Positions 1 through 64,000 of a stretch of DNA of 64,000 nucleotides are shown here, one piece after another; the stretch's first letter is position 1, and the number at the start of each line of letters is the position of its first letter. The translations under genes were made by a program, and so were the position numbers. Under the pieces are notes generated by a model. It saw nothing but the letters and a program-made list of their open reading frames with translations. It was not told the DNA's origin and made no database searches. This DNA is from a virus. The stretch is taken from IMG/VR virus record IMGVR_UViG_2921643360_000001, positions 1 through 64,000 of that record, one strand, 5' to 3'.

Positions 1-480
1 CGCGACCACGCCCGCGACGCCTGCCGTCGCGTAGAGCCTGATCAGGCGGCGCAACGCATCGTGATCGACGGCACCGTTTGCGGAAAACGGCGTGACAAGG
101 GGAATCCAGATACCCGAAAAATTGAACATGACTTTCCTCGAACGCGACCGTACGGGAACCGTTCAGCGGCGAGGAAGCAGGATCGTAAGCGGGAGTTTCG
201 AGGACCGTTGATCGAGGCTGTTCCGTCGCACATCTGACGGAACAGCGGCTCCGGTCAGATGAGCAACTGTTTTTTGGCTTTGGAAGCGGCGCGTGTGAGC
301 ACAGCACGCAAAGGCGTACCCGTTTCCACACGATCACGAAGCAATGAGCCGTTTTCCATGTCCGCAATAATACAGCAATAATTCAAAGTCTTAGGCCAAA
401 TTCCGTTCCGCAAACAACCAAATATTGACGGCCTGAAAGCCTTGCCCAACCGGATGTCTTTTATTTTTGCGGAACACCTT

Positions 481-1554
481 TCAGCGCGTCGGGCCCACTT
501 TTTCACCTCGGCGCTTCCGAACATAGTGCTCGGTCATGGTAACGGATTCGTGCCCAAGCTGCTTCTGTGCTTCTCGAATGTCGCCCGATGAATCCGCCTT
601 GTCTGTCGCCGCTTTCGCGCGCAAATCGCGTAACTGAAACGAGTTGTCGTCCTTGATGCCCGCCGCCCTTCGGGCGTTCTTGAAGCGCATCTGCATCGCG
701 TTCAGGGTCATCCGTTGGCCCTTCTCGTTGACCACCAGCGCTGTGCTCACGACCTTGTACGACGCCTTGCGGGCTTTGATCCGCTCGATGGCCGTTTTCA
801 GTTCTCCAGCGATCTCCATGCGAATTTTCTTGCCAGTCTTGCCCTGGTCGATCAGAAGGAACCCGTCGCGGATATCTCGCTCGTCAAAATTCAGCGTGTC
901 CTGCGGGCGCTGGCCGGCCAGGTAAGCCAAGTCCATAAAATCCTTGGTCGGCTGGTCGGCCTTCTCATACACGCGCGCAAACAGGTCATCTTCAACGTAG
1001 ACGTCGCGCCCTTCCACCGTGTTCCTCTTGACACCCGTACACGGGTTGGCCGCCTTAGTCAGACCAACTGCGCGAGCCTTGTTGAATATATGGCTGAACA
1101 GCGAGAGTTCCCTGTTAGCGCGCGCATGACCGGCGTTAGGTGGGGCTGCCCTCCCCTTGCTGGCGAACCACTTGACAGACTTCTCATAGCGCCAGCGCAG
1201 ATATGCACTGACATGCATCGGCTCGATCTCGTCGAGGGGTGTGTCGTCTTCGAAGTATTCTTTGAGATTCGCCAACTCCTCCAAGTTGTCTGACTGAGTT
1301 CGCGGCTTCTTGCGGGGCAATTCCTCCCGCAGATAGACGGTCACGGCGTCCCGAAATGTGCTCCCGGCATCTTTCGGCGTATCGGCCTGCTCGATCTCAG
1401 CCCAGCGCGTGACGGCCTTCCGGTAGTCCGTCCCAAGCGACTCCTCGCGTCGAGGTTTGCCGCCGTGGTCGTAGTAATAGTAGATCGTCTCGCCGCGGTG
1501 ACGGGCGCGCATCCCTGGCGGCAAATGAGTGTTGCGCGTCGGCTTCCTGCCCAT
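481..1554 (-). CDS. int: phage integrase (tyrosine recombinase)
   Basis: 357-aa ORF. C-terminal catalytic box has the R..HxxR..Y pattern (LRDLRAKAATD...HESVTMTEHYVR). It is the terminal gene of the minus-strand early block near the window edge. Confidence 0.9.
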   Translation of the reverse strand: MGRKPTRNTHLPPGMRARHRGETIYYYYDHGGKPRREESLGTDYRKAVTRWAEIEQADTPKDAGSTFRDAVTVYLREELPRKKPRTQSDNLEELANLKEYFEDDTPLDEIEPMHVSAYLRWRYEKSVKWFASKGRAAPPNAGHARANRELSLFSHIFNKARAVGLTKAANPCTGVKRNTVEGRDVYVEDDLFARVYEKADQPTKDFMDLAYLAGQRPQDTLNFDERDIRDGFLLIDQGKTGKKIRMEIAGELKTAIERIKARKASYKVVSTALVVNEKGQRMTLNAMQMRFKNARRAAGIKDDNSFQLRDLRAKAATDKADSSGDIREAQKQLGHESVTMTEHYVRKRRGEKVGPTR

Positions 1555-1558
1555 GTTC

Positions 1559-1795
1559 TTATCCTGCGGCTAGAAACTTCGGTTGCCATTTCTTCTTTGG
1601 CGGCTCGGCCTTGGTCTGCCGCCCTTCAATGGCCGTCCTCGGAATTATCGGACGCCCGCGCGCATTCTGCCAGAACGGGATACCCGACGTCCGCAGCCAT
1701 TCGACCTGTAATTCCTCCCGCGTCTTCCCGCGTCGGCCGATTCGCACGCCAGTAAGTTCGGCGACTTCATCAGCAGACAGAAACGTGTCGCTCAT
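1559..1795 (-). CDS. excisionase / AlpA-like small DNA-binding protein
   Basis: 78-aa basic ORF 4 nt upstream of int on the same strand. HTH-like N-terminus (LSADEVAELTGVRIGRRG). Confidence 0.55.
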   Translation of the reverse strand: MSDTFLSADEVAELTGVRIGRRGKTREELQVEWLRTSGIPFWQNARGRPIIPRTAIEGRQTKAEPPKKKWQPKFLAAG

Positions 1796-2091
1796 CCCTT
1801 CTCTCCCATTCTCTTCATCCGCGACAGGTCAAACTCGCACCAACCACCCCGCCGCGACGATATCCAGCAAATCGCCCAAAACGTCCGGTTGCCCTGCATG
1901 GCGCGGATGATGTCTTCGTTACCCGACCAACCGCCAGTAGACAGGTTCAGCACGTCGCCCTCAGTCCACCATCGGTCGGGATAGCTCCATAGCGGCTGCG
2001 TGAACGCCAGCAAGCCAGTCCAATCGGTATGCGGCCACTCTTCGATTCGCTTCAGCGCTTCTTCGGTTGGATAACCGTCGTCATCGAGCAT
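1792..2091 (-). CDS. hypothetical phage protein
   Basis: 99-aa ORF, ATGA overlap with downstream gene, Trp-rich. No recognisable motif. Confidence 0.4.
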   Translation of the reverse strand: MLDDDGYPTEEALKRIEEWPHTDWTGLLAFTQPLWSYPDRWWTEGDVLNLSTGGWSGNEDIIRAMQGNRTFWAICWISSRRGGWCEFDLSRMKRMGEKG

Positions 2092-2146
2092 TCAATCCTC
2101 CATTCCCTCGCGGTAACCCGCAAAATCCGTTGTAACGCTGCTTCCA

Positions 2147-2461
2147 TCAATCCTCGTATCGCTTGTGTCGCTTCGCCTTTGGCGCCCGTCGCCCTCGCAC
2201 TAATGGCCTCGTCTTGATGCAGTAATAAGACTCGGCGCATTTAAAGAAGGCGATGAAGTCAGCGCAGAACGAGTTGCGACGGGCATAGCGGATCGGTGGC
2301 AGGCGTTCGCTGTGGACAGGCCCGAAGCTGCCGACACCCGGAACACGGTCCAGCACCTTCAGTTGCGCCGCGCTGATGCCAAGCACTCGACACAGACGAA
2401 GACCGCCGACGAACTTGTGCTTGAACCGCAGGAAGCGGTAGATTTGACGATGTGTCTTCAT
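2147..2461 (-). CDS. hypothetical protein
   Basis: 104-aa ORF in minus-strand early block; basic. Confidence 0.3.
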   Translation of the reverse strand: MKTHRQIYRFLRFKHKFVGGLRLCRVLGISAAQLKVLDRVPGVGSFGPVHSERLPPIRYARRNSFCADFIAFFKCAESYYCIKTRPLVRGRRAPKAKRHKRYED

Positions 2462-2727
2462 GCTGGCGCCTCCAAACCTATCGCCCTGCGAACTTGACTC
2501 GTACAGTTCGGGCCGATGTGTTTCGCTATTACGAATAGCGCCTTGAATGTCATTCCTATGGCGTCCTCAAACCTCTCTGTTGAAACATGGCTAGGACAAT
2601 CGGCGCCTTCTAGCGCCTCTAGCGCCCATATGATTGCCGCCTCAGTCCTCGGTCGGTCGCCATTGTTCTCCAGCGCCCATTGCAATTCAGCTTTCAATAC
2701 TTCGAGTTCGGTCATAGTTCGCTCCAT
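2458..2727 (-). CDS. hypothetical protein
   Basis: 89-aa ORF, ATGA-coupled to neighbour. Confidence 0.4.
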   Translation of the reverse strand: MERTMTELEVLKAELQWALENNGDRPRTEAAIIWALEALEGADCPSHVSTERFEDAIGMTFKALFVIAKHIGPNCTSQVRRAIGLEAPA

Positions 2728-2903
2728 CGCACCGCGTCATAACGTCCCGTGAAAACACCCCATGCGAGCCTCAAGCGTCGGCGCAGGCAGATTCCCTTGA
2801 ATCCCATCGGCCTAGCCATGTGCCATATGCCTAGGCGTCCGCATGCCGACATATCCCAATCTTTCAGTTCTCGCGCCCAGAACAGGTTCGGCGTGTTCAT
2901 TCC

Positions 2904-3269
2904 TCATCTCCCGAATCCAGCGGACAATGCCGCCCACTCTTCCCCGGCTCGCCATCGCGTAGCTGCGGGCATTGCGAATGGGCGCACTCGCCATCCCGGC
3001 CCGCTGCGCATCCGGTAAGTTTGACGCTCAGCTTTCACTGGCTCGGGGCCATTCGGGCCTTGGCGCAACTCGCGGATAGCCTCGGCATATTCCGTCGCGC
3101 TAAAGTCATGACCGATGCGCTTCTCGCAAGCCTTCGCCGCCTCCTCCAGCGCACCCCGCCTCGCCGCCTCCATCACCTCCCCCGCCACTTCCGCCCAATC
3201 CACGATCTGACCGTTGCAATACTTGATCGCGTGATCGAAGAGGATGTCGCCTGCTTCTGCGTTGGTCAT
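2904..3269 (-). CDS. hypothetical protein
   Basis: 121-aa ORF, coupled to 3266..3766. Confidence 0.4.
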   Translation of the reverse strand: MTNAEAGDILFDHAIKYCNGQIVDWAEVAGEVMEAARRGALEEAAKACEKRIGHDFSATEYAEAIRELRQGPNGPEPVKAERQTYRMRSGPGWRVRPFAMPAATRWRAGEEWAALSAGFGR

Positions 3270-3766
3270 GGGGTCTCCTTGGCGGGAAATGCGGTGAGAG
3301 CGATTCGCGCAACACGCCCAGCCCAGCCAGGGTCAAGCGCCATCTCCACCGGGTCTTGCTTGGCAATGTCTTCGAGTGCTTCGCGTAAAGTCCTGTTCTG
3401 CTCCACTAAATCAGCAATCAACTCGCCGTCTTCGATATCTGCATCGCTGGCGCGCGGAAGGGCTGGTTCGCCCATGTGAGTAGGTCCATTCACAGACGCC
3501 ATGAACTTGCGATTCAGTTCTTCAGCTTCAATCGCGCGCTTCTTCCACCCAAGCAACTCGCACCAATCCTCATGATCGGCATCCATGCCGGGTGCAACAC
3601 TGTTTCCGCATGATTGGCAGCGCCTAGGGGCATCAAGACCGAGAGTTCCCGCATCAAAGGCTGGCTGCGATGCACCCGCAATCGCAACCGCCAGCGCATG
3701 AACGTCCAGGCCGCCGCCGTAGTCGATGTGTTCGCGGATTAGTGCGTCTGCTTCGTCGTAGGTCAT
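3266..3766 (-). CDS. hypothetical protein
   Basis: 166-aa acidic ORF in early-left operon. Confidence 0.45.
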   Translation of the reverse strand: MTYDEADALIREHIDYGGGLDVHALAVAIAGASQPAFDAGTLGLDAPRRCQSCGNSVAPGMDADHEDWCELLGWKKRAIEAEELNRKFMASVNGPTHMGEPALPRASDADIEDGELIADLVEQNRTLREALEDIAKQDPVEMALDPGWAGRVARIALTAFPAKETP

Positions 3767-3805
3767 GGTGTCCTCATTGGACCCGGAGAACCGGGCCCGC
3801 CTCCG

Positions 3806-4639
3806 TTACTTGCTGAGTTGGATCATCGGCATTGCGCTGCCCATCATGTACTGAGGGTAGTGCCCGTCCCATTTGGCGATCTTCTGTTGCTCGATCAGCG
3901 CGGGGTTTGCCTCAAGCGATTTGCCCGTCAGCTCATTGGCCTTGGCGTTGTTCTCAGCAACCTTCAGCGCTGCCTCAGACTCAACGACGCGCTTTTGCGC
4001 TTCCCACTTCGTCTGGGCAATTTCGTTCTCGACGCGCAATGCGTTCTGCTGGGCGGTGATCTTCGCCTCAATGGCGTCGTTGAACTGCTTGCTAAACTGG
4101 AAGTCAACGATGTTCACCGCCGACACATTCACGCCGATATTCTTGAACCGAGTCAGCAACGCCTCGCGGATCTCCTGACTAACCTGGTCCCGCTTCTGAA
4201 TCAGGTCAGTAGCTTCGTATCGGGCCACGATAGCCTTCACGATGTCATGCACTGCCGGGTCCATGACTTGCGCCCACGGATCGCCGCCGAGATTGGCATA
4301 AACGCCGACTGCCGCAGTCGGAAGAATATTGAAGTTGACGGCGACCTTCATGTCGGCCTGTTGCAGGTCTTTTGAAGAACCCGCGATATCCGATTGCGCC
4401 TTGTACACGCCGATGTAGACCGTGTGCATCGACTGCGAAATCGGCATACGGAAGTGGATGCCGGGCTCGTACACCGTGGCGGATGGAGCGCCGAACGTGG
4501 TCATCACGCCGACGTAGCCCGCTGGCACGGATGCGAACGGCCAGAGGATGAAAAGCGCGATGAGCAATACAACTGCGCCGATAGCGCCGAGGATCAGCTT
4601 GATGCCGCCTCGCGGGACTTCTCTGGATGCAACAGCCAT
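3806..4639 (-). CDS. SPFH / band-7 (prohibitin, HflK/HflC-like) membrane protein
   Basis: N-terminal TM helix (LILGAIGAVVLLIALFILWPF) followed by a band-7 core (GYVGVMTTFG...) and a C-terminal coiled-coil/Ala-rich tail. Start chosen at Met47 of the listed ORF (ATG at 4637-4639), which has an AAGGA RBS 7 nt upstream. Confidence 0.8.
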   Translation of the reverse strand: MAVASREVPRGGIKLILGAIGAVVLLIALFILWPFASVPAGYVGVMTTFGAPSATVYEPGIHFRMPISQSMHTVYIGVYKAQSDIAGSSKDLQQADMKVAVNFNILPTAAVGVYANLGGDPWAQVMDPAVHDIVKAIVARYEATDLIQKRDQVSQEIREALLTRFKNIGVNVSAVNIVDFQFSKQFNDAIEAKITAQQNALRVENEIAQTKWEAQKRVVESEAALKVAENNAKANELTGKSLEANPALIEQQKIAKWDGHYPQYMMGSAMPMIQLSK

Positions 4640-4795
4640 TTGATTTTCCTTGTGGGTAGAAAAAGAGACCCGAACCGAAGTCCGGGCCTTAAGCGCCGTC
4701 CCAGTGGACCTACTGGCACGGATGGAGAAGAAGTGCCGCTGCCCTTGGTTCATGCGAAACGCGCTAGGCCAATGCATGTGGGCTGCGGCGGTAAG

Positions 4796-5227
4796 TCAGA
4801 ACGGCACATCGTCCGCCATGTCCTCGAAACCACCACCAGCCGGCGCACGTTGCGGCGCTGGACGCTGCTGCGGCTTCGGTGCTGGCGCGGGCGCTTGCTG
4901 CTGCGGCTGACCACCTCCCGCCAGGTCAATTGCAGTGATCCGACCGGCGAGCTTCACGCCTTCGGTGCCGTCCGCTTTCTTGAATGTCTCGATGTGTGTG
5001 TCTTCCAGCGCGACGGTAACAAGCGCGCCTTTCGTGAAGTACGGGGCCAACGCCTCTGCGCGCTTACCCCACAAAGCACCGTCGACCCACTGAACCGGCT
5101 TCTTTCCGTCGTCGCCCTTGCGCCCATAACTGAACGCCAGTGAGACGCTCGCGACGGCATCGCCGCCCGTTGTGTTGCGCACTTCAACATCTCGACCGAT
5201 GCGGGCCAATCCGAAAATTTGAATCAT
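4796..5227 (-). CDS. ssb: single-stranded DNA-binding protein
   Basis: OB-fold N-terminus, Gly/Gln/Pro-rich linker and the canonical acidic C-terminal tail ...DMADDVPF. Confidence 0.85.
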   Translation of the reverse strand: MIQIFGLARIGRDVEVRNTTGGDAVASVSLAFSYGRKGDDGKKPVQWVDGALWGKRAEALAPYFTKGALVTVALEDTHIETFKKADGTEGVKLAGRITAIDLAGGGQPQQQAPAPAPKPQQRPAPQRAPAGGGFEDMADDVPF

Positions 5228-5250
5228 GATTCGCTCTTGTGTAAGGTGGA

Positions 5251-5904
5251 TCAGGCGGCCATCGCCGCAATTTGTTTGTGGGTTGCGTCGACTTCGAACA
5301 GAAACTGACGCAACGCCACTTCGTACTCTTTGATCAGCGCTTCATCACGCTCCCATCGGAAGACGAACAGTTGCAGCTTCTCCGGCATGTCGGGATCGAA
5401 GCTCACAAAGTCGACGAACTCCGCGCCGGTCACCAGCGTGTTGTGCAGTACCTGATTCATGTACGTCGGCGGGATGCGTTTCTCAATCAGATACTTGAAG
5501 TGCGTTTTGGTCTTCGGGCACTTGCCCTCCCACAGACCAAGGCGACCGCCATCGACCAGAAGTCCATCCGGGCTGCAGCCCGCCATCATGTCTTCGCGGT
5601 AGACGAACCCGCATTGCTCGACCGCGATGCCGGTTTGGATCTCGTATCGCATCCTGGCGAATGGCTCTCGGTCATGCCCGCGCTCAGTGTCTGCGCTCGA
5701 AAACTCATCCGCGCACGATTTGCACAGCAATCGCTCAAGAGCCAGTTGCACGCGGTAATCGGCCCGCGTCGCCGCCTCTCCAGAACCGGACCTTGCCTTG
5801 GCGGTGACTGCTGCTGCGTTTGAGCCCGTAACACGTCCGGCGCGGTCAGCCATCCATTCTGGTGTGTTTTGCGGATGCTCCGAGACGATGAAATTCCGCT
5901 TCAT
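5251..5904 (-). CDS. YqaJ-like viral recombinase-domain exonuclease (lambda Exo-like)
   Basis: Start chosen at MKRNFIVSEHPQNTPEW (ATG 5902-5904), which overlaps the stop of the upstream annealing-protein gene. PD-(D/E)xK-like region (DGLLVDGGRLGLWEGK). Paired with an ERF-type SSAP. Confidence 0.75.
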   Translation of the reverse strand: MKRNFIVSEHPQNTPEWMADRAGRVTGSNAAAVTAKARSGSGEAATRADYRVQLALERLLCKSCADEFSSADTERGHDREPFARMRYEIQTGIAVEQCGFVYREDMMAGCSPDGLLVDGGRLGLWEGKCPKTKTHFKYLIEKRIPPTYMNQVLHNTLVTGAEFVDFVSFDPDMPEKLQLFVFRWERDEALIKEYEVALRQFLFEVDATHKQIAAMAA

Positions 5905-6713
5905 TGCGCACTCCCTCCGATTTCGCCCTTCTTCTTGTCGGCCAAAACCTTGAACTGGTTCCAGCTTGCGACGTCGCCAATCGCCTCGAACGCTGCGCCA
6001 GCCATTGCGCGAATGCGACGAATGTCGTCGGCGGTGGCTGCGGACGTCAACTGGGTTTCCCACTTCATCCAAGTTTCGTCGGCGCTAGGCTTGCCATCAG
6101 ACCCATGGCCGTCGTCGTCGGCCTGATCCTTGGTGGCTAAGCCAACAGCAGCCAGCAGCGAATAGCGCTCCAGGTAGGTCACGGTCGACGACATCGCCTG
6201 GATGCTGTTCTTCCCTCCAGACTGGTCAAGGCCGGCCTCAAGCGTCGTTTCTTCGCTATGGCCCAGCTTGTGTTTGATGACGCACGTGATGGACATCATT
6301 CCGCCTTCGGTGCGACGCGGAATCCAGCGATGACTGAATCCATAGGTCGCTAGCGACGCAACCACCTTTTCCACTACGTTGCCGATGGTGGCGTGGTCGT
6401 ACGCGGTGACCCCGCTGTTCGTCTTGAACTCGACGTGCTTGTCCTTGAGGATCGTCGGCGGGTTCAGCTTGAACTCAGCCATTGATGCGTCAAACGCCTT
6501 CCTCGCCTCGCGGTCTTCCCACTGCATTTGCATCTGCATGAGCCGTTCAAGACGATCAAGGTCGGCACCACTTTCAAGCGCATATCGCACAAGGTCTGCC
6601 GGCGTGGCGGATGCCGCGGTGACAGCGCGCGTCTGTTGAACTGCCGGTGGCTTTGCTGCGATCGGTTCGGCCATCTCAACATCTGTAATGTCTGCCATGG
6701 TTGCGGTTTGCAT
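5901..6713 (-). CDS. erf: ERF-family single-strand annealing protein
   Basis: Core resembles P22 Erf (SSTVTYLERYSLLAAVGLA vs SSYARKYCLNGLFGIDD), followed by an acidic DQADDDG stretch. Sits next to the exonuclease and SSB. Confidence 0.65.
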   Translation of the reverse strand: MQTATMADITDVEMAEPIAAKPPAVQQTRAVTAASATPADLVRYALESGADLDRLERLMQMQMQWEDREARKAFDASMAEFKLNPPTILKDKHVEFKTNSGVTAYDHATIGNVVEKVVASLATYGFSHRWIPRRTEGGMMSITCVIKHKLGHSEETTLEAGLDQSGGKNSIQAMSSTVTYLERYSLLAAVGLATKDQADDDGHGSDGKPSADETWMKWETQLTSAATADDIRRIRAMAGAAFEAIGDVASWNQFKVLADKKKGEIGGSAQ

Positions 6714-6724
6714 GCTTGCTCCAG

Positions 6725-7924
6725 TTAGTTAGCGGCGACGTTCGCGGCAGCGAAATACTCATCCGCTGCGGCGTAGTCGAATTTCTTCATCCAGCCCATT
6801 ACGTCGCCGATCTCGACGTCGTATTGGTCGGCCAGCAACTTCACAATCTCCACATCACCGGGGCCGTTTGCGGCGAATTGTTCCTGTTCGCGTCGGATTT
6901 GCTCTTGCACGGCGGCTCGGCGCACTGCCTCGATTCGATCAGCTTCGGCGCGTGCGGCGGCGTCAGCCTCTTCCTTCTTACGGCGTTCTTCGGCGGCTAC
7001 TCGCGCGGCCTCGGCGGCAATCGCTTCCTGCTTCTCACGCTCAACGCGGGCTGCTTCATCCGCTTGGCGTTGGCGTTCGGCGTCAATCTCGGCTTGCTGG
7101 CGAGCCATTTCGGCCTGGTGTTCGCGGACCTGCTTTGCGTGCGCCTCTTGTTCCGCCCGCAACTCGGCGGCGGCCTTATCCTGCTCAGCCTTCACGCGGG
7201 CCGCCTCACGTTCGCGGGCCTCACGTGCCAATTGCTCATCAAGCGCGCGCGCCTGTGCGATTTGCCGATCGCGTTCGGCCTGCGCCCGTCGTTCCGCCTC
7301 CAGCGCTGCACGTTCCTCAGCGAGCTTGGCTTGTGCGGCTTCGTGCGCTTGCTGGGCGATCAGCGCTTCGCAAAGTTTCGCCAGCGCGGCCACTTTGGAC
7401 ATCTCCGCTTCACCGGCAAGCTCGGCAAACTCTTCCAGAGTGATTTCGTGTGTCGACAGTTCGTCAATCGCGCCTTGAATCTCGGCGGCGGACTTACCCA
7501 TCGCAAAGACGATCGAATCCTTGATCTGGTCGATCTTGGCGCGGATGCCGTCGACACGTTGTTTCTCGGCGGCGGCTTTGGCGGCTTTCTCGGCCTCACG
7601 TTCCTTATCCCACGCGTCACGCAACGCAAGCAGCCGGGTTTCTTCTGCCGAAATAATCGCGATGCGGCGCTTTACCTCGGCAATCACTGCCTTCTGAAAC
7701 GCGTTCGCATCCTCACGGGCCACTTCGCCGGTCTTGGTCGTCGCGATTCGCGCATTGCCTAATTCCATCGCCGCGGCGTGACATTGCTGGCGCGCGGCTG
7801 GGTTCTTGATCTCCACAATATCGACGTACTTTTTCGATAGCGCGATCAGGGCCTTCTCGCCTTCGTCGGCGCCAAGCGCAAGCGCTGCGCGCTCAGGCAC
7901 CGTCAATTCATTCTTCTCTTCCAC
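6725..7924 (-). CDS. long coiled-coil protein, unknown function
   Basis: 399-aa ORF with a roughly 250-aa A/E/R/Q-rich heptad-like stretch (EAERRAQAERDRQIAQARALDEQLAREAREREAARVKAEQ...). Confidence 0.5.
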   Translation of the reverse strand: MEEKNELTVPERAALALGADEGEKALIALSKKYVDIVEIKNPAARQQCHAAAMELGNARIATTKTGEVAREDANAFQKAVIAEVKRRIAIISAEETRLLALRDAWDKEREAEKAAKAAAEKQRVDGIRAKIDQIKDSIVFAMGKSAAEIQGAIDELSTHEITLEEFAELAGEAEMSKVAALAKLCEALIAQQAHEAAQAKLAEERAALEAERRAQAERDRQIAQARALDEQLAREAREREAARVKAEQDKAAAELRAEQEAHAKQVREHQAEMARQQAEIDAERQRQADEAARVEREKQEAIAAEAARVAAEERRKKEEADAAARAEADRIEAVRRAAVQEQIRREQEQFAANGPGDVEIVKLLADQYDVEIGDVMGWMKKFDYAAADEYFAAANVAAN

Positions 7925-7946
7925 ACTCGTTCCCCTTCGTTATTCG

Positions 7947-8159
7947 TTAAATTTCATTCCGCTGCCGTTCGATCCACGCCCACACCATCCGCTTGATTTC
8001 CGCCTCACTCGGCATGTCGCCGGCATTCACATGTGCGTGGATGATTTCGAGCGTTTCAGCTTGTCCGCTGTGTTCGGGCGGCCACACTGCAAAGTTGACG
8101 GTTAGCGTGTCGTCGCGGTCGTCGTCGGTCAGCGGTAGGTCGATCTTCGTTACGATCAT
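7947..8159 (-). CDS. hypothetical small protein
   Basis: 70-aa acidic ORF; first in a chain of ATGA-overlapping small early genes. Confidence 0.35.
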   Translation of the reverse strand: MIVTKIDLPLTDDDRDDTLTVNFAVWPPEHSGQAETLEIIHAHVNAGDMPSEAEIKRMVWAWIERQRNEI

Positions 8160-8356
8160 TCGTCATCTCCCGTTGACCACTTCGACTTGTACTCAGCGAT
8201 GAATTCCGGCTCAAAACTGGACTGCCAGCCGCACGCGTGACAACGGAACTGCGCCCCCGTCCACGATGCGCGCGGCCACATGCCTCGGCATTTCTCATTG
8301 CCGCAATACGGCGAGTAGCCGGGTTCGTTCATTAGGTTGTCGCGGACGATGCTCAC
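8156..8356 (-). CDS. hypothetical Cys-rich small protein (zinc-ribbon-like)
   Basis: 66 aa with a CGNEKC...CHAC motif. Confidence 0.4.
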   Translation of the reverse strand: MSIVRDNLMNEPGYSPYCGNEKCRGMWPRASWTGAQFRCHACGWQSSFEPEFIAEYKSKWSTGDDE

Positions 8357-8556
8357 AGAATCACTCCCGCATGTCCGTTGAATCGTCGGCGCAAGTCCTT
8401 CAGCGCCTCATCGCGCGAGCCATACCATTTGGCCTCTAGACGCATCCGACCGTCTTCATGGGCACGGACAACCCAATCGTCACCGTGCGGATGACCGGGG
8501 GCGATGTCGCGCTGGATGTACCAGCGACGTTTGGGGTAACGCTTTGCGATGCTCAC
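8353..8556 (-). CDS. hypothetical small protein
   Basis: 67-aa ORF, overlapping stop/start with neighbours. Confidence 0.35.
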   Translation of the reverse strand: MSIAKRYPKRRWYIQRDIAPGHPHGDDWVVRAHEDGRMRLEAKWYGSRDEALKDLRRRFNGHAGVIL

Positions 8557-8756
8557 GCGGCTCCCCTGATGAATTGAATGTGTTGGTATTGCCGTGCGAT
8601 GCTGGGCGGCACGTATGACTGGCCGATAGCGACGCGCGGCTCAGTCAGTCCAAGTGCTTCGCGCTGGCGGCTGCGGCGGATTTCTTGGCGCTCTGCGTCG
8701 GTCAGTGCCCATCGTGTGTCGATGTGGCGGAGATCATTGAGACCGTTCATGTTCAA
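8553..8756 (-). CDS. hypothetical small protein
   Basis: 67-aa ORF. Confidence 0.35.
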   Translation of the reverse strand: MNMNGLNDLRHIDTRWALTDAERQEIRRSRQREALGLTEPRVAIGQSYVPPSIARQYQHIQFIRGAA

Positions 8757-8959
8757 CCTCCGATCAATTGTTTAAGAACGAGAACAGCGATCACGACTAC
8801 TGCCGCTGCTGTCGTCCACATAAGAATCTCGGCGCGATCCCTGTCTTGCTGGGCAAGGCGCTGCTGTTCTTCGTGCCTCGTGGCGTCGGCGGCGCATGCG
8901 GCCATGCCTTCGTCTGACAGATACGTAACGGCGCCTTCGTGATACTCGATAGTCAGCAT
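8753..8959 (-). CDS. hypothetical small membrane protein
   Basis: 68-aa ORF with a C-terminal hydrophobic helix (TTAAAVVVIAVLVLKQLIGG). Confidence 0.35.
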   Translation of the reverse strand: MLTIEYHEGAVTYLSDEGMAACAADATRHEEQQRLAQQDRDRAEILMWTTAAAVVVIAVLVLKQLIGG

Positions 8960-9123
8960 GCTTCCCTCGCTTTAATCATGGCATCAGCGATTTCATACGC
9001 CTCCAGTGCGCATTGATTCGCGCCTTGGGTGTGGTACATCCCGGCGCACAGAATCCCCTGAAGCGCCCCCGTCCATAGCTTGCTTGCCGCCCGCCAGTGC
9101 AAACTCCAAATCACTCGTTTGAC

Positions 9124-9339
9124 TCATCGCCCGACTCCCATCTCATCCCACAAGCGCACCGTTCGCGGCGCTGCGTCCTGCTTGTTCCAACCGTTTTCCG
9201 AGTGGCCGATGTCGAAATCGTCGTCAGAGTAGGATTCGACGCCCTCGAAATACTCGTCCTGCTTGCGGTCTTGCTGGTATTGCCAGTCGCCGTAAGCGCG
9301 TTGTTCCTGCTTGTGCTTTCGTTCGGTTCGATAGCCCAT
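9124..9339 (-). CDS. hypothetical small protein
   Basis: 71-aa ORF. Confidence 0.3.
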   Translation of the reverse strand: MGYRTERKHKQEQRAYGDWQYQQDRKQDEYFEGVESYSDDDFDIGHSENGWNKQDAAPRTVRLWDEMGVGR

Positions 9340-9607
9340 GATGTGTAGTCCTATTTGAGAGGGTTACTTCGCTACGTCAGCCCGACACCCGAGTTGTTCC
9401 GCCTACGGCTAGCGACGCAATAACGGCTCGGGATTGGGCTGCATCCGCTTTCACCCTGGCGAATCAGCCGATCCACGGTCGATTCGTCAGGGCTCAGGGC
9501 ATCCCACCCTGAATGAACCTCTTCAGCCGGTCTGGCTTCGTTCGCTTGCTGAAGGCGAGACACTTCGGTTCGGCTCTGTGCGATCGACACGCGGCACCAG
9601 CGGGGTA

Positions 9608-9730
9608 CTACCAGAACTTCGCGATGAAGTGAAAGATTGCGTAGACGCCAAGCCCAACGAATCCGAGCCAGAAAAGCGTGAACAGAACCGCCATCAGTTC
9701 AACCGTTGTAAATCCCTTTTGCTTCTTCAT
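9608..9730 (-). CDS. 40-aa hydrophobic peptide with prepilin-like N-terminus (not in ORF track)
   Basis: My own translation: MKKQKGFTTVELMAVLFTLFWLGFVGLGVYAIFHFIAKFW. Strong GGGAGGA RBS. Its ATG overlaps the stop of the next small ORF (ATGA). Confidence 0.4.
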   Translation of the reverse strand: MKKQKGFTTVELMAVLFTLFWLGFVGLGVYAIFHFIAKFW

Positions 9731-9858
9731 GCTTCCTCCCTCACTCCGATACGAAGCCTTTCATCGCGACGCTCGACCATCGAACCGCCTCGGCAGAGCG
9801 CCCAGGCGATCAGGCAGACGCCAGCCCAGACGGCGGCTATGATTTGAATGGTGGTCAT
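9721..9858 (-). CDS. 45-aa small membrane protein (not in ORF track)
   Basis: My own translation: MTTIQIIAAVWAGVCLIAWALCRGGSMVERRDERLRIGVREEA. GAGGT RBS. ATG is 2 nt downstream of the stop of 9860..10240. Confidence 0.35.
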
Positions 9859-9859
9859 G

Positions 9860-10240
9860 TCAAACCTCGATTTCGATGGGGACGGCGATAGCCAGAAGCT
9901 TCAACCGGTTGCCATCAGCGTTGCTCAGCGCCTCGGCCTCAGTCTGAAATGCGCCAGCATCAAGCGCGATCGAGTCTTCCGCCTGAGCGTCGTACACATT
10001 TACGAAAACAATCCGCTTTGGCTTGGATGCCATGCGCAGGCGATCAGCACTGAAACCTCGCGTACAGCCGGCATTGTCTTCGGCCCAGATGGTTTCGTGA
10101 CTGTCGATGCCTACATACACGACTGGATAACAATCGCCAAGATCTCCGGCCGGGGTTGCCATGATCGGCTCGCCGCGCTTGGCGGCTTCAAGGTTGAATG
10201 GCTTCAAGTCAGACTCCGGGTATGTTCGGTAGACCAGCAA
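9860..10240 (-). CDS. hypothetical protein
   Basis: 126-aa ORF. Confidence 0.4.
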   Translation of the reverse strand: MLVYRTYPESDLKPFNLEAAKRGEPIMATPAGDLGDCYPVVYVGIDSHETIWAEDNAGCTRGFSADRLRMASKPKRIVFVNVYDAQAEDSIALDAGAFQTEAEALSNADGNRLKLLAIAVPIEIEV

Positions 10241-10498
10241 TCCCCTGTTCCTGCCATTGCATGAACGAGCTACGGGTCAAGGTCGGGTGGACGAAGACGA
10301 TCATCGCGGCGCCATACCGCATGCGATAGAGTTGGTTCATTGTCATCTCCTACGCCCAGACAACGCTGTCAAGGCTCACATAAACCGAATCCAGCACCCT
10401 TCCCGTCCGGGTTACCCGGTCGATGCGGTAGACGAATCCAAGGTGCTGCAACTTCTCCTGGGCTATCGTCATCAATCTGTGCACTGCGCGTTGGGGGT

Positions 10499-10864
10499 TC
10501 ATGATTGGCTCGCTAGCAATGCTTCGATCCGATCAGCCACTTCTCCGGGCGTTGTGCGGTCGCCATTCGGATAATGCGGCGAATAGAACAGGTCGCTTGA
10601 TACAGGGCCACTCAGTTCGAAGAACTCTTCGACCGCGTCCCACGATTCGTACCCGTTGAAATTCGGAACATCGTCGACCAACTTCAAACCTTGGTCTGTG
10701 AAAACCTTGTTGAAGCACGCATGGCCTACGGCGCAAGCCGTTGTTCCGCATGAGTTTTCATCGTCATGCCAACGGGCAAGATCGAACCTGATGGCGTCTT
10801 CCGGCAGGTTTCGCAGCATGGTCACCATTTGCTGCAAGCGTTCACGGTTCATTTCAGCCTCCAT
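10499..10864 (-). CDS. hypothetical protein
   Basis: 121-aa ORF. Confidence 0.4.
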   Translation of the reverse strand: MEAEMNRERLQQMVTMLRNLPEDAIRFDLARWHDDENSCGTTACAVGHACFNKVFTDQGLKLVDDVPNFNGYESWDAVEEFFELSGPVSSDLFYSPHYPNGDRTTPGEVADRIEALLASQS

Positions 10865-10956
10865 GCATCCATCGCCTCAACAGCGATAATCGCTAGCAGA
10901 GCGAAAGTGGTGGGGAGTAGTTCGAGGTGGGTGAAGAGGGACATGGCGGCGGCCGG

Positions 10957-11370
10957 TTAGGCGGCTTTCTTGAACGTCCGGACGACCACCATCTTTTCTT
11001 CCTCGGTGACGTCCAGGTTGTAGGCCTCATCCATCCAGTCGATAGCCTCGGGCTCGCCGTGCTTGCCACCGCCGTACCAGTATGTCCAGCCTACCCATGA
11101 GCCGTCTGGAGCCTTAGCGGCTACCGACTTGCTCTCGTAGTGCCGCGACGACTGGCAGGGAAGTTTCGTTTCAACTTCGCCTTCGCGAACCTCGTAGATC
11201 GCGTCCCACTTGTCCTCGCACTCGTCGTACAGATCGTCGATGTTGTCGGCGGTCACTTCGACTTCAATCGGCGTCTCGGCCCAGTCGGCGATTCTGGCGA
11301 GGATGATGTGTTTGATCTTTTGTTCGGGCGTCATGTCTGCTCCAATAGTTGTCCTAACCGCATTGCACAA
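10957..11370 (-). CDS. hypothetical acidic protein
   Basis: 137-aa ORF; first gene downstream of the 700-bp ORF-free leader. Confidence 0.4.
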   Translation of the reverse strand: MCNAVRTTIGADMTPEQKIKHIILARIADWAETPIEVEVTADNIDDLYDECEDKWDAIYEVREGEVETKLPCQSSRHYESKSVAAKAPDGSWVGWTYWYGGGKHGEPEAIDWMDEAYNLDVTEEEKMVVVRTFKKAA

Positions 11371-12083
11371 AATACTGACGGGAGGGCGCTGTTACTGTGC
11401 CGCCGACTTCGGCTAACCTACTGCACCGCCATGCGCATGTTTCAGCGATGGGCTAACGTGGCTCAGTTTCGCGGGTACTCGTCGTTGGCAGGGAGCCCAG
11501 CGGGCCCTTTCGTCAATACTCGTCTCATGGAACGGGGCCGGCGGTTTCCATCTGATCCGGCTTGGGGCGTGGCACTGATTCCCCGCTTGTACGGCATATG
11601 CCGCTCATACCACCTATCACCGGAAGTTCGCGCCATTTAGGTCGTTCGACCGCAGGACTACCAGAGCCGGTTTCGATCTTGCTGCCCGTCACCACCGGGC
11701 TACCCGTTCCATCAAACTGCTTCTTCGGACCCATCCGGCTACACCTGGCAGGCCAGCTCCGGCCTGGGTCCGTCCTACTCCTCCACCAACCGCGCAACTC
11801 ACAAGGTCACGCGACTGCCGCAGGTGCGTTCGCTTTCTACTCGAGCGAACAGCTTTGTTCCGAGCTGCGAAAAGAAACCCCGCAGAATGGTTGGCTTAAC
11901 TACGCCTTTTGCGCACCATGGGCGCGACGTACTGTGAAGTTGTTAAAGAGCCCTCAGACTGCGAGGTGCGCCGTTGCGCGGTGTTGCTGGTATGGATAGA
12001 ACGATAGCAAACGCTCTCGAAGAACGCAAGCAAAAGCTATCGTTGATCGATAAATTTTTTTAGCGCTAGTGTTGCGCAGAAAC

Positions 12084-12105
12084 AAAAAAGCCCGCCGAAG
12101 CGGGC
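12084..12105 (-). terminator. rho-independent terminator downstream of the repressor gene
   Basis: GCCCGC-CGAA-GCGGGC hairpin, followed on the minus strand by TTTTTTGTTT. Lies 23 nt past the cI stop. Confidence 0.7.
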
Positions 12106-12127
12106 TGAACAAGCGTTTGAGTGTTTT

Positions 12128-12910
12128 TCAGGTGCTGCGATACATGCCGGATCCGCGCGGCACGATGGCGCCTACACGATGGATAGACACGATATCGGCC
12201 AGCGACCTCGTGATTGGAGGAATGCCATTGTTGATCGAACCAAGGCTGACTTCCTCATCACGGATCCACAACAATTCTTTGACGACAGCGCTGCCGTCGA
12301 CAAACTTGACCACCACATCATCACCCGGAAGAGCTTCGACGCCGGGTTCCACAACGATGTGTTCGCCACTCTTTATGCGCGGCCTCATGCTATCGCCGCG
12401 CACCTTCAAACCATAGGCCGTTGGGTCTGGTGAATGGATGTTGAGCCATCCATGGCCGTGACCTGGCGGATAGTCGTCGATACTGATAAACCCATCCGGC
12501 CCACCCTGCACTTCCCCGACCACGGCTATATCCCTCCCAGCCTTTAGTTCCAATCGCTCGCCAACGTTTGCTTCTGCTCGTGGCAGGCCTTCGATACTAG
12601 CCCCACCTTTCGGGACCGAAGGCGCAATCATGCCTGACTTTTGCCGGTTCTTCGAGATATCAGTGTCCGCTGAAATGTGGTTGCCGGTGACGCCCAAATC
12701 GAAGTAGAGAGTCGGCAAGCCAAGTTCGGACTCGAGTCGCCGCGCAGCTCCTTCGCCGAACCCGCGTCCCTCCCGATAGTTCGGGTTCAGCAGTTGTCGG
12801 ATCCGAGCCGCATCCTGGTTGTGCAGTCGAGCGAATTCAGCGGCGACCCCTCCCGCCTCCCTGTCCACTAGTTCCTGTAGCCGCTTACGGCGGTGCGCAT
12901 GTATGTCCAT
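12128..12910 (-). CDS. cI-type repressor (N-terminal HTH + C-terminal S24 LexA-like autopeptidase)
   Basis: S24 Ser/Lys dyad motifs (GDSMRPRIKSGEHIVVEP; VVKELL). Transcribed divergently from a cro-like gene. Start chosen at MDIHAHRRKRLQ (ATG 12908-12910). Confidence 0.85.
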   Translation of the reverse strand: MDIHAHRRKRLQELVDREAGGVAAEFARLHNQDAARIRQLLNPNYREGRGFGEGAARRLESELGLPTLYFDLGVTGNHISADTDISKNRQKSGMIAPSVPKGGASIEGLPRAEANVGERLELKAGRDIAVVGEVQGGPDGFISIDDYPPGHGHGWLNIHSPDPTAYGLKVRGDSMRPRIKSGEHIVVEPGVEALPGDDVVVKFVDGSAVVKELLWIRDEEVSLGSINNGIPPITRSLADIVSIHRVGAIVPRGSGMYRST

Positions 12911-12932
12911 GGCGGAATTAGAACCGAAAACT

Positions 12933-13001
12933 AGCATTTGCTGTGAAAGCAGAATTTATCATTTCAGCACGCAAATGCTTGCGTTTAGCGGAAGCATTTG
13001 C
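12933..13001. promoter_or_regulatory. operator region of the immunity switch (three copies of AGCATTTGC / GCAAATGCT)
   Basis: AGCATTTGC at 12933-12941 and 12993-13001; the inverted copy GCAAATGCT at 12971-12979. All lie in the 103-bp gap between the divergent repressor and cro starts. Confidence 0.55.
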
Positions 13002-13013
13002 TATCGTTTGTCC

Positions 13014-13343
13014 ATGGATACCTTTCGCACCTACTTCAAAGGGCTGACCAAGGCCGAACGCGACGCGCTCGCCAAACAGGTCGGTACGACGGCTGCCTAT
13101 CTCTGGCAGATCGCCTACAAACAGCGTCGCTGCAACGAGTCGATGGCTATCGAGATTGAGAAAGCATCGCAGCGCGCGGTGACGGTCGAAGACCTTCGTC
13201 CCGATGTCGACTGGGCGTACGTCCGGAACTCGGCTCAGTCGATTGCCGATAGTGAAATTGTAGACCGCGCGCAGGCGAGCGACGACGCGCAACCGCCTGT
13301 AGGTCGCGGGAGCGCAGCTAGACACAAAAAAAGCAGTCAATAA
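13014..13343 (+). CDS. Cro / YdaS-like HTH regulator
   Basis: Starts at the internal ATG (MDTFRTYFKGLTKAERDALAKQVGTTAAYLWQIAYKQRRC...). Small basic HTH protein opposite cI. The listed ORF starts at TTG inside the operator region. Confidence 0.6.
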   Translation: MDTFRTYFKGLTKAERDALAKQVGTTAAYLWQIAYKQRRCNESMAIEIEKASQRAVTVEDLRPDVDWAYVRNSAQSIADSEIVDRAQASDDAQPPVGRGSAARHKKSSQ

Positions 13344-13351
13344 CAGGCCGT

Positions 13352-13372
13352 CACCCCTCACGGCGAGGGGTG
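13352..13372 (+). promoter_or_regulatory. perfect 8-bp stem-loop (CACCCCTC-ACGGC-GAGGGGTG) just after cro
   Basis: Seen directly. No T-run follows it. Possible tR1-like pause or attenuator, or a nut-like structure. Confidence 0.4.
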
Positions 13373-13491
13373 CATACAACGATTTCACCAAGAGCATGTG
13401 GGGTTCATAGGGCTAGTAGTAGTTGAAAAATTTTACGTTGCATCCGAGCGGTTAGCGGATGGGTTAGCAAAATTTTCGATACGAGGCACTT

Positions 13492-13842
13492 ATGGACGAC
13501 GAACTGGCAATGGTTGGCGGGATGGTGAAGCGGCCTGATTTCCTGCCTGACGAAGTGATTGATGCCTGCAAGAGCTACCGCGATGCGGTCAGGGTCTCGT
13601 GGGAATACCGAAGGATCAAGCAGATGCACCGCTGCACGCTGGCAGAAAGAATCGATCGGAAGGCGCAGCACGTTTCCGATTACCTCGCGCAGGATGACGA
13701 GCCACATCGGCGGAATCTTCCTGCCGATTCTCTCGATCTGTGGGCGTGTGCTGTTGGCAATTTCGGCGTCCAGCAATGGCTTAACCGCCAGTCACGCTTG
13801 ACGATTCTCGAGGAAGTGATTGCGGAGAGGGCTGCAGCATGA
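13492..13842 (+). CDS. CII-like transcriptional activator (HTH)
   Basis: 116 aa at the cII position in the switch. HTH-like segment QMHRCTLAERIDRKAQHVSDYLAQ. Confidence 0.45.
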   Translation: MDDELAMVGGMVKRPDFLPDEVIDACKSYRDAVRVSWEYRRIKQMHRCTLAERIDRKAQHVSDYLAQDDEPHRRNLPADSLDLWACAVGNFGVQQWLNRQSRLTILEEVIAERAAA

Positions 13843-14012
13843 CGCTACACAAACGCAACGAACTCCAGCGCGCCCAATGGGATGCGTATCTGGCCCGTCA
13901 GGACGTGTCGGTATTCGAACGCGTCTTGCGGTCGCCCATCACGTTCGGAATCGCCATGGCGGCTCTCTGTGCGCTGCCAGTCGTGGTCGTAGTTCTCTTG
14001 CTGGAGTGCTGA
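13839..14012 (+). CDS. hypothetical 57-aa membrane protein
   Basis: ATGA overlap with the upstream gene. C-terminal hydrophobic helix ITFGIAMAALCALPVVVVVLLLEC. Confidence 0.3.
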   Translation: MTLHKRNELQRAQWDAYLARQDVSVFERVLRSPITFGIAMAALCALPVVVVVLLLEC

Positions 14013-14013
14013 G

Positions 14014-14202
14014 ATGCGCGCTGACCAACGAGTAATTGATGACGCCCGTGAGGCTCGAATCGGCGAGTTGGCAGCGCGCATTGACGCCGCCGATACGGCA
14101 GAGGCGCGAGCAATCCTGTTTAGACAGATGAGAGATGAGATTAGACAGCGAAGCATCGAGCAAGTGTGCCGGATGGAAGCTGAGAAGGGGCTGAATCGAT
14201 AG
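14014..14202 (+). CDS. hypothetical small protein
   Basis: 62 aa, Arg/Glu-rich helical. Confidence 0.35.
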   Translation: MRADQRVIDDAREARIGELAARIDAADTAEARAILFRQMRDEIRQRSIEQVCRMEAEKGLNR

Positions 14203-14710
14203 AGACAGCGCCTTTCGTCCGGGCGAACAAATGCAACTGGGCCTGATTGGGCTGGCAGACGAGAAAACAACCGGGTGGCGAGCCCCGTAAAGCGCGCAGG
14301 ATCGGTCGGGGCGCTTGCAGGGGGCCTCGGGGTTAGGCGGACACAGACGCCAGCCAGGAACGACGCGAGATAGGGGTGACGCCGGGGACGGTGGAGACAG
14401 ATTGGCCTTCTGGAGTTGACGGGCAGCGTTCGATGACGACTGATTTTGCGAAACGTGTCACTGGTTATGCGGATTAAGAGTGCAACGTTGCACGCTTTTC
14501 GACGCCGCATAGTACTCCTCACCGCCGCAGGCGGCCGGTCCGGAGCTTTCACCCCAACCCCTGCATTAGTCGGGGTCCGTCCTGACAAAACGGAGGGGAA
14601 GGTGAAAAGGATGCTGAAGAAGATTCTGATCTGGCTGTACTGCCGCGGCGTGTTGAGCATGACAACAGTGGCGCGGATGTTTGAACGTTTCGACTTGAGA
14701 GGGCTGTAAC

Positions 14711-15556
14711 TTGATTACTGAATTGCAACTGCATCCGCTCTGCACTCTCTTCCCGAGAATTGTCGGTGCGGAATTTGAGGCGTTGAAGGCGGACATCGTC
14801 GCCAATGGCCTGCGTCAGCCGATTGTGGTCCACGACGGCATGATCCTGGACGGCGGCAATCGCTATCGTGCCTGTATCGAGGCTGGAATCGAACCGTCTA
14901 CGGTTGAATTTGATGGCGGCAATCTGGTGTCGTTCGTCCTGTCGGCCAATCTGCATCGCCGCCACCTGTCAGAAGGCCAGCATGCCGCAATCGTCGCGAG
15001 CGCCCAGCAATGGGAGTCCGCGCAATCGCAAGGGAGACCGAAGAAAACCGGTAACGTTACCGGATTATCGACAGTGGCAGAGAGACGGGCGGTATCTGGC
15101 GCAAGCGATAAGACGCAGCGCATGGCGGACAAGGTGGCGAGAGAGTCACCGGAACTCGCAAAGAAAGTCGCGCAAGGCGAAGTCAGCCTTCCTAAAGCAA
15201 TCAAGCAGCTCGCGCCTGCAAAGGCCGCCCCAGTAGCGGAACCTGAGCCCGAACAGGTCGAGGCCGCAGAGGAGGAGTTTGGCCCTAGCGCGGAAGAGAT
15301 CGCATTTCTTGAGGCGACCGAACAGGCCGACAGAGACGCCTATAACAACCTTGTCGAGATCGCAGCGGCTGACGACAAACTCGCCGAGGCGCTTGCACTG
15401 GTCGTCACGCAAACCCATGAGATCGCACGACTCAGGGCGCTTGTTCGTGTCGTAGAAGAGTCGCGCGACGGCAAGATGATGACGATCAACGAGCAGATCC
15501 GCACGATCAAATCATTGCAGCGAAAACTCGAAAAATTCGAAAGGACTGCGGCATGA
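14711..15556 (+). CDS. ParB-like nuclease-domain protein
   Basis: N-terminal ParB/Srx fold (LHPLCTLFPRI...GLRQPIVVHDGMILDGGNRYRACIEAGIE) and an acidic Ala-rich C-terminus. TTG start inferred. Confidence 0.7.
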   Translation: MITELQLHPLCTLFPRIVGAEFEALKADIVANGLRQPIVVHDGMILDGGNRYRACIEAGIEPSTVEFDGGNLVSFVLSANLHRRHLSEGQHAAIVASAQQWESAQSQGRPKKTGNVTGLSTVAERRAVSGASDKTQRMADKVARESPELAKKVAQGEVSLPKAIKQLAPAKAAPVAEPEPEQVEAAEEEFGPSAEEIAFLEATEQADRDAYNNLVEIAAADDKLAEALALVVTQTHEIARLRALVRVVEESRDGKMMTINEQIRTIKSLQRKLEKFERTAA

Positions 15557-17085
15557 ATCACGTTCTCTTTGAAGATCGGCCCAACTACGAGACTGTTAGC
15601 TTCCCTAAGCCGCGACCGTTCCAGACTTCGGCGCACGACCGGCTTCGCGAAGGACGGCGCGCAGGACACAAGAATCAACTCGTGATGGCTCCGACTGGCG
15701 CCGGCAAATCTTATCTTGGTCTCCGCATCGCTCATGAAGCATTGGCGAAGGGGCGCAAGGCGATTTTCGTTTGCGACCGCGAGGCGTTGATCGACCAGAC
15801 TAGCGAGGTCGCAGACAAATATGGCCTAAGCGCGCATGGAGTCATCAAGGCGAATCACTGGCGCGTAAATCGCGATATGCCATTCCAGATCGCGAGCGCG
15901 CAGACGTTGGCTCGTCGCGGATGGCCCGAAGATATGGACGTGATCATCATCGATGAAGCGCACACCCAGTACACGGTATGGCGAGATTACATCCCGAACT
16001 GCCGCGCGTCCGTCATTGGATTGTCTGCAACTCCGTTTTCAGATGGTCTAGGAAAGCTTTTTAGCAATCTGATCAATGCCACGACTATGCACGACCTCAC
16101 CGAATCCGGCGTGCTTGTGCCGATGCGCGTGTTCTCGTGCAAGAAAACCAATATGGACGGCGCTGCAACTCGCGGTGGCGAGTGGACCGATTCCGCCGCC
16201 GAGGAGCGCGGCATGGAAATCGTCGGTGATGTGGTGGCCGAATGGATGAAGCTTGGCGAAGGCCGCAAGACAATCGTCTTTGGTTCCACGATCAAGCATT
16301 GCGAGGAATTGTGCCGGGAATTCAATGCCGCTGGCGTGATGGCCGCCGTGTTCACATCTGAAACGCCGCCCGAACAGCGCAAGCCGCTCCTTGAGGAATA
16401 CCGAAAGCGTAACTCAGTGTTGCGCGTGCTGATTAGCGTTGAGGCTCTGGCGAAGGGATTTGATGTGCAGGATGTTGGCTGCGTTGTCGACTGTCGGCCT
16501 CTCCGCAAGTCTCTAAGCACGGCAATCCAAATGTGGGGAAGAGGCCTGCGTTCGTCGCCGGAAACTGGTAAGCAAGATTGCCTGCTTCTTGATCATAGCG
16601 GGAACATCACCCGGTTTTTGGATGACTACACCGACATTTTCTATAACGGCCTCGACGCGTTGGATGCTGGTGAAAAGCTGGATAAGGCGGTGCGCAAGGA
16701 GCCTGAAGAGAAGGAGGTGGTCGCCTGCCCTTCATGCGGCTATAAGCCTTTCGGACGGCGCTGCATGTCGTGCGGATTCGAGCCGAAATCTTCAGCCCTT
16801 GTGGAGGCCGTACCCGGTGAAATGCAGGAGGTCGTTATAGGAAAAAGGAAATTGGCCGACGACAAACGGCACCTATATGCGCAGATCTGCACATATGCGC
16901 GCTCCCATAGTGACCCAGACAAGCAGCGTGGGCGGGCGGCGCACCTTTATCGAAAAATCATGGGCGATTGGCCGCCACGTGACTTCGTGTTCGAGAAGAC
17001 GGAGAACGTCACCATCGAGCGCAACACACTGAACAAGATCAAATCAACCAACATTGCTGCGGCAAAGGCGCGCTCAAATGGCTGA
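15553..17085 (+). CDS. SF2 DEAD/DEAH-box DNA helicase with C-terminal zinc ribbon
   Basis: Walker A (MAPTGAGKS), DEAH box (IIIDEAH), SAT motif, helicase-C motifs, and CPSCG...CMSCG at the C-terminus. Confidence 0.85.
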   Translation: MNHVLFEDRPNYETVSFPKPRPFQTSAHDRLREGRRAGHKNQLVMAPTGAGKSYLGLRIAHEALAKGRKAIFVCDREALIDQTSEVADKYGLSAHGVIKANHWRVNRDMPFQIASAQTLARRGWPEDMDVIIIDEAHTQYTVWRDYIPNCRASVIGLSATPFSDGLGKLFSNLINATTMHDLTESGVLVPMRVFSCKKTNMDGAATRGGEWTDSAAEERGMEIVGDVVAEWMKLGEGRKTIVFGSTIKHCEELCREFNAAGVMAAVFTSETPPEQRKPLLEEYRKRNSVLRVLISVEALAKGFDVQDVGCVVDCRPLRKSLSTAIQMWGRGLRSSPETGKQDCLLLDHSGNITRFLDDYTDIFYNGLDALDAGEKLDKAVRKEPEEKEVVACPSCGYKPFGRRCMSCGFEPKSSALVEAVPGEMQEVVIGKRKLADDKRHLYAQICTYARSHSDPDKQRGRAAHLYRKIMGDWPPRDFVFEKTENVTIERNTLNKIKSTNIAAAKARSNG

Positions 17086-17941
17086 CTTCATTAGTTTTGC
17101 ACTTTCGCATGGCGTTGTTATCAACCGCTTGGATGACAGCGGGCGTATCAAACGCTGCGGCACGGTCGATCACCCGAAATCCACCAACGGCGCATACATG
17201 TGGGACGGGCAGCGTGGTTTTGCATTCGCATGGGACGCGGACGCAGAGCCGAAGTGGTTCAACGATCCGCACGCGAAGCCGTGGACCGAAGAGGAAAAGC
17301 GAGCGTTCGCAACGCGGCAAGACGCTGAGCGCCGCAAGAAAGTTGGGCGCTATCAGCAGGCAGCGAGGAATGCAGCGGAACTGATGAAGACGGCAGTTAT
17401 GGGCGAGCACAACTACTTCCATTACAAGGGTCTGCCCTTGGCTCGCGGTCTGGTGTTGCCTGATGGCGGTCTGTTCGTGCCGATGCGCGGTCTGAGTGGC
17501 GGTCTGCAGGGCGCGCAGACGATCCGATGGGATGCAGAGAACCGCACGTACGAAAAGAAGATGCTGTCGGGCATGCGGGCGAAAGGCGCCGTGCTGAAGC
17601 TTGGCCCGGCCCGATCGAACGAGACGGTGCTGTGTGAAGGCTACGCGACCGGCCTGTCGATCGAAATGGCAATCCGCCAGATGCGCCTGAATACTCAAGT
17701 GCTGGTGTGCTTCTCGGATTCAAACATGGCTTTCGTCGCGTCGAGCGTGAATGGTCGCAAGTTCGTGTTTGCCGATAACGATAAGTCTGGCGCTGGTGAG
17801 CGTGCGGCAAAGCAAACCGGCCTGCCCTATTGCATGAGCGAACAACTTGGAGAGGACGCTAATGATATGCACGTTCGGTCTGGCCTGATGGCGGTCTGTC
17901 AGAAAGTGATGGCGCTTAGACGAATGGATAAGGCGGCATGA
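17078..17941 (+). CDS. TOPRIM-domain DNA primase
   Basis: TOPRIM motifs (VLCEGYATGLSIE; VFADNDKSGAGE). N-terminal Zn-binding-like segment. Start ATG 17078 overlaps the helicase stop. Confidence 0.65.
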   Translation: MADFISFALSHGVVINRLDDSGRIKRCGTVDHPKSTNGAYMWDGQRGFAFAWDADAEPKWFNDPHAKPWTEEEKRAFATRQDAERRKKVGRYQQAARNAAELMKTAVMGEHNYFHYKGLPLARGLVLPDGGLFVPMRGLSGGLQGAQTIRWDAENRTYEKKMLSGMRAKGAVLKLGPARSNETVLCEGYATGLSIEMAIRQMRLNTQVLVCFSDSNMAFVASSVNGRKFVFADNDKSGAGERAAKQTGLPYCMSEQLGEDANDMHVRSGLMAVCQKVMALRRMDKAA

Positions 17942-18105
17942 TCCACGACCCAGCCAGATTACGCGAGGTCATCGAAGAAATCGCCGCTTGGCCCCTCGAC
18001 AAACGTCGCGAATACATCCGGCAAATCGAAGAGGCAAACGGAAAGTCCGCAGCAGATCAACTGCGAGCGGGGTTGGTGGAATTGTGGCGGGAACGGGATA
18101 AGTAG
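17938..18105 (+). CDS. hypothetical 55-aa protein
   Basis: ATGA-coupled to the primase stop. Confidence 0.3.
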   Translation: MIHDPARLREVIEEIAAWPLDKRREYIRQIEEANGKSAADQLRAGLVELWRERDK

Positions 18106-18120
18106 AGGGGAAGCGAGAAA

Positions 18121-19539
18121 ATGCAACGAAGAGCAAACGTAGAGTTGAGGACTGCTTACAACGCTTTCATTGAAAGCAAGCGCATGTCCGATCCGGCATC
18201 GGGGTTGACGGAAATCCCGGCGCTGAATCAAACGCTCAAGCCGCACCAGCACGACATTGTGACGTGGGCTCTCCGTCGCGGTCGGGCTGCCGTGTTCGCC
18301 GGAACTGGCCTGGGCAAGAGTTTCATGCAACTGGAATGGGCTCGCTGTGTCGCTGAGGCAACGGATATGCCCGTGCTAATCCTGGCGCCGCTCGCTGTGG
18401 CCGCGCAAACGAAGCGAGAAGGCGAAAAGTTCGGGATTGAGGTCAAGCACTGCCGAGAGCAATCGGAAGTTGGCGATGCATCGATCGTCGTCACGAACTA
18501 TGACCGGCTGCAGAAATTCGACCTTGAGCATTTCGCAGGCGTCGTGCTGGATGAGTCGAGCATCCTCAAGGCATCAGACGGCAAGACCCGCACGGCAATC
18601 ATCGAGGCATTCAAGGATTACCGATTCCGGCTCGCCTGCACCGCTACGCCGGCGCCGAACGATTACATGGAGCTCGGCAACCACGCGGAATTCCTTGGCG
18701 TGATGACGCAGGAAGAAATGCTGGCGATGTTCTTTATTCACGACGGTGGCGAGACGCAGAAATGGCGCCTCAAGGGCCATGCAGAAAGCGAGTTCTGGAA
18801 ATGGATGTGCTCGTGGGCCGTGATGCTGCGCAAACCGTCCGACCTTGGCTATCCGAACGACGGCTACGATCTGCCGCCGCTGGCTATCGAGCAAATCACG
18901 GTTGGTGTCGACCATGACCGCGCGCAAGACACGCTTTTCGTGATGCAAGCCGCGACGCTGCAGGACCGGATCAAAGAGCGGCGCGAGACCGTCGAGGAGC
19001 GCTGCCGTGCTGCCGTCGAAATCATCGCCCGTAAGCCCGATACGCCGTGGCTTGTGTGGTGCAACCTGAACAGCGAAGCGGAACTCATGACGAAGCTGAT
19101 CGCGGATGCCGTTGAGGTTCGCGGTTCCGACAAGGTCGAAGACAAGGAACGCAAGCTTCTCGGCTTCACGGACGGCCAGATTCGCGTCATGACGACCAAG
19201 CCAAGCGTAGCCGGATTTGGGATGAACTGGCAGCACTGCGCAGACATGGTTTTCGTCGGCCTCAACGACTCATACGAGCAACTGTTTCAGGCAATTCGCC
19301 GTTGCTGGCGCTTCGGGCAGACGAAGCCAGTGAATGTCTATCTCGTGGCTGCTGAGACCGAAGGCGCAGTCGTGGCGAATCTGCATCGCAAAGAGGCTGA
19401 CGCCGAGCGCATGGCTGAGCAGATGGTCGCTCACATGCAGGACATTACCGTCGCCACGATTCGCGGCACGTCCCGAACCAAGACCGAATACAACCCGTCC
19501 GTCGAAATGACGATCCCCCAATTTCTGGAGGCTGCATGA
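18121..19539 (+). CDS. SNF2-family helicase
   Basis: PHQHDIV, Walker A AGTGLGKS, DExx (VVLDESS) and C-terminal helicase motifs. Confidence 0.85.
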   Translation: MQRRANVELRTAYNAFIESKRMSDPASGLTEIPALNQTLKPHQHDIVTWALRRGRAAVFAGTGLGKSFMQLEWARCVAEATDMPVLILAPLAVAAQTKREGEKFGIEVKHCREQSEVGDASIVVTNYDRLQKFDLEHFAGVVLDESSILKASDGKTRTAIIEAFKDYRFRLACTATPAPNDYMELGNHAEFLGVMTQEEMLAMFFIHDGGETQKWRLKGHAESEFWKWMCSWAVMLRKPSDLGYPNDGYDLPPLAIEQITVGVDHDRAQDTLFVMQAATLQDRIKERRETVEERCRAAVEIIARKPDTPWLVWCNLNSEAELMTKLIADAVEVRGSDKVEDKERKLLGFTDGQIRVMTTKPSVAGFGMNWQHCADMVFVGLNDSYEQLFQAIRRCWRFGQTKPVNVYLVAAETEGAVVANLHRKEADAERMAEQMVAHMQDITVATIRGTSRTKTEYNPSVEMTIPQFLEAA

Positions 19540-20417
19540 AAGTTTTGAATGAAAAGATCGGCGCCGACTACGCCATGTATCACGCAGATTGCGTGGAAGG
19601 CGTATCGGGCCTGCCGGATGAATCCGTGGGGTTCTCGGTATTCAGCCCGCCATTCGCAAGCTTGTACACGTACAGCAACAGCGATCGCGACATGGGCAAT
19701 TCGAAAGACGATGGCGCGTTCGATGTTCACTTTCAGTTTCTGGTGAAGGAGCTGTATCGAGTTCTCAAGGCTGGCCGCCTGGTGTCGTTCCATTGCATGA
19801 ACCTGCCGACCAGCAAAGCGCATCACGGCTTCATCGGCATCCGGGACTTCCGCGGTGACCTGATCCGCATGTTCGAGAAGGAAGGTTTCATTTTCCATAG
19901 CGAGGTATGCATCTGGAAAGACCCGGTTACGGCGATGCAGCGCACGAAAGCACTTGGGTTGCTGCACAAGACGATCCGCAACGATTCGAGCATGAGCCGA
20001 CAGGGTATCCCCGATTACCTGGTGACGATGCGCAAGCCGGGCAAGAATCCTGAGCCGATCGCGCACACGCACGAAGAGTTCCCCGTCGAGCTGTGGCAGC
20101 AATACGCGTCTCCCGTGTGGATGGACGTAAATCCTAGCGACACGCTGACATTCCGCGAAGCTCGCGATGAAGAAGATGAGAGACATATCTGCGCTTTACA
20201 GCTCCCCGTCATCGAGCGCGCGCTGAAGCTTTGGAGCAATCCGGGCGACGTGGTGCTGTCCCCGTTCGGCGGGATTGGCTCAGAGGGATATGTCTCACTG
20301 CAAATGGGGCGCAAGTACATCGGCTTCGAGCTCAAGGAATCGTACTGGAAAGTTGCTTGCAAAAATCTTGAGTCGGCAAAGGCAAGCATGGGCGACATGT
20401 TCGCGGAGGTGGCGTAA
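19536..20417 (+). CDS. DNA methyltransferase (N6-adenine / N4-cytosine, beta class)
   Basis: Catalytic SPPF (DPPY-type) motif near the N-terminus and the AdoMet motif FGGIGSEG near the C-terminus. Start overlaps the SNF2 stop within a GGAGGCTGCATGA junction. Confidence 0.85.
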   Translation: MKVLNEKIGADYAMYHADCVEGVSGLPDESVGFSVFSPPFASLYTYSNSDRDMGNSKDDGAFDVHFQFLVKELYRVLKAGRLVSFHCMNLPTSKAHHGFIGIRDFRGDLIRMFEKEGFIFHSEVCIWKDPVTAMQRTKALGLLHKTIRNDSSMSRQGIPDYLVTMRKPGKNPEPIAHTHEEFPVELWQQYASPVWMDVNPSDTLTFREARDEEDERHICALQLPVIERALKLWSNPGDVVLSPFGGIGSEGYVSLQMGRKYIGFELKESYWKVACKNLESAKASMGDMFAEVA

Positions 20418-20912
20418 ATGCCCGGTAACAGCAAGAAACGCAAAAAGTACAGCCCGAGCCGCTCCGTTCATCGCATCGTCGCATGGGCCGAACGCAAGGT
20501 AGGCGAGCGCCCTATCCGTCAGGATGCCCAGCGCGACATCGGTATCGCCGCACACATCGCTTTCGAGCGCCTGCGTAATGGCGCCGACAAGGATTCGCTC
20601 TACATCATCGCGACCACTTTCGATGTCGCTTACGAGTTGGCCGTGAAGGGTTGCGGCGCCGAATACCTGGGCGAAATCAAAGCTGGCATGGCCGCTCTCG
20701 TCCGTGCCAAGAAAGACGCGAACCTGACCGGCAAGTGGATCGTTACTGGCGACGACACCGAAGCGGTGCGTACGGCGCTAGAGGTGCATGACGCGCAACT
20801 CGAAGTCGCCGCACGCGCTGTCGTCGTGAAGGCGCTTAACGACGTGATGAAACGTATTGAGACAGGTTCAAACGAAACTGAATTCGAAACGATGCTTTTG
20901 GAGGCTGCGTGA
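20418..20912 (+). CDS. hypothetical protein
   Basis: 164-aa ORF beginning 1 nt after the MTase stop. Confidence 0.45.
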   Translation: MPGNSKKRKKYSPSRSVHRIVAWAERKVGERPIRQDAQRDIGIAAHIAFERLRNGADKDSLYIIATTFDVAYELAVKGCGAEYLGEIKAGMAALVRAKKDANLTGKWIVTGDDTEAVRTALEVHDAQLEVAARAVVVKALNDVMKRIETGSNETEFETMLLEAA

Positions 20913-21361
20913 TGTCAAACCGAGAAAAACCATCCATGAAAACCGTGATCGAGTTCATCGGGAAATTCGGCCCGCTAGAGACGGATCAACTAAAGCTAAT
21001 GCTGCCAATGTCGGAAACCGCCATCTACAAGGCGTGCAAGAGCGGAGTCGACGAGGGATATCTCAGGGTAGACCGCGCCAAAAAGAAAGGCGTATGCGGA
21101 CGCCGGCATTGCATCTACACGCGCACGGACAAGCCTTATATCGCACCGCAGGTTTGCCACAAGACGATCATTAATCGCATCTACAGGGAGCGAATGCTGA
21201 CTATGGATAAAGTTCCAGATAACAGGGTTGTCCCATTCAGGCATTGGATGGATTCGGCGCTTTTCGGCTCTTACCCGACGCCTATTGAGCCGCAGATCAA
21301 GGAAGGTCGCATCTACAGACAGCCAATGAACGTTCGCGATGACGAGGAGCTTGCAGCATGA
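20909..21361 (+). CDS. hypothetical protein (possible winged-helix DNA-binding)
   Basis: 150 aa. GTG 20909 or ATG 20912 start, overlapping the upstream stop. Confidence 0.45.
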   Translation: MMSNREKPSMKTVIEFIGKFGPLETDQLKLMLPMSETAIYKACKSGVDEGYLRVDRAKKKGVCGRRHCIYTRTDKPYIAPQVCHKTIINRIYRERMLTMDKVPDNRVVPFRHWMDSALFGSYPTPIEPQIKEGRIYRQPMNVRDDEELAA

Positions 21362-21582
21362 ACATCCGCGATATAGCAGGCATATCCAGCCAGCAGGAAC
21401 TGTACGAACTGGCGTCGAACTTCAATGTTCACGTCGGCAGCATGGACAAGCTGATCCGATTCGCCGGCGAACTCCAAAAGCGCGCCCTAGCCGACCACGC
21501 AAAGCGCGAGCTGGCGATGGATCGACTTGTTGAGGATGCGGAAGAGCTCGGACTTTATAACGAACCGGAGAAAGCAGCGTGA
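21358..21582 (+). CDS. hypothetical small protein
   Basis: 74 aa, coupled. Confidence 0.4.
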   Translation: MNIRDIAGISSQQELYELASNFNVHVGSMDKLIRFAGELQKRALADHAKRELAMDRLVEDAEELGLYNEPEKAA

Positions 21583-22199
21583 AGAAACTGATTCTCAAGA
21601 AACTGTTGCGGGTGCATTCCAACGCCTGCTCTACGCCCTACTACCACCTGTCCGGCTACATGCTACGCGACTGGATTCTCGGTTACCGCAGCCCGGATCG
21701 AAACGCCGATAACCCAGCATGGAAAGCGGGCTTTAGCCCGAAGTCGTCGGCGCTCTATCGCTGGATCTGCCGCAACGTCGCTATCCGCGCTCACACGATC
21801 CTGCGCAGCGACAACGACCGTCACTTGCACGACCATCCGTCGTGGTCGCTGTCGATCGTGCTGTCGGGCGGGTATTGGGAAGTGTGCGAGCCGACCGAAT
21901 GGGCGAAGCAATTCGGAGCAACGTACCGCCGAATCGTCGACGGACTCGACCGGGGAATGATCGACAACGAAGACAGTTACGAACTCGACTACGTTGCACG
22001 GTTCGGAATCTTCTGGCGCGGACCCGGCGCGATCGTCCTGCGTCGCGCTACTGACTTCCATCGCCTGATCCTGCCACGTGGCACGGTCGCCAAGTCAATA
22101 TTCGTCATGGGCAAGAAAACCAACAGTTGGGGCTTCCTGACGCCTAACGGCAAGGTCTACTGGCGCACGTATCTCGGTCTCGACAAGGAACAAGCATGA
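21579..22199 (+). CDS. hypothetical protein
   Basis: 206 aa. Contains a His-rich segment (HLHDHPSWSLSIVLSGGYWEV); the fold is not recognised. Confidence 0.45.
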   Translation: MKKLILKKLLRVHSNACSTPYYHLSGYMLRDWILGYRSPDRNADNPAWKAGFSPKSSALYRWICRNVAIRAHTILRSDNDRHLHDHPSWSLSIVLSGGYWEVCEPTEWAKQFGATYRRIVDGLDRGMIDNEDSYELDYVARFGIFWRGPGAIVLRRATDFHRLILPRGTVAKSIFVMGKKTNSWGFLTPNGKVYWRTYLGLDKEQA

Positions 22200-23266
22200 C
22201 TCTCGAACACTCGCAGACAGGCGGAATCGGAGACGTCAATTCCAGCGAGCGCGGCTCCGGAGCGAGATACAACACGGGCAAGGTTGCTATCGAGTTGATC
22301 CCTCTGCGTCTGATCGCGGAACAACTTGAACACGCCACGTCGGAAGACGATCCGCAAAACACGCTTATCGGCGCCCTGTGGAATCTCGCGTTGTTTCAGG
22401 AAGGCGGCGAGGCGCATTACCTGCGCGCGGCAATCGAAAACGTCGGATCGGCATGGGACGAATGCGCGGCGGTATTCGACTACGGGCGGAAGAAATATAG
22501 CAAGCGAGGTGATTGCACATGCAGTGCGGGCGATGCGGTACGACTGAACCTGAGCGGTTCTATCTATACACCTACAAAGGCGCAAACATCCGAAAGTTGC
22601 TCAAGGGATTTTGCAAGCCTTGCTACGACAAAGACCTCAAAGAGCGGAATCCAGGGTATCGGAAGCGACAAACCGAAAACCATCGAAAGTGGCTCGCAAA
22701 CCCTGAGAACAGAGAGCGAGCGCGCGCATCTGAACGGAAGCGATCTGCAAAGCGAAAGCTGGACCCAAATTACAAGGAGCAATCCAAGCTCTACCGAATC
22801 AAGCAGGAATACGGACTCACGCCTGAGCAGTACGACACCCTCATCGCGGCAGGATGCGCAATCTGCGGAAGCTTCGATCGATTGCATGTCGACCATTGCC
22901 ACGACAAAGGACACGTCAGAGCAGCGTTATGCCATTCCTGCAACATTGGCCTTGGATTTGTCGAAAGGCCTAACGGCTGGCTTGAGCGCGCACTCGAATA
23001 CCTGCGGCGTACATCAGACGCCGGGGCACACGGGTAACTGGAACTGGGCCAAGGGAATGGCGTGGAGCGTTCCCCTCGCCTGCGCTGCCCGCCATCTGAT
23101 CTTCGGCATGATGGCCGGTGAAGAACTCGACCCTGAATCGGGCCTGCCCCATCGCGGTCACTTCCTCTGCAATCTCGTGATGCTGCTGACGTTCATGCGG
23201 ACCTATCCGGAGGGAGATGATCGTCCGTCGCAATGGTTGGCTACGCCGACACAGGAAGCCGCATGA
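22196..23266 (+). CDS. MazG-like dATP/dGTP pyrophosphohydrolase-family protein interrupted by a 540-bp insertion (reading frame stays open)
   Basis: N-terminal 100 aa and C-terminal 75 aa look like protein. The central 180 aa are S/T-rich low complexity and correspond to an alternative frame of the nested HNH gene. Confidence 0.45.
   Translation: MTLEHSQTGGIGDVNSSERGSGARYNTGKVAIELIPLRLIAEQLEHATSEDDPQNTLIGALWNLALFQEGGEAHYLRAAIENVGSAWDECAAVFDYGRKKYSKRGDCTCSAGDAVRLNLSGSIYTPTKAQTSESCSRDFASLATTKTSKSGIQGIGSDKPKTIESGSQTLRTESERAHLNGSDLQSESWTQITRSNPSSTESSRNTDSRLSSTTPSSRQDAQSAEASIDCMSTIATTKDTSEQRYAIPATLALDLSKGLTAGLSAHSNTCGVHQTPGHTGNWNWAKGMAWSVPLACAARHLIFGMMAGEELDPESGLPHRGHFLCNLVMLLTFMRTYPEGDDRPSQWLATPTQEAA
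22519..23037 (+). CDS. endonuclease VII-family HNH nuclease
   Basis: LHVDHCHDKGHVRAALCHSCNIGLG is the EndoVII/HNH signature. GAGGTG RBS 8 nt upstream of ATG 22519. Lies wholly inside 22196..23266 in a different frame. Confidence 0.75.
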   Translation: MQCGRCGTTEPERFYLYTYKGANIRKLLKGFCKPCYDKDLKERNPGYRKRQTENHRKWLANPENRERARASERKRSAKRKLDPNYKEQSKLYRIKQEYGLTPEQYDTLIAAGCAICGSFDRLHVDHCHDKGHVRAALCHSCNIGLGFVERPNGWLERALEYLRRTSDAGAHG

Positions 23267-23406
23267 AACATTCCCTCATTCTTTTCCTGCTCCTTCTGCC
23301 GATCAGCCTTTCTCTCGCCACACGCCGCATCGGTGTGCGCAACTGGCAATACTGGGCGGTCGTTTTCACTGCGGCGATCATGTTTGAGGCGGGGAGATAC
23401 GTATGA
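23263..23406 (+). CDS. 47-aa small membrane protein
   Basis: MKHSLILFLLLLPISLSLA...; ATGA overlap. Confidence 0.3.
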   Translation: MKHSLILFLLLLPISLSLATRRIGVRNWQYWAVVFTAAIMFEAGRYV

Positions 23407-23747
23407 CCGACGAAGGCGAGATCAATATTTTTCGGGCGCTAGACTTCATCCGAGATCAAGCGCCCGCCTACGCCCAAGCCAAGGCCCAACGAGTCTACCT
23501 GGAGAATTTCAGGAAGAGCAAGAAGGCGCTGCTGATGCGCGCCGCGGAACTCAAGGGCCACAAGACGGCGGCCATCCAAGAGCGCGAGGCGTACGCAGAC
23601 GACGGCTATATCGAGATCCTTGCGGCACTCCAAGCGGCAACCGAGGAAGAAGAACGGCTGCGCTGGATGATCGTCGCGGCAGAGGCAAAGATTGAATGCT
23701 GGAGAACGATCGAGGCGAACCGGCGTGCGGAGGCGAGGACTCTATGA
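23403..23747 (+). CDS. hypothetical protein
   Basis: 114 aa. Confidence 0.45.
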   Translation: MTDEGEINIFRALDFIRDQAPAYAQAKAQRVYLENFRKSKKALLMRAAELKGHKTAAIQEREAYADDGYIEILAALQAATEEEERLRWMIVAAEAKIECWRTIEANRRAEARTL

Positions 23748-23881
23748 GCACCGCCACCTACTACTCAATCCTCGCCACGATCTGCCTCACGCGAGTGGTG
23801 CCTAGGTGGGCTTGCATCGCCAGCGGGATCGTCTATCTCGGGCTTGCGGTTGCTCTTGACATGGGGTGGTTTGCACGATGA
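23744..23881 (+). CDS. 45-aa small membrane protein
   Basis: MSTATYYSILATICLTRVV...; ATGA overlaps on both sides. Confidence 0.3.
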   Translation: MSTATYYSILATICLTRVVPRWACIASGIVYLGLAVALDMGWFAR

Positions 23882-24489
23882 ACCGTCTCCCCAGAAAAAA
23901 GAAGTGCGCAGCTTGCAAGACGGTTTTCGAACCAGCGCGCTCACTCCAGAAAGTGTGTAGCCCCAAGTGTGCCGCCGATTTTGCAGCGAAACAGAAAGCG
24001 CAGAAGTTGGCGAGGGCGAATCGGGAGGAGAGGAAGTCCCTCGCAGAGCGTAAAGCCAAGCTCAAGACTCGCCGCGAGTGGATTGCCGAGGCTCAGGCGG
24101 CATTTAACGCATACGTGCGTGAGCGAGATTACGGGAAGCCATGCATAAGTTGCGGCATCCCGCCGAGGGAAGCTTTCGGCGGCGCTGTTGATTGCGGTCA
24201 TTATCGAAGTGTTGGCAGCGCTTCTCAGCATCGCTTCAATTTAAAAAATTGCGCTGCACAATGTGTCAAATGCAATAGATATTTAGGATCTAATGCCGTC
24301 GAAATGAGGAAAGGACTTATAATTAAGATTGGTCTAGAAGAATTGGAAAATCTAGAGTCAGACCAGACCATCAAGAAGTTCAACATCGAATACCTCGCTC
24401 GCATCAAGCGAGTCTTCCTCAAGAAAGCGCGGCGAGCTAAGGCCCGGAGAAATCATGAGCATAACGAAATGGAATATGCAGCCGGGTGA
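23878..24489 (+). CDS. ninG: NinG / Rap-like protein
   Basis: Cys motifs of the lambda NinG family: CAACKT...CSPKC...CISCG...DCGHYRSVG...RFNLKNCAAQCVKCN. Confidence 0.8.
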   Translation: MNRLPRKKKCAACKTVFEPARSLQKVCSPKCAADFAAKQKAQKLARANREERKSLAERKAKLKTRREWIAEAQAAFNAYVRERDYGKPCISCGIPPREAFGGAVDCGHYRSVGSASQHRFNLKNCAAQCVKCNRYLGSNAVEMRKGLIIKIGLEELENLESDQTIKKFNIEYLARIKRVFLKKARRAKARRNHEHNEMEYAAG

Positions 24490-25264
24490 CCGGTTTTGTC
24501 GGCTGACCTTCAAGAGTGAAGGCGACGGTCGTAAAAATCGGGCGAGATATGGAATCTTCATCTGCGATTGTGGTACCGAGAAAGATGTGGCGTTCTCGCA
24601 CGTTGTTTCGGGAAAAATAAAAAGTTGTGGATGCCTCAAAGCGGAAGATGCCGGTAACAGGCTTCGCACTCATGGGATGCATGGTTCGCCAGAATATACG
24701 GTGTGGCAAGACATGTGGCAGCGCTGCACCAATCCAAAGACGGACAGATATCCGAATTACGGCGGACGGGGCATATCCGTCTGCGAGCGGTGGAAGTCGT
24801 TCGAGAACTTCTTTGCAGACATGGGTCAGCGCCCAGAAGGAACGTCGATAGAGCGAAAGGAGACGAACGGCAACTACGAGCCAAGTAACTGTCGTTGGGC
24901 CACGCCCAAGGAGCAAGGAAGGAATAGAACCAACAACCGTTTTATCGAATACAACGGGGAGAGGAAATGTGTTTCTGAATGGAGCGAGCAATTCGGCATA
25001 CCTCATTCAACGATTAACAATCGACTTCGGCTAGGGTTATCGTTAGATCAGGTTTTTGATGCAAGTGCAGATGGGTTTAAAAAGAAGTCAATCGTTGTCG
25101 ATGGTGTATCGAAGTGCACCAACGAATGGATGCGTGATGCTGGCATACCGATTTCGTCCTTCTATCACTTCCGGCGAAAGGGGCTGACTGAAGAAGAGAT
25201 CGTCAGGAAGTATCTGGCGCGCAAGCAACCCTACTCTCAAACGAATAACGAGGAAGCAGCCTAA
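24455..25264 (+). CDS. HNH-like (HNH_3-type, N-C-R-W-A-T element) homing-endonuclease-like protein, paralogue 1
   Basis: N-terminal CxCG...SCGC zinc ribbon; then HG..SPEYTVWQDMWQRC...YGGRGISVCERW...ADMGQRPEG.SIERKETNGNYEPSNCRWATPKEQGRNR. Clear paralogue of 51329..51952 and 58804..59472. Confidence 0.55.
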   Translation: MSITKWNMQPGDRFCRLTFKSEGDGRKNRARYGIFICDCGTEKDVAFSHVVSGKIKSCGCLKAEDAGNRLRTHGMHGSPEYTVWQDMWQRCTNPKTDRYPNYGGRGISVCERWKSFENFFADMGQRPEGTSIERKETNGNYEPSNCRWATPKEQGRNRTNNRFIEYNGERKCVSEWSEQFGIPHSTINNRLRLGLSLDQVFDASADGFKKKSIVVDGVSKCTNEWMRDAGIPISSFYHFRRKGLTEEEIVRKYLARKQPYSQTNNEEAA

Positions 25265-25459
25265 ATGCTATTCGCACTCGCTGGAATCATTCTCTGTGGC
25301 CTGAAGATCGCGGGCGTGACGATCGTTGCAACGTGGCCGTGGTGGCTGGTCACGCTGCCCTTCTGGATCGGCATTGCCATGTTCTTCGCAATGCTGCTGA
25401 TTGGTGGCGGCTTGTTCGCGCTCGCCGCGGCGTTTATTGCGTGGGTGGATCGCAAATGA
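25265..25459 (+). CDS. small integral membrane protein (2 TM)
   Basis: 64-aa ORF, almost entirely hydrophobic. Confidence 0.4.
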   Translation: MLFALAGIILCGLKIAGVTIVATWPWWLVTLPFWIGIAMFFAMLLIGGGLFALAAAFIAWVDRK

Positions 25460-25848
25460 CTATCAACCTAGACGAAATCGAGAGGCTGGCGAAGGCGGCT
25501 GGCGGTGACAAGTGGACGGCATCTGACGGCGTTGTCTGGTTTGATGATGGCGACTCGGCGTTGCAAGTCATGAATCCGGTTCCTGCGTTCATTGCACACG
25601 ATAACCTCGGAACGTGGCCAGATGCGATAGACCGAGAAGATGTGGCGCTGTTCGCTGCTGCGGTCAACCCAGCCGCCATCCTCGCCCTGATCGCAGAGGT
25701 GCGGGCGCTTCGGGAGGATGCGTATAGGTATCGGTGGCTGCGAGAACAGAATTCCGACTACAAAAGCGCATGGTGTGTCGAGAATATCTACAACTGGGTC
25801 GGTGAAGATCTGGACGCCGAAATCGATAAAGCGCGAGGTGCCGCATGA
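25456..25848 (+). CDS. hypothetical protein
   Basis: Start at ATG 25456, overlapping the upstream stop. Confidence 0.45.
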   Translation: MTINLDEIERLAKAAGGDKWTASDGVVWFDDGDSALQVMNPVPAFIAHDNLGTWPDAIDREDVALFAAAVNPAAILALIAEVRALREDAYRYRWLREQNSDYKSAWCVENIYNWVGEDLDAEIDKARGAA

Positions 25849-26060
25849 CCTTCATTGCTTTCGGCGTCGGCATGATATTCGCCTATGGGTCTGTTCTGGA
25901 GGTCCTACTTATTATGCCGGGGCGTAAGCCGCCCGCTCCGCCGCCTACCAAGTTTCGACGCAAGTATCGAGACCTTCCCGTTGCCGACATTCCGCCGCCG
26001 TGGGAGAGAGTCGAAGGCATCGATTACAAATGGATAAACATTGCGGGAGAGCAGGAATGA
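25845..26060 (+). CDS. hypothetical small membrane protein
   Basis: 71 aa with an N-terminal TM helix. Confidence 0.35.
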   Translation: MTFIAFGVGMIFAYGSVLEVLLIMPGRKPPAPPPTKFRRKYRDLPVADIPPPWERVEGIDYKWINIAGEQE

Positions 26061-26317
26061 ACAAGCCTTCAGAACACTTTCTGCGAATGATGGTCGCGGC
26101 GTTTTACGAACTGCCGGGAAATTGCGTAGGCGGTTGTCTGCGCATCGTCCTCGATGATGACAACCTCGAAGACCATCACGTCCGCTGGTGTCGGGAGGAG
26201 GCGCAAAAGCGAAACGACCAGGATGCGATGTTTATGTGTGACGTGCTGATGCTCTACACCGAGGACGAGCGATTCGAGATTCTGGAGACTCGCGGGCTTC
26301 CACCGTACGAAGAGTAA
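26057..26317 (+). CDS. hypothetical protein
   Basis: Start at the internal ATG (MNKPSEHF...). Confidence 0.4.
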   Translation: MNKPSEHFLRMMVAAFYELPGNCVGGCLRIVLDDDNLEDHHVRWCREEAQKRNDQDAMFMCDVLMLYTEDERFEILETRGLPPYEE

Positions 26318-26432
26318 AAGTGTTGTCCTCGCGTGCGCATAGCACACCATAGCGCGTAGGACAACGAAATTTATGATACTATTAGTAGGTTAACAAGCGT
26401 TGTTTTCCACAATAGATTGTGCGGGGTTCAAG

Positions 26433-26831
26433 ATGACGCAAGAACAATCCGATGAAGTTGAGCATTTGCTGAGAACATGGTTTGAGTGGCAATGTCGCCA
26501 GTCCATCGCCATGCACGCGAAGATGTATTACCGCCCTGCCGATTCTATGGGTCGCCAATCGATCACGAATCGCACGTGCGAAGAGGACGATGAAGTCGCG
26601 TATCAATGGGCGGACGATCAGCAATCGGAGCAAGTCCAACTCTGCGTCGACGAACTCACGATCGACCAGCGAGCGGCGATATCAACATCGATGCGTAATA
26701 AGGCTAGCGACGCGTCAGTGTGGAGATCAGTGCGCGTTGGCGATCAGCACGCCGTCTATCAGTCGGCAAAGTCTGACCTTATCCCGATGCTGGCTGCGCG
26801 GCACCTTATTCGGATGGAGATGGCGGTATGA
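26433..26831 (+). CDS. hypothetical protein
   Basis: 132 aa; first gene after an AT-rich promoter-like island. Confidence 0.45.
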   Translation: MTQEQSDEVEHLLRTWFEWQCRQSIAMHAKMYYRPADSMGRQSITNRTCEEDDEVAYQWADDQQSEQVQLCVDELTIDQRAAISTSMRNKASDASVWRSVRVGDQHAVYQSAKSDLIPMLAARHLIRMEMAV

Positions 26832-27553
26832 GCTTCGTTCAACGCTTCGAGCGCAACAAGGTCGGTAGGGACTTCGCAGTTGGCGACATTCACGGCCATT
26901 TCCGCGCGCTCTGGACTGTTCTGGGAAGCATTGGCTTCGACCGAGAGAAAGACCGCCTGTTTAGCGTTGGCGATCTGGTCGACCGTGGGCCCGATTCGGA
27001 GATGGCTCTGGATTGGATCGACGAACCGTGGTTCCATGCCGTGCGCGGCAATCACGAGGATATGGCTATTCGCTGGCCCAGCGGCAACATGGATGCGGCG
27101 CACTATGCGGCCAATGGCGGAGGCTGGAATGTGTCGAACCCTCGCCATGCGCAGTTAGCGTTCTCGTGGGCGTTCAACGCCCTGCCAATCGCCATCGAGG
27201 TAGAGACGGAGGACGGAAAGGTCGGCATCGTGCATGCGGACTGCCCTTTCCCGACGTGGCGCGATTTCGTTGTGTCGCTGGATGACGCCAGCATGTCGAA
27301 CAAGATGCGCAAGGCGGTATTCGAGGCGGCGCTCTGGTCGCGTGAGCGGATTCAGGATGAGGACCGCTCCGGCGTGCCGGACATTCGCGCGCTGATTGTC
27401 GGTCATACGCCGCTCAAGAAACCCGCCGTGCTTGGCAATGTGCATTACATCGACACTGGCGGCTGGTTCCGTGACGGCTATTTCACGCTAATCAATCTGG
27501 CAACGCTGGAGACGATCCCGCCGATGCCTGAGCAATTGGATTGTGCGGCTTGA
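26828..27553 (+). CDS. Ser/Thr protein phosphatase (lambda PPase / NinI-like metallophosphoesterase)
   Basis: GDIHG, GDLVDRGP and GNHE motifs. Confidence 0.85.
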   Translation: MSFVQRFERNKVGRDFAVGDIHGHFRALWTVLGSIGFDREKDRLFSVGDLVDRGPDSEMALDWIDEPWFHAVRGNHEDMAIRWPSGNMDAAHYAANGGGWNVSNPRHAQLAFSWAFNALPIAIEVETEDGKVGIVHADCPFPTWRDFVVSLDDASMSNKMRKAVFEAALWSRERIQDEDRSGVPDIRALIVGHTPLKKPAVLGNVHYIDTGGWFRDGYFTLINLATLETIPPMPEQLDCAA

Positions 27554-27630
27554 AAAATATTTGAGAAAAGTGCTTGCGCAACGATTCTAGCTGTGGCATT
27601 GTTCGGGGTAGGGGCCTTGCGCCCAAATCA

Positions 27631-27663
27631 GCCCGATCCAGCGAAAGCCGGTCGGGCTTTTTC
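27631..27663 (+). terminator. rho-independent terminator
   Basis: GCCCGA-N15-TCGGGC hairpin followed by TTTTT. Confidence 0.65.
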
Positions 27664-27665
27664 AT

Positions 27666-27902
27666 TTGGTCTCCGTGATGCGCTCAACTGCCCTTCCCTC
27701 TAGTCACTACCGCGACCCGATGGAGGTCGCTATTGCGAATCAGGAGCGCGAAGCCAGAGAGAAGCGCCGAGCCGAAGAGAAGCCCCGACGTCCAATCCTG
27801 ACATTGAAGGAATCGGATGCCGAGAAAGCGAAGCGCTCTCGCGCCGCGCGAGAGGCAGCCGAAGAATTATTCGAAATCCCGCCGCGACTCGGAAGGTCAT
27901 GA
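27666..27902 (+). CDS. hypothetical small protein
   Basis: 78 aa, Arg/Glu-rich. Confidence 0.3.
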   Translation: MVSVMRSTALPSSHYRDPMEVAIANQEREAREKRRAEEKPRRPILTLKESDAEKAKRSRAAREAAEELFEIPPRLGRS

Positions 27903-27973
27903 GTTGCACCAAGCCCGCAGCAAGCAGCGCAATACTGCTCTCGCCGGTTCGCCGGCCAGAATTCGGAGTGTGA

Positions 27974-28213
27974 ATGACCGTCTACTACCTTGCGCAAGCC
28001 GATAACGGCAGGATCACGCTCGACCGCGAATGCCACGGTAGCCTGATAAAGGCGATCACGGTCAACGATCCGCCCATTATTCGGCGCGAGATTGACGGCG
28101 AGATGGTGGATTGTCCGCAGTATTGGGAAAGCTACGCCGAAGCCCGCCAGCAAGTGAACGCAAGTGAGTTCGATCATGTGCGTGGCGAAGGCTACTTTGC
28201 GAGGAAGCAGTGA
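27974..28213 (+). CDS. hypothetical small protein
   Basis: 79 aa. Confidence 0.35.
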   Translation: MTVYYLAQADNGRITLDRECHGSLIKAITVNDPPIIRREIDGEMVDCPQYWESYAEARQQVNASEFDHVRGEGYFARKQ

Positions 28214-28315
28214 TGGGCTGGAATCCAGTAGCAGCGTGGCTGATGTGGCTCGCGACCTGGAACATGGGTGCAACCCAGATGCTTCTAGACATGGCGGATC
28301 GGATGGAAGGCGACG

Positions 28316-28522
28316 GTGATTGACCGAATTGGCGTAGAGCCGAAAGTCTACCCGCGCGTGCATTGCTCGCCAGACATTCTGGTAGAGCGCTCCGCGACAT
28401 TCTTAACCGCTGGCCAAGTCGTGACAATGATCTGGTCGGAGCGCGATAAGGTTTTCAAGATGCCTGAGCCACGCAGCGAGGCTGTCGAGAAGTTGCGGCG
28501 ACAACTACTGGCGCAACGCTGA
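28316..28522 (+). CDS. hypothetical small protein
   Basis: 68 aa. Confidence 0.35.
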   Translation: MIDRIGVEPKVYPRVHCSPDILVERSATFLTAGQVVTMIWSERDKVFKMPEPRSEAVEKLRRQLLAQR

Positions 28523-29073
28523 GCTTTGTACGACTTTTCACCCGCGTACGCATTTCTCGTACACCACCAGAAACCGTACGCAAAGTTCCGCAGAAAGCCG
28601 GAAGAATGCCGCCAGGCAAGGCTCTGAGCGGGATAGTTCTGATGGAACAGGAATAAAGACGGGGTTGATCGCCCGTCATGCGCCCGATGCGTCGGGGGTC
28701 GCAATGGCAGCAGCCAGGAAGCAAAGGAGTGAAGCCGCTCCGCCCATTGGGTGCCTGGCTAGGGTGTTGCATGGACTGAGTAGTTGCATGCTGCCGGTCG
28801 CTCCACGAAACGGAGTGCTTTCGTTTATGCTGCCCGGTCCGAACTGGCATGGGTAAAGAGTACGGCGCAAAGAACCTTCCAGGAGGGCCGCCGTTAAATC
28901 GCACGTAGCAGCCTACCAAGGCGGCATAAACGAAGGTGAAACAGAGTCAGCAGCGCGCGCCGATAGGCGGGTATATGCCCATGCGGGCTGAGCGTGAATC
29001 CTTCACCCCTCCCCACGACGACACCCTCGTCGCTGCCCGCGCTGATGCGGGCTTTTTTTATTCTGGTGCGACC

Positions 29074-29460
29074 ATGCCGCGCAAACCTAAGACGGCACCG
29101 GTCGAATGGCTTGAGATTCCCGTTTTCCCGATTCCGATTTATGCCGGCAAGGTCCTCTTGTGTGTAACTCGTGATGAATGGTCGAGCGTCGCGCATGCCT
29201 ACGATAGCGACCCGGACACGGACGGATGCAAAGGGCTGGCGATTCGCCACCTGAACGACGACGGACGTACGTATGTGATCGGCGTCTTCGATGGCGCAAC
29301 AGACACGTTTGTCCACGAGCTGGCACACACGGTATTTCATCTGCTGGGCGATGTCGGAATACCGGTTGAATCCGGCGAAGCGAATGAGGCGTTCACATAT
29401 CTGATTGGCTGGCTAATGCGCGAGGTGTTTCCAGTATTCCTCGCCAGAACGAAAACTTAA
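29074..29460 (+). CDS. DUF955 / ImmA-IrrE-like HEXXH metallopeptidase-domain protein
   Basis: VHELAHTVFH motif. Start chosen at MPRKPKT (Met47 of the listed ORF). Confidence 0.4.
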   Translation: MPRKPKTAPVEWLEIPVFPIPIYAGKVLLCVTRDEWSSVAHAYDSDPDTDGCKGLAIRHLNDDGRTYVIGVFDGATDTFVHELAHTVFHLLGDVGIPVESGEANEAFTYLIGWLMREVFPVFLARTKT

Positions 29461-29469
29461 GGGGAAAGC

Positions 29470-30648
29470 ATGCCTATCGCGCGCCAGTACGACGAACGGT
29501 TAAAAGAGTTTGCCGACAGCCGCGAGGCCGAATTCCTCAGTGCTGTGCTGGAGCATGGTTCGCCCAATGCGGCGGCCAAAGCGCTCGGGAAGCATCACAG
29601 CACCGTCATTCGGGCGCTGGACAGTTTAGAAGCGCGCGCCGCACGCATGGGTTATGCGCCGGCCTACGACATGACGCGTCCATGCCCGCCGGGGTTCCGG
29701 TCGCGCGGCACGTCGACACTCGTCAAGGCTGACGGCTCCATTGCCATGCAATGGGTGAAGACGGAAGCCGACAAGTCACAAGACGAAGCGATTCTCCGCG
29801 AGTTTGCCCAATCGCTGGCGGATGGCGTGAAGGGCTTGGCACCGATTACGCCCGCGCCGGCGCACGTTGTTTCCGATCTGCTGTGTGTCTATCCTCAAGG
29901 TGACCCACACGTCGGTTTGCATAGCTGGTGGGCTGAAGCCGGAGAAGACTTCGACCTGAAGATTGCCGAACGCCTGATGTGCGCCGCGGTTGATCGACTC
30001 GTCGCAACCGCGCCAGCAGCCGAAACCGCCCTGCTCCTAAATTTAGGAGATATGTTCCATGCTGACAATCAGAAGAACGAAAGCCAGTCGGGACATAAAT
30101 TAGACGTCGACGGACGCTGGGCAAAGGTTCAGCAGGTAGGATTGCGCGCGATGCTGCACTGTGTGCGCCGCCTGCTTGAAAAGCATAAGCGCGTGATTCT
30201 CCGCATCAACCGCGGCAATCACGACGGCCATTCGTCGTATGCGTTGGCGCTGATGATCTCGTGCTACTTCCACAATGAGCCGCGCGTGGAGGTCGACTTG
30301 TCACCCGCCGTCTGCTGGTATCACCAGTTCGGCGGCAACCTGATTGGATCGACGCACGGCGACACGATCAAAGGCCCGAATCTGCTGCCCGTCATGGCAG
30401 CGGACGTCCCCGAGATGTGGGGCGCAACAAAGCATCGCATGTGGTTCGTGGGTCACGTCCACCATCAGGACATCAAGGAATACCCGGGCGGCACGGTGGA
30501 GTACTTCCGCACGCTGGCCGCTCGTGATGCGTGGCACGCCGGGCAGGGATACCGCGCCGGACGCGACATGCGCCTGATTGTGCTGCACCGTGAGCACGGC
30601 GAGATCGAGCGGCACCGCGCAGACATTGGAATGCTGGAGGCGGCATGA
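29470..30648 (+). CDS. fusion of N-terminal HTH and calcineurin-like metallophosphoesterase (Mre11/SbcD-like)
   Basis: N-terminal HTH (LEHGSPNAAAKALGKHHSTVIRAL). Downstream metallophosphoesterase motifs: GDPHVG, GDMFHAD, NRGNHD, GHVHH. Confidence 0.55.
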   Translation: MPIARQYDERLKEFADSREAEFLSAVLEHGSPNAAAKALGKHHSTVIRALDSLEARAARMGYAPAYDMTRPCPPGFRSRGTSTLVKADGSIAMQWVKTEADKSQDEAILREFAQSLADGVKGLAPITPAPAHVVSDLLCVYPQGDPHVGLHSWWAEAGEDFDLKIAERLMCAAVDRLVATAPAAETALLLNLGDMFHADNQKNESQSGHKLDVDGRWAKVQQVGLRAMLHCVRRLLEKHKRVILRINRGNHDGHSSYALALMISCYFHNEPRVEVDLSPAVCWYHQFGGNLIGSTHGDTIKGPNLLPVMAADVPEMWGATKHRMWFVGHVHHQDIKEYPGGTVEYFRTLAARDAWHAGQGYRAGRDMRLIVLHREHGEIERHRADIGMLEAA

Positions 30649-30959
30649 AAGCGATGACCAGCGGCGAGAAGGTCGCCCAGCTTGAGGCGCGCATTGCAGA
30701 GTTGGAGCGCTTGGTTGGCATTCTGACGCGTGAGCGCGATTCGAAGCCGCCTGCGGTGTACGGACCGCTCGACAGGACGCCAACACTTCCGGGCTGGCCG
30801 ATGGACCCAAAGCCGTTCGAGCCGGTATTCCCGCTGCCGGGAGCCATGCCAACGTGCGGTAAGTGCGGCATTACGCTGTCGCCGGTCATGGGCTATTGCT
30901 GCTCTCGCACTGATTGCCCGTGCGGGCTTGGCGGCGTCACTTGCACGACGACGGCATGA
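30645..30959 (+). CDS. hypothetical protein (coiled coil + Cys-rich C-terminus)
   Basis: 104 aa; LEARIAELERLVGIL followed by CGKCG...CCSRTDCPCG. Confidence 0.4.
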   Translation: MKAMTSGEKVAQLEARIAELERLVGILTRERDSKPPAVYGPLDRTPTLPGWPMDPKPFEPVFPLPGAMPTCGKCGITLSPVMGYCCSRTDCPCGLGGVTCTTTA

Positions 30960-31029
30960 TCACCCCCAACACTCTTTTCCTCGCCTACACCATATTTGTT
31001 GCGTGTTGTGTGATTGTGGCGGGGAGAGG

Positions 31030-31368
31030 TTAAACGCTTCCGGAGCGGCGCACCTTCACATTGATCGTGCGCTTTCCTGATGCGTCGACTGACGTGCTGG
31101 GCCGATCGAACTTTGCCGTGCGAGGGCGCTCCTGATTCAGCGTCTCCGCAGCTTGCGCCAGCGACTCCAGCGCGAACTGTTCCGGGTAAGTCATCTCGAC
31201 GTCAGTAGTCTTGCCGTCGACCTCGCGCGAGCCGGCTATCAGGTAACGCAACCGGCGCTCGCTGATACCGATCGTGGTTGCAATCCAGAACTGAGATTTG
31301 CCGATGCGCTCGACCAGCTTGCGAACGGTTTCGGCGCGCGGGTCGTGGTTGTCTGAGTTAGGTGTCAT
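31030..31368 (-). CDS. HTH DNA-binding regulator (possibly Mor/C-like late activator; low confidence)
   Basis: HTH segment KSQFWIATTIGISERRLRYLIAG. Opposite orientation inside the late region. Confidence 0.5.
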   Translation of the reverse strand: MTPNSDNHDPRAETVRKLVERIGKSQFWIATTIGISERRLRYLIAGSREVDGKTTDVEMTYPEQFALESLAQAAETLNQERPRTAKFDRPSTSVDASGKRTINVKVRRSGSV

Positions 31369-31509
31369 AGCTTGCGGTAGATGATTGCTTCGGGATACGA
31401 GTTACGCAGGCAGCGCAAAGCGCTTTCTACGTCTCGCGGTTTGTTTGAATCGACGGTAATGGTGCAAACCAATTTGCCGTTGAGGAAGGCGCCGTAGGTG
31501 ACCATGGCT
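31369..31509 (-). CDS. 46-aa hypothetical protein (not in ORF track)
   Basis: MVTYGAFLNGKLVCTITVDSNKPRDVESALRCLRNSYPEAIIYRKL. ATGA-coupled between the two flanking minus-strand genes. Confidence 0.3.
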
Positions 31510-31513
31510 CGCC

Positions 31514-31813
31514 TCAAAGAACGATGCTGGAGATTTCTGCTGCGCGCTTCGCGGCGGCGATCGCCTTATCTGCTGCGTGGGCTGCGGCACGTTGTGCATC
31601 GGCGATGAGTTCTTTTGCCTCGGCAACGGTGATCTTCTCGACGCCGTTGTGCGGGACAAACTTGTAGATCTGTGTGCCAGCCTTGTTGACGAGGATGTAT
31701 GCGTCGGGTGCAAAGTCGCCGGGAGTGGCGATTGCAGCCTTTACGGTGAGGCTCAGGAAGCCAACCTTAACGGTTGCGCCGATGGACCAATCTTGCTTGC
31801 TCTTCGTGATCAT
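31514..31813 (-). CDS. hypothetical protein
   Basis: Start chosen at MITKSKQDW. Confidence 0.4.
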   Translation of the reverse strand: MITKSKQDWSIGATVKVGFLSLTVKAAIATPGDFAPDAYILVNKAGTQIYKFVPHNGVEKITVAEAKELIADAQRAAAHAADKAIAAAKRAAEISSIVL

Positions 31814-31871
31814 TTCGTTTCTCCGGGTTCGCCTTCCACGTTGTGTGGCGGCATGTGTGAATCTTAGGTGA

Positions 31872-31938
31872 GGCACACTGTGCCGTCAAGCGTTATTTAG
31901 GATATTTGTGCCTCAGAATAACGAGCGGATACGGCACA
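31872..31938. promoter_or_regulatory. divergent promoter/operator region with GGCACA/TGTGCC repeats
   Basis: 13-bp perfect palindrome GGCACACTGTGCC at 31872-31884, plus TGTGCC at 31907-31912 and GGCACA at 31933-31938. Lies between the minus-strand HTH operon and the TerS-like gene. Confidence 0.5.
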
Positions 31939-31991
31939 CATCGGCAAACACCCTGATTTTCCGGAAACTCCCCCATGAATGAGGTGCAGGT

Positions 31992-32648
31992 ATGGCCCTT
32001 TGCGGAGCCAAAAACCGCAGCGGTCAGCCTTGCAAACGCCACGCAACGGTAGGAGCCAAGCGCTGCAAGTTGCACGGCGGCAACAACAAGCCGGCGAAGA
32101 AGGGTAACGCGTACGCATCCAAGCCTGGTTCGCTCTACAGCAAGTACCTAACCGACGACGAGCGCGCTATTGCCGCGTCGCTTGAACTCGGCGGCGTCGA
32201 CGAAGAGTTGCGCCTTACCCGCATCCGCCTGATGCGCGCCCTGCAGCGTGAGGCCGACAAGGGCGACACACCGGAGCTTGACGAGCAGGTTGAGCGCGAA
32301 GGCGCCGAGAACGTCACGGCCAAGAGCGAGACCAAGTACAAGGTTCGCGACTACGTGACGATGATCGACCGGCTGACGGCTCGCGTCGAGTCCCTGGAGG
32401 CGCGTCGTGCTGTCCTGCTCCAGCAGCAGACGGACATCGAACTGAAGCGCAATGCTGATCGCCGCGCCGAAGAGATGCACGACATCGAGGCGCAGGTTAA
32501 GCGTCTTGATATCCAGCGCAAACAGAAAGAAGCCGCGCTGACGAATGTCGAGATCACGAACAACATCATGCCGGTTCCGACCGCTGACAGCGTCGATAGC
32601 TGGGAGCAGGTTGCATCGGCGCAGCAAGACAAGTCGCTGGGGCGGTAA
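31992..32648 (+). CDS. terminase small subunit-like DNA-packaging protein
   Basis: N-terminal CGAKNRSGQPCKRHA...KRCKLHGG Zn-ribbon motif and a coiled-coil C-terminus. Immediately precedes TerL. Confidence 0.5.
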   Translation: MALCGAKNRSGQPCKRHATVGAKRCKLHGGNNKPAKKGNAYASKPGSLYSKYLTDDERAIAASLELGGVDEELRLTRIRLMRALQREADKGDTPELDEQVEREGAENVTAKSETKYKVRDYVTMIDRLTARVESLEARRAVLLQQQTDIELKRNADRRAEEMHDIEAQVKRLDIQRKQKEAALTNVEITNNIMPVPTADSVDSWEQVASAQQDKSLGR

Positions 32649-34207
32649 TGGCCTACAACGTCGTTTGGAAGCCGCTCCCTGGCTCGCAATCGCTGGCGCT
32701 GTCGTGTCCGTGCAATGAGATCCTGTACGAAGGGACTCGTGGGCCTGGCAAGACGGCTGCTCAGCTTGCCCGATTCCGTCGCAACGTTGGCCGCGGTTAC
32801 GGCTCGTTCTGGCGCGGAATCATCTTCGACATCGAGTATAAGAACCTCGCCGACATCATCACGCAGAGCAAGCGGATGTTTCGCCTGTTCAACGATGGCG
32901 CTCGGTTTCTGTCGTCTGCATCCGAACTGAAGTGGGTTTGGCCCACTGGCGAGGAACTGCTGTTCCGGTTCGCGAAGGACGAGGACAAGTATTGGGACTA
33001 TCACGGGCAGGAATTCCCGTTCATCGGCTTTAACGAGCTGACGAAGCAGACGAGTAGCGCCTTTTACGAGGCGATCATGTCGTGCTTGCGGTCGTCTTTT
33101 AGGCCGCAGGACTATCCGCGCCCAGATGGCTCGCTGTTGCCGAATATCCCGCTTGAGATGTTCAGCACGAGCAACCCGTTTGGCGTCGGACATGCGTGGG
33201 TGAAGAAGCGTTTCATCGAACCAGTGCCGCGCGGTCGCGTTCTGCGTACGAAGCAGGTTGTGTTCAACCCGCAGACGAAGCAGGACGAGGAAATTACCCT
33301 CACTCGCGTGGCGATTCACGGCAGTTACAAGGAAAACCCGTTCCTTGACCCGGTGTACGTCGCGACGCTGATGAATATCCGCGATCCGAACAGGCGCAAG
33401 GCTTGGGTAGAAGGATCGTGGGATGTGACGAGCGGCGGACGGTTCGACCATCTCTGGCGCGAATCGACGCACGTCATCAAGCCGTTTCAGATTCCGGCAT
33501 CGTGGCACGTCGATCGTTCGCACGACTGGGGCGAATCGAAGCCATTTGCCAATCTCTGGTGGGCGGAATCAGATGGTTCGGCTGTCGCGATAAACGGTCG
33601 GCATCGCGTATTCCCCAAGGGGACGCTGTTCCTGATCGGCGAATGGTACGGTTGCCCTCCCGGTGAGTTGAATACTGGCCTGAATATGTCGTCTACGGAC
33701 GTCGCAAAGGGCGTCAGGTGGATCGATGCACGTCTGGCTGGTCAAACTGCGGAGATGCCGGCGAGCTTGAATCAAGGCCAGGTCAATATCATGCCCGGCC
33801 TGTGCTCGAAGGTGGCGCCCGGCCCTGCCGATTCGTCAATCTTCAACACTGGCGACCATGAGTTGTCTATCGCCGAGAAGATGAGAAAGCAGGGCGTGTC
33901 GTGGCGCGAGTCTGACAAGCGTCCTGGCAGCCGCAAAAACGGCGCATCGCTCTTCTGCGACATGCTCGAAGCGGCGCTCAACGGGCAAGTATCCGAATCC
34001 GGCCAGCCGGAGGAGCCCGCTTTCTACGTTTTTGAGCATTGCCGCGGATGGATCAGCCGAATCCCGATTCTGCCGCGCGACTCGAAAGACCCTGACGACG
34101 TCGATACCAGCGCCGAAGACCACGATTGGGACGCGACGCGTTATCGAGTCCTAGTCAAGCGCGGTACTGCATCGCATCAGGCAAGCGTCCCCCACATGCA
34201 CAGGTGA
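32648..34207 (+). CDS. terminase large subunit
   Basis: Walker A YEGTRGPGKT and C-terminal RNaseH-like nuclease motifs (DWG...DHDWDATRY). Confidence 0.9.
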   Translation: MAYNVVWKPLPGSQSLALSCPCNEILYEGTRGPGKTAAQLARFRRNVGRGYGSFWRGIIFDIEYKNLADIITQSKRMFRLFNDGARFLSSASELKWVWPTGEELLFRFAKDEDKYWDYHGQEFPFIGFNELTKQTSSAFYEAIMSCLRSSFRPQDYPRPDGSLLPNIPLEMFSTSNPFGVGHAWVKKRFIEPVPRGRVLRTKQVVFNPQTKQDEEITLTRVAIHGSYKENPFLDPVYVATLMNIRDPNRRKAWVEGSWDVTSGGRFDHLWRESTHVIKPFQIPASWHVDRSHDWGESKPFANLWWAESDGSAVAINGRHRVFPKGTLFLIGEWYGCPPGELNTGLNMSSTDVAKGVRWIDARLAGQTAEMPASLNQGQVNIMPGLCSKVAPGPADSSIFNTGDHELSIAEKMRKQGVSWRESDKRPGSRKNGASLFCDMLEAALNGQVSESGQPEEPAFYVFEHCRGWISRIPILPRDSKDPDDVDTSAEDHDWDATRYRVLVKRGTASHQASVPHMHR

Positions 34208-34210
34208 CAC

Positions 34211-34387
34211 ATGGCAATCAAGATCAATCCCGCGCACAAGGGCGACCTTCACCGCGCGCTGGGCATCCCGCAAGACAAGCCGATTCCGGCGAAGAAACTG
34301 GAGTCGGCAACGAAATCCAGCAACGAACACGTACGCCAGATGGCGGATTTTGCAAAGAACGCACGCGGCTTCAAACACGGAAAGTAA
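34211..34387 (+). CDS. 58-aa basic hypothetical protein
   Basis: Lies between TerL and the portal gene. Confidence 0.3.
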   Translation: MAIKINPAHKGDLHRALGIPQDKPIPAKKLESATKSSNEHVRQMADFAKNARGFKHGK

Positions 34388-35839
34388 ATGCTGAAGACAC
34401 TCCAGAAGTCGCTGCCGCAGGACAAGGACTTCCCGGAGCGCACATTCCGCGTCCAGATGCTGCAGCGCGTGCTGAACGGCACGCTATACGACGAACTGCC
34501 GCACGCTTTCCATGAGGAAAAGACGGACGCGGATGAATATGTTCCCCTGCGTGATCGGCGCCCATGCGTCAAGACGAACCTCTGCCGCACGGTAGTGGAC
34601 GATTCGGTCGCGTTGCTGTTCGCCGAAGGCCATTTCCCTTCTGTCGAGATTGAGGGTGCTGATCGCAAGGCCGCACTCGCGAAGTTGCTCAAAGAGATTC
34701 GCCTCAATGAGGTGATGATCAATGCGGCGACGCGCGGCTCAGTCGGCTCGGTCGCGGTCCAGTTCAAGGTGCTCCAGAAGCGCGTCTTTCTGGACGTGCT
34801 GGATACGGACTATCTGACGCCGAAGTGGAATCCGGAAGCGCCCGACACGCTGCTTTCCGTGACCGAGAAGTACAAGGTCAAAGGTTCCGCTCTCGCCGAA
34901 CAGGGTTACACGATCAAAACGGACGAGTTGGGCGCATCGTTCTGGTTTCAGCGCGTGTGGGACGAAAACGCGGAAACGTGGTTCACGCCATGGAAGGTGG
35001 CTGACGAAAACCAGACGCCCGTGGTTGACAACGGCAAGACGGTCAAGCACGAATTAGGCTTCGTGCCGATCGTGTGGATTCGCAATCTACCCGGCGGTGA
35101 CGCGGTGGATGGTCTGCCGACATTTCCCAATGAGGCAATCGAGACGCAGATCGAGATCGACTATCAGCTTTCGCAGGCTGGGCGCGGGCTGAAGTACACA
35201 TCCGATCCGACGTTGCTCATCAAGGAACCGGCATTCGGCGGAGAAGGCCCGACCGTTAAGGGCGCAGCCAATGCAATCAAGGTCAGCGAGAACGGCGACG
35301 CGAAGTTGCTGGAAATCAATGGCACGGGCGCCGCTGCTGTACTCGAATACGTCAAGCATCTGCGTGAAATCGCGCTCGAGACGATGCACGGCAACCGGAC
35401 GAGTCCCGAGAAGATGGCGACGGCGCAGTCTGGCCGGGCGATGGAAATGATGCAAATGGGCCTGGTATGGCTGGCTGACCGGCTCCGCATCTCATACGGC
35501 GAGTACGCGATTCTCGAAATCGTTTCGATGATCGCAAAGGCGTCGAAGAAGTTCAAACTCACGTTCAAGAATGGCGAGAAAGTCGGCGATTTCGATCCTG
35601 CCAAAGACGCATCACTGCGCTGGCCGGCATGGCACGCACCGACCGTCTCCGATCTGCAGACGATGGCGAATACGCTGCGCACGCTTTGTGATGCCGGCCT
35701 GATGTCCCGCGAAACGGCAATCAAGGTGCTGGCTGATGCATACGACATCGAGGACGCCGCAGCAGAGAAGGCGCTCGCAGATGCCGACATGGCCGAAAGA
35801 AACGCCGACGCTCAGAAGAAGGTCGCGATCAACGAATAA
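34388..35839 (+). CDS. portal protein
   Basis: 483 aa directly after the terminase; size and position; acidic C-terminal tail. Confidence 0.7.
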   Translation: MLKTLQKSLPQDKDFPERTFRVQMLQRVLNGTLYDELPHAFHEEKTDADEYVPLRDRRPCVKTNLCRTVVDDSVALLFAEGHFPSVEIEGADRKAALAKLLKEIRLNEVMINAATRGSVGSVAVQFKVLQKRVFLDVLDTDYLTPKWNPEAPDTLLSVTEKYKVKGSALAEQGYTIKTDELGASFWFQRVWDENAETWFTPWKVADENQTPVVDNGKTVKHELGFVPIVWIRNLPGGDAVDGLPTFPNEAIETQIEIDYQLSQAGRGLKYTSDPTLLIKEPAFGGEGPTVKGAANAIKVSENGDAKLLEINGTGAAAVLEYVKHLREIALETMHGNRTSPEKMATAQSGRAMEMMQMGLVWLADRLRISYGEYAILEIVSMIAKASKKFKLTFKNGEKVGDFDPAKDASLRWPAWHAPTVSDLQTMANTLRTLCDAGLMSRETAIKVLADAYDIEDAAAEKALADADMAERNADAQKKVAINE

Positions 35840-35874
35840 CCGCATTACCCCGGCTTGATGCCGGACGTCAAACC

Positions 35875-35898
35875 AGGCCGCTCGATGCGGCCTTTTTC
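35875..35898 (+). terminator. rho-independent terminator
   Basis: AGGCCGC-TCGAT-GCGGCCT followed by TTTTT. Confidence 0.6.
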
Positions 35899-35913
35899 TT
35901 TTGTGAGGGCTAG

Positions 35914-36534
35914 ATGCCTAACCTGCTTCGCCAGTTGATGCTGCAAAACCGTCTGATGTCGCCTGAAGGTGACGATGGCGGCGGCGGTCCGCCCGCAACG
36001 CCTCCGACTACCCCGCCGATCCAGGGCAAAGAGACGTTCTCCCGCGAATACGTGCAGGAACTCCGGCAGGAAAACGCCAGTTACCGCACCCGCGCCATCG
36101 AAGCAGAACGCAAGGCTCAGGAAGCCGAGACGAAAGCGACGAAGGCTGCGGAAGAGGCTGAAGCCAGGGCAAAGAAAGCCTCGGACGATGCTGACGCGAA
36201 GGTGAGGGAGAGCCACACCGCATCCGAGCAGCGGATCATCCGCGCCGAACTCAAGGCAGAAGCCCTGAAGGCCGGCATGGTGGATCTGGACGGCCTGAAA
36301 CTGGCCGACCTGTCGAGCATCAAGATCGACGACAAGGGTGAAGTAACGGGCGCTACCGAACTGATGGCGGCGCTCAAGGAATCGAAGCCGTATCTCTTTA
36401 AGGAAGCGTCCAGCTCAAGCAGCACGCAAACGCCCCCTCCGAAAGAAAAAGCCAAGCCTTTCGACGCGCGCACCGCGACGCCGGAAGAGCGAGCAGCCAA
36501 GGCCCGCGAGATGGGCCTGCACATCAAGCAGTAA
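35914..36534 (+). CDS. head scaffolding protein (DUF4355-like)
   Basis: Pro/Gly-rich N-terminus followed by a long charged helical region. Position between portal and major capsid. Confidence 0.6.
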   Translation: MPNLLRQLMLQNRLMSPEGDDGGGGPPATPPTTPPIQGKETFSREYVQELRQENASYRTRAIEAERKAQEAETKATKAAEEAEARAKKASDDADAKVRESHTASEQRIIRAELKAEALKAGMVDLDGLKLADLSSIKIDDKGEVTGATELMAALKESKPYLFKEASSSSSTQTPPPKEKAKPFDARTATPEERAAKAREMGLHIKQ

Positions 36535-36614
36535 CCGCATTAGCAACGCCCCGTGAGTCCTGACGACGAGGGGAAGCGAAAGCAATTTCCCTTTTCCGAT
36601 AGGACTCACTCATC

Positions 36615-37976
36615 ATGGCATTGAACAATCTGCCGGCAGCGCTGCAAAGCGTTATTCAAACCGGCTTCCTTGAGCATCAATTCGGTCTCCCGCTGAAGGC
36701 CAAGCTCGGCTTCCGCGCGATCGCTGACCGCGTGCCGTTCACGGCGAACATCGGTGAAACGATCACCAAGACGCGTACCGGTCTGCTTCAGGCTGTCACC
36801 ACGCCGATGGCGCCGGCCGCAAACAGCGACATCACGTCGGGCCTCACGCCGCAGAACTACTCGATCGAGCAGTACATTCTCTCGGTCGCGCAGTACGCTG
36901 CGAACATGCAACTGAACATCGTGACGCAGAAGGTTGCGATCTCGGATCTGTTCCTGCGCAACGCATACGCGCTCGGCGAACAGGCTTTCCGCTCGGTCGA
37001 CACGATCGCCCAGCAAGCACTGTTCAACACGTACCTCGGCGGCAACACGCGCGTTCGCACGACCCTGGGTGCGCCGGCTGCGACGATCAACGTCGACGAC
37101 ATCCGCGGCTTCCAGCAAACGCTGAACAGCGCCGGTCAGGTCGTCGCTGTGTCGGGTTCGAATCCGGTCAACGTGACGGTCGGCTCGAACGTCTACTCGC
37201 TAACGGGCTTCGCTGCTGACGGCTCGAACGTGTCGACGACGCCTGGCGGTGTTTCTGGCACGCTGACGTTCTCTGGCAACGTGACGGTGGCTGACGGCAC
37301 GGCGCTCAACGCTGTCGTGTCGGCGGTCGCCCCGTACGTGATCCGTCCGAGCCTGACGTCGAACAACACGATGGCCGCGACGACTGCCGCTATCTCGGCG
37401 ACGAACGACATCAACAGCGGTCGCCTGACCATGCAGATGGTCCTGCAAGCCAAGGCCACGATGCAGGCCAACGCTGTGCCGGTCGTGGACGCAACGGGCA
37501 TGTATCACCTGTACGTCGACCCGATGCAGGCTACCGGTCTGTACGCTGACCCGGCATTCCAGCAGTTCTTCCGCGGTCAGATCACCAGCGAAGAATACCG
37601 CCAAGGCGTGATCGCCGAAATGCTCGGCGTTCGCATCGAGGAAACCAACCTCAACCCGGTGCAGACGCTGGCTGGGGTGGGCACGGTTCGCCGCGGTCTG
37701 CTGGTCGGTCAGGGCGCACTCGTCGAAGGCCAGTTCACCAACGAAGCCTACAGCGAAGCACTCGCGACGGTCGACAAGGATGAGCTGATCACCATCATCG
37801 AAGGCATCGCGCACGTGACCCGCGAACCGCTCGACGCGCTCAAGCAGGTTGTGACGCAGACGTGGTCGTACATCGGCGGCTTTGTTGTTCCGACGGATGT
37901 AACGACGAACCCCAACACGATCCCGACCGCGACGAACTCGGCGGCCAAGCGCGGCATCATGTTGGAATCGCTGTAA
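36615..37976 (+). CDS. major capsid protein
   Basis: 453 aa, follows the scaffold gene; composition typical of capsid proteins. Confidence 0.7.
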   Translation: MALNNLPAALQSVIQTGFLEHQFGLPLKAKLGFRAIADRVPFTANIGETITKTRTGLLQAVTTPMAPAANSDITSGLTPQNYSIEQYILSVAQYAANMQLNIVTQKVAISDLFLRNAYALGEQAFRSVDTIAQQALFNTYLGGNTRVRTTLGAPAATINVDDIRGFQQTLNSAGQVVAVSGSNPVNVTVGSNVYSLTGFAADGSNVSTTPGGVSGTLTFSGNVTVADGTALNAVVSAVAPYVIRPSLTSNNTMAATTAAISATNDINSGRLTMQMVLQAKATMQANAVPVVDATGMYHLYVDPMQATGLYADPAFQQFFRGQITSEEYRQGVIAEMLGVRIEETNLNPVQTLAGVGTVRRGLLVGQGALVEGQFTNEAYSEALATVDKDELITIIEGIAHVTREPLDALKQVVTQTWSYIGGFVVPTDVTTNPNTIPTATNSAAKRGIMLESL

Positions 37977-38022
37977 TTGGCGACGCGGGAGGGTTCGCCC
38001 TCCCGTTTTTCTGAGGACATGT

Positions 38023-38232
38023 ATGGCTCGCAAACCCAATGCCCTGCCCGTCGCTGACGAGGGCGAAGCCGAACAGAAACCAGTCAAGTATGTGCTGAAG
38101 CGAAACGCCGGCTTGATTCTGGATGGACGTCAGAACCTGTTTTTCCCCGCTGGCACCGTATTCGATGCTGAGAGTGACGCGCCGATGATTTCCGCGCTCT
38201 TTCAACTCGGCGAAATTCTTGAGCAACAGTAA
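38023..38232 (+). CDS. hypothetical virion protein
   Basis: 69 aa; head-module position. Confidence 0.35.
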   Translation: MARKPNALPVADEGEAEQKPVKYVLKRNAGLILDGRQNLFFPAGTVFDAESDAPMISALFQLGEILEQQ

Positions 38233-38628
38233 ATGCCATTCACACCGTACGTTTTCACGTCCGCGCAGTTGGTGGATATCCGCAGACATACCGGGTATCC
38301 AGCGTATGGCGATGGTGCTGTCGTGTTCCCGGCGCCATGGCTGCAGCGCAACTATCTGGCGCTCGAATACCGCCTGCAGCACATGAGCACGGACGAGGGA
38401 AGCGTGGTGGTGAATACGTACCTGGCGAATCTGACGACGCTGGAAAACGCCATCCCGACGACGAGCGACAACCTCGACACCGATCAGGCTGCGGTATGGA
38501 CCCACAACAAAAACGAACTTCGCGATAGAGAGGCGCTGTTCGATTCGTGGCGCCGACGCCTGTGTAACTTCCTGGGCGTGCCGCGAGGCCCTCAGTTCGG
38601 CGGGCCCTCGAATAGTCTGGTGGTTTGA
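38233..38628 (+). CDS. head-tail joining / head completion protein (by position)
   Basis: 131 aa. Confidence 0.4.
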   Translation: MPFTPYVFTSAQLVDIRRHTGYPAYGDGAVVFPAPWLQRNYLALEYRLQHMSTDEGSVVVNTYLANLTTLENAIPTTSDNLDTDQAAVWTHNKNELRDREALFDSWRRRLCNFLGVPRGPQFGGPSNSLVV

Positions 38629-39269
38629 TGGATGCAGCGAAACTGCAGGCGAAGGTCTGGAAGGGCTATAGCCTTGCCGCCAAACGCATCGGCCCCGCCT
38701 ACAACCTATTCCGCCCGATCGCCGCGATCAACCCGTTCTCAAACGGCCCAATCGCAACGCTGAACGCCTCGTTCAATGCCGAGGACATGACTTACGGCAG
38801 GCCGAACAAGTACGGCAAGCCGACGTGGTTTGCGTTGGTTGACGGATCGCAGACGCAGGTCGGCGACTACCTCAGCAACAACGATCAGACGTTCTTCATC
38901 GCGGCAATGCAACCGATCCTTCCGATTCTGGCGGTCGACTGTAATCGGACGATCAATGTTTTGAGGCCGCAGCAGCAATCCGGATTCGGCGCACAGCCTT
39001 ACGGCGGCGACACCGCTGCCGGCGAGACTGCGCTGATGACTGGCTGGCCCGCTTCAGTGCTTCAAGGCACGAAGGGCGAGAAGAATGAAGTCAATTTGCC
39101 TGGTGACGTGCGTAATCCGTGGTGGCAGATCCTGATGCCGGCATTCCCCGGCGTCGTTATCGGCACCGCGGACATTCTGACGGACGATTTGCAACGACGC
39201 TACTCCGTCTCGAGCGCTGAAGCCACAGATTTGGGGTGGCGAATCACAGCGATGCAGGCCCAGACATGA
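38625..39269 (+). CDS. virion morphogenesis protein (by position)
   Basis: 214 aa, coupled to the upstream gene. Confidence 0.4.
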   Translation: MMDAAKLQAKVWKGYSLAAKRIGPAYNLFRPIAAINPFSNGPIATLNASFNAEDMTYGRPNKYGKPTWFALVDGSQTQVGDYLSNNDQTFFIAAMQPILPILAVDCNRTINVLRPQQQSGFGAQPYGGDTAAGETALMTGWPASVLQGTKGEKNEVNLPGDVRNPWWQILMPAFPGVVIGTADILTDDLQRRYSVSSAEATDLGWRITAMQAQT

Positions 39270-39281
39270 TGGATACACGCA

Positions 39282-40133
39282 ATGGCTGATATCGGCGACG
39301 TCTACGACTCAGTTTCGGCGCTGATTGCCGGCGTGATCTACCCGAACGGCACAAGTCAGCCCCCCGTCAACGGCATTCAGACGCGCATTTATGGCGGCTG
39401 GCCCGTCAAGGCGCAACTCGATGCTGACCTCCTGGCAGGCAACGCACATATCACGGTCTACGGACGCGAATCCCGCAACACGACGCGTTATCAGACAGTC
39501 CCGCTTGACATCGCCGTCACGCCTCCGACGCTCACGCTGACGATCAACGCAAACACGGTCACGGTCGACGGCACGGTTGCGGCGGGCGTGAATACAGCCA
39601 TTCTCGCCGGCACGAAGGCGTATCTCTACCAGACCGTCGCGAACGACACGCCGAGCACGATCGCAGCGGCTCTTGCGACCCTGATCAACGCCGATTTCCC
39701 CGGCACATCGGCGACTGGTCCAGTAATCACCCTCCCTGCTACCGCGACCATTGCCGCGGCGCGCGTCGGCGGAAGCGGCTCGCAAGTCACCGAGGTTGGC
39801 CGCGTCGAGCAGGTATTTCAGATCACCATCTGGACCAACACGCCCGCCAATCGCAAGTCGATCGCTAGCCTGATCGTGCCGCAACTGATGAATAGCCGCT
39901 TTCTGACGCTGGCTGACGGCAGCGCAGCACGGATGATCCTGCAAGGCCAGCGCGACGATGACATGCCGCAGAAAGAACTGCTGTATCGCCGCGACATCAT
40001 GGCGAAGATCGAATACGCCGAGACGATCACGAACACCTCAACGACGGTTGTCGACATCGTCGAGAACATCGCTGTCGGCGTGAATGGCTACAACGGCGGC
40101 ACTTACCCGAACACGACCACCATCAACATTTGA
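39282..40133 (+). CDS. virion structural protein
   Basis: 283 aa, Thr/Ala/Val-rich, beta-rich composition. Confidence 0.45.
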   Translation: MADIGDVYDSVSALIAGVIYPNGTSQPPVNGIQTRIYGGWPVKAQLDADLLAGNAHITVYGRESRNTTRYQTVPLDIAVTPPTLTLTINANTVTVDGTVAAGVNTAILAGTKAYLYQTVANDTPSTIAAALATLINADFPGTSATGPVITLPATATIAAARVGGSGSQVTEVGRVEQVFQITIWTNTPANRKSIASLIVPQLMNSRFLTLADGSAARMILQGQRDDDMPQKELLYRRDIMAKIEYAETITNTSTTVVDIVENIAVGVNGYNGGTYPNTTTINI

Positions 40134-40140
40134 GGCGCAC

Positions 40141-40275
40141 ATGGAATTCCATCTGACCGTCGTCGAGCCATTCGGCGGCTACAAGAAAGGCGACGAAATC
40201 ACCGATCCGGAGAAAGTCGCCGAGATCCTGTCCGGCGAGAACGAGCATCACGTCGTCAAGCGCGTCGCCGAATAA
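40141..40275 (+). CDS. 44-aa hypothetical protein
   Basis: MEFHLTVVEPFGGYKKGDEITDPEKVAEILSGENEHHVVKRVAE. Confidence 0.3.
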   Translation: MEFHLTVVEPFGGYKKGDEITDPEKVAEILSGENEHHVVKRVAE

Positions 40276-40295
40276 ATCCCCTCCCCGCTTCGCCC

Positions 40296-40326
40296 GAAGG
40301 CCTGCCATTGCGCGGGCCTTTTTTAT
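40296..40326 (+). terminator. probable rho-independent terminator
   Basis: GC-rich imperfect hairpin (GGCC...GGCC) followed by TTTTTTATT. Confidence 0.45.
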
Positions 40327-40358
40327 TGGCCTTTGGCCCAATCACTCTGTGAGAAACC

Positions 40359-40868
40359 ATGAATCAACTGACATTCGAAAATCAGCCGATGACGCTCATC
40401 GAACACGACGGGCGCCTGTGGTTGAAGTCTGCCGATATAGCCAGGGCACTCGGATATGCGCGGACAGACAAACTGACGCGCGTCTATGACCGGCATGAAT
40501 CGGAATTTACCGGTTCGATGACGTGTGTTGTCGAGACCCCCACTTTGGGGTTCCCGAACCTGACGTCAGAAACCCGCATGTTCAGCCTCCGCGGCGCTCA
40601 TTTGCTTGGCATGTTTGCGCGCACGGCGAACGGCATGAAGTTCCGCAAGTGGGTGCTAGACCAACTTGACGCGATTGAGGAGCAGCGCGTCGCCAATCGC
40701 TCGCTGATGTCGGAGTGGTACGACGCGAAAGCCGCGCTCGACAACCAGAACAGGTTTGCAAGTCTGTGCGGTCGCGGTCTGAATGACCACAAACGGCAAA
40801 AGCCGCCGCTTATGCAGCGAATAGCGCTGATCGCAGAAAAGATACAGCCCTCCCTCTCGTTTTCTTAG
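40359..40868 (+). CDS. Bro-N domain antirepressor-like protein
   Basis: N-terminal Bro-N signature (QLTFENQPMTLIEHDGRLWLKSADIARALGY). Confidence 0.7.
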   Translation: MNQLTFENQPMTLIEHDGRLWLKSADIARALGYARTDKLTRVYDRHESEFTGSMTCVVETPTLGFPNLTSETRMFSLRGAHLLGMFARTANGMKFRKWVLDQLDAIEEQRVANRSLMSEWYDAKAALDNQNRFASLCGRGLNDHKRQKPPLMQRIALIAEKIQPSLSFS

Positions 40869-40893
40869 CCCGCTTCGGCGGGCTTTTTCTTTT
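40867..40893 (+). terminator. rho-independent terminator
   Basis: AGCCCGC-TTCG-GCGGGCT followed by TTTTTCTTTT. Confidence 0.7.
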
Positions 40894-40905
40894 GGAGCCC
40901 CCACG

Positions 40906-42432
40906 ATGACCCAAATTGTCCAATACGGACAGGTCAACACGACAGCGCTGATCGTTCCAGACCTGATCGTGCAGATCATTGCGCCCCAGGTCGCACAGCT
41001 TAACGGCGTGCCCACGAACGTAGCCGGTTTTGTTGGCACGGCGACGTGGGGCCCGGTTAATTCGCCGACCATCGTCGGCAGCATGGCGGATTACGCGCGC
41101 AACTTCGGCGCAATCCAGAACCGCCTGTACGACATGGGCACGGCAGTCGCTGCCGCTGTCCTGCAAGGCGCGAACAACTTCCGCTGTGTCCGCGTGACGG
41201 ACGGCACGGATACGGCTGCTTCGATCCTGGTTCAGTCGACCTGCATCACGTTCACATCGAAGTACACGGGCACGCTCGGTAACTCGACGCAAGTGCAGAT
41301 TGCCACCGGGTCCGCAGCGAACACCTTCAAAGCGATCGTTTCGATGCCCGGTCAAACGCCGGAAGTGTTCGACAACATCGGCGGTACGGCTAACGCGCTG
41401 TGGGTCAACATGGCTGCAGCGATCAACGGCGGCCAGGTCGGTGCGCGCGGCCCCTCGCAACTGATCGTTGCAACCGCTGGCGCAGGCACGACGGCGCCGA
41501 CGCCTGCGACCTACACGCTGGCAAGCGGTACGGATGGCGCAACCACGATCACGGGCTCGGTTCTCATCGGCCAGGACACGCTTCCTCGCAAGGGCATGTA
41601 CGCACTTCGCGGCACGGGCGCATCGGTTGCCGCTCTCGTCGACTGCTCGGACACGACGACGTTCTCAACGCAGGTCTCGTATGGCCTGTCCGAGGGCACG
41701 TACATGATCGGCGTCTCGCCGGTTGGCGACACGATCACCAACGCCGTGACGGTCAAGGCAACGGCCGGCATCGATTCGTATGCGTTCAAGTACATGTTCG
41801 GCGACTGGGTCTACTTCCTCGATCCCGTTAATGGCGGCACGCGACTGATCTCGCCGCAGGGTTACGTGGTCGGCGTGCTGGCGAACCTCGCTCCGCAAAA
41901 CTCGTCGTTGAACAAGCAACTGTATGGCGTGGTCGGCACGCAGAAGTCGTATCAGAACCAGCAGTACTCGAGCGCGGAGCTTCAAACGCTGGCTCAGGCC
42001 GGTATCGACGTCATCACGAACCCGATCCCAGCTGGCAATCAGTTCGGCTGCCGCATCGGTCACAACAGTTCGTCGGACAGCACCCGCAACGGCGACAACT
42101 ACACGCGGATGACCAATTACCTCGCGGCCACGACGGCGCAGGGCATGGGCATCTACGACGGGCGCCTGCAATCGGTGCAGCCGACCGATCCGCTGCGTCG
42201 TGCAGTCAAGGCCACGCTGGACAACTTCTATCTGAACCTGCAGCAGCAAGGCCAGATCGACGACTTCACGGTCCAGTGCGACCTGAACAACAACCCGGCA
42301 TCGCGCATCGCGCTTGGCTACCTGCAAGCCGATGTCCGCGTGCGCTACCTAGCTGTCGCCGAAAAGATCCTGATCAACCAGGAAGGCGGCCAGTCCGTGA
42401 CGATCTCGCGCCAGCAAGTCGCTTCGTTCTAA
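40906..42432 (+). CDS. contractile tail sheath protein
   Basis: 508 aa; size and position before the tube gene; myovirus tail module. Confidence 0.75.
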   Translation: MTQIVQYGQVNTTALIVPDLIVQIIAPQVAQLNGVPTNVAGFVGTATWGPVNSPTIVGSMADYARNFGAIQNRLYDMGTAVAAAVLQGANNFRCVRVTDGTDTAASILVQSTCITFTSKYTGTLGNSTQVQIATGSAANTFKAIVSMPGQTPEVFDNIGGTANALWVNMAAAINGGQVGARGPSQLIVATAGAGTTAPTPATYTLASGTDGATTITGSVLIGQDTLPRKGMYALRGTGASVAALVDCSDTTTFSTQVSYGLSEGTYMIGVSPVGDTITNAVTVKATAGIDSYAFKYMFGDWVYFLDPVNGGTRLISPQGYVVGVLANLAPQNSSLNKQLYGVVGTQKSYQNQQYSSAELQTLAQAGIDVITNPIPAGNQFGCRIGHNSSSDSTRNGDNYTRMTNYLAATTAQGMGIYDGRLQSVQPTDPLRRAVKATLDNFYLNLQQQGQIDDFTVQCDLNNNPASRIALGYLQADVRVRYLAVAEKILINQEGGQSVTISRQQVASF

Positions 42433-42444
42433 CCTGGAGAAAAC

Positions 42445-42876
42445 ATGGCAATCGGCCCTTTCAATACCGGGCGGGACGTAGTGCTTGACGTGACGACCCC
42501 GACCGGCCCGCTGCGCCTACCCACGACGACCACGTCATGGGAAGCCAAGCCGAAGTACAAGGAAATCGAGTCGGTCTCGATCAGTGGCGAGAACAACCAC
42601 GCGTCTATTCCTATCGGCTGGACCGGGACTATCGGTCTGGACCGCACGGATAACTCGGTGGATGCTTTCTTCGCCACGCTTGAGGCGAACTACTACGCCG
42701 GCATCAACATCGGCTACGCGACGATCACCGAGACGATCTCGGAAGGCAATGGCTCGGTGAGCCAGTACCGCTACACGAAAGTGTCGCTGCGCCTCGAGGA
42801 GCACGGCAAGTTCGTCGGTGATGACCGCGTGCAAGTGACGATCGGCTTCTCGGCGTCGCGTCGCGTCCCGCTGTAA
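42445..42876 (+). CDS. tail tube protein
   Basis: 143 aa directly after the sheath gene. Confidence 0.65.
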   Translation: MAIGPFNTGRDVVLDVTTPTGPLRLPTTTTSWEAKPKYKEIESVSISGENNHASIPIGWTGTIGLDRTDNSVDAFFATLEANYYAGINIGYATITETISEGNGSVSQYRYTKVSLRLEEHGKFVGDDRVQVTIGFSASRRVPL

Positions 42877-42976
42877 TGCTTCAAAGACCGCAGATAGGCC
42901 GGCCAGCCGACAAGCACGCTTCCCGGGCGTGTTTCTGTGGTCCCCGCACCCGGGTATCTGCGGGAGATATCCCTAA

Positions 42977-43342
42977 ATGACGAAGAAACCAACGCTGGAA
43001 CTGAATGCGGCAACGGTCGAGCAGCCCGCTCCGATCGCCGACAATCTAATCACCGACGCAAAAGGTCGCGTGCTGAAGGTGGTCGAGCCTGACATCCTGG
43101 CGGAAAGCCGACTGATGCGCCTGGTCGGCCCCGAAGCGGCGCTGAATCCGGCCTACATGCGTCTGTACGTGCTGCCGGCCGTCTCGGTAGTCGAGATCGA
43201 CGGCGAGGAAATGCCGTTTCCGATGAGCCAGCGTGAAGTCGACGCGGCAATCAAGCGACTCGATCACGATGGCATCAACGCTGTCATCCAGTATCAGGCG
43301 AAAAAGCGCAAGGACGAAGAAGACGCGGCAGTAAAAAACTAG
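42977..43342 (+). CDS. tail assembly chaperone (gpG-like)
   Basis: 121 aa. The slippery heptamer A_AAA_AAC sits immediately before its stop. Confidence 0.65.
   Translation: MTKKPTLELNAATVEQPAPIADNLITDAKGRVLKVVEPDILAESRLMRLVGPEAALNPAYMRLYVLPAVSVVEIDGEEMPFPMSQREVDAAIKRLDHDGINAVIQYQAKKRKDEEDAAVKN
43333..43339 (+). other. programmed -1 ribosomal frameshift site (A_AAA_AAC)
   Basis: After a -1 slip, reading continues as L-A-R-N-P-A-F-Q-E-A-C-W-L-M-K-N-G... without a stop until 43539. This is the frame of the listed ORF 43378..43539. Confidence 0.6.
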
Positions 43343-43539
43343 CGCGGAACCCTGCTTTTCAGGAAGCCTGCTGGCTGATGAAGAATGGGGTTCCGTTTCA
43401 TAGCGCGTTCGGCATGCCGGCGTCGCGTGACTGGCGGATCGACAAGATCGAGCGTCGCGCGATGGCAATCACGTTCTCGTGCTTTAACGGTGCGGAATAC
43501 GACTGGGAAGCGATGCGCTTCAAGGATCCGCCGAGATGA
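43339..43539 (+). CDS. -1 frame extension giving the gpGT-type fusion chaperone
   Basis: Open from 43339 to the TGA at 43537-43539 in the -1 frame relative to gpG. Conserved G/GT arrangement upstream of the tape measure. Confidence 0.55.
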   Translation, partial: LARNPAFQEACWLMKNGVPFHSAFGMPASRDWRIDKIERRAMAITFSCFNGAEYDWEAMRFKDPPR

Positions 43540-44009
43540 AATTCAACAGTTTCAGCGCCTTCGCCAATCATCTTCAGAAACTCGCTGTGACGACGCCGGA
43601 AGTGACGCATGAGATGGTGAAGTCCGGCGCCAAAGAGATCGAGGATACGGCGAAGGGCATGATCGGGTTCTATCAGACCGACATCGCGCCTTATCCGACT
43701 TGGGCGCCGCTAAGCGAGAAGTACGAAGCCGCCAAGGTTGCGGCTGGATTTGAGCCGGATGCACCATTGCTGCGGACTGGCGAAATGCAGAAGAGCATCA
43801 GATCGACCGCTGAACGCAACGAGGCGGCGACGGGCTCGAATGACAAGGTGCTGGAGTATCACGAGTTCGGCACGCCGAATATGCCGCCGCGCCCTGTTCT
43901 CGGTCCTGCGGCACATCACAGTACGCCACGAATCATCTCCAGCATGGCTGCGACGACGTTTTATTTCCTCTCCGGGAAGGGCTGGCGCGCTCAGCTACGC
44001 CGGAAGTAG
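43536..44009 (+). CDS. HK97 gp10-family tail component
   Basis: LEYHEFGTPNMPPRPVLGPA matches the E-F-G-T...R-P-F-L motif of that family. Confidence 0.5.
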   Translation: MKFNSFSAFANHLQKLAVTTPEVTHEMVKSGAKEIEDTAKGMIGFYQTDIAPYPTWAPLSEKYEAAKVAAGFEPDAPLLRTGEMQKSIRSTAERNEAATGSNDKVLEYHEFGTPNMPPRPVLGPAAHHSTPRIISSMAATTFYFLSGKGWRAQLRRK

Positions 44010-44239
44010 AAGAACAGAAACACGATGGCGAGCACAGCAAGATAGACGCCAATGTATGGCACAAACAGCAGCATCGACGGCATGAACAGCGCACACAGTT
44101 TCGGTATGTGCGGTCGTGTTGCCCAGCGTGCCTTCCAGCCGTGAGCATGACCGCTCAGGCTTTTCACATTCGGCTTCGGGTACTGAATAAAGCTGACGCG
44201 ATCCGCCAGCCATTCGTGGATTCGGTAGGCGATGCCCAT
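43991..44239 (-). CDS. hypothetical membrane protein (opposite strand)
   Basis: 82 aa with a C-terminal TM (LCALFMPSMLLFVPYIGVYLAVLAIVFLFF). Could be a shadow ORF. Confidence 0.25.
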   Translation of the reverse strand: MGIAYRIHEWLADRVSFIQYPKPNVKSLSGHAHGWKARWATRPHIPKLCALFMPSMLLFVPYIGVYLAVLAIVFLFFYFRRS

Positions 44240-44274
44240 AGAAACTCCAGTAAGTTATTGAGTATACGACGGAA

Positions 44275-46180
44275 ATGATCAACGTCTACGAAATCGGCAC
44301 GACGCTCAAGCTGAATGACCTGATCACGCCGCAACTGCTCAAGTTGTCGGACGAGTTCCGCAAGGTCGATGCGATCGCACTGCAGATCAACAAGCGCCTG
44401 AAGTCGATGGGCGCCGAGATCGTAGGCATTCGGAATCTTGCGGGCGCAACGAAAGGCCTGGCCGCCAGCATGAAAGCGATCAAGGACGAGTCGGCGCTGG
44501 CAGAAAAGAATCTGTTTGCGCTGCGCATGGCGTTGCCCAGTGGCGGTCTCGGACTCGAAGCCGAACTGATCGCGGCGAACGTGCAGGCTCGCACGCTGCG
44601 CGACGCTGGCTGGCATTCGTGGCGGCGGCCGCTTGCCTCCCGGTGGCGGCGGTGGTCATCTGCCGTCTCCTGGCGGTGCGGGTGGCGGTCGTCGCGGTGG
44701 CGGTCACATTCACGGCGGCAACATCCATGTTGGCTCAGGCGGAATCGGTATCGGCGGAATCGGCATGGGACTGATGAGCGATGCTCTGATCCCGCTCGGC
44801 GCGGGCATGGTCACCTACTACGTCGGCAAGCAGTTCTACGAAGGCGCGAAGGACTATCAGGACGCCTTCATGCGCTTCAAATCGCTGAATCTCGGCGATC
44901 AGGTCAATGCTGAGGCTGACAAGTTCGTCAAGGCGACGAAAGTCTACGGCGTCTCGCAGACCGAACTGATGAAGGCGCTGGGCGAATCGGTTGGCCTGTT
45001 CGGTTCGTTCGATGAGGCGAAGAAGTTCACGCCCGACCTGCTGACGCTCGGTAAGGCCAACTCGGCGGTATTCGGCGACAAGAACGGGCATCTCGACGAT
45101 GAGGGGTTGAAAAGCCTGCTCAAGTTCATCGATCGCCGCGGTGGATTCAAGGACGAAGCGACATTCAAGCGCAATCTTGACCTCGCAGAAAAGATGGTCA
45201 CAGGCTCATCCGGGTTCTTGAAGTTTAACGACCTCGGCGCATTCTCCCAGAACGCAGGCACGGCATTCCGCACGCTTTCCGATGAGGGTTTGCTGGAAAT
45301 GGAGGGCCTGCTGATCGAACAAGGCGGCCAGAAAGCGGGTACGGCGTGGATGAGCCTGTATCAGAACCTGGTCGCTGGCCGCACGCCGAAAAAGACGATG
45401 GGTCTGCTGCAAGACCTTGGTCTCGGGACGCTCCAGATGCAGGAGCATGGTTCTGTCGGCGGCAAGCCCCTGAAGTCTCTTGTCATGGCGGATATCAAGG
45501 AGTCCGCGCTACTCCAGTCGAATCCGCCAAAGTGGATGCGCGACGTTCTGATCCCGACCATGCAGGCGCATGGGATTACGTCAGAGGCTCAGCAGTTGAA
45601 AGCGGTGAACGACATTCTGTCGAACCGTACAGCGTCTGGTCAGGGTTCCATCATGACGACGCAGCAGTTCCAGCTTTTGCGGGACTTTCACCTTGCCAGG
45701 GGCGCTATGGGCGCAGACAAGGTGTCCGGCATGTTCAAGGACTCCGCATCGGGCGCTGAAGCCGATTTCGACGCTGCGTGGACGGATTTCAAGAAGCAGT
45801 TCGGCACTACGATGCTGCCACAGATCACGAGCATGCTGAAGACCGGAACAGACCTGCTGCGCTCGCTGGCAAGCATCACGGAAAGCGAGAACTTCAAGTC
45901 GTTCATGAGTTTCGCATCAAAGGTCAACGGCACCTTCGGCTGGCTGCCAAAGCAGTTTTTCGGCTCAGCCAATGCGGCTGAACCCGGACAAAGCCCGAAC
46001 GTTAAGACGGGCACGCCACAGCCTTTCAAGCTGAGTACGACTATCAACCTCGACGGCAGAAAGATCGGCGAGGCGGCGACGGACTACATCCTGAATGGCA
46101 TGGGCAAGCCCCAATCCACCAGTTCCGGCTTCGATTTCACACGCGCAGCACCGCCAATCGGCCACTCTTTCGCACGCTAA
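44275..46180 (+). CDS. tail tape measure protein with apparent +1 frame break near 44600-44635
   Basis: A plausible N-terminal part is in frame 1 (44275..about 44610). The remainder is in frame 2, a 515-aa ORF starting with a Gly-rich segment. The junction lies in a ggcggcggcc/GGN repeat tract. Confidence 0.6.
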
Positions 46181-47134
46181 ATGGCAACCAATCTCTCTCT
46201 CGGCGATGTCCTGTTCGCGGATCTCGAAATCCCTGAACACATCACGTTCGGCGGCGAACAGCGGCTGACGGTGCATGAACTGGTCGGCGGCACGCGCATT
46301 ATCGACGCGATGGGCCGCTCGGACATGCCGCTTGACTGGTCGGGCTGGTTCATGGGTCAGAATGCGCTGGCTCGTGCGCAATATCTCGAGGCGCAGCGCA
46401 TCGCCGGCACATCGGTGCCGCTGGTCTGGTCCGAACTGTTCTACGACGTTGTCATCCAGCGATTCGAGGCGGATTTCCAGCGCGAGTGGATGATCCCTTA
46501 TCGGATCACCTGCGTTGTGGTTGCGAATCATGCGCAGCCGCAGACGTCGCTTGCTGGACCGTCGATCAACGACCTGATGGCGTCGGACCTGTCGAGCGCC
46601 AACCTGCTTGCGAGCCAGATCGGCAATAGCACGCTGACCGGTCTGATGGGCACGGTCAATTCGGCTATCTCCACAGTATCGAGCTTCGCCAGCGCTACGG
46701 CCAGCACGATCAATAGCGTTCTTCAGCCGATCAATGCGGTACAGCAGCAGGTTGCGACGCTGATCGGGCAAGCGGCAAACACGATGGCGAACGTGACGAC
46801 ACTGGGCGGCATCCTGCCAAATAACCCGATCTCGACATCGGTGGCGAACATCGCGGCACAAGTCACGGCGTATCAGCAATCTCCCCTGCTCTACAACCTC
46901 CAGTCCGTCATGGGGCGTATGTCGATCAACCTCGGCAACGTCACAGGTGCGACGCAGCAGATCACGACGGCTGGCGGCAACCTGATGGATCTGGCCGCCA
47001 AGGTCTACGGCAAGGCTGAAGCATGGACGGGCATTGCAAAGGCTAACGGCCTGAGAGATCCCGTTGTGCAGGGCGTTCAAACACTCAACATTCCGGTCAC
47101 GCCGGATAACAGCGGCGGCGTCCTGACTTCATGA
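46181..47134 (+). CDS. tail protein with C-terminal LysM-like domain (Mu gp43 / P2 gpX-like)
   Basis: C-terminal AKVYGKAEAWTGIAKANGLRDPVVQGVQTLNIP resembles LysM. Confidence 0.55.
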   Translation: MATNLSLGDVLFADLEIPEHITFGGEQRLTVHELVGGTRIIDAMGRSDMPLDWSGWFMGQNALARAQYLEAQRIAGTSVPLVWSELFYDVVIQRFEADFQREWMIPYRITCVVVANHAQPQTSLAGPSINDLMASDLSSANLLASQIGNSTLTGLMGTVNSAISTVSSFASATASTINSVLQPINAVQQQVATLIGQAANTMANVTTLGGILPNNPISTSVANIAAQVTAYQQSPLLYNLQSVMGRMSINLGNVTGATQQITTAGGNLMDLAAKVYGKAEAWTGIAKANGLRDPVVQGVQTLNIPVTPDNSGGVLTS

Positions 47135-48273
47135 CGACACTCAACATCGTTCCTGCGGTCGCCTCCGCACGGCAGCCGCGCGGCATGGTGTTGCTGGGCG
47201 ACCCGAATCAGCCTGGCACGTCGGTTCCGTGGATCGACTGGGACGTCGAGCAGAACGCGTGGCATTCGGCCAGCACGTTTCGCATGCGCCTGCCTATCTC
47301 TGCGCTGAGCGCTCCAATTGATCTGAATTACGTGCTCGGCACAAACCCGATCCAGGCGCAGATCTTCGCAGGCTTTCCGGGCAACCCCGATAGCTACGGA
47401 ACAGCCGATCTCCAGCAACTCATCACGGGCAACGTCGACCAGATCCAGTTTGGGCCGGCGAGGCGCTGGATTGAACTGAGCGGACGCGATTACACGTCGC
47501 TGCTGATCGATGCGAAAACGTTCGACCGCTGGACCAACCAGACGGCGAGCGAGATTGCGGCGACGCTGGCGAATCGTCATGGTCTGAAGCCGCAAGTTAC
47601 TGCGACGACGGGCGCAGTCGGCAAGATCTACGAAATCGACAAGATCCACGATCGGCACGGCAGCACCGAATGGGAATTGCTCACGTGGCTGGCAGGCATC
47701 TATGACTTCGTGGTCTATGTGCAGGGCATGACGCTGTACTTCGGGCCGAAGCCTGACCCGACGACGGCGACGCCCTACGCGCTCCAGTGGAAGAACCCGG
47801 ATGCGCTGACGACTACGACGTTCCAGGGCAATGTGCTCGACATGTCGTTCTCACGCACGCTGACGGTCGGAAAGGGTGTGACGGTTCAGGTTCACAGCTT
47901 AAATCACAAGCAGAAAACCGGATTCACCGTCACTTATCCCGAAAGCAAAGCCAAGGGAATCAAGCCCGGTTCGGCGACCGCGCCCGCTCAGGTCTACAGC
48001 TACATCATCGCCAATCTGACGCAGCAGGATGCACAGCAGCGCGCGAAACAGATCTACGACGACATCATCCACCACGAACTCAAGATGAGCGCCGAACTGC
48101 CAGGCGACAACATTTTGACGCCAAACACGATGGTGAGTGTTTCCGGGACCGAAACACCATTCGACACGATGTATTACGTTGAATCCGTCAGTCGGCGCAT
48201 GAGCATCGATTCAGGTTATTCAATGTCGATGCGCGGCAAGAATCACTCGCTCGACACTACAGTCATTCCATGA
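47131..48273 (+). CDS. baseplate hub / late control protein D-like (P2 gpD, Mu gpP)
   Basis: 380 aa; position and size match. Confidence 0.65.
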   Translation: MTTLNIVPAVASARQPRGMVLLGDPNQPGTSVPWIDWDVEQNAWHSASTFRMRLPISALSAPIDLNYVLGTNPIQAQIFAGFPGNPDSYGTADLQQLITGNVDQIQFGPARRWIELSGRDYTSLLIDAKTFDRWTNQTASEIAATLANRHGLKPQVTATTGAVGKIYEIDKIHDRHGSTEWELLTWLAGIYDFVVYVQGMTLYFGPKPDPTTATPYALQWKNPDALTTTTFQGNVLDMSFSRTLTVGKGVTVQVHSLNHKQKTGFTVTYPESKAKGIKPGSATAPAQVYSYIIANLTQQDAQQRAKQIYDDIIHHELKMSAELPGDNILTPNTMVSVSGTETPFDTMYYVESVSRRMSIDSGYSMSMRGKNHSLDTTVIP

Positions 48274-48920
48274 TCGACAACCTTCTCAACCAGATACGCG
48301 CTCACGCCCAGATGGCCCAGGGCGAGAAGACGACGCATCGGGTCGGCCAGGTGACGGCATATGACCCAAGCAAGTATTCGGTCAAGGTCAAGATGTGGCC
48401 GGACACGCAGGAATCGCTGGGCTGGATTCCGCTTGCGTCGACCTACATCGGGAATGGATGGGGACTCGTCGCGGGGCCATCCATCGGCGATCAGGTGATG
48501 ATCGCATTCGATCGCGAGGATCAGGATGCGGGCGTCGTGGTTGGCAGGTTCTTCACGGATGTGGAGCAGCCCCCGGCCGCCCCATCCGGGGACTTCTGGC
48601 TGGTGCATAAGTCGGGCTCGCTGCTGAAGTTTCACGGCGATGGCTCGGTCGAATTGACAGCCAATGCGACACTGACCTACCGCGCCGCTCAGCATCACTT
48701 CATTGGGCCTGTGCAGATGGATGCCACCCTCAACGTGAATCAGGCGATCAGCGGCGAGGGAGGAATGTCGATCTCTGGCGACAACGGCAGCGGCCACGCG
48801 TCGACCGTCACTGGCAACACGAACTTTGTCGGCGGTGTGACCGCAAACGGTCACGACATCGGCAGCACGCATCAGCACATCAATTCAGGCGGCTCTGGCC
48901 TCGGTGGGGTTCCGCAATGA
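48270..48920 (+). CDS. baseplate spike protein gpV-like
   Basis: 216 aa with a Gly-rich C-terminus. Confidence 0.6.
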   Translation: MIDNLLNQIRAHAQMAQGEKTTHRVGQVTAYDPSKYSVKVKMWPDTQESLGWIPLASTYIGNGWGLVAGPSIGDQVMIAFDREDQDAGVVVGRFFTDVEQPPAAPSGDFWLVHKSGSLLKFHGDGSVELTANATLTYRAAQHHFIGPVQMDATLNVNQAISGEGGMSISGDNGSGHASTVTGNTNFVGGVTANGHDIGSTHQHINSGGSGLGGVPQ

Positions 48921-49318
48921 CAACGCAATCTCTCAATGACCTGAATCAGTTGTGGTCCCAGGATATCGTCCCGAGCCCGACTGGCGATCTCGGCATAGCA
49001 ACCGACGCGACCCGCAGCCAGCAGCGCGTCATCCGGCGCCTGTTGACAAACCCGCTTGACGCGAACGGACCTCCTGACTATCCGCTCCATCCTACCTACG
49101 GCGCAGGACTAGCCCGGTACGTCGGCCAAAACGTCGACCTCGCCAAGATGCGCACGCTGATCCGCGGGCAGATGCTGCTCGAGGATTCTGTCTCGAAGAA
49201 TCCGCAGCCGCAAGTCACCGTGAAGCTGGTTGATCCGACAACCCTATCCGTCTACATCAGGTACACCGTCGCCGGGTCGGGATCGCCAGCCGTCTTGCAA
49301 TTCAACGTCAATAACTGA
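48917..49318 (+). CDS. baseplate protein gpW / GP25-like
   Basis: 133 aa. Confidence 0.55.
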   Translation: MTTQSLNDLNQLWSQDIVPSPTGDLGIATDATRSQQRVIRRLLTNPLDANGPPDYPLHPTYGAGLARYVGQNVDLAKMRTLIRGQMLLEDSVSKNPQPQVTVKLVDPTTLSVYIRYTVAGSGSPAVLQFNVNN

Positions 49319-49337
49319 CGCATCGACATTCAATCTG

Positions 49338-49360
49338 AGCCACCTTCGGGTGGCTTTTTG
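49338..49360 (+). terminator. rho-independent terminator inside the baseplate operon
   Basis: AGCCACC-TTCG-GGTGGCT followed by TTTTT. Confidence 0.6.
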
Positions 49361-49374
49361 CATTTCAGGACGCT

Positions 49375-50502
49375 ATGGCATCGATCAACCAATGGAGTTT
49401 GAGCCAGGCGATCGGCAACATGGTCGCGTCTACGCAGGCCAAGGCAAAGGTTCTGCTCGACTTCACCGTTGGCTCGGTCAATCTGGCGATCATTGAGGCC
49501 GTCGCTCAGGTGGTGATCTGGCTTGAGGGCTTAATCCTCACGCTGCTCGCTGTCACGCGAGCCGCAACGTCGAGTGGCTCCGATCTTGACTCGTGGATGG
49601 CGGATTACGGCCTGACGCGGCTTGCGGCTACCTCGTCGACCGGGCAAGTCACCTTCTCACGATTCACGCCGACGTATCAGGCGGTCGTGCCAGTCGGAAC
49701 TGTTGTGCAAACGGCGGACGGGACGCAGCAATTCACCGTCATCGCCGATACGACGCAGACGGCCTACAACGCGACGCTCGGCGGCTATGTCATCGCTGCG
49801 GGCATCTCTGGCGCCGTCGCAACAGTCCAGGCGGTCAACGCCGGCACGCAGACCAACGTCCTCGCCAATACGGTCACGACGCTGACGCAGGCGGTGCAAT
49901 ACGTCGATACGGTCACGAACGCAAATCCGTTCGCTAACGCCGTCGACACCGAGACTGACACTGCGTTTCGGGCGCGGTTCGTCACTTACATCAACTCACT
50001 GTCGAAGGCGACGAAAAGCGCAGTCGGCAATGCGATCCTCGCGGTTCAGCAAGGACTGTCCTATGTGCTGGTGGAAAACCAGACGTATGGCGGTGCCACG
50101 CAAATGGGCTACTTCTACGCCGTCGTCGCACTGAATGGCGCGGTGCCCGGATCGACGCTACTCAATTCGATCGCCAATGCGGTCGACGCGGTTCGGCCAA
50201 TTACCTCGACGTTTGGCGTGTTCGCCGCTGCTACCGTCAACGCGAATATCGCGATGACTATCACGACGTCGTCCGGTTACACACATTCGGCAGTGGTCAC
50301 GCAGGTTCAGACGGCTCTGCAAAGCTACATCGCCACGCTGGGCATCGGTCAGACGTTGGCCTATACCCGCCTCGCGCAAGTCGCGTATGACGCATCACCT
50401 GGCGTGACTGGAGTCAGCGCAATCACGCTCAACGGCGGCACGTCAGATCTCACCGCTACGCAGCAACAACTGATCGTCAGCGGCACGCTGAGCATCACGT
50501 AA
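49375..50502 (+). CDS. baseplate J-like protein
   Basis: 375 aa. Confidence 0.65.
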   Translation: MASINQWSLSQAIGNMVASTQAKAKVLLDFTVGSVNLAIIEAVAQVVIWLEGLILTLLAVTRAATSSGSDLDSWMADYGLTRLAATSSTGQVTFSRFTPTYQAVVPVGTVVQTADGTQQFTVIADTTQTAYNATLGGYVIAAGISGAVATVQAVNAGTQTNVLANTVTTLTQAVQYVDTVTNANPFANAVDTETDTAFRARFVTYINSLSKATKSAVGNAILAVQQGLSYVLVENQTYGGATQMGYFYAVVALNGAVPGSTLLNSIANAVDAVRPITSTFGVFAAATVNANIAMTITTSSGYTHSAVVTQVQTALQSYIATLGIGQTLAYTRLAQVAYDASPGVTGVSAITLNGGTSDLTATQQQLIVSGTLSIT

Positions 50503-50511
50503 GGAGGCGCC

Positions 50512-51228
50512 TTGTCGATTGGAGATAGCAACGACGTCTTCGGGCGCCTGAAAGCCGCCCTGCCGCAGCGATGGTTTGGGTCGACTTCGGATTCGATGCC
50601 GGTTGTCGATTCGATCCTGGCAGGACTCGGAACCGGGTTGACGTTCATCTATTCGCTGTATGCCTACGCCAAGGCACAAACAAGACTTTTAACCTGTTCG
50701 GATGGCTTTCTCGATATTTTCGCCAGCGACTTCTTCGGGTCGTCGATACAGCGCAAGGCAAACCAGTCTGACGCCTCATTCAGGGGAGTCATCCAGGCAA
50801 ATCTATTCGCCGAGAAGGCCACACGCAAAGGCGTCGTCAACGTCCTTACGACCATCACCGGGCGAGCGCCAGTCGTATTCGAGCCCAACCGCGTTGGTGA
50901 CGTCGCAATTATGGGCGTGCCAACGGCAGGCGGACAGAACTACATGGGCATTCAGACGAGCATGTATGTCGGGCCTGCGCGCATGGCGTCCACGGCGACA
51001 CCCTACCAGGCTTTCATCATCGCATACCGCCCACAGGCAACGGGCGGATCGGCTGGCGGTGCTTTTACGGATGCGCCCACTCAAGCCGCACTGAATACGC
51101 CCCTCGCCAAGTCATACACCAATTCCCTGTCATTGCTGACGTCAAGCGCAACCGACGCCGACATCTACGCAGCAGTGGACGCTACGCGCCCGGTCGGAAC
51201 CATTCTCTGGGTAAGCATTTCGAACTGA
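50512..51228 (+). CDS. baseplate / tail protein I-like (Mu gp48-like)
   Basis: 238 aa. Confidence 0.5.
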   Translation: MSIGDSNDVFGRLKAALPQRWFGSTSDSMPVVDSILAGLGTGLTFIYSLYAYAKAQTRLLTCSDGFLDIFASDFFGSSIQRKANQSDASFRGVIQANLFAEKATRKGVVNVLTTITGRAPVVFEPNRVGDVAIMGVPTAGGQNYMGIQTSMYVGPARMASTATPYQAFIIAYRPQATGGSAGGAFTDAPTQAALNTPLAKSYTNSLSLLTSSATDADIYAAVDATRPVGTILWVSISN

Positions 51229-51328
51229 CAAGCATGTCTAATCTATTTCGGCTAAAATAGCGAGACCCGCTCGGTGCGCTAACACCTTGCGGGCCTCTAA
51301 CCACCATCTGCTTTCGAGGAGCAAAACG

Positions 51329-51952
51329 ATGGCTACCAAAGATTTTACCTCAGTTGGCGCAGTATTTTCCCGCCTTACCGTGATAGGTTCGCCAGAGAAG
51401 CGCGACCAGCGCTGGTTCGCGCCCTGCCGTTGCGAATGCGGGGCCGAGAAGTTTGTGCAATGCAAGCATCTTGTGTCCGGCGCGACGGTTTCCTGCGGTT
51501 GCGTGAAAAAGGGGCGACCCAACCTGAAGAATCGGACCCATGGCAATTGCGTTGGCGAGAGCAAGGCTTCTCCAACGTATCTAAGCTGGGTTGCTGCCAA
51601 ATCGCGTTGCGATGATGCCAAGGACCGAGACTATGCGAATTACGGCGGTCGGGGCATTCGCATGTGCGATCGCTGGCGCAATGATTTCTCGACGTTTCTC
51701 GCCGACATGGGCGAGCGGCCCGTTGGCATGACGCTAGACCGCTTCCCGGACACGGACGGCCACTACGAGCCGGGCAATTGCCGCTGGGCGACGAACCGCG
51801 AGCAACAGAATAACCGCCGCAATAATGTCCTCATTGAGCACGGCGGCCAGATGAAAACATGCACGCAGGTCGCCCGCGAATATGGAATCCGCCCCAGTGT
51901 GTTCATTGGCCGCATACGACGAGGATGGTCGGTAGAACGCGCCACATCCTAA
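51329..51952 (+). CDS. HNH-like homing-endonuclease-like protein, paralogue 2
   Basis: CRCECG...SCGC zinc ribbon, then YGGRGIRMCDRW...ADMGERPVGMTLDRFPDTDGHYEPGNCRWATNREQQNNR. AGGAGCAAAAC RBS precedes it. Confidence 0.55.
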   Translation: MATKDFTSVGAVFSRLTVIGSPEKRDQRWFAPCRCECGAEKFVQCKHLVSGATVSCGCVKKGRPNLKNRTHGNCVGESKASPTYLSWVAAKSRCDDAKDRDYANYGGRGIRMCDRWRNDFSTFLADMGERPVGMTLDRFPDTDGHYEPGNCRWATNREQQNNRRNNVLIEHGGQMKTCTQVAREYGIRPSVFIGRIRRGWSVERATS

Positions 51953-51988
51953 CCTGTCGGCAAATAGATAGCTGACGCTAAAACACCA

Positions 51989-52043
51989 AGCCCGCTAAAC
52001 GCGGGCTTTTTCATTTTCTGGCCCGCCATCGTGCGGGCTTTTT
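51989..52043 (+). terminator. tandem rho-independent terminators
   Basis: AGCCCGC-TAAAC-GCGGGCT + TTTTT (51989-52011), and GCCCGC-CATCGT-GCGGGC + TTTTT (52021-52043). Confidence 0.7.
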
Positions 52044-52060
52044 GCATTTCTGGAGCCTAA

Positions 52061-53704
52061 ATGGACCGTGTGATTACGTATGTAGGGATGAGCGTATACG
52101 AATGGCTCTTTTCTAAACAAGCGCAAAGCTCGATGGTCGGGCTCTCGAAGCTGTCGGCCGCCATGTTCGGTTCGAATACCGTGGCCAATGGTCTTTCCTG
52201 CGTACCGACCGGCCCCGCTTCGCTGCAAGTCGTCATCAACCCCGGCGAAATCTACTCGTTCGCCAACCTCGAGAACAGCGTCTGCGGAACGCTGCCGACT
52301 GATTCTCACAGCATCATGAAGCAAGGCGTCCTGCTGGATGCTTTTACGACGACTGCTGGTGCGCTTCCCGCGCCAGGCACGGCTGGACAGTCGGTGAACT
52401 ATCTCATCGAAGCCCAGTACGCAGATTCAGACGTCTCGGTCGATCCGACGACGGGCAGCGCGCCTGTCGTGCTTCAGTTCTATAACTCTTCGAATCCCGG
52501 CTCGCCTTGGAGCGGTCCTGGCGGCCTCGGCGGCACGAGCAACACGTTCCGTAAGGGCGTTGTGTCGCTCCAGATCAAGGCAGGTGCCGCGGCAACGACG
52601 GGCAGCCAGACGACGCCCTCACCTGATGCTGGCTGGACTGGGCTGTGGGTCGTGACGGTCGCCAATGGGCAGACACAGATCCTCGCGGGCAACATCACGC
52701 AATACGCAGGCGCGCCAATCCTGCCGTCGTCGATTCTTTCGTCGATCCAAAGCGGAAATATGTCGTATGCGGTCGCAACCGGGTCGGCTAACGCTCACAC
52801 GATCGCCTTGACGCCGGCTCTCACGTCGCGCGTCGACGGCATGATGATCCGCTACAAGGCTCCTGCCGCCAACACGACAGCCGTGACGCTGAACGATGGC
52901 GTCGGAACGGCCAACGTTCTCGGCGCGAACCACGCGGCACTCCAGGGCGGCGAATACATCACCAACGGTGACGCCATTGTCGTCTGGAATAGCTCGATCA
53001 GCGGCGGTTCGTACATCCTCATCGAATGCACTGGCGGCGCCCTCCAAATCCCCCCCGCCACTCAGAGCCAGCATGCTGTGCAGTTGGGGCAGGTGCAGCA
53101 GAACTATGCGTGGAATGGCGGGTTCCAGGCCGTTAGCGCAACCGGGAACTTTACAGTTCCGGCCGGCGTTTATAGATTGCGTTACCGCGTATGGGGTGGC
53201 GGTGGCGGCTCAGGCGGATGTGGGTCGACTGGCCAGACAGCAGGGGGCGCTGGCGGTGGCGGCTACTCCGAGGGAGTCGCTAGCGTAACTCCTGGTCAAA
53301 CTGTGTCATGCACTATTGGAGCAGCAGGTACCGCCGGGGGGGCAGGTGGCTCCGGTGGTACAGGCGGCACTACGTCGTTCACTGCAGGCGCTTTGACGGT
53401 TTCCGCTACCGGCGGGTCTGGAAGTTCAAACGGCATAGGGTCTGGCGGGAATGGAGCAGCCGGTGGCACCGGATCTGGTGGGCAAAACAACCTGACTGGT
53501 GCCGGCGGCTGCTCGGGTTCGGGCTCGACGGGCGGCCCTGGGGGCATGGGTGGTTCGGCCCCCCAAGGCGGTGGCGGTGGCGGTGGCGCAACTGGGACCG
53601 CCCAGTCCGGGCAGACGCCTGGCGGCGGCGCAGGAGGGCCTGGTGCGGCTGGAGCCAACCCGGGCGCCATTGGCGGAGCTGGTCGCATTGTTTTTGAATG
53701 GTGA
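52061..53704 (+). CDS. tail fibre protein with Gly-rich C-terminal domain
   Basis: 547 aa. The C-terminal 180 aa are about 60 % Gly (GGGGSGGCGSTGQTAGGAGGGG...). Confidence 0.7.
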   Translation: MDRVITYVGMSVYEWLFSKQAQSSMVGLSKLSAAMFGSNTVANGLSCVPTGPASLQVVINPGEIYSFANLENSVCGTLPTDSHSIMKQGVLLDAFTTTAGALPAPGTAGQSVNYLIEAQYADSDVSVDPTTGSAPVVLQFYNSSNPGSPWSGPGGLGGTSNTFRKGVVSLQIKAGAAATTGSQTTPSPDAGWTGLWVVTVANGQTQILAGNITQYAGAPILPSSILSSIQSGNMSYAVATGSANAHTIALTPALTSRVDGMMIRYKAPAANTTAVTLNDGVGTANVLGANHAALQGGEYITNGDAIVVWNSSISGGSYILIECTGGALQIPPATQSQHAVQLGQVQQNYAWNGGFQAVSATGNFTVPAGVYRLRYRVWGGGGGSGGCGSTGQTAGGAGGGGYSEGVASVTPGQTVSCTIGAAGTAGGAGGSGGTGGTTSFTAGALTVSATGGSGSSNGIGSGGNGAAGGTGSGGQNNLTGAGGCSGSGSTGGPGGMGGSAPQGGGGGGGATGTAQSGQTPGGGAGGPGAAGANPGAIGGAGRIVFEW

Positions 53705-53708
53705 GCTT

Positions 53709-53891
53709 ATGGTCCAAAACTACGCATTAGTCGCAAGCGGCGTCGTCGCTAATACCATCATTTGGGATGGCGACACTGAAAACTGGCAGCCCCCCGATGG
53801 TCAAGTGGTCGTGTTGATACCCAGTGACGCGGGGCCGGTGTCGATTGGCTGGAAATGCGACGGCTCGGCATTCACGTTACCTGAATTGTAA
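53709..53891 (+). CDS. 60-aa hypothetical protein (candidate rSAM substrate, or fibre assembly/adaptor)
   Basis: MVQNYALVASGVVANTIIWDGDTENWQPPDGQVVVLIPSDAGPVSIGWKCDGSAFTLPEL. ATG is 4 nt after the tail-fibre stop. GC looks lower than the flanks by eye, not computed. Confidence 0.4.
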   Translation: MVQNYALVASGVVANTIIWDGDTENWQPPDGQVVVLIPSDAGPVSIGWKCDGSAFTLPEL

Positions 53892-53928
53892 AGACTGGTA
53901 ATATGCGCGTCTATAAGGAGCGCGCAGA

Positions 53929-55242
53929 ATGCTTATTTCGAAAATCGGCGGGGCGGTAAATAAGGTAGCGATGTCGGTCAAGCATCGCGTCGTCGGGCGG
54001 GCGATCTCTACGCTAGAGAAACCTCATCAGGCAGTTCCCGATGTCGCGATTCCCGATGTTCCCGAGACGGATGAGTCTGTTCTCGCTCGATCCGAGTCTA
54101 TTATTTCCCGGGCAATTTCTGCTGGCCGATCTGGCAAGCTGACCGTTGTTCCTGAGATGATCTCCGTCGCGGCCACGGAAAACTGCAATCTTAAGTGTGT
54201 TATGTGCCCAGGTCATGCGGGTATGAGCGGTCCGAAACTCTCAGTCAATGAGGCCGAAATGCTATTCGCCTCGCTCGCTGTTGAAGGCCCGCATTTTGGG
54301 TCGCCGAAGATCCTAGACATGACATCTGGTGAGCCCACGCTCAACCCCGACCTAGGGCCAATTTACGGCCGATTCAAAGAACTTTTCCCCGATTCGAAGA
54401 TTTCGATGATAAGCAACGGGACGATCCCCGTTCGCGGTCGAACCCGTGAAGCATTCGAACATGCTGACCGCATCGGTCTTTCGATGGACGGCGCGACGCA
54501 GGAGACGTATGAGCGGATCCGTCAAGGGTCGATATGGAAGAACGTCATTCGCAATGTGATGGACGTTGCTGAAATCAAGAAGTTGGGTGAGAACTGCGAG
54601 ACGTTGCAGATCATGATGGTTGTTATGGACCAGAATATCCATGAACTACCTGAAATGATCCGCCTCGCACATTCCCTTGGAATTCCGCAAGTGTTCGCGC
54701 AGGTTTCTGAGATTCGTACTACCCCCTTCAATATCGCAGGGCAGAACGTTTCGCTTACTCTCTCAAAGGAAAAACTCGCCCCTATAGTACACGAGGCGAA
54801 GCAGGAGGCTCAGCGACTCGGCTTGGATTTGACTCTTACGGCGCATCTGGAAAATTCACTCGTTCCGGATGAGCCAAAGCAACCAGCGACTGCTCAGATG
54901 ACACATGACGAGCGCGCGTTGAGTGTCGCGATTCGAACGTGTAATGTGCCGTGGATGCATGCACCGCGCATTTCGCAAAATCACGATGGGATCTACCCCA
55001 CAACGGTTTGCTGCCATATGCCGAATGTCCATGGCGCTGGCAATTTGGCACGCCGGGAGGAGTTCCGCGGGAAGTCGATCAACGAAATCTTCAACTCGCC
55101 ATACTATTGGGAAATTCGGGCTGGGTTGATGGATGGATCGCTTGCCAATGATGCATGCAAGGGTTGCCAGTATCACCAGATGACGCAGTGGACGGCCACC
55201 CAATTGCGCGAATTGGAAGAGGCCGTCGATGCATCAGTTTGA
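53929..55242 (+). CDS. radical SAM enzyme with C-terminal SPASM/twitch-like Cys cluster
   Basis: CNLKCVMC (the CxxxCxxC motif), SGEPTLNP glycine-rich SAM motif, and C-terminal CNVPW...CCHMP...CKGCQY. The first 60 nt are about 52 % GC, against higher-GC flanks. Confidence 0.85.
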   Translation: MLISKIGGAVNKVAMSVKHRVVGRAISTLEKPHQAVPDVAIPDVPETDESVLARSESIISRAISAGRSGKLTVVPEMISVAATENCNLKCVMCPGHAGMSGPKLSVNEAEMLFASLAVEGPHFGSPKILDMTSGEPTLNPDLGPIYGRFKELFPDSKISMISNGTIPVRGRTREAFEHADRIGLSMDGATQETYERIRQGSIWKNVIRNVMDVAEIKKLGENCETLQIMMVVMDQNIHELPEMIRLAHSLGIPQVFAQVSEIRTTPFNIAGQNVSLTLSKEKLAPIVHEAKQEAQRLGLDLTLTAHLENSLVPDEPKQPATAQMTHDERALSVAIRTCNVPWMHAPRISQNHDGIYPTTVCCHMPNVHGAGNLARREEFRGKSINEIFNSPYYWEIRAGLMDGSLANDACKGCQYHQMTQWTATQLRELEEAVDASV

Positions 55243-55605
55243 TTGATTCAGGGACGGGGATAACGACGGCGCCTCGCCACATTCGTTTTCGGCTAGTCCC
55301 TGCTCGTCTACAGGTCGGTCAGGAAAGCTCATAGGCGCTCGCATTCCGATCAGTGCCGTGAGTTTTCCGAAGAAGGACCGCTTGTGCGTCTCCAGTCCGA
55401 ACTCTCGTGCGCTTCGCTGGAAGTTGTCGACCTCCCCGGAGCAGAAGCAGGCGACATACCGGTAGGTCTCTCGTCGTCGATTCAGAAGGGCGAAATACGC
55501 ATAGACAGGCTGATCGAATTTCTTGATCTCTCCCACCTGTAAGCGCTCAACAAATGCTTTGTCCTGCTCCGGCATGTGCCGCGTAGTCAAAAGTATCGTC
55601 TGCAC
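55234..55605 (-). CDS. hypothetical protein
   Basis: 123 aa, convergent with the rSAM gene; AT-rich promoter-like region upstream. Confidence 0.4.
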   Translation of the reverse strand: MQTILLTTRHMPEQDKAFVERLQVGEIKKFDQPVYAYFALLNRRRETYRYVACFCSGEVDNFQRSAREFGLETHKRSFFGKLTALIGMRAPMSFPDRPVDEQGLAENECGEAPSLSPSLNQSN

Positions 55606-55706
55606 TTCGATCCTCCGTCTCTGGGTTATTTAGGATCGCGCTGAATGTTCAGGGGATTGCGTTGTTTTTCAATTCGTTACCCCTGTAACGACCGCCGATA
55701 ATACAC

Positions 55707-56504
55707 CTAAAATTTTATTTTCAGCTCCAGCGCATCGGCATCATTCCACAGTGGCGGAATTTCGCGCTTGTTGCTGTTGATGCTCATGAAGTAATGCCTG
55801 TAGCTCAAGGTGAGGCGACCGTTTCCTACGGACAGCCCAGCAACGGGCGCGACGGACCAGTAGGCATCGGAAACGCTGATGTCCTGTGCCGTCTGCGTTG
55901 GCCACGCCTTCCACCCGGCGACGTGCTCGGACCACGAGTCACGATGCACATAGGCGCCGACTTCTGCGCCGACGCGGACGCCGTAGACCCAGTAGTACGG
56001 CTCAAGCGTCAGCGCGACACCTTGTGATCGTCCTTCGCCCGTGAAATACGCCTGCGGTACGTCAACCTTACGCGTGTAAGAGTGCGACGATGGGTCGTAA
56101 TTCGCGTCATTCGGCGTGCATGAGCAGTCGGCTGCAGCGCGACCAAGATTGACGTATTCGGCGTGCCAGTCGACGCCCCATTTGCCGCGAGTGATGAGCG
56201 GACCAGTGAAGCCAGCAGAGAAAGCCGGCGGCTTGCTCGTCAGCTTTGAGCCGCCCGGAATGCCCTCCTGGTACCAGCGACCATCGGTCGTGGTGTACTT
56301 GGCCGCGCCAATGCCCAATTCGACCTGAACGTAATCGTTGATGTAATCAGCATGCGCCGACGCAGCGGCACAGCCCAAACTCATCGCAACAGCCGCCGCA
56401 CGCCACCGCGACCCAACGCGGCGATTCGTGCGTGAAGCCGTAACCTGTTGGCGCGGAACTCGGCGACCGCGTGAAGCCTGAACCACCCGATTTTGCGTGT
56501 GCAT
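55707..56504 (-). CDS. outer-membrane beta-barrel protein (Lom/Ail-like or PagL-like moron)
   Basis: Signal peptide (RWRAAAVAMSLGCAAASAHA|DY); alternating amphipathic beta-strands; C-terminus ...LELKIKF ends in Phe. The true start is uncertain. Confidence 0.6.
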   Translation of the reverse strand: MHTQNRVVQASRGRRVPRQQVTASRTNRRVGSRWRAAAVAMSLGCAAASAHADYINDYVQVELGIGAAKYTTTDGRWYQEGIPGGSKLTSKPPAFSAGFTGPLITRGKWGVDWHAEYVNLGRAAADCSCTPNDANYDPSSHSYTRKVDVPQAYFTGEGRSQGVALTLEPYYWVYGVRVGAEVGAYVHRDSWSEHVAGWKAWPTQTAQDISVSDAYWSVAPVAGLSVGNGRLTLSYRHYFMSINSNKREIPPLWNDADALELKIKF

Positions 56505-56506
56505 TT

Positions 56507-57187
56507 TTATTCTCCGAGCGCAACTGTCAAATTAGCTGCGTGATTTGCTGTCCAGACGGTTGCGAAAGCTTGCAGCGATGCTTTGCGCTCGTCATAGTCC
56601 TTGCCCAAGCCGATCATTACGGCGTTGCGCTCTTCCAGTCTTGCCAGAAGATCGAGCGCAGTCGTTGACAGGCTGTCGCGCTCAAGAGATTGAAACTTGC
56701 CTGATGCGGCCCAGTTGACCAGCCGCGCCTCATTGGAAAAATGATGCGGAGCGCATGTCTTGCCGATGGCCTCGCGGCTCAATTGCACAATCTGCGACAT
56801 GACCTTGTATGACGCTGCGGCTTCGTGGCGAAGACGTTTCTGGTCAAAGTGCGGATGCTGGCGTGTGATGAGCGCACGAATTTGCCGATCGCACCAGATA
56901 GCGAAGCGCACGTCCAGCCATCGGGCGAATCCAACCGCAAGATCGGGATGAAGCCAAGTTCCGCCGCTCTTGCCGCGCAAGGTGCGAATCCAATTACCAG
57001 ATTCTCCGGTATTTAAGGATTCATCCAAGGCAGCGATGTATTCCTGTGTGGCAGGAAGGGCGAGCCAGTCATTCGGACGCTTGCCGAATTGCGAGGCGAT
57101 GGCTGTCGCATTGAACCAACCTTCGTCAGTAAATGAGACGGCCACGCCTTGGTAGTCTGCGACGATGATTTGCTGTTTGGGGGCCAT
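56507..57187 (-). CDS. KilA-N domain protein
   Basis: N-terminal KilA-N/APSES-like segment (VSFTDEGWFNATAIASQFGKRPNDWL...GGTWLHPDLAVGFARWLD). Confidence 0.65.
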   Translation of the reverse strand: MAPKQQIIVADYQGVAVSFTDEGWFNATAIASQFGKRPNDWLALPATQEYIAALDESLNTGESGNWIRTLRGKSGGTWLHPDLAVGFARWLDVRFAIWCDRQIRALITRQHPHFDQKRLRHEAAASYKVMSQIVQLSREAIGKTCAPHHFSNEARLVNWAASGKFQSLERDSLSTTALDLLARLEERNAVMIGLGKDYDERKASLQAFATVWTANHAANLTVALGE

Positions 57188-57212
57188 TACCGCGCTCCCA
57201 TGCTGAATGATG

Positions 57213-57509
57213 CTACTGCGTGTCTTCTCCAGCGGCCTCCGACATGTCCATCGTGGCGCCGACTTTGCGCATTTCGTCGATCACGGCTTCGATATCCCGC
57301 TGCTTGAGCACGAGTTTCGCCATAGCGAAAAACAGCATTTGCGCGCTGATCTTCCTCGGCTCCTTCCCGCCCGTATATTTCCTGAATTGCTTGTCGTCCG
57401 ATACACCGAACAACTCGGCCATCTGGGAGCCGGTATATCCAAGCCGCGCCTTGAGTCGCGCTAGGTCTTCTGGGGTCGGTGCTTCGTAGCGCATTGAGGA
57501 ATCGTCCAA
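57213..57509 (-). CDS. XRE-type HTH regulator
   Basis: DLARLKARLGYTGSQMAELFGVSDDKQFRKYTGG. Confidence 0.55.
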   Translation of the reverse strand: MDDSSMRYEAPTPEDLARLKARLGYTGSQMAELFGVSDDKQFRKYTGGKEPRKISAQMLFFAMAKLVLKQRDIEAVIDEMRKVGATMDMSEAAGEDTQ

Positions 57510-57691
57510 GGCTGCGCGAAAAATCGCGAAATGTTCTTCTCATGATTCTTCCTTTCGGAGTTGTCGGGTTGCCGGATGGCCGCCCTGTGATTGGAAGTAT
57601 CAGCCCCGAAGGGGGCATTTGTCAACAACTAAATTCGACCAACCAACCTGCCCGCCACGAGCGGGCTTTCTGCTTTAACGGGGCTTACTGA

Positions 57692-57976
57692 ATGGACAAC
57701 ACGGTCCTCTACATTGGCGGCGCTGTAGCTGGCGCTATCGGCACGGTTGCCTGGTGGGCTGTTCGTGCGATGCACGCGCGCATCAACGAGAACGCTAAAG
57801 ACCTCTCCGACTACAAGCTCTACGCGGAAAAGCGTTTCGTGACATCCGACGAACTGACGAAGGCCATCGGAAATCTCGAAGGATCAATCGAGCGCCTGAT
57901 TGAATCAGTCGATACCAACGCCAAGGAAATGCGCGAGTGGTTCCGGCTGCTCCAGCAGACGAAGGCAGATAAGTAA
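57692..57976 (+). CDS. holin-like protein (single N-terminal TM + coiled coil)
   Basis: LYIGGAVAGAIGTVAWWAV transmembrane segment. Sits immediately upstream of the endolysin. Confidence 0.45.
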   Translation: MDNTVLYIGGAVAGAIGTVAWWAVRAMHARINENAKDLSDYKLYAEKRFVTSDELTKAIGNLEGSIERLIESVDTNAKEMREWFRLLQQTKADK

Positions 57977-58014
57977 CCGCTTTATCCCCTGCAACACCGC
58001 TCTAAGGTATAGCC

Positions 58015-58629
58015 ATGCAACTCACAGCACAGATTGTCGCGTCAGGGTGTGGCTCAGCGCTTCTTCGGGCGGCGCAGTGGGTCGCCCCGCTCCAATCCGC
58101 CTGCGACCGCTACCACATCGACACGCCTCTGCGCGTCGCGGCCTTCCTGTCGCAGATCGGCGTCGAGTCTGCCCGCCTCACCGCCCTCGTCGAAAACCTG
58201 AATTACTCGGCAGAGGGTTTGCTCGCAACCTTCCCGAAGTACTTCAACGCAGTGCAGGCGGCGCAGTACGAGCGACAGCCGCAGCGCATCGCGAATCACG
58301 TCTACGCGAATCGGTACGGCAATGGTGACGAGGCGAGCGGAGATGGATTTCGATTTCGCGGCAGAGCGTTGCTCCAGATAACCTTTAGAGACAACTATGC
58401 CTCATGCGGTAAGGCGATTGCGCTGCCTCTCGACTCACATCCTGAGTTGCTTGAGCAACCATGCAATGCGGCGCTCGCGGCTGGCTGGTATTGGGACTCG
58501 CGCAACCTTAACCCGCTGGCCGATGCCGGTCGATTCGAGGGCATCACGCGCGCTATCAACGGCGGGCTCGCAGCGTATTCCGAACGCCTCGCTCTCTATA
58601 GCGCTGCAAAGAAGTCACTCGGTATCTGA
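58015..58629 (+). CDS. endolysin, glycoside hydrolase family 19 (chitinase-like)
   Basis: GH19 catalytic signature GNGDEASGDGFRFRGRALLQITFRDNY. Confidence 0.85.
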   Translation: MQLTAQIVASGCGSALLRAAQWVAPLQSACDRYHIDTPLRVAAFLSQIGVESARLTALVENLNYSAEGLLATFPKYFNAVQAAQYERQPQRIANHVYANRYGNGDEASGDGFRFRGRALLQITFRDNYASCGKAIALPLDSHPELLEQPCNAALAAGWYWDSRNLNPLADAGRFEGITRAINGGLAAYSERLALYSAAKKSLGI

Positions 58630-58803
58630 TTATCCCCTCGCATCCCTCGCTAAGGGATAGCGGCCAAACGGGTAATTTCACGATAACTGCGACACGCGTA
58701 GCTCGATCGTAGTCCGAAATTTTGAGGTAAAATAGCGAGAGCGGAAAGGTACTTGCGATACCGATCCGCTCTCTAACCAAAGCCTGCTTACAAGGAGCAA
58801 ACT

Positions 58804-59472
58804 ATGGCTATCCGCAAGTATATCGCATCTGGCGAAATCCTCCATGGTTGGGTCTACGTCCGAGAGGGCGTGGATCGCGGCAGGACTCGGCACATCTTCG
58901 CAATGTGCCCCTCATGCAAAAACGAAGTCGAAGTAAATGCGACTGAGGTGCGGACTGGAAAAAAGAAAATGTGCCGTCCATGTGCCGACAAATTCAACGG
59001 GGCGAGATGCCTGGTTCATGCAGAAAAGTGGGCGACGCACAGGATGTCAGGTTCGACAACTTACGAATCATGGCGGTCTATGATGAAGCGTTGCTACTTA
59101 GAAAGTGCAACGTTCTATCAATACTACGGCGGAAAAGGGGTCAAAGTTTGCGACCGTTGGCGGGATTCGTTCGCCAATTTCTTTGCTGATATGGGAGAGC
59201 GCCCTGAAGGCATGACCTTGGACAGATACCCCGACAAGAACGGTGACTACGCGCCGGGTAACTGCAGATGGGCAACGCCAACGGAACAGATTCGCAACAG
59301 AAATACCACGGTGTATATTGAGTTCCGGGGGTTGCGCAAAACGATGAAGGAATGGGCGGATGAAATTGGTGTCGCCTACAAGACATTACGCGCAAGGATA
59401 GTTGACCAAGGATGGCCAATAGACCGCGCACTTACTACGCCGCTGCGGATCCACAGAAAGCACGTCCCATAA
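58804..59472 (+). CDS. HNH-like homing-endonuclease-like protein, paralogue 3
   Basis: CPSCK...CRPC ribbon; YGGKGVKVCDRW...ADMGERPEGMTLDRYPDKNGDYAPGNCRWATPTEQIRNR. Same 5' and 3' flanks as paralogue 2. Confidence 0.55.
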   Translation: MAIRKYIASGEILHGWVYVREGVDRGRTRHIFAMCPSCKNEVEVNATEVRTGKKKMCRPCADKFNGARCLVHAEKWATHRMSGSTTYESWRSMMKRCYLESATFYQYYGGKGVKVCDRWRDSFANFFADMGERPEGMTLDRYPDKNGDYAPGNCRWATPTEQIRNRNTTVYIEFRGLRKTMKEWADEIGVAYKTLRARIVDQGWPIDRALTTPLRIHRKHVP

Positions 59473-59497
59473 ATCAAAGAAGTCGCTGCGACTGACA

Positions 59498-59522
59498 AGC
59501 CCGCCATTGTGCGGGCTTTTTG
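59498..59522 (+). terminator. rho-independent terminator
   Basis: AGCCCGC-CATTGT-GCGGGCT followed by TTTTTGTTTT. Confidence 0.7.
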
Positions 59523-59546
59523 TTTTCCATCCATTGAAGATTACGC

Positions 59547-59993
59547 ATGCCAACACCTCTACTCCGTGACGCGGGGTCAAGCGGCAGTGTGACCGGCGCG
59601 AATGCTATTGCCAACAACGCCTATTCCAATAGCGCGGACAAGTTGCGGATTCAGTTAAGCGCGATCGGAACAAACTATCTGCTGGCTGATTTCCGGCTTA
59701 CTTCTGCCACATTCGCCAGCGCTCCGACGACTGGCGTTATCCAGCTTGCAAAAGTCCCGCGCGACTTCAGCGGAAACGCAGGGCCGACGCCCTCTGCTTC
59801 GATGCTGGCGACGCAGATCTATACGATGGGACCCGCCCCCTCAACCGGGAACGCCTCAACAAGCTGGGTCATGTCCGTCGATTCGGTCCCGCTCGATGCT
59901 GATGCGGACTACTGGGTCTTCAACAACGCAACCGGCGTTTCTCTCAACTCGGGATGGGTGCTTACCTATGTCCCGTGGTCACCTGGAACGTAA
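59547..59993 (+). CDS. hypothetical fibre-module protein
   Basis: 148 aa, Ser/Ala/Thr-rich. Confidence 0.4.
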   Translation: MPTPLLRDAGSSGSVTGANAIANNAYSNSADKLRIQLSAIGTNYLLADFRLTSATFASAPTTGVIQLAKVPRDFSGNAGPTPSASMLATQIYTMGPAPSTGNASTSWVMSVDSVPLDADADYWVFNNATGVSLNSGWVLTYVPWSPGT

Positions 59994-59999
59994 TCACAC

Positions 60000-60215
60000 A
60001 TGGCACTCATCAACGTTGCGCTTCCCGGCGCATCTGAAATCACGCAGATGGACGACGCTGACCTTCACAAGCTCGAAGGCAGTTACGAGAATGAAAACGA
60101 GATCGTTGGCTGGGTCCAATACCACCTCAAGACAACCGGCGACCTCGTGCATCGCAGCGTGAATATGCACCTGAAGACGGTTCCGGCAGAACTCGCGCAA
60201 GCACTCATTGGATAA
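60000..60215 (+). CDS. hypothetical small protein
   Basis: 71 aa. Confidence 0.35.
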   Translation: MALINVALPGASEITQMDDADLHKLEGSYENENEIVGWVQYHLKTTGDLVHRSVNMHLKTVPAELAQALIG

Positions 60216-60227
60216 CGGAGATTACAA

Positions 60228-60677
60228 ATGGCGAACACGCAAGGGCTCGCAAATTCTTTCAAAAATGAGGTTCTTCTCGGCCTCCACCAGTTCGGTTCGG
60301 CGACGCTCACATCGCGCGGCAGTCTGACGACTCCGACGACAGACACGTTCAAGGCGGCTCTGTATCTGGCGTCCGGCTCACTCGGCGCAGGGACGACCGC
60401 CTATAGCGCGACCAGCGAAGTATCAGGCACGAACTACTCGGCGGGCGGCGTCACGGTGACGAATGCCAACGCACCGAGCGGCGGCCAGTGGACGCCCTCC
60501 GCCTCCATCGTCTACACGAACGTTACGCTCTCGACATCTTTCGATACGGTCCTGATCTACAACTCGACGCAGGGCAATCGCGCGGTCGGAACTTTTGTAT
60601 TCGGAGCGCAGACGATCACCGCCGGCACCCTCACGCTAACCATGCCCGGTTCGGGCGGACTCATCGCGATTAACTAA
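60228..60677 (+). CDS. hypothetical fibre-module protein
   Basis: 149 aa, beta-rich S/T/G composition. Confidence 0.4.
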   Translation: MANTQGLANSFKNEVLLGLHQFGSATLTSRGSLTTPTTDTFKAALYLASGSLGAGTTAYSATSEVSGTNYSAGGVTVTNANAPSGGQWTPSASIVYTNVTLSTSFDTVLIYNSTQGNRAVGTFVFGAQTITAGTLTLTMPGSGGLIAIN

Positions 60678-60682
60678 CTGCC

Positions 60683-62419
60683 ATGGGCGCGCCAGACCTC
60701 TCAAACTGGATCTGGCCGGACGCGGATCTACAGCGCCAGCCTCAGGGCGTGGTCACGGTCAACCCTCAGGTTTTCCCCAGCGCGGTACGCTGCTTTGTCG
60801 GTGGCCGCGATGTGTTGACGAACATCAACCTGGCGCTCCCGCTCATCCAGACGCCAGCCGGAACGGGATATACAAACACCAGCAACTCGGCCGCCGCCAA
60901 GCAACTGTCGAGCACTCTAGCCACTTCGTCCGGCGCGGGCGCAGGTGATTTCACGATCATCTGTGTACACAATCTGGCGGCAAGCGGGTCTCAGAATTCG
61001 GTCGCCTGGGCGATTGACGCTAACAAGGCCGCCCCTGGCTTCTATGTCCAGATGAACGCCGACACGTCGGGTGCCTTGGCATCTGGCGATATGACGTTTG
61101 GGGACTTTAATAACGCGGGGATCGCGCTGACCGGGGCGGTTGACGGCAAAAGTCACGCAGTCATTTTCACGCGGCGCGGCACGACGCTCTATGCCTTCAT
61201 GGATGGGGCGCTGAAGTCTACGCTCGCCTCCTACACTTATGCCCTGCCCGCGTCGGGCAATGCGGAGTGGGTGGGAGGGTCAGGGTGGGCTAACACCGGC
61301 GTCGTCGGGGGTGGCGTCCCGCTTATCGCGGTGTCCAACCGGGGGTTGACGATTGCCGAGGGCGTGGCGCTCTCTGCTAACCCCTGGCAGATTTTCAAGC
61401 CGGCGACGATGGCGCTGTATATGCCAGCGGCTGCGGGCGGCGTGACGGTTGGGCTGTCTCAGGTAGCGGGTGCGGGTAGTGTCGGTGCTGTCGGCATCGC
61501 AACGGGGCTCTCGGCAACGGGCGTATCTGCGACTGGTGCGACGGGTTCTGCCGGATATGGCGAAGGTTATGCGATCACTGGTGCGGCGGCCACTGGCAGC
61601 ACGGGTATTGCTACGCCCGCCTCGTCTCCAGTTCTGGCAGGTGCCAGTGCGACAGGCTCGATGGGCACCGCTGCGCCTTCGATCACCGCAGCGCTGACCG
61701 GCGTATCGGGTGCATCGTCTGTCGGTAGCGTAACCCCCGGCACTTCGGCGGCCCTGACGCAAGTCGCCGCAACGGGATCGACGGGCTCGGTAAGTGAGGG
61801 TATTTCACTGGCCCTGTCTGGCGTCGCGGGAACGGGATATGTCGGCACCGTCTCATCTGGCGGCAACATCACGCAGGCGCTGTCCGGGGCCCCTGCTACT
61901 GGCGCTGTCGGCTCCGTATCCCCTTCCCTGTCGCTGGTTAGTTCTGGCGTCTCGGCAACGGGCAGCACGGGCTCTCTCGCTCCGACTCGCGCGCTATCCG
62001 GCGTATCTGGAGCCAGCACGACTGGCGCCGTCACGCAGTCGATATCGCCTACCCTCGTCGGCTCAAGCGCAGCCGGGTCAACAGGCGCTATCTCTGCGGG
62101 CGCGGACAAGAATGCAGCTCTGACTGGTGCTGCGGCAACGTCTTCCGTTGGCAGTGTTGGCACGAACGTCTCGATCGGTCTGGCTGGCATTTCCGCGACG
62201 GCATCGACCGGCGTTCTCGCGTCGAGCCTGACTTATGGACTGGTTGGAAATGCGTCGGCAACAAGCGTTGGATCGATTCTGGCCGTCACTCCAAAATCCA
62301 TCGCGGCCCCGCCTGTCACGTTCCCGATCTACCGAGAGCGGCGCGTGTTCAGCATTCCATCTGAAAGTCGCATATCGCCCGTTCCTGCCGAGAGGCGAAT
62401 CATCAAAGTCGCAGCCTAG
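60683..62419 (+). CDS. tandem-repeat fibre-like protein with N-terminal lectin/LamG-like region
   Basis: 578 aa. From about aa 240 there are roughly 17 degenerate ~20-aa repeats of the form L-x-G-x-S-A-T-G-S-x-G-S... A terminator follows. Confidence 0.5.
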   Translation: MGAPDLSNWIWPDADLQRQPQGVVTVNPQVFPSAVRCFVGGRDVLTNINLALPLIQTPAGTGYTNTSNSAAAKQLSSTLATSSGAGAGDFTIICVHNLAASGSQNSVAWAIDANKAAPGFYVQMNADTSGALASGDMTFGDFNNAGIALTGAVDGKSHAVIFTRRGTTLYAFMDGALKSTLASYTYALPASGNAEWVGGSGWANTGVVGGGVPLIAVSNRGLTIAEGVALSANPWQIFKPATMALYMPAAAGGVTVGLSQVAGAGSVGAVGIATGLSATGVSATGATGSAGYGEGYAITGAAATGSTGIATPASSPVLAGASATGSMGTAAPSITAALTGVSGASSVGSVTPGTSAALTQVAATGSTGSVSEGISLALSGVAGTGYVGTVSSGGNITQALSGAPATGAVGSVSPSLSLVSSGVSATGSTGSLAPTRALSGVSGASTTGAVTQSISPTLVGSSAAGSTGAISAGADKNAALTGAAATSSVGSVGTNVSIGLAGISATASTGVLASSLTYGLVGNASATSVGSILAVTPKSIAAPPVTFPIYRERRVFSIPSESRISPVPAERRIIKVAA

Positions 62420-62438
62420 CCCCGCAAGGGGCTTTTTC
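62418..62438 (+). terminator. rho-independent terminator
   Basis: AGCCCC-GCAA-GGGGCT followed by TTTTTCTTTT. Confidence 0.65.
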
Positions 62439-62454
62439 TTTTGGAGCGCGCCAT

Positions 62455-62781
62455 ATGGCGACACCAAACCTTACGAAAGACCCGGGTGCAACGCTCGATT
62501 TCGGATTCGATTTGAGCCCGAACGTTACGCCGCTCTATGCGCCTTGGCTGGCTGCCGGCGAGCAAGTTGTATCGCTCAACGTCACCGCCGACCCAGGCAT
62601 CACGATCGGTTCTTCGAGCATTGTGCCGAACGCGGGCGGCATTGCTGGCGCGCTGGTTACCGCATGGATTAGCGGAGGTACTGCAGGGAATTCCTACGCA
62701 GTGCATTTCGCCTTCACCACGAACTCAACCCCTCCCCGCACCGACGTTCGCTCGATGCAGATCGTTGTTCAAAGTAGGTAG
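62455..62781 (+). CDS. hypothetical protein
   Basis: 108 aa. Confidence 0.4.
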   Translation: MATPNLTKDPGATLDFGFDLSPNVTPLYAPWLAAGEQVVSLNVTADPGITIGSSSIVPNAGGIAGALVTAWISGGTAGNSYAVHFAFTTNSTPPRTDVRSMQIVVQSR

Positions 62782-62783
62782 CC

Positions 62784-63290
62784 ATGTCCGTTCAAGATAC
62801 CCACGAGCTGAAAGACACACTCGTAGCAGATTACTTCGTGCCGGGTCATGAGGCGCGCACCACCACCGCCCTTTTCGAGCGCACGCGAAAGATCCTCATC
62901 GAACGCGAAGGTGGCCGCTGCTTCGTCACCAACATGACCGCTGAAGAACTCGGCGCGCCGTTGCAGGCTCATCACCATCCTGTCGAGCGCTGCTTTGCGA
63001 CCGCATGGGACTGGCCGCGCTTTGCCGATGACTGCAAGGCTGGAAAGTGGGGGCCGCACGCGCAGGAATTCGATTGGGATTCGTTCCTTTCCGCAAAGCC
63101 GTTTGACCCTTACCGCTTTGTCGATGACATGACCGTCAACGGCATGTTGCTCGGCGCCGGGCCGCACATCGGGAAAGACCAAGGTTTGCACAGGTTGCCG
63201 TTTCCTGTGTGGTTGTTCACCAAATACGCCGTTGAGGGCTATCGCTTCAGCCCAACCGAAACCATCCATCACGACCCGGAACATCTATGA
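62784..63290 (+). CDS. hypothetical protein with possible HNH-like His/Cys motif
   Basis: GGRCFVTNMTAEELGAPLQAHHHPVERC. The assignment is weak. Confidence 0.35.
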   Translation: MSVQDTHELKDTLVADYFVPGHEARTTTALFERTRKILIEREGGRCFVTNMTAEELGAPLQAHHHPVERCFATAWDWPRFADDCKAGKWGPHAQEFDWDSFLSAKPFDPYRFVDDMTVNGMLLGAGPHIGKDQGLHRLPFPVWLFTKYAVEGYRFSPTETIHHDPEHL

Positions 63291-63496
63291 ATACCTCACC
63301 CGTCCAAACCGGCGCGGTCGGCGCCGTCACTGCAGCGGTTTATACGCTGGTTTCCGCGTTCGCCAAGCACTACAACATCGACATCACTCCTGATGCACAG
63401 ATGTCGGTCGCTGTCGGAATAGTTGCCTCGGCGCACTGGATTGGCCAGCAATTCGCCGCCCGTTCCGCCGCCAAGGCTCCCGCCACTCCGCAATGA
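63287..63496 (+). CDS. holin-like small membrane protein (2 TM)
   Basis: 69 aa with two hydrophobic helices. Confidence 0.4.
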   Translation: MNTSPVQTGAVGAVTAAVYTLVSAFAKHYNIDITPDAQMSVAVGIVASAHWIGQQFAARSAAKAPATPQ

Positions 63497-63609
63497 AGCG
63501 CCTCACCCTAATCGCCGCCCTGCTTCTCTCTGGCTGCGTCTCTGTCTGCACTGGTAGTGCTGGCTCAATGAACTGTCGCGTTGTGCCGGTTCATTTCCAG
63601 TTCGACTGA
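63493..63609 (+). CDS. 38-aa lipoprotein (o-spanin/Rz1-like candidate)
   Basis: MKRLTLIAALLLSGC lipobox. ATGA overlap with the upstream gene. Confidence 0.35.
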   Translation: MKRLTLIAALLLSGCVSVCTGSAGSMNCRVVPVHFQFD

Positions 63610-63628
63610 CTCCCGAATGTTCTCACCC

Positions 63629-63943
63629 ATGAAACTACTCGTCGCACTTGTGCTGGCCGGGTTGCTGACGGCGTGCGCGGGCAGCGCGACATTTTCGGTG
63701 CGCCCCTTCCATGACGACACGACCGGCAAGATGGAGTGCTGCGAGTTTCGCGCGATGGACTGGCGCGACATCGGCGCACTGACCATCGATGCATCCAAGT
63801 CGGCTGACGGCTCGATCGTCGTTCACTACTCCGCCAATGCAATCGGCGCTACGGCTCCGATCAATGCGCAAGGCGCCGTCATCTCCAACGTAGCAACAGC
63901 GGCCGGCAATACGGCTGCTGCCATCGTCAAACTCGCCCCCTAG
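63629..63943 (+). CDS. lipoprotein
   Basis: MKLLVALVLAGLLTAC lipobox; 104 aa. Confidence 0.45.
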   Translation: MKLLVALVLAGLLTACAGSATFSVRPFHDDTTGKMECCEFRAMDWRDIGALTIDASKSADGSIVVHYSANAIGATAPINAQGAVISNVATAAGNTAAAIVKLAP

Positions 63944-64000
63944 GACTCCCCCATGAAAGCGCTTTTCATTGCCGCTGCTGCGGCAGGCTTCGCCATGCTC

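Follow-up and report, generated by a model that had tools for sequence, protein, structure and literature searches.

The tail module of a prophage in Paraburkholderia steynii HC1.1ba contains a tape-measure gene whose deposited sequence changes reading frame partway along its length, and the question raised by this locus is whether the change is a regulated or programmed event or a defect in the gene or in its sequence record. The stretch of DNA that we analyzed, here called the window, is 64,000 nt long and comes from contig MWML01000013.1 (72,004 nt) of assembly GCA_004334975.1, with each record coordinate equal to the window coordinate plus 1. A preliminary description had reported a +1 switch from frame 1 to frame 2 between 44580 and 44650 and had placed it inside ggcggcggccgc / ggtggcggcggtgg repeats. 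The switch is indeed present in the deposited sequence and falls within that interval, but DNA alignments put the underlying 2-nt gap at 44598/44599, outside the repeats. Apart from two G's that are missing in the deposited sequence, this is a myophage tail tape-measure gene of the ordinary kind, a single ORF of 635 codons.

The proposed identity of the gene rests on profile and positional evidence. The repaired protein matches PHROG_28, "tail length tape measure protein," over residues 174-545 (E=9.6e-8), and several homologues carry the name tape measure protein in their source annotation. Pfam gave no match to either half of the gene, and PDB gave none to the sequence of the closest intact homologue; because these matches are absent, the support for the predicted tape-measure function is moderate. 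The gene also lies where a tape-measure gene is expected, behind the tube and chaperone genes and ahead of the baseplate hub genes, and this synteny and the PHROG_28 match uphold the identification made at the outset. Upstream are the genes for the sheath (40906-42432) and the tube (42445-42876) and a putative tail assembly chaperone pair (42977-43539, + strand), the latter recognized by its position and frameshift arrangement, its PHROG match having no assigned function. Downstream lie two genes on the + strand (46181-48273) encoding proteins of 317 aa (PHROG_21362) and 380 aa (gpD/hub-like, PHROG_52; 47131-48273), with the baseplate V gene (48270-48920) next after the gpD-like gene.

An unusual feature of the module is the presence of a gpS-like gene and a reverse-strand ORF between the chaperone pair and the tape-measure gene. 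The former (43536-44009, +) encodes a tail completion/gpS-like protein matching Pfam PF05069 (E=5e-6) and PHROG_26 (E=1.7e-14). The latter (43991-44239, -) is a conserved 82-aa ORF with no Pfam or PHROG match, and a reverse ORF of 82-85 aa occupies the same place in phage Albius, in the relatives L002, L006, and L013, and in the P0002 contig.

In frame 1, the ORF extends from 44275 to 44913 (212 aa) and begins MINVYEIGTTLKLNDL... Its first 108 codons (44275-44598, +; MINVYEIG...ANVQARTL) translate to a sequence collinear with the N-termini of the homologues P0001-P0008 and of Albius U2_00041, and the match to homologues ends at ...ARTL (codon 44596-44598). After ...NVQARTLRDAG the translation is W/R-rich, as first reported, so that the frame-1 protein is plausible for about 108 codons only. 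The 104 codons that follow (44599-44913, +) are a +2-frame reading of the Gly-rich linker and are non-coding in reality, the proteins of the relatives continuing at this point with the frame-2 sequence. Frame 2 is open from 44570, directly after a TGA at 44567-44569, and reads ...ATLAGIRGGGRLPPGGGGGHLPSPGGAGGG... up to the stop at 46180. Homology in this frame extends from 44600 (ATLAGIRGGG...) to that stop and starts 11 codons before the TTG at 44633, at which a mechanical ORF call begins (44633-46180, 515 aa). The remainder of the tape-measure gene therefore consists of 526 codons plus the stop (44600-46180, +; ATLAGIRGGGRLPPGGGGG...IGHSFAR), comprising a Gly-rich linker, a hydrophobic segment, and a long body.

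A homology search with a conceptual protein, made by joining the frame-1 and frame-2 translations, returned 115 homologues. More than 50 of them, 627-645 aa long, align as a single polypeptide to 96-100% of the query, and the highest identities to the joined protein are 91, 81, 79, and 78%. The joined pieces cover 100% of many single-ORF homologues, and the 515-residue continuation described originally is confirmed. At the DNA level the lesion is a net loss of 2 nt within 44598-44601 (+), as located by pairwise and multiple alignments, a blastn gap census, and a brute-force enumeration of deletions. The window reads ACGCTG--CGCGACG where the relatives read ACGCTGGCGGCGACG, and alignment to the closest relative, the metagenome contig L002, which is 84% identical in nucleotides across the gene, gives ACGCTG--CGCGACGCTGG in the window against ACGCTGGCGGCGACGCTGG. 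The sequence CTG GCG GCG ACG is common to L002, L003 (Paraburkholderia phymatum EG181B), and L009, and the window has CTG-CG-CG at this site, with one G gone from each GG doublet. Where a tape-measure protein would be expected to occupy a single long ORF, the window copy is split at 44598/44599.

The length of the gene agrees with this placement, the span 44275-46180 being 1906 nt in the window versus 1908 nt in both L002 and L006, which bears out the +1 direction of the change in reading-frame terms. Restoring two bases gives 1908 nt and 635 codons (635 aa), the same length as in L002 and L006. In the blastn gap census against L002 and L003, the gap at 44598/44599 alone changes the frame of the tape-measure gene without compensation. 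Over the region between 34.6 and 53.1 kb that aligns to L003 (18.5 kb), the other out-of-frame gaps within ORFs are all compensated within a few tens of bases. The lesion lies 22 nt upstream of ggcggcggc (44621-44629) and hence outside the GGC/GGN tract. The earlier expectation that one G more or one fewer would restore a single frame does not hold, since two G's are missing and they are missing some 22 nt upstream of the repeat.

The arrangement seen in the relatives is uniform. All inspected proteins that span the site, and all 9 relatives for which DNA was available, run through it in a single frame, and the N-terminal 140 residues translated from DNA read ...A(R/K)(T/A)LAATLAGIRGG... or its equivalent without interruption in eight of eight full-length or partial relatives. 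The prophage tail modules of P. phymatum EG181B (L003, 89% aa identity), of the metagenome contig L002 (P0001, 91%), of Burkholderia ubonensis (P0005, L006), and of Burkholderia cepacia (P0007) are collinear with the window. Their Paraburkholderia/Burkholderia homologues, 632-635 aa long with an identical ...ARTLAATLAGIRGG... junction, are all intact, whereas the CTGCGCGACG allele is found in the window only. A search for a near-identical phage with an intact allele, using a pattern of the exact flanks with a variable gap, found no match in metagenome or viral contigs; a protein-guided scan of metagenome contigs yielded relatives at no more than 88% identity, and among genome contigs the matches were P. 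phymatum (89%) and a Cupriavidus (39%).

Shorter homologues of 444-475 aa were considered as natural two-gene versions and rejected, P0033 because it ends at the end of its contig and P0034 (L013) because it is an independently frameshifted copy with a different lesion. In L013 (2492-4368; JGI metagenome Ga0598453_002516) the tape-measure gene is split into ORFs of 196 and 455 aa by an out-of-frame deletion in GSGGIGIGGVGMG-coding (GIGGIG-coding) repeats, ∼150 nt downstream of the site in the window.

To assess the age of the lesion, we aligned the repaired window gene codon by codon to L002, L003, and L006 and counted codons changed in one taxon only. In the repaired frame, the changes specific to the window number 38 synonymous to 5 non-synonymous (4:0 before the lesion and 34:5 after it), and the same count gives 38:3 for L002 and 24:1 for L003, both intact. 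On these substitution counts both halves of the window gene are shown to be under purifying selection. Given that selection on the window gene resembles that on its intact relatives, the lesion is either very recent or absent from the organism. A long-standing pseudogene in a decaying prophage was accordingly rejected, selection being unrelaxed (38:5) and the other ∼100 genes appearing intact. In a crude gene map these ∼100 prophage genes are tightly packed, with many ATGA-type overlaps, and no further broken gene was seen among them, nor did inspection of GC3 reveal further split genes in the larger intergenic gaps. Two other pairs of overlapping ORFs on the same strand were examined as candidate further frameshifts and proved to be distinct genes, namely 5251-6084 and 5901-6728 (-), which encode a YqaJ exonuclease and ERF, and 18106-19539 and 19419-20417 (+), which encode a helicase and a DNA methylase.

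The two bases may be missing from the phage or from the record. Brute-force enumeration indicates that CTGGCGGCGACG, the sequence of L002, L003, and L009, cannot become the CTGCGCGACG of the window by any contiguous 2-nt deletion, but only if each GG doublet loses one G. A pair of such contractions at a spacing of 3 nt has the pattern of homopolymer under-calling and is improbable as two independent mutations, which favors an artefact. Homopolymer context and documented low assembly quality, the marks by which such an artefact is recognized, coincide here, each missing base being a G of a GG doublet and the source assembly GCA_004334975.1 consisting of more than 1000 contigs with an N50 below 80 kb (PMC8506256). 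The 471-aa protein that represents the gene in databases (P0006) has ncbi/uniref/nr sources only and is found in no Logan assembly of the strain. The RefSeq annotation of GCA_004334975.1 has been removed. The assembly may be an Ion Torrent genome, which serves as a lead only.

Several observations count against an artefact. With a single frameshift in 64 kb, errors are not obviously frequent in this region; a GG doublet is a short run for a homopolymer error, and two such errors in the same consensus would be unusual; and genuinely broken copies do occur among the relatives, as in L013. Weighing these points, we give slightly better than even odds (a probability of roughly 0.55) to the lesion having been introduced by base calling or consensus building in a draft assembly of low quality, and we infer that the gap arose in sequencing and not in the cell. 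Two GG doublets would each have been read as a single G, and the frame moves by +1 at a point 22 nt upstream of the repeated Gly codons. The lesion is unprogrammed. If it is an artefact, there is no biological event at the site, and the real phage would encode an intact tape-measure protein of the normal 635 aa.

The strongest competitor, to which we assign appreciable weight but less than even odds, is a genuine and very recent mutation of the prophage gene, either one 2-nt deletion or two 1-nt deletions. The deposited sequence does carry the lesion, and an ancestor with GCC-GCG, one synonymous change away, would give CTGCGCGACG exactly by loss of a single GC. The lack of any other frameshift in 64 kb also suggests that the assembly is not visibly error-ridden in this region, and the independent out-of-frame deletion of L013 demonstrates that broken relatives exist. 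Against this, the mutation would have required two separate events if it started from the GCG GCG that all three closest relatives carry; unrelaxed selection (38:5) and the intact state of all other genes mean that the mutation must be extremely recent, and the assembly quality is poor. Were the deletion real, translation from 44275 would stop at 44913 and yield 212 aa, of which 108 are native and 104 out of frame, and the 526-codon remainder would be left with no convincing start or ribosome-binding site. Tail assembly depends on an intact tape-measure protein, and the prophage would have become defective only recently.

A second programmed frameshift had been among the causes first proposed. 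It would join the 108-residue N-terminal segment to the body of the protein by a ribosomal shift of +1 (or -2) and would give the tail module two recoding events, and we regard it as very improbable. The two frames do overlap, frame 2 being open from 44570 and frame 1 up to 44913, and the same module has a real -1 site in its chaperone gene. There the set-up is canonical, with A_AAA_AAC at 43330-43336 and a -1 frame open from 43237 to 43539; the ORF 42977-43342 ends ...GTA AAA AAC TAG, placing the heptamer directly before the stop, a 53-aa ORF (43378-43539) is the tail of the -1 frame, and small ORFs syntenic with the pair are present in L002 and in the P0002 contig. At the tape-measure lesion, however, the homology boundaries restrict any shift to CUG-C-GCG (44596-44602), where neither +1 nor -1 re-pairing is available and the P-site codon CUG in particular cannot re-pair at +1. 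No slippery motif occurs at CUG-CGC, whether an X_XXY_YYZ heptamer or a +1 site of the CUU_U or CCC_U type, no stop codon in the 0 frame lies at the shift site, and there is no homopolymer of at least 4 nt for transcriptional slippage. Programmed sites are conserved, whereas that of the window is unique to one draft contig, and the examined relatives lack a two-frame arrangement and encode ...ARTLAATLAG... in one frame.

Equally remote is a phase-variable contingency locus, in which slipped-strand mispairing in the GGC/GGN tract would toggle tape-measure and hence tail production. A short GGC/GGN-rich stretch does lie within 25-60 nt of the lesion, and the length of the Gly-rich linker does vary among relatives, a comparison that had been suggested at the outset. 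In the closer, confidently aligned relatives, though, the linker differences are in-frame multiples of 3 (for example a 3-nt gap at 44678 versus L003). The lesion itself is outside the tract. A regex scan of 44560-44670 found (GGC)3 at 44621-44629 (+) as the only short repeat, with CCC the longest homopolymer. The (GGC)3 repeat contributes to the Gly-rich linker, does not coincide with the site of the shift, and because its period is 3 is unable to shift the frame. No homopolymer of at least 4 nt and no di-, tetra-, or pentanucleotide tract is found near the lesion, and Tandem Repeats Finder at a minimum score of 30 reported no array at 44600-44660, its only hit being a 9-nt repeat in 2.1 copies at 44746-44764. 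The lack of a repeat or slippery motif and the in-frame state of the relatives thus remove both the phase-variation and the programmed-frameshift explanations, and of the three causes originally offered only the sequencing or assembly indel is favored.

As improbable as these is that the 1906-nt allele is real and a working tape-measure is still made from it, by an unconventional +1 shift at CUG-C-GCG or as a 108-residue domain and a 526-residue body in two polypeptides; all programmed or regulated explanations together retain at most a very small share of the probability. Least credible of all is a pair of bona fide genes, one for an N-terminal-domain protein of 110 aa and the other for a tape-measure body of 515 aa, an arrangement suggested by the GenBank annotation of the C-terminal 471-aa protein alone and by the two ORFs of a mechanical listing but contradicted by the fusion of both parts in one ORF in more than 50 homologues, by the extension of the frame-1 ORF 104 codons into out-of-frame sequence, by the lack on inspection of a good ribosome-binding site before the TTG at 44633 or the ATG at 44765, by frame-2 homology that precedes the first start codon by 11 codons, and by our finding no relative with an in-frame stop and restart at the lesion point.

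The main use of the result is a corrected gene model and a caution for annotation. The GenBank record annotates only a fragment, BZM27_06070, which has 471 aa, starts at an internal ATG (44765-46180, +; 44766-46181 in MWML01000013.1), and is the homologue P0006, to which the frame-2 product of the window from that ATG is 100% identical; the N-terminal 108 codons are missed. In the same record the fragment is not marked as a pseudogene, and an 80-aa antisense ORF is called over the N-terminal region (44286-44594, -). The HC1.1ba prophage should not be called tail-defective in assessments of completeness or tail function without resequencing, and the GGC/GGN glycine-codon runs beside the frame break should not be taken for phase-variation tracts, since their 3-nt period keeps the frame.

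A single prophage seems to occupy most or all of the window, and its content includes an integrase, ERF and YqaJ recombination genes, helicases, a Toprim protein, a methylase, NinG, a putative head region, and the contractile-tail module. The integrase gene is at 481-1554 (-). ARAGORN found no tRNA or tmRNA gene in the whole window (1-64000), the surroundings of the integrase included, so that no tRNA in the window presents itself as an obvious attachment site. A gene for an SPFH/Band_7 protein (3806-4777, -) adjoins those of the YqaJ exonuclease (5251-6072) and the ERF recombinase (5901-6713), which, as called from the first start codon, overlap by ∼170 nt in different frames. The replication module (15553-20417, +) contains two SF2 helicase genes (15553-17085 and 18121-19539), a Toprim_3 ORF (17054-17941, +) that overlaps the first of them by 32 nt, and an N6/N4 DNA methylase gene (19536-20417, +). 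In a 356-aa ORF at 22196-23266 (+), residues 247-343 match PF18909, the dATP/dGTP diphosphohydrolase N-terminal domain (E=3.6e-18), and Pfam matches nothing in the first 246 residues; the prophage may use this protein in nucleotide-pool metabolism or in DNA modification. At the tail-fibre position, a stop-to-stop open frame of 547 codons (52061-53704, +) has very high GC3, and its long antisense and alternative-frame open stretches misled a simple GC3-based gene picker.

Comparison with known systems places the lesion among familiar phenomena. The tail assembly chaperones of lambda (G/GT) and P2 (E/E+E') are made by a programmed -1 frameshift, and their counterpart in this module is the site at 43330-43336, two genes upstream of the tape-measure gene. 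The tape-measure lesion differs from it in having no slippery heptamer, in its opposite direction (+1), and in being conserved in no relative. The programmed +1 frameshift of prfB takes place at CUU UGA C with an upstream Shine-Dalgarno sequence, and the lesion is like it in shift direction only, lacking a re-pairing codon of the CUU-U type, an in-frame stop, and conservation. A closer likeness is to flow-based sequencing (454 / Ion Torrent), for which homopolymer-length indel errors are described (for example, in PMC3711422). Like such indels, the two G-doublet contractions in the window break the frame of a gene that is otherwise conserved, in a draft assembly that is fragmented, although the doublets are short for this class of error. 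Sequencing indels and frameshift mutations that disrupt structural genes of prophages are both well-known kinds of lesion, and no new biology is involved.

Among sequenced phages, the Ralstonia phages Albius, Hyacinthe, and Raharianne (Rahariannevirus) have a gene in the tape-measure position and the same gene order as the window. In Albius, as in the window, this order is sheath, tube, chaperone, neck/gpS-like gene, small reverse ORF, tape-measure-position gene, genes for proteins of 320 and 370 aa, and baseplate. Its U2_00041 protein (QMV32416.1; 636 aa, annotated "hypothetical protein") is encoded by an uninterrupted 1911-nt ORF and has the architecture of the window protein, with a conserved N-terminal segment of ∼110 aa, a Gly-rich linker, a hydrophobic segment, and a long body; nucleotide identity to the window is 74% over the first 143 nt and overall protein similarity is moderate, and relative to it the window copy lacks 2 nt at codons 109-110. 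The window gene is a routine member of the Burkholderiaceae myophage tape-measure family, and its closest sequenced phages are those of the genus Rahariannevirus of Ralstonia.

Follow-up and report, generated by a model that had tools for sequence, protein, structure and literature searches.

The window analysed here, a stretch of viral DNA 64,000 nucleotides in length, carries on its plus strand two small nuclease-like genes, referred to as paralogue 2 (51329-51952, 207 aa) and paralogue 3 (58804-59472, 222 aa). Paralogue 2 sits between the tape measure and baseplate genes (44633-51228) and a fibre gene on its 3' side (52061-53704), and the cassette holding paralogue 3 comes after the endolysin gene (58015-58629). 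A third gene of the same protein family, paralogue 1 (24455-25264, plus strand, 269 aa), is without the antisense-RNA module described below: neither sequence comparison nor a covariance model found any of the cassette flanks there. The window derives from a contig of Paraburkholderia steynii, on the strength of a 100% identical protein. The exact protein sequence of paralogue 2 is not on record in an exact-sequence look-up, and megablast and blastn searches of INPHARED phages with the region and with its 5' block returned no informative match.

PHROGs labels the protein an HNH endonuclease. Sequence searches with it against Pfam, NCBIfam and PDB gave no match, and its family counts at least 7986 members that lack a Pfam domain. 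Profile comparison with HNH_3 was weak, aligning LDR...NCRWAT...EQ..N to DH...NL...N and placing an arginine (LDR) where HNH proteins usually have a histidine. The AlphaFold model of the protein (pLDDT 90) retrieved nothing significant from PDB by Foldseek. In the predicted layout of paralogue 2, a PacI-like beta-beta-alpha-Me core is flanked by a Zn-ribbon/beta-barrel at the N-terminus and a helical domain at the C-terminus. PacI (PDB 3m7k), a restriction endonuclease of the HNH (beta-beta-alpha-Me) type, is a modest match, from which paralogue 2 differs by this arginine and by its extra domains at both ends. Since the searches were null, the HNH_3 profile was weak and the histidine position is occupied by arginine, we regard the designation 'HNH-like', and with it the prediction of a nuclease, as plausible rather than established.

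The preliminary description had listed a series of short elements in the same order at both genes, and all of them could be located. TAAAATAGCGAGA lies at 51253-51265 and at 58728-58740 and has no other exact copy in the window, while CTCTAACCA (at 51295 and 58771), AGGAGCAAA (at 51317 and 58793) and GCCCGCCATYGTGCGGGC (at 52021 and 59499) each occur twice in the 64 kb. When the two cassettes were aligned, their 5' flanks proved to have in common a 13-mer and a 9-mer without mismatches, together with the RBS region and ATGGCTA. The proteins of paralogues 2 and 3 are 36% identical, and conservation of the flanks therefore far exceeds that of the coding sequence. The hairpins are real in both cassettes, the differences between the two being compensatory changes.

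Three intrinsic terminators, all of them real, lie on the plus strand 3' of the two genes: two after paralogue 2 (51988-52008 and 52020-52039), the first of which resembles a tandem relative of the second, and one after paralogue 3 (59497-59518). Near-identical 3' terminators had been ascribed to both copies and are indeed present, the second terminator and that after copy 3 agreeing at 23/24 positions, but this genome uses GCCCGC/GCGGGC generically as a terminator stem, and 7 T-tailed terminators in the window are built on it. What the terminators after copies 2 and 3 share specifically is a 6-nt loop (5/6 identical) and a TTTTTG tail (p ~0.03 across all terminator pairs, a rough estimate). 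The 23/24 identity goes only modestly beyond chance, and it is no proof of travel with the gene.

Relatives of the window show the baseplate/fibre site both empty and filled, and we conclude from this that cassette 2 is an insertion. In two Cupriavidus metallidurans prophages (L191 and L192; baseplate protein 71% identical) and in a metagenome contig (L190; baseplate protein 80%), the baseplate gene is followed by one GCCCGC-N5-6-GCGGGC terminator with its T run and then by the fibre gene, 57-58 nt in all. The fibre gene at these empty sites is homologous to that of the window, with an N-terminus reading MDRVI...GLSCVPTGPASLQVV. A further metagenome contig (L189; baseplate protein 78%) is filled at the same site, and its insert comprises the 5' block (70 bits), a 224-aa homologue and a terminator of its own, followed by the resident terminator. 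Since the three empty sites carry a GCCCGC-N5-6-GCGGGC terminator at this place, the one at 52020-52039 probably belongs to the baseplate operon as its resident terminator; since the filled site has two terminators and the empty sites one, that at 51988-52008 is probably the cassette's own. The earlier suggestion that the flanks travel with the gene is thus borne out by the 5' block, which accompanies such genes in many phages, but not by the second terminator.

Further sites of insertion were seen among the relatives. L190 carries, one intergenic site upstream, a classical HNH gene with a diverged block (35 bits). The window itself has an empty insertion site at 63944-63952, and at the matching site a syntenic viral contig (L001) holds the 5' block, a 278-aa nuclease-like homologue and a terminator. 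Ralstonia phage Raharianne (47%) has no insertion, but no homology could be detected between its fibre and that of the window, and its 'empty site' is therefore positional only. For cassette 3 no empty site was found, the sole relative of its downstream gene (L193) not being syntenic. Taken together, the empty and filled sites, including those of the Cupriavidus prophages in which the baseplate gene leads straight to the fibre gene, uphold the earlier view of a free-standing, HNH-like cassette inserted between baseplate and fibre genes.

Homing endonuclease genes of phage T4 are restrained through their promoters and through mRNA hairpins that sequester the RBS. The free-standing seg and mob genes of that phage (PMC2988022) resemble the window cassettes in being small nuclease-like genes placed between conserved phage genes and in their presence/absence polymorphism among relatives. 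Their expression is tightly restrained (PMC2988022), and for the window genes an antisense RNA is predicted. Among the titles of the paper library searched, none pointed to a phage homing endonuclease controlled by an antisense RNA.

The prediction of an antisense RNA arises from the minus strand of the 5' block. No Rfam family matched at its gathering threshold. In a permissive scan covering 51200-51360, the minus strand matched SymR (RF01809) over its full length with 44.5 bits (E = 9e-8), against a gathering score of 61 bits, while the sense strand matched RF00043, whose consensus represents the repA-sense strand of IncQ plasmids, weakly, with 23.2 bits, against a gathering score of 55 bits. 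The copy at 58728-58809, whose sense strand scored 29.3 bits against RF00043, and other members of the family matched the same two Rfam families, three of these other members scoring 31-41 bits against SymR. In the reverse direction, the top match of a covariance model built from 5 phage copies (R1) was the E. coli symE leader (25 bits, E = 1e-6), and a second model of 83 positions (R2) matched the IncQ RepX locus (L187, 372-456, minus strand) over its full length with 34.5 bits (E = 1.5e-7), IncQ RepX being absent from the R2 training set. When run over the 64 kb, R2 found exactly 2 copies, both on the minus strand, at 51253-51334 (76.5 bits) and 58728-58809 (72.2 bits), and its third-best match in the window scored 8 bits. 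Several other candidates for the block were dropped upon the Rfam match, namely an RNase P minihelix or tRNA-like (ACCA) mimic, a small self-cleaving ribozyme, a preQ1-like riboswitch, an N4-type hairpin promoter and an attC-like recombination site.

Read on the minus strand, the 5' block gives an RNA of ~80 nt with two stem-loops. It is predicted to begin with AGCCAU, which is complementary to ATGGCT and faces the second codon and the AUG; ATGGCTA, previously listed as an element of the sense cassette, is better understood as this 5' end. Stem-loop 1 is closed by AGCCAU/GUGGUU and presents an anti-SD sequence (CUCC) in its apical loop, opposite the SD, which is conserved at -12 to -9. The Shine-Dalgarno sequence (AGGAG) and start codon of paralogue 2 (51317-51331) are both wholly covered by the predicted RNA. 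A linker (GGUUAG in RNA 1, or UAG in short) joins stem-loop 1, which is almost identical between the two window copies, to stem-loop 2 (51262-51297 in RNA 1 and 58737-58773 in RNA 2), and it is this second stem-loop that had been noted earlier as a variable hairpin. After stem-loop 2 the predicted RNA ends in GCUAUUUU, the tail of RNA 1 being given as GCUAUUUUA. In terms of the conserved elements, the complement of CTCTAACCA is UGGUUAGAG, which supplies the 3' half of the closing stem of stem-loop 1, the linker and the base of stem-loop 2, and the complement of TAAAATAGCGAG is CUCGCUAUUUUA, which supplies the stem base and the U-rich tail. TAAAATAGCGAGA, described before as promoter-like in the sense direction, is accordingly better read as antisense stem base and U-rich tail.

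An alternative extension of stem-loop 2 by UGGU/GCUA pairing, as drawn by RNAalifold, was dropped for the AGCCAU/GUGGUU closing stem because in E. coli SymR the UGGU/GCUA pairing is disrupted and the closing stem is kept by a compensatory change. Candidate -10 hexamers of antisense promoters lie 7 nt upstream of both predicted starts: TAAAAT (51342-51347, minus strand) for the start at 51334, which falls within codons 5-7 of the paralogue 2 gene, and TATACT (58817-58822, minus strand) for the start at 58809. Neither hexamer carries a TG extension, nor could a good -35 be seen. The minimum free energy of the antisense fold was -43.0 kcal/mol for RNA 1 and -38.3 kcal/mol for RNA 2, versus -32.5 and -30.7 kcal/mol, respectively, for the sense folds.

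Antisense RNAs that act in cis on a translation-initiation region are a known kind of regulator, and the two closest to the window RNAs, E. coli SymR and IncQ RepX, are reported as experimentally shown (PMC1891008, PMC8136791). SymR, the type I antitoxin of E. coli symE, is reported to pair with the symE 5' region and to repress SymE synthesis (PMC1891008). Like the window RNAs it measures ~77-85 nt, and it combines a stem-loop 1 carrying an anti-SD in its loop, a UUAG linker and a GC-rich stem-loop 2 with a similar apical sequence (GUGUUGGCGCAC in SymR, GGUGUUAGCGCACC in the window), ending likewise in ...CGCU. Its 5' end, AGUCAU, begins 6 nt inside symE and, as does AGCCAU in the window, faces the second codon and the AUG; its -10, TAGAAT, stands inside symE with the same 7-nt spacing that is seen within the target coding sequences here. 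The closing stems, AGUCAU/GUGAUU in SymR and AGCCAU/GUGGUU in the phage RNAs, differ by a compensatory change of C-G to U-A. In contrast to SymR, which acts on the AbrB-fold, SOS-induced SymE and resides in an enterobacterial chromosome, the window RNAs would act on a PHROG 'HNH endonuclease' family with HNH-superfamily likeness in a Paraburkholderia phage or prophage, and no LexA-type sense promoter like that of symE was seen in the window.

RepX is a 75-nt countertranscript of the IncQ plasmids R1162/RSF1010 that runs antisense across the RBS and start codon of the gene it controls, as is predicted for the window RNAs. Like them it folds into two stem-loops, and it has a GUUA linker and a tail at its 3' end. 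The order of the IncQ leader, hairpin-CUAACCACC-SD-AUGGCUAC, matches that of the window, and its minus strand reads TGATAGGCT, 7 nt, AGCCAU, again with the same spacing. The targets differ: RepX acts on the replication genes repA and repC, and hence on plasmid copy number, whereas the target in the window is a nuclease-like gene. RepX is reported to be bound and stabilised by a FinO-domain protein (PMC8136791), and a term search of that paper found no mention of SymR. Among the titles, abstracts and term searches covered, no paper contained both 'SymR' and 'R1162'. Within the titles and abstracts screened, an RNA of this kind before free-standing phage nuclease genes appears to be new, as does the grouping of SymR, RepX and the phage RNAs as one portable module.

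The 5' block is not confined to the window. Pattern scans of viral and metagenome contigs, followed by filtering with R1, yielded at least 59 distinct copies, with a constant layout of ATAGCGAG, a variable hairpin of 26-33 nt, CTCTAACCA, 15-32 nt holding the SD, and ATGGCT. The matched elements range from 39 to 67% GC, and their hairpins differ through compensatory changes. Since the collecting pattern fixes ATAGCGAG, CTCTAACCA and mostly ATGGC, the conservation of these three is partly a matter of ascertainment; the covariation, promoter positions and strand asymmetry are not subject to it. A relaxed pattern, ATAGCGAG-N18-48-CTCTAACC, gave mostly chance occurrences among the matches listed in viral contigs, and the covariance-model filter was needed. 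The strict pattern had two chance matches only in GTDB species genomes, inside Asgard-archaeon coding sequence and without a hairpin, and full-text literature searches with the motif strings returned primers and unrelated sequences only.

Structure was assessed in 54 copies together with E. coli SymR. Paired cells made up 91.7% of the total, versus 38-45% in slid controls, and the covariation score of 0.475, compared with 0.137 in shuffles, was reached by 0/500 shuffles. The antisense fold was the more stable one in 57/59 copies (mean -39.3 versus -28.2 kcal/mol; Wilcoxon, 4e-11), and antisense folds contained 282 G-U pairs versus 45 in sense folds. As a G-U pair corresponds to a C-A mismatch on the opposite strand, selection acts on the minus-strand RNA. 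A TANNNT hexamer stands 5-8 nt upstream of AGCCAU in 45/56 copies, at exactly 7 nt in 27 of them, against a background of ~0.7 per offset; it carries the TG of an extended -10 in 24 of the 45 and sits in codons 5-7 of coding regions for unrelated proteins. A U-run after stem-loop 2 is missing in some members of the family, as it is in E. coli SymR. Sequence, structure, covariation, strand asymmetry, a positioned promoter, homology and insertion polymorphism all support the reading of inserted genes overlapped by an antisense RNA. Most likely, the 5' block encodes on the opposite strand a small antisense RNA of SymR and RepX kinship that would hold translation of the inserted nuclease genes at a low level.

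The preliminary description had proposed a promoter-gene-terminator moron, in which TAAAAT would act as a sense -10 and the hairpin would stabilise the 5' end of the mRNA. TAAAAT is a good -10 hexamer in both window copies and in several relatives, mRNA stability would gain from a 5' hairpin, and the cassette probably has its own terminator and does interrupt genes that are adjacent in relatives. However, a promoter scan found no sigma-70-type -35/-10 sense promoter upstream of either gene, which leaves the moron without its defining part, and the bases before ATAGC are inconsistent as a -10 across the family (TTTGAT, ACCAAT, TGACAT). The opposite strand also folds into a far more stable structure with more G-U pairs, and a sense promoter would leave unexplained the conserved ATGGCT, the positioned TANNNT inside the coding sequence and the minus-strand match to Rfam SymR. 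We consider such a sense-promoter unit unlikely.

Hairpins with conserved flanks are used in some single-stranded-DNA recombination systems, and the block marks the 5' edge of inserted cassettes with differing genes, as might be expected of a homing or recombination target, or of a single-stranded DNA hairpin for cassette insertion, that works as DNA and not as RNA. Such a site seems very improbable to us: the orientation of the block and its spacing to SD and AUG are fixed, it reaches into the coding sequence, no recombinase is consistently linked with it, and the strand-asymmetric G-U pairing is a signature of RNA. The homologous E. coli and IncQ loci, moreover, are reported to make antisense RNAs (PMC1891008, PMC8136791). 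Least probable of all, and close to negligible, is that the likeness of the flanks is generic (RBS, terminators), or stems from recent duplication or gene conversion within this genome, and has no function of its own. The 3' terminators are built on the generic GCCCGC stem of the genome and stem-loop 1 is near-identical in the two copies, as such an origin would have it, but the same blocks recur in at least 59 copies from hosts of 39-67% GC with compensatory changes, and the flanks are conserved beside proteins that share 36% identity.

We therefore favour, as quite probable, the view that both genes are free-standing, insertion-type cassettes whose start region is overlapped by a predicted minus-strand cis-antisense RNA gene; overall, each would represent a nuclease cassette that stands free and is predicted to be controlled by an antisense RNA of the SymR/RepX type. 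According to this model, the antisense RNA would be transcribed from a -10 (often an extended -10) promoter in codons 5-7 of the nuclease gene and, by homology with SymR/symE and RepX/repA, would pair with the nuclease mRNA. Pairing would hide the SD and AUG and probably destabilise the mRNA, such that a potentially toxic nuclease may be made only once sense transcription exceeds the antisense RNA. Given that no sense promoter was found and that no terminator intervenes between either cassette and its upstream gene, the target mRNA is probably read-through from the late operon upstream, that is, from the baseplate operon for cassette 2 and from the lysis operon for cassette 3.

What had looked like an HNH gene with its own promoter becomes a phage homing-endonuclease-like gene whose control by an antisense RNA can be put to the test. 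If true, this would account for the tolerance of phages towards several selfish nuclease genes in their late regions, allow annotators to call a strand-specific RNA feature upstream of such genes, and provide a compact (~110 nt), host-independent translational gate for toxic genes. SymR and RepX, which have been studied separately, are linked through the at least 59 new copies and look like one module of chromosomes, plasmids and phages. Tentatively, and with slightly less than even confidence, we propose that SymR, RepX and the phage RNAs represent one ancient, portable, antisense-gated translation-initiation cassette that mobile elements have swapped in before genes that are dangerous when expressed leakily, that the phage homing genes amount to type I toxin-antitoxin modules, and that the linker and tail form a FinO/ProQ-type chaperone site. 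That the UUAG linker and GCUAU tail, which are invariant across hosts, are recognised by a conserved protein is speculation. The parts of such a cassette may be the antisense promoter in codons 5-7, AUGGCU, the SD in a loop, the UAACCA block and stem-loop 2, and its cargo may include several homing nuclease families, integrases, ArdC, replication proteins and small toxins.

The genes found downstream of the block are varied. The family of paralogues 2 and 3 follows 11 of the 59 copies; HNH_3, HNH (PF01844), HNH_3+AP2 and GP88-family proteins, tyrosine recombinases, a GDSL lipase, ArdC-N and many short ORFs follow others. No symE homologue was present among the 59 downstream genes, nor was any recombinase consistently tied to the block. 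The block is not peculiar to the family of paralogues 2 and 3, as it also precedes other HNH families, integrases, ArdC and other genes. In two mutually syntenic contigs (L002 and L003), the same block stands at the same spot before two different nuclease genes.

Comparison of the window with a syntenic viral contig, L001, identified a cassette site that is empty in the window (63944-63952). At this site L001 carries the same antisense-RNA block as the window (the predicted SymR/RepX-like minus-strand RNA that covers the SD and ATG of nuclease-like genes), a nuclease-like gene of 278 aa and a terminator (400-1372), flanked by the homologous lipoprotein gene on one side and the next signal-peptide gene on the other. 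At a site shared by the mutually syntenic contigs L002 (13390-14131) and L003 (430-1134), the nuclease gene is of the classical HNH_3 type in one contig and resembles paralogue 2 of the window (51329-51952) in the other. Because these unlike nuclease genes are both located behind this 5' block, the arrangement suggests that the nuclease gene was exchanged downstream of a regulatory module that stays put.

The block is likewise found upstream of genes for tyrosine recombinases, an ArdC-N anti-restriction domain, a GDSL-lipase lipoprotein and a GP88-family protein (L148, L169, L178/L180, L160/L168 and L018), indicating that it is not nuclease-specific. The RNA family includes a clade, from metagenome contigs L123, L130, L132, L140, L142, L167 and L177, whose downstream ORF spans only 20-45 codons, and at least one of these short ORFs is hydrophobic (L132, ...VVPFGLRAFLYLLLVHF...). 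The short ORFs of this clade could represent classical small type I toxins.

In L190, a close relative, the Baseplate_J gene and the baseplate gene that follows are separated by a classical HNH gene (PF01844/HNH_5; 4214-5023) with a GTG start. The version of the RNA block that accompanies this HNH gene is diverged (AAUGACAAG...CUCUAAACA) and scores 32-35 bits; the RNA family is therefore wider than the search pattern that we used. Among GTDB species genomes, the 22-base pattern matched solely 2 Asgard archaeon MAGs (L119 and L120), neither of which is a family member; both were rejected as chance matches, as they lie inside coding sequence and have no hairpin. The consensus of RF00043, the Rfam family named 'R1162-like plasmid antisense RNA', aligned to the repA-sense strand of IncQ plasmid pSTMDT12_S (L187, 384-458), in a match that takes in the SD and AUGGCUAC. 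Based on this alignment, the stored model appears to follow the mRNA leader in its orientation, rather than the antisense RNA RepX.

Two further nuclease-type genes of the window were found to be without the antisense-RNA module. One, paralogue 1 (24455-25264), is located in the early/replication region and bears a C-terminal extension in which the helix-turn-helix-like tail module is repeated (…WMRDAGIPISSFYHFRRKGLTEEE…). The other, a fourth nuclease-type gene (62784-63290; PHROG 8048, 'HNH endonuclease'), encodes a product with 93% protein identity to that of an L002 gene.

Paralogue 2 is followed by a tandem pair of terminators (51988-52039) with an identical stem and similar tails (GCGGGCTTTTTCATTTTCTGG / GCGGGCTTTTTGCATTTCTGG), which look like a local duplication that arose at cassette insertion. 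Immediately downstream of the tail-fibre gene is a radical-SAM-domain gene (53929-55242), which, together with the minus-strand genes that come after it, possibly constitutes an accessory or moron region. These minus-strand genes include a transcriptional regulator (56507-57187).

Follow-up and report, generated by a model that had tools for sequence, protein, structure and literature searches.

Several described systems come close to the locus treated here. P2-like phages and P4 satellites reportedly hold variable hotspots for accessory and defence genes, which Rousset et al. are said to have described in 2022. The embedded spanin genes Rz/Rz1 of phage lambda, one lodged within the other, are said to have been treated by Summer et al. 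in 2007. AT3 and SGNH functions are classic means of lysogenic conversion. The lom and bor genes of lambda, as well as other phage morons, are independent transcription units placed in late regions (PMC3594210). Phages also encode AT3 O-antigen acetyltransferases, related to AT3-SGNH proteins such as OafA (PMC9558356, PMC9833829), and prophages encode abortive-infection proteins of the BstA type (PMC8585504).

We compare with these systems a minus-strand gene cluster found in a window of 64,000 nucleotides, the whole stretch of viral DNA that was analysed. This window carries a prophage of Paraburkholderia steynii, a temperate myovirus: integrase, CI/S24 repressor (a separate gene, 12128-12937), terminase, portal, sheath and baseplate are all present within it, and the outer-membrane protein (OMP) of the cluster is 100% identical to P. 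steynii BZM27_06130. We think it likely that the cluster represents one of the forms taken by a variable moron slot of temperate Paraburkholderia myoviruses, located beside the lysis cassette, where an expression platform and a second reading frame would serve a cargo (here KilA-N protein, OMP and ORF123) for surface remodelling or exclusion.

Layout of the locus and its relatives

The preliminary description had listed four open reading frames on the strand opposite to the late genes, and the ORF listing returns exactly these: 55234-55605 (123 aa), 55707-56504 (265 aa), 56507-57187 (226 aa) and 57213-57509 (98 aa). Each of these is a genuine gene, because homologues exist for the OMP (72) and for the helix-turn-helix (HTH) protein (22), the KilA-N protein matches PF04383 and ORF123 displays codon-position bias. 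Their placing between tail-fibre/radical-SAM genes and lysis genes is borne out, with flanking late genes that are all on the plus strand: a Gly-rich tail fibre (52061-53704), a radical SAM gene (53929-55242), which the 3′ end of the convergent ORF123 overlaps by 9 nt, a holin-like gene (57692-57976) and a GH19 endolysin (58015-58629). The view of a moron-type accessory cluster holds as well, with a sigma-70-like promoter of its own and a cargo that differs in related phages. The proposal that it has its own AT-rich upstream regions survives in part only: compared with the window (GC 0.583), region 55606-55706 (GC 0.475) is moderately AT-rich but yielded no promoter-like site, while region 57510-57690 (GC 0.541) is barely AT-rich but contains the sigma-70 match.

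Across 27 related loci the expression platform is conserved while the cargo is variable, made of SGNH lipoproteins, the OMP family of the window, AT3 acyltransferases, methyltransferases and KilA-N proteins. Related phages have the slot at the corresponding place, flanked by tail and lysis genes, in the combinations GDSL-OMP-AT3, GDSL-OMP-methyltransferase, OMP-AT3, GDSL-AT3 and KilA-N-OMP. The OMP is found both with and without AT3/GDSL neighbours, and the platform nearly always adjoins the holin gene.

A reading frame that covers the presumed regulator gene

The first gene codes for a small HTH protein of 93 aa (57213..57494, minus strand), its start being most likely ATG 57494, which matches all homologues, and not TTG 57509. 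The whole gene sits, in a different reading frame, inside a frame of 118 codons (57187..57543, minus strand). The latter has a ribosome-binding site, GAAAGGAAG, at 57556-57548, an ATG at 57543-57541, and a TAA stop (57189-57187) that overlaps the KilA-N ATG as TAATG; its C-terminus, '...GGRWRRHAVASFSMGAR', repeats in degenerate form the 'G.RWRAAAVAM' signal peptide of related loci. The strong ribosome-binding site and upstream ATG would open the frame across the entire HTH gene, and in 25 of 25 distinct loci it is free of stops over that length. Since the upstream ATG was part of the DNA pattern used to gather the loci, its presence is by construction; L011, missed by the search pattern, has the same layout, and an independent gene caller called there a fused ORF of 390 aa.

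In 22 of the 25 loci this frame is fused to a lipobox or AxA signal peptide and cargo; in the window, L035 and L037/L038 it ends on the KilA-N ATG. Because the frame continues into a signal peptide and secreted cargo, the cargo of most relatives would most likely be translated from the upstream ATG, as the comparative data suggest. The resulting extension of some 107 residues before the signal peptide is unusual for Sec substrates. In the lineage of the window, the KilA-N gene would have replaced the first secreted cargo, leaving the 118-codon frame behind. As this frame ends with TAATG on the KilA-N start and the OMP gene follows 2 nt after KilA-N, we infer that upstream frame, KilA-N and OMP would form a translationally coupled chain, the HTH protein being a low-level side product.

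It might be argued that the long frame is untranslated, that translation of the cargo begins close to the signal peptide, at an internal or non-canonical codon that has escaped recognition, and that openness is a by-product of composition or of an RNA or DNA element. Stops are scarce in frames beginning at codon position 3 of GC-rich genes, and the probability per gene of an open frame, P(open), is 0.011-0.105 by synonymous resampling (18 genes) and 0.010-0.345, with a mean of 0.075, by the conservative within-gene permutation (25 genes), in which two genes reach 0.26-0.35. The product of P(open) falls to 1.9e-4 for three subfamily representatives and to 6.6e-13 for ten diverged genes, and the third frame is closed in 17 of 18 HTH genes; all 25 loci being open has to be set against that mean expectation of 0.075. 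Divergence at the four-fold sites of the HTH gene reaches 0.5-0.7 and the amino-acid sequence of the upstream frame is not conserved, so that selection on this frame, as far as the comparison goes, is on openness only. An untranslated frame would fit this lack of conservation, as well as a motif around the ATG that could be a site of the opposite (late) strand, and the short forms annotated by NCBI and some gene callers. However, the frame is kept in phase with the signal peptide although HTH lengths vary between 92 and 104 aa, 15 of 17 loci lack an in-frame ATG, GTG or TTG within 45 codons of the hydrophobic core, and the annotated Met41 start would give a 12-residue leader devoid of an N-region. 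Furthermore, four loci of the KilA-N lineage have the end of the frame precisely at the following ATG, and an Rfam search gave no match. We therefore judge the untranslated frame unlikely, and retain translation from the upstream ATG as the preferred reading.

The cargo: KilA-N protein, outer-membrane protein and ORF123

PF04383, PHROGs and gene order identify the occupant of the first cargo position as a KilA-N protein of 226 aa (56507..57187, minus strand). Its DNA-binding domain is N-terminal, as had been proposed (residues 11-107; PF04383, E 3e-21), and 47% identical to that of HK97 gp73; a second domain forms the C-terminal part, and the protein matches phrog_1136/129/2657. The surrounding gene order is shared with L035, L037 and L038. 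In L001/L011 it is a lipase that has the identical C-terminus, ALGE followed by the stop, and DNA homology with these loci resumes 21 nt before the OMP ATG. The protein would be a cytoplasmic DNA-binding cargo, a defence or regulatory accessory. Could it be a BstA-like abortive-infection protein downstream of a repressor-like gene, with phage defence as the main function of the cluster? A match to the PADLOC entry PDC-S22 (E 1.5e-10) would go in this direction, but PDC-S22 is itself only a candidate system, BLASTP against BstA gives E 0.14, and the PADLOC BstA model, which finds BTP1 BstA at 1.9e-124, does not match the protein of the window. By these searches the protein is not BstA, and a BstA-like role is quite improbable.

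The OMP begins with a leader of 52 residues (56349..56504, minus strand). It consists of a 33-residue Arg-rich N-region (MHTQNRVVQASRGRR...), a hydrophobic core, AAAVAMSLGCAAAS, and a cleavage site between AHA and D. The signal peptide and terminal Phe of the preliminary description are both recovered, cleavage falling between AHA and DY after residue 52, and Phe being the C-terminal residue. Upstream of the core the only starts are ATG 56504 or a GTG at codon 7. This leader is about 80% conserved across OMPs whose barrels share just 33-45% identity, and its type is also present on the GDSL lipoprotein P0072; by this comparison it is portable. For the mature domain (55707..56348, minus strand), the AlphaFold model (pLDDT 81.6) has eight long strands, long extracellular strand extensions and a conserved loop-1 motif, DGRWYQ. 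We are confident, from the model, that this is an 8-stranded outer-membrane barrel, which is predicted to be exported and inserted in the outer membrane. A Pfam search gave no match at E<=0.1, missing PF06316 (Ail_Lom) as well, and no sequence similarity to any solved OMP was found: of the Lom/Ail likeness first proposed, the fold class remains, but not membership by sequence.

The family to which this OMP belongs, uncurated and undescribed, comprises 586 clusters; no catalytic residues are conserved across it. Homologues exist in lytic Xanthomonas phages and Ralstonia phage PQ43W. The OMP gene of L009 shares nucleotides with the stop of a CI-like HTH_3 gene. One homologue, in L006, has an apparently non-prophage chromosomal context, a setting that bears on the refutation criterion of the preliminary description (occurrence outside prophages) for that homologue only.

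Finally, ORF123 (55234..55605, minus strand) codes for an orphan cytoplasmic protein of 123 aa. Family searches gave no match, and a single relative, 69% identical, was found among 5.8 billion clusters: P0096, which likewise lies directly 3′ of an OMP homologue (L017/L018). Codon-position differences of 26/25/72, with their third-position bias, are those of a gene that this comparison shows to be under purifying selection. In the intergenic spacer that separates it from the OMP gene (55606..55706, minus strand), a GGAGG precedes the GTG start of ORF123 by about 7 nt; L017 has conserved DNA in this spacer, and a scan found no promoter-like or terminator-like site there. ORF123 would travel with the OMP subtype of the window.

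Probable control and role of the cassette

The promoter scan of the minus strand found TTGACA (57625-57620), an 18-nt spacer and GATACT (57601-57596), with 10/12 matches. Host RNA polymerase would use this sigma-70-type promoter (57596..57625) in the lysogen. Between its -35 and -10 boxes lies a palindrome, GCCCC-CTTC-GGGGC (57616-57603, minus strand), the presumed operator of the HTH protein. This layout recurs in the 27 related loci, where three palindrome types pair with three HTH subfamilies with zero exceptions. The HTH protein matches phrog_20491 (E 3.3e-27), phrog_14076 'transcriptional regulator' (E 2.9e-4) and the HTH region of MqsA (E 0.0017), and one of its 22 homologues is named an XRE family regulator by NCBI. 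Among the top 50 Foldseek matches to its predicted model, which has five helices at low confidence (pLDDT 60), XRE-type HTH proteins prevail, all matches being at E>=0.078 and not significant. It is probably of the XRE type, the evidence being weak but consistent, and presumably the autoregulator of the cassette promoter: from position and co-variation, it would bind the palindrome and repress its own operon, in the manner of restriction-modification controller proteins or Aca proteins. Because what follows its family is, in 22 of 25 loci, an SGNH lipoprotein or an OMP, and KilA-N in one sub-lineage only, it is, by gene order, a cassette regulator rather than a dedicated partner of KilA-N.

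The HTH protein, perhaps with KilA-N, might also act in control of the lytic cycle, on the divergent holin/endolysin cassette or on late transcription, the secreted genes riding along. The platform is about 140-240 nt from the divergent holin start in most loci with upstream sequence, a proximity that spans several holin families and two endolysin types, and the palindrome belongs to the shared intergenic region. In the window and most relatives, the holin ATG is preceded on the late strand, at some 15-25 nt, by a hairpin with a T-run, a hint that read-through into the lysis genes is regulated. Yet the palindrome is exactly in the minus-strand promoter spacer, the classic position for autorepression, the promoter scan detected no plus-strand promoter-like site in the intergenic region, and six loci (L020, L022, L024, L028, L031 and L033) have their lysis genes at a distance of 0.9-1.7 kb. 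Lysis control is improbable.

As members of the OMP family occur in lytic phages and the other slot cargo is envelope-modifying, the role of the cassette is most likely lysogen-expressed envelope remodelling or masking, or exclusion of other phages; for the OMP itself, receptor masking or exclusion is plausible. Least probable of all is the initial proposal that HTH and KilA-N make a second immunity or antirepressor switch of the prophage, with the OMP a Lom/Ail-type virulence factor for serum resistance or adhesion: antirepressor-like and regulatory proteins of phages do contain KilA-N domains, the matched PHROG families are labelled 'transcriptional regulator', HTH precedes KilA-N in four loci and the 8-stranded fold class is common to the OMP and Ail/Lom, but the HTH family and its presumed operator front unrelated secreted cargo in 22/25 loci, which makes the pairing unspecific, the prophage has its separate CI/S24 repressor, and the OMP is without match to PF06316 or similarity to solved OMPs. 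Serum resistance is an unlikely function, since every relative found belongs to a Paraburkholderia/Caballeronia genome or to a metagenome or viral-contig assembly, and none is tied to an animal host.

With reference to known systems, BstA has no detectable homology with the KilA-N protein of the window, which is shorter (226 aa vs 307 aa). C proteins, Aca proteins and HigA/MqsA antitoxins likewise have about 90 residues, a five-helix HTH-like fold, the first place in an operon and a palindrome at their own promoter; the HTH protein of the window differs in lacking a significant sequence or fold score to them, in its putative operator binding, and in a gene overlapped by another frame. Solved 8-stranded barrels, NspA (1p4t), OmpA (3nb3), OprF (4rlc), OmpW (2f1t), PagL (2erv) and Legionella porin III (9nh2), share just 7-13% identity with the OMP, which adds the conserved loop-1 DGRWYQ and the long Arg-rich leader. 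As for AT3 and AT3-SGNH proteins such as OafA, in related loci the slot contains AT3 genes along with SGNH genes distinct from them, whereas the window has neither, and the tie to the OMP is one of co-location only.

Rz/Rz1 of lambda is likewise a phage case of one gene fully inside another, on the same strand and in a different reading frame, but in our case the inner gene is that of a regulator, located within the 5′ extension of an ORF for a secreted protein, and the outer frame, whose translation is putative, is unconstrained except for stop avoidance. The hotspots of P2-like phages and P4 share with our slot a fixed place in related temperate phages and differing cargo; in ours, most of the cargo consists of secreted proteins of the envelope (SGNH lipoproteins, OMPs, AT3, methyltransferases), and the slot would itself supply promoter, operator, regulator and export leader. 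Like the lom and bor morons, finally, the cluster is an opposite-strand accessory unit among late genes, with a predicted promoter of its own, and its 8-stranded outer-membrane barrel is presumably produced by the lysogen. Its OMP is not a member of the Ail/Lom family, and the unit differs from these morons in that it presumably has an autoregulator to itself, and in its exchangeable cargo and its shared, portable leader.

The minus-strand cluster and its slot

The whole window is a temperate myovirus prophage: besides an integrase (481-1554) and a CI/S24-type repressor (12128-12937), it encodes helicases, terminase, portal, sheath and baseplate. Amid its plus-strand late genes four open reading frames run on the minus strand, and the ORF listing returned them at exactly the coordinates of the preliminary description: ORF123, a 123-residue orphan (55234-55605), an outer-membrane protein of 265 residues (OMP, 55707-56504), a KilA-N protein of 226 residues (56507-57187) and the ORF of a probable helix-turn-helix regulator (HTH, 57213-57509). 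OMP and ORF123 are each 100% identical to a protein of Paraburkholderia steynii, BZM27_06130 and BZM27_06125 respectively. The late genes around them, all on the plus strand, are those of a Gly-rich tail-fibre protein (52061-53704) and a radical-SAM/SPASM enzyme (53929-55242) on one side, and on the other a holin-like gene (57692-57976), a GH19 endolysin (58015-58629) and, 3' of the lysis genes, an HNH endonuclease (58804-59472). The latter is distant from the terminase at 32648, and past it a 578-residue ORF (60683-62419, plus strand) has no PHROG match. The radical-SAM gene, directly 3' of the tail-fibre gene, overlaps ORF123 by 9 nt at its 3' end. Its product has a Cys-rich, SPASM/twitch-like C-terminus and resembles peptide or metalloenzyme maturases best (E 3e-20, far below cut-off), prokaryotic viperins less so (PADLOC pVip, E 6e-12). 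Searched by megablast against 50,697 phage records, 53900-58700 had no counterpart, and an Rfam search of 55000-58100 (E<=1) found nothing.

In order to see what occupies the same site elsewhere, contigs with homologues of the OMP or the HTH protein were examined first; 27 stretches were then fetched from viral and metagenome collections by a conserved DNA motif (a scan of GTDB genomes gave a single locus, already in the set). The slot is nearly always divergent from the lysis cassette, with the holin start some 140-240 nt away, and it holds the HTH gene first, then cargo that varies. Numbering related loci with the letter L, we found an SGNH/GDSL lipoprotein, an OMP and an AT3 acyltransferase (L001), GDSL, OMP and a methyltransferase (L002, L011), OMP and AT3 (L007, L026), GDSL and AT3 (L020, L023, L032), OMP alone, GDSL alone, other lipoproteins (L031, L033), or KilA-N followed by OMP (the window, L035, L037/L038). 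AT3 and SGNH enzymes are classic modifiers of surface polysaccharides, including as lysogenic-conversion genes of phages (PMC9558356, PMC9833829). A promoter-like match and cargo that differs between related phages in the same slot are what one expects of a moron. At the 3' end of the cluster the terminator scan found no intrinsic terminator. Of the two upstream regions said to be AT-rich, 55606-55706 is so (GC 0.475, against 0.583 for the window), but 57510-57690, at 0.541, is not clearly so.

An outer-membrane barrel and its leader

The features first noticed in the OMP, a signal peptide, amphipathic strands and a C-terminal aromatic residue, were borne out, and the structural model folds as an eight-stranded outer-membrane beta-barrel with extended extracellular strands, as in Ail/Lom proteins. 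The label 'Lom/Ail-like' thus holds for the fold class and fails for the sequence. The OMP itself has no match in Pfam (E<=0.1), PHROGs, NCBIfam or PADLOC, and its family profile, run against all PDB sequences, found no solved structure. When the HMM assignment that had been proposed was made on 51 diverse members of the family, none matched Ail_Lom PF06316, OmpW or PagL (PF09411); PF13505 (OMP_b-brl) was matched weakly by two distant members (best E 8.4e-5) and PF13568 by one. Solved barrels listed against the model are Legionella porin III (15.8), NspA (15.7), PagL (15.6), OmpA (13.8), OprF (13.7) and OmpW (13.6), and Ail/OmpX/Lom chains are absent from the best 60 structural matches. The BFVD matches carry an OMP beta-barrel annotation, the best viral one being a FoX1 homologue. 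We are dealing with a predicted outer-membrane barrel from an uncurated family, Lom-like in fold class alone, and this family is large: with E<=1e-3 an exhaustive profile search returned 586 cluster representatives, and with E<=1e-10 it still gave 342.

Only Gly121, Gly183 and Gly223 are invariant among the 51 members, and Gly66, Trp77 and Gly158 are nearly so. That glycines and one tryptophan alone are kept argues against an enzyme of the PagL, PagP or OMPLA type, which would need invariant catalytic residues (His/Ser plus an acid or Asn), and the idea of a PagL-like enzyme acting on lipid A was discarded. By strand alternation in the model, the charged residues kept among close relatives would face the lumen of the barrel. 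Close relatives also share without exception a CxC atop strand 3 (Cys127 and Cys129, about 56118-56126), and distant members have two cysteines in extracellular loop 2 instead; this suggests a disulfide at the surface.

The family is not limited to lysogenic-conversion settings, as lytic Xanthomonas Foxunavirus phages carry homologues in the early/replication region, and Ralstonia phage PQ43W (L004, 4941-5618) has one inside the tail/baseplate module, on the same strand. That of Xanthomonas phage M29 (L005, 4995-5684) is annotated 'outer membrane protein A'. In another phage (L009) the homologue is directly 3' of a CI-like HTH_3 gene. The preliminary description had held that presence of the cluster outside prophages would count against a moron; one OMP homologue, 72% identical and with an ordinary short signal peptide, occupies an apparently non-prophage site on the P. 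terrae chromosome CM138824.1 (L006, 6001-6705): its neighbours look like housekeeping genes (GST, pyridine nucleotide-disulfide oxidoreductase, PhyH, GARS), with a divergent AT3 acyltransferase adjoining, and phage genes are absent within 6 kb. The role that we favour for the OMP, remodelling of the surface or exclusion of other phages, is suggested by the other cargo of the slot, which modifies the envelope, and by the lytic phages that carry the family.

Among 5.8 billion clusters ORF123 has just one relative, again directly 3' of an OMP homologue, and nothing comparable among PDB sequences. It is nevertheless a real gene and not a spurious ORF, because differences between the two fall 26/25/72 over the codon positions. 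An OMP-ORF123 pair (73% and 69% identical to those of the window) stands directly downstream of an integrase in L017 (1675-4260), convergent with tail-fibre-like genes and with neither HTH platform nor KilA-N, so that the two genes travel together.

The OMP of the window begins with a 52-residue leader, MHTQNRVVQ...RWRAAAVAM, the first 33 residues of which are an Arg-rich region; this leader recurs, 77% identical, on a GDSL lipoprotein (P0072, L015 898-1752) that has the lipobox LSAC and is followed by an AT3 gene. This makes the leader a portable module, not a part of the barrel family. It is common to the three KilA-N loci with three OMP subtypes behind it, and L024 and L026 have HTH proteins 100% identical ahead of different OMP subtypes: with leader and HTH constant and cargo different, cargo is therefore exchanged at the signal-peptide boundary. 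Long Arg-rich leaders of this kind may have a function of their own. Derivation of the leader from a duplicated 3' end of the HTH gene, read in the other frame, was dismissed, the only DNA match being 14 nt in the region of the signal-peptide core. In several family members (P0001, P0027, P0059, P0061, P0069) NCBI or other gene callers place the start at Met41 ('MSLGCAAASAHA', 56382-56384 in the window), which would give the OMP a 12-residue leader without charged N-region; this start is probably mis-annotated, the true one being the ATG at 56504, 40 residues earlier.

Promoter, palindrome and overlapping frame

The only good promoter match, TTGACA-18-GATACT, is at 57625..57596 on the minus strand, within 57510-57690, and in all loci its spacer contains a perfect palindrome. 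The palindrome is of three types, which track three HTH subfamilies without exception in the 27 loci: GCCCC..GGGGC in the subfamily of the window (MRYEAP/MRYKAP), ATCACCC-TAG-GGGTGAT in the MHY type and TAGGCGGA-W-TCCGCCTA in the MLF type. (They were identified by direct reading and script scoring; a repeat search of 57480-57700 gave no inverted repeat at its settings.) A palindrome between -35 and -10 that co-varies with the HTH protein is what would be expected of the operator of an autorepressor. The HTH gene most likely begins at ATG 57494 (93 residues), as in all 20 aligned homologues. That its product is of the XRE type, as first proposed, is weakly but consistently indicated: Pfam gave no HTH family (HTH_3, HTH_19 or HTH_31), phrog_14076 (E 2.9e-4) and the HTH region of MqsA (E 0.0017) are weak profile matches, and searches of PDB with sequence and family profile gave marginal or unrelated matches only. 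NCBI gives one homologue the name XRE family, and XRE-type proteins, among them HigA2, C.Esp1396I, MqsA, CapH and Aca1, dominate the top Foldseek matches (best E 0.078) of a five-helix model with pLDDT 60.

The HTH start is preceded, 31-49 nt upstream and in a different frame, by an ATG (57543-57541) with a strong ribosome-binding site (GAAAGGAA); as the motif used to collect the loci includes this ATG, its presence there is by construction. The frame that follows is not: it crosses the entire HTH gene without a stop in every one of the 25 distinct loci. The probability of such openness, per gene, is 0.011-0.105 when synonymous codons are resampled (18 genes) and 0.010-0.345, with a mean of 0.075, when they are permuted within the gene (25 genes); the product is 1.9e-4 with one representative per subfamily and 6.6e-13 with ten diverged representatives. 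The remaining third frame is closed in 17 of 18. In 22 of the 25 loci the second frame continues into 'G.RWRAAAVAM...', a lipobox or AxA site, then a lipoprotein or OMP, and in 15 of 17 loci the 45 codons nearest the hydrophobic core lack an in-frame ATG, GTG or TTG. The HTH protein has an acidic tail, DGEQQP before its stop, whose DNA reads RWRAAAV in the other frame. The arrangement recurs in L011, which came from outside the motif selection and where an independent gene caller gives a fused ORF of 390 residues. Both frames are maintained by selection, that of the HTH gene through its amino acids, its third positions diverging, and the second through being open. The search for a conserved amino-acid sequence in the second frame gave none: when subfamilies are compared, the HTH gene is almost saturated at its synonymous sites. 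Its four-fold sites diverge by up to 0.5-0.7 between subfamily members, so that the sequence of the extension is free and openness alone is selected.

Read most simply, this means that cargo would start at the upstream ATG and carry, ahead of the signal peptide, about 107 extra Arg-rich residues (14-22% Arg). A pre-signal region of this length is unusual. We put forward, with moderate confidence, a dual-coding platform for expression and export, in which secreted cargo is read from a conserved upstream ATG, out of frame over its own regulator: one short stretch of DNA would supply promoter, operator, repressor, translation start and export signal for whatever cargo is recombined in after the signal peptide.

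The window carries a truncated form of this arrangement. Its second frame is 118 codons long and ends in '...GGRWRRHAVASFSMGAR' and a stop, which looks like the decayed beginning of a signal peptide; the stop overlaps the KilA-N start (TAATG, 57189-57185), as it does in L035, L037 and L038. The KilA-N protein ends in ALGE, as does the lipase of L001/L011, and from 21 nt ahead of the OMP ATG the DNA is again homologous to L001: KilA-N has replaced the first secreted cargo. In this lineage the frame would have been kept as a 118-codon coupling ORF, with KilA-N probably fed by ribosomes that terminate there. The OMP start follows 2 nt past the KilA-N stop, and ORF123, with its own GGAGG, another 101 nt further; a scan detected no internal promoter or terminator, which would make a single operon from 57625 the most economical model. 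Gene identities, the fold, the variability of the slot, the co-variation of palindrome and HTH protein and the upkeep of the second frame are results of the analysis, from which we infer in turn expression in the lysogen, autorepression, translational coupling, translation from the upstream ATG and the role of the OMP at the surface.

The KilA-N call itself stood up well, with PF04383 matched over residues 11-107 (E 3e-21, 75.7 bits against a cut-off of 23.8). The N-domain is 47% identical to HK97 gp73 (residues 6-120), the C-terminal part matches phrog_2657 and the PADLOC candidate PDC-S22, and a search of PDB sequences found nothing. In L016 (1643-3223) an ORF6N-domain protein is encoded directly before an OMP (with leader) and an AT3 gene. 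The ORF6N family is related to KilA-N/Bro-N. DNA-binding cargo may have come to precede the OMP on more than one occasion.

A less likely reading of the platform is that it would act in lysis control. It constantly adjoins the holin, and a GC-rich hairpin with a T-run behind it (57650-57676, plus strand) ends some 15-25 nt before the holin ATG at 57692. A hairpin of this type is found at the same position in L001, L002, L007, L011, L035, L037 and most IMG/VR loci, and is kept even where the families of holin and endolysin differ between loci, which suggests a terminator needing late read-through, or an insulator between cassette and lysis genes. Nearer the upstream ATG, 10-15 nt after it, a short CGCG...CGCG dyad (57515-57528), flagged as terminator-like on the plus strand, has equivalents of different sequence in other loci, including L001, L002 and L007; it may fold into an RNA hairpin that influences initiation, or serve as a second site for a protein. 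A regulatory switch made of HTH and KilA-N, as first imagined, finds no support, because the HTH gene stands before any cargo and serves it. Nor is the KilA-N protein BstA, a known KilA-N-like defence protein of prophages (PMC8585504): the PADLOC BstA model matches BstA of BTP1 (1.9e-124) and not the window protein, and BLASTP gives E 0.14.

Significance and known counterparts

Two points deserve interest here, an undescribed family of outer-membrane proteins and an overlapping frame with good statistical support. The former is phage-borne, counts its cluster representatives in the hundreds, lacks a curated model and ought to be named; as a candidate for receptor masking or exclusion in phages of Burkholderiales it is tractable. 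The latter, if its translation is confirmed, would be a clear case of same-strand overlapping phage genes. The design is compact, a probable autoregulator being embedded in the leader of the genes that it would control, with cargo swapped at the signal-peptide boundary, and it explains recurrent mis-annotated starts, such as that of the OMP from Met41 in P. steynii. With reference to engineering, this may be a natural 'plug-in' module for expression of secreted proteins in Paraburkholderia, while the slot is a hotspot in which to seek new exclusion and defence genes.

In the literature searched we found no description of moron, hotspot, autoregulator and embedded frame combined. Taken singly, these have their closest known counterparts in the lambda-type morons, the hotspots of P2 and P4, autoregulators of the controller or Aca type and the embedded gene pair Rz/Rz1. 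With Rz/Rz1, the likeness is that of a same-strand pair embedded out of frame, where both frames are under selection; in the present case, the pair is known from its sequence.
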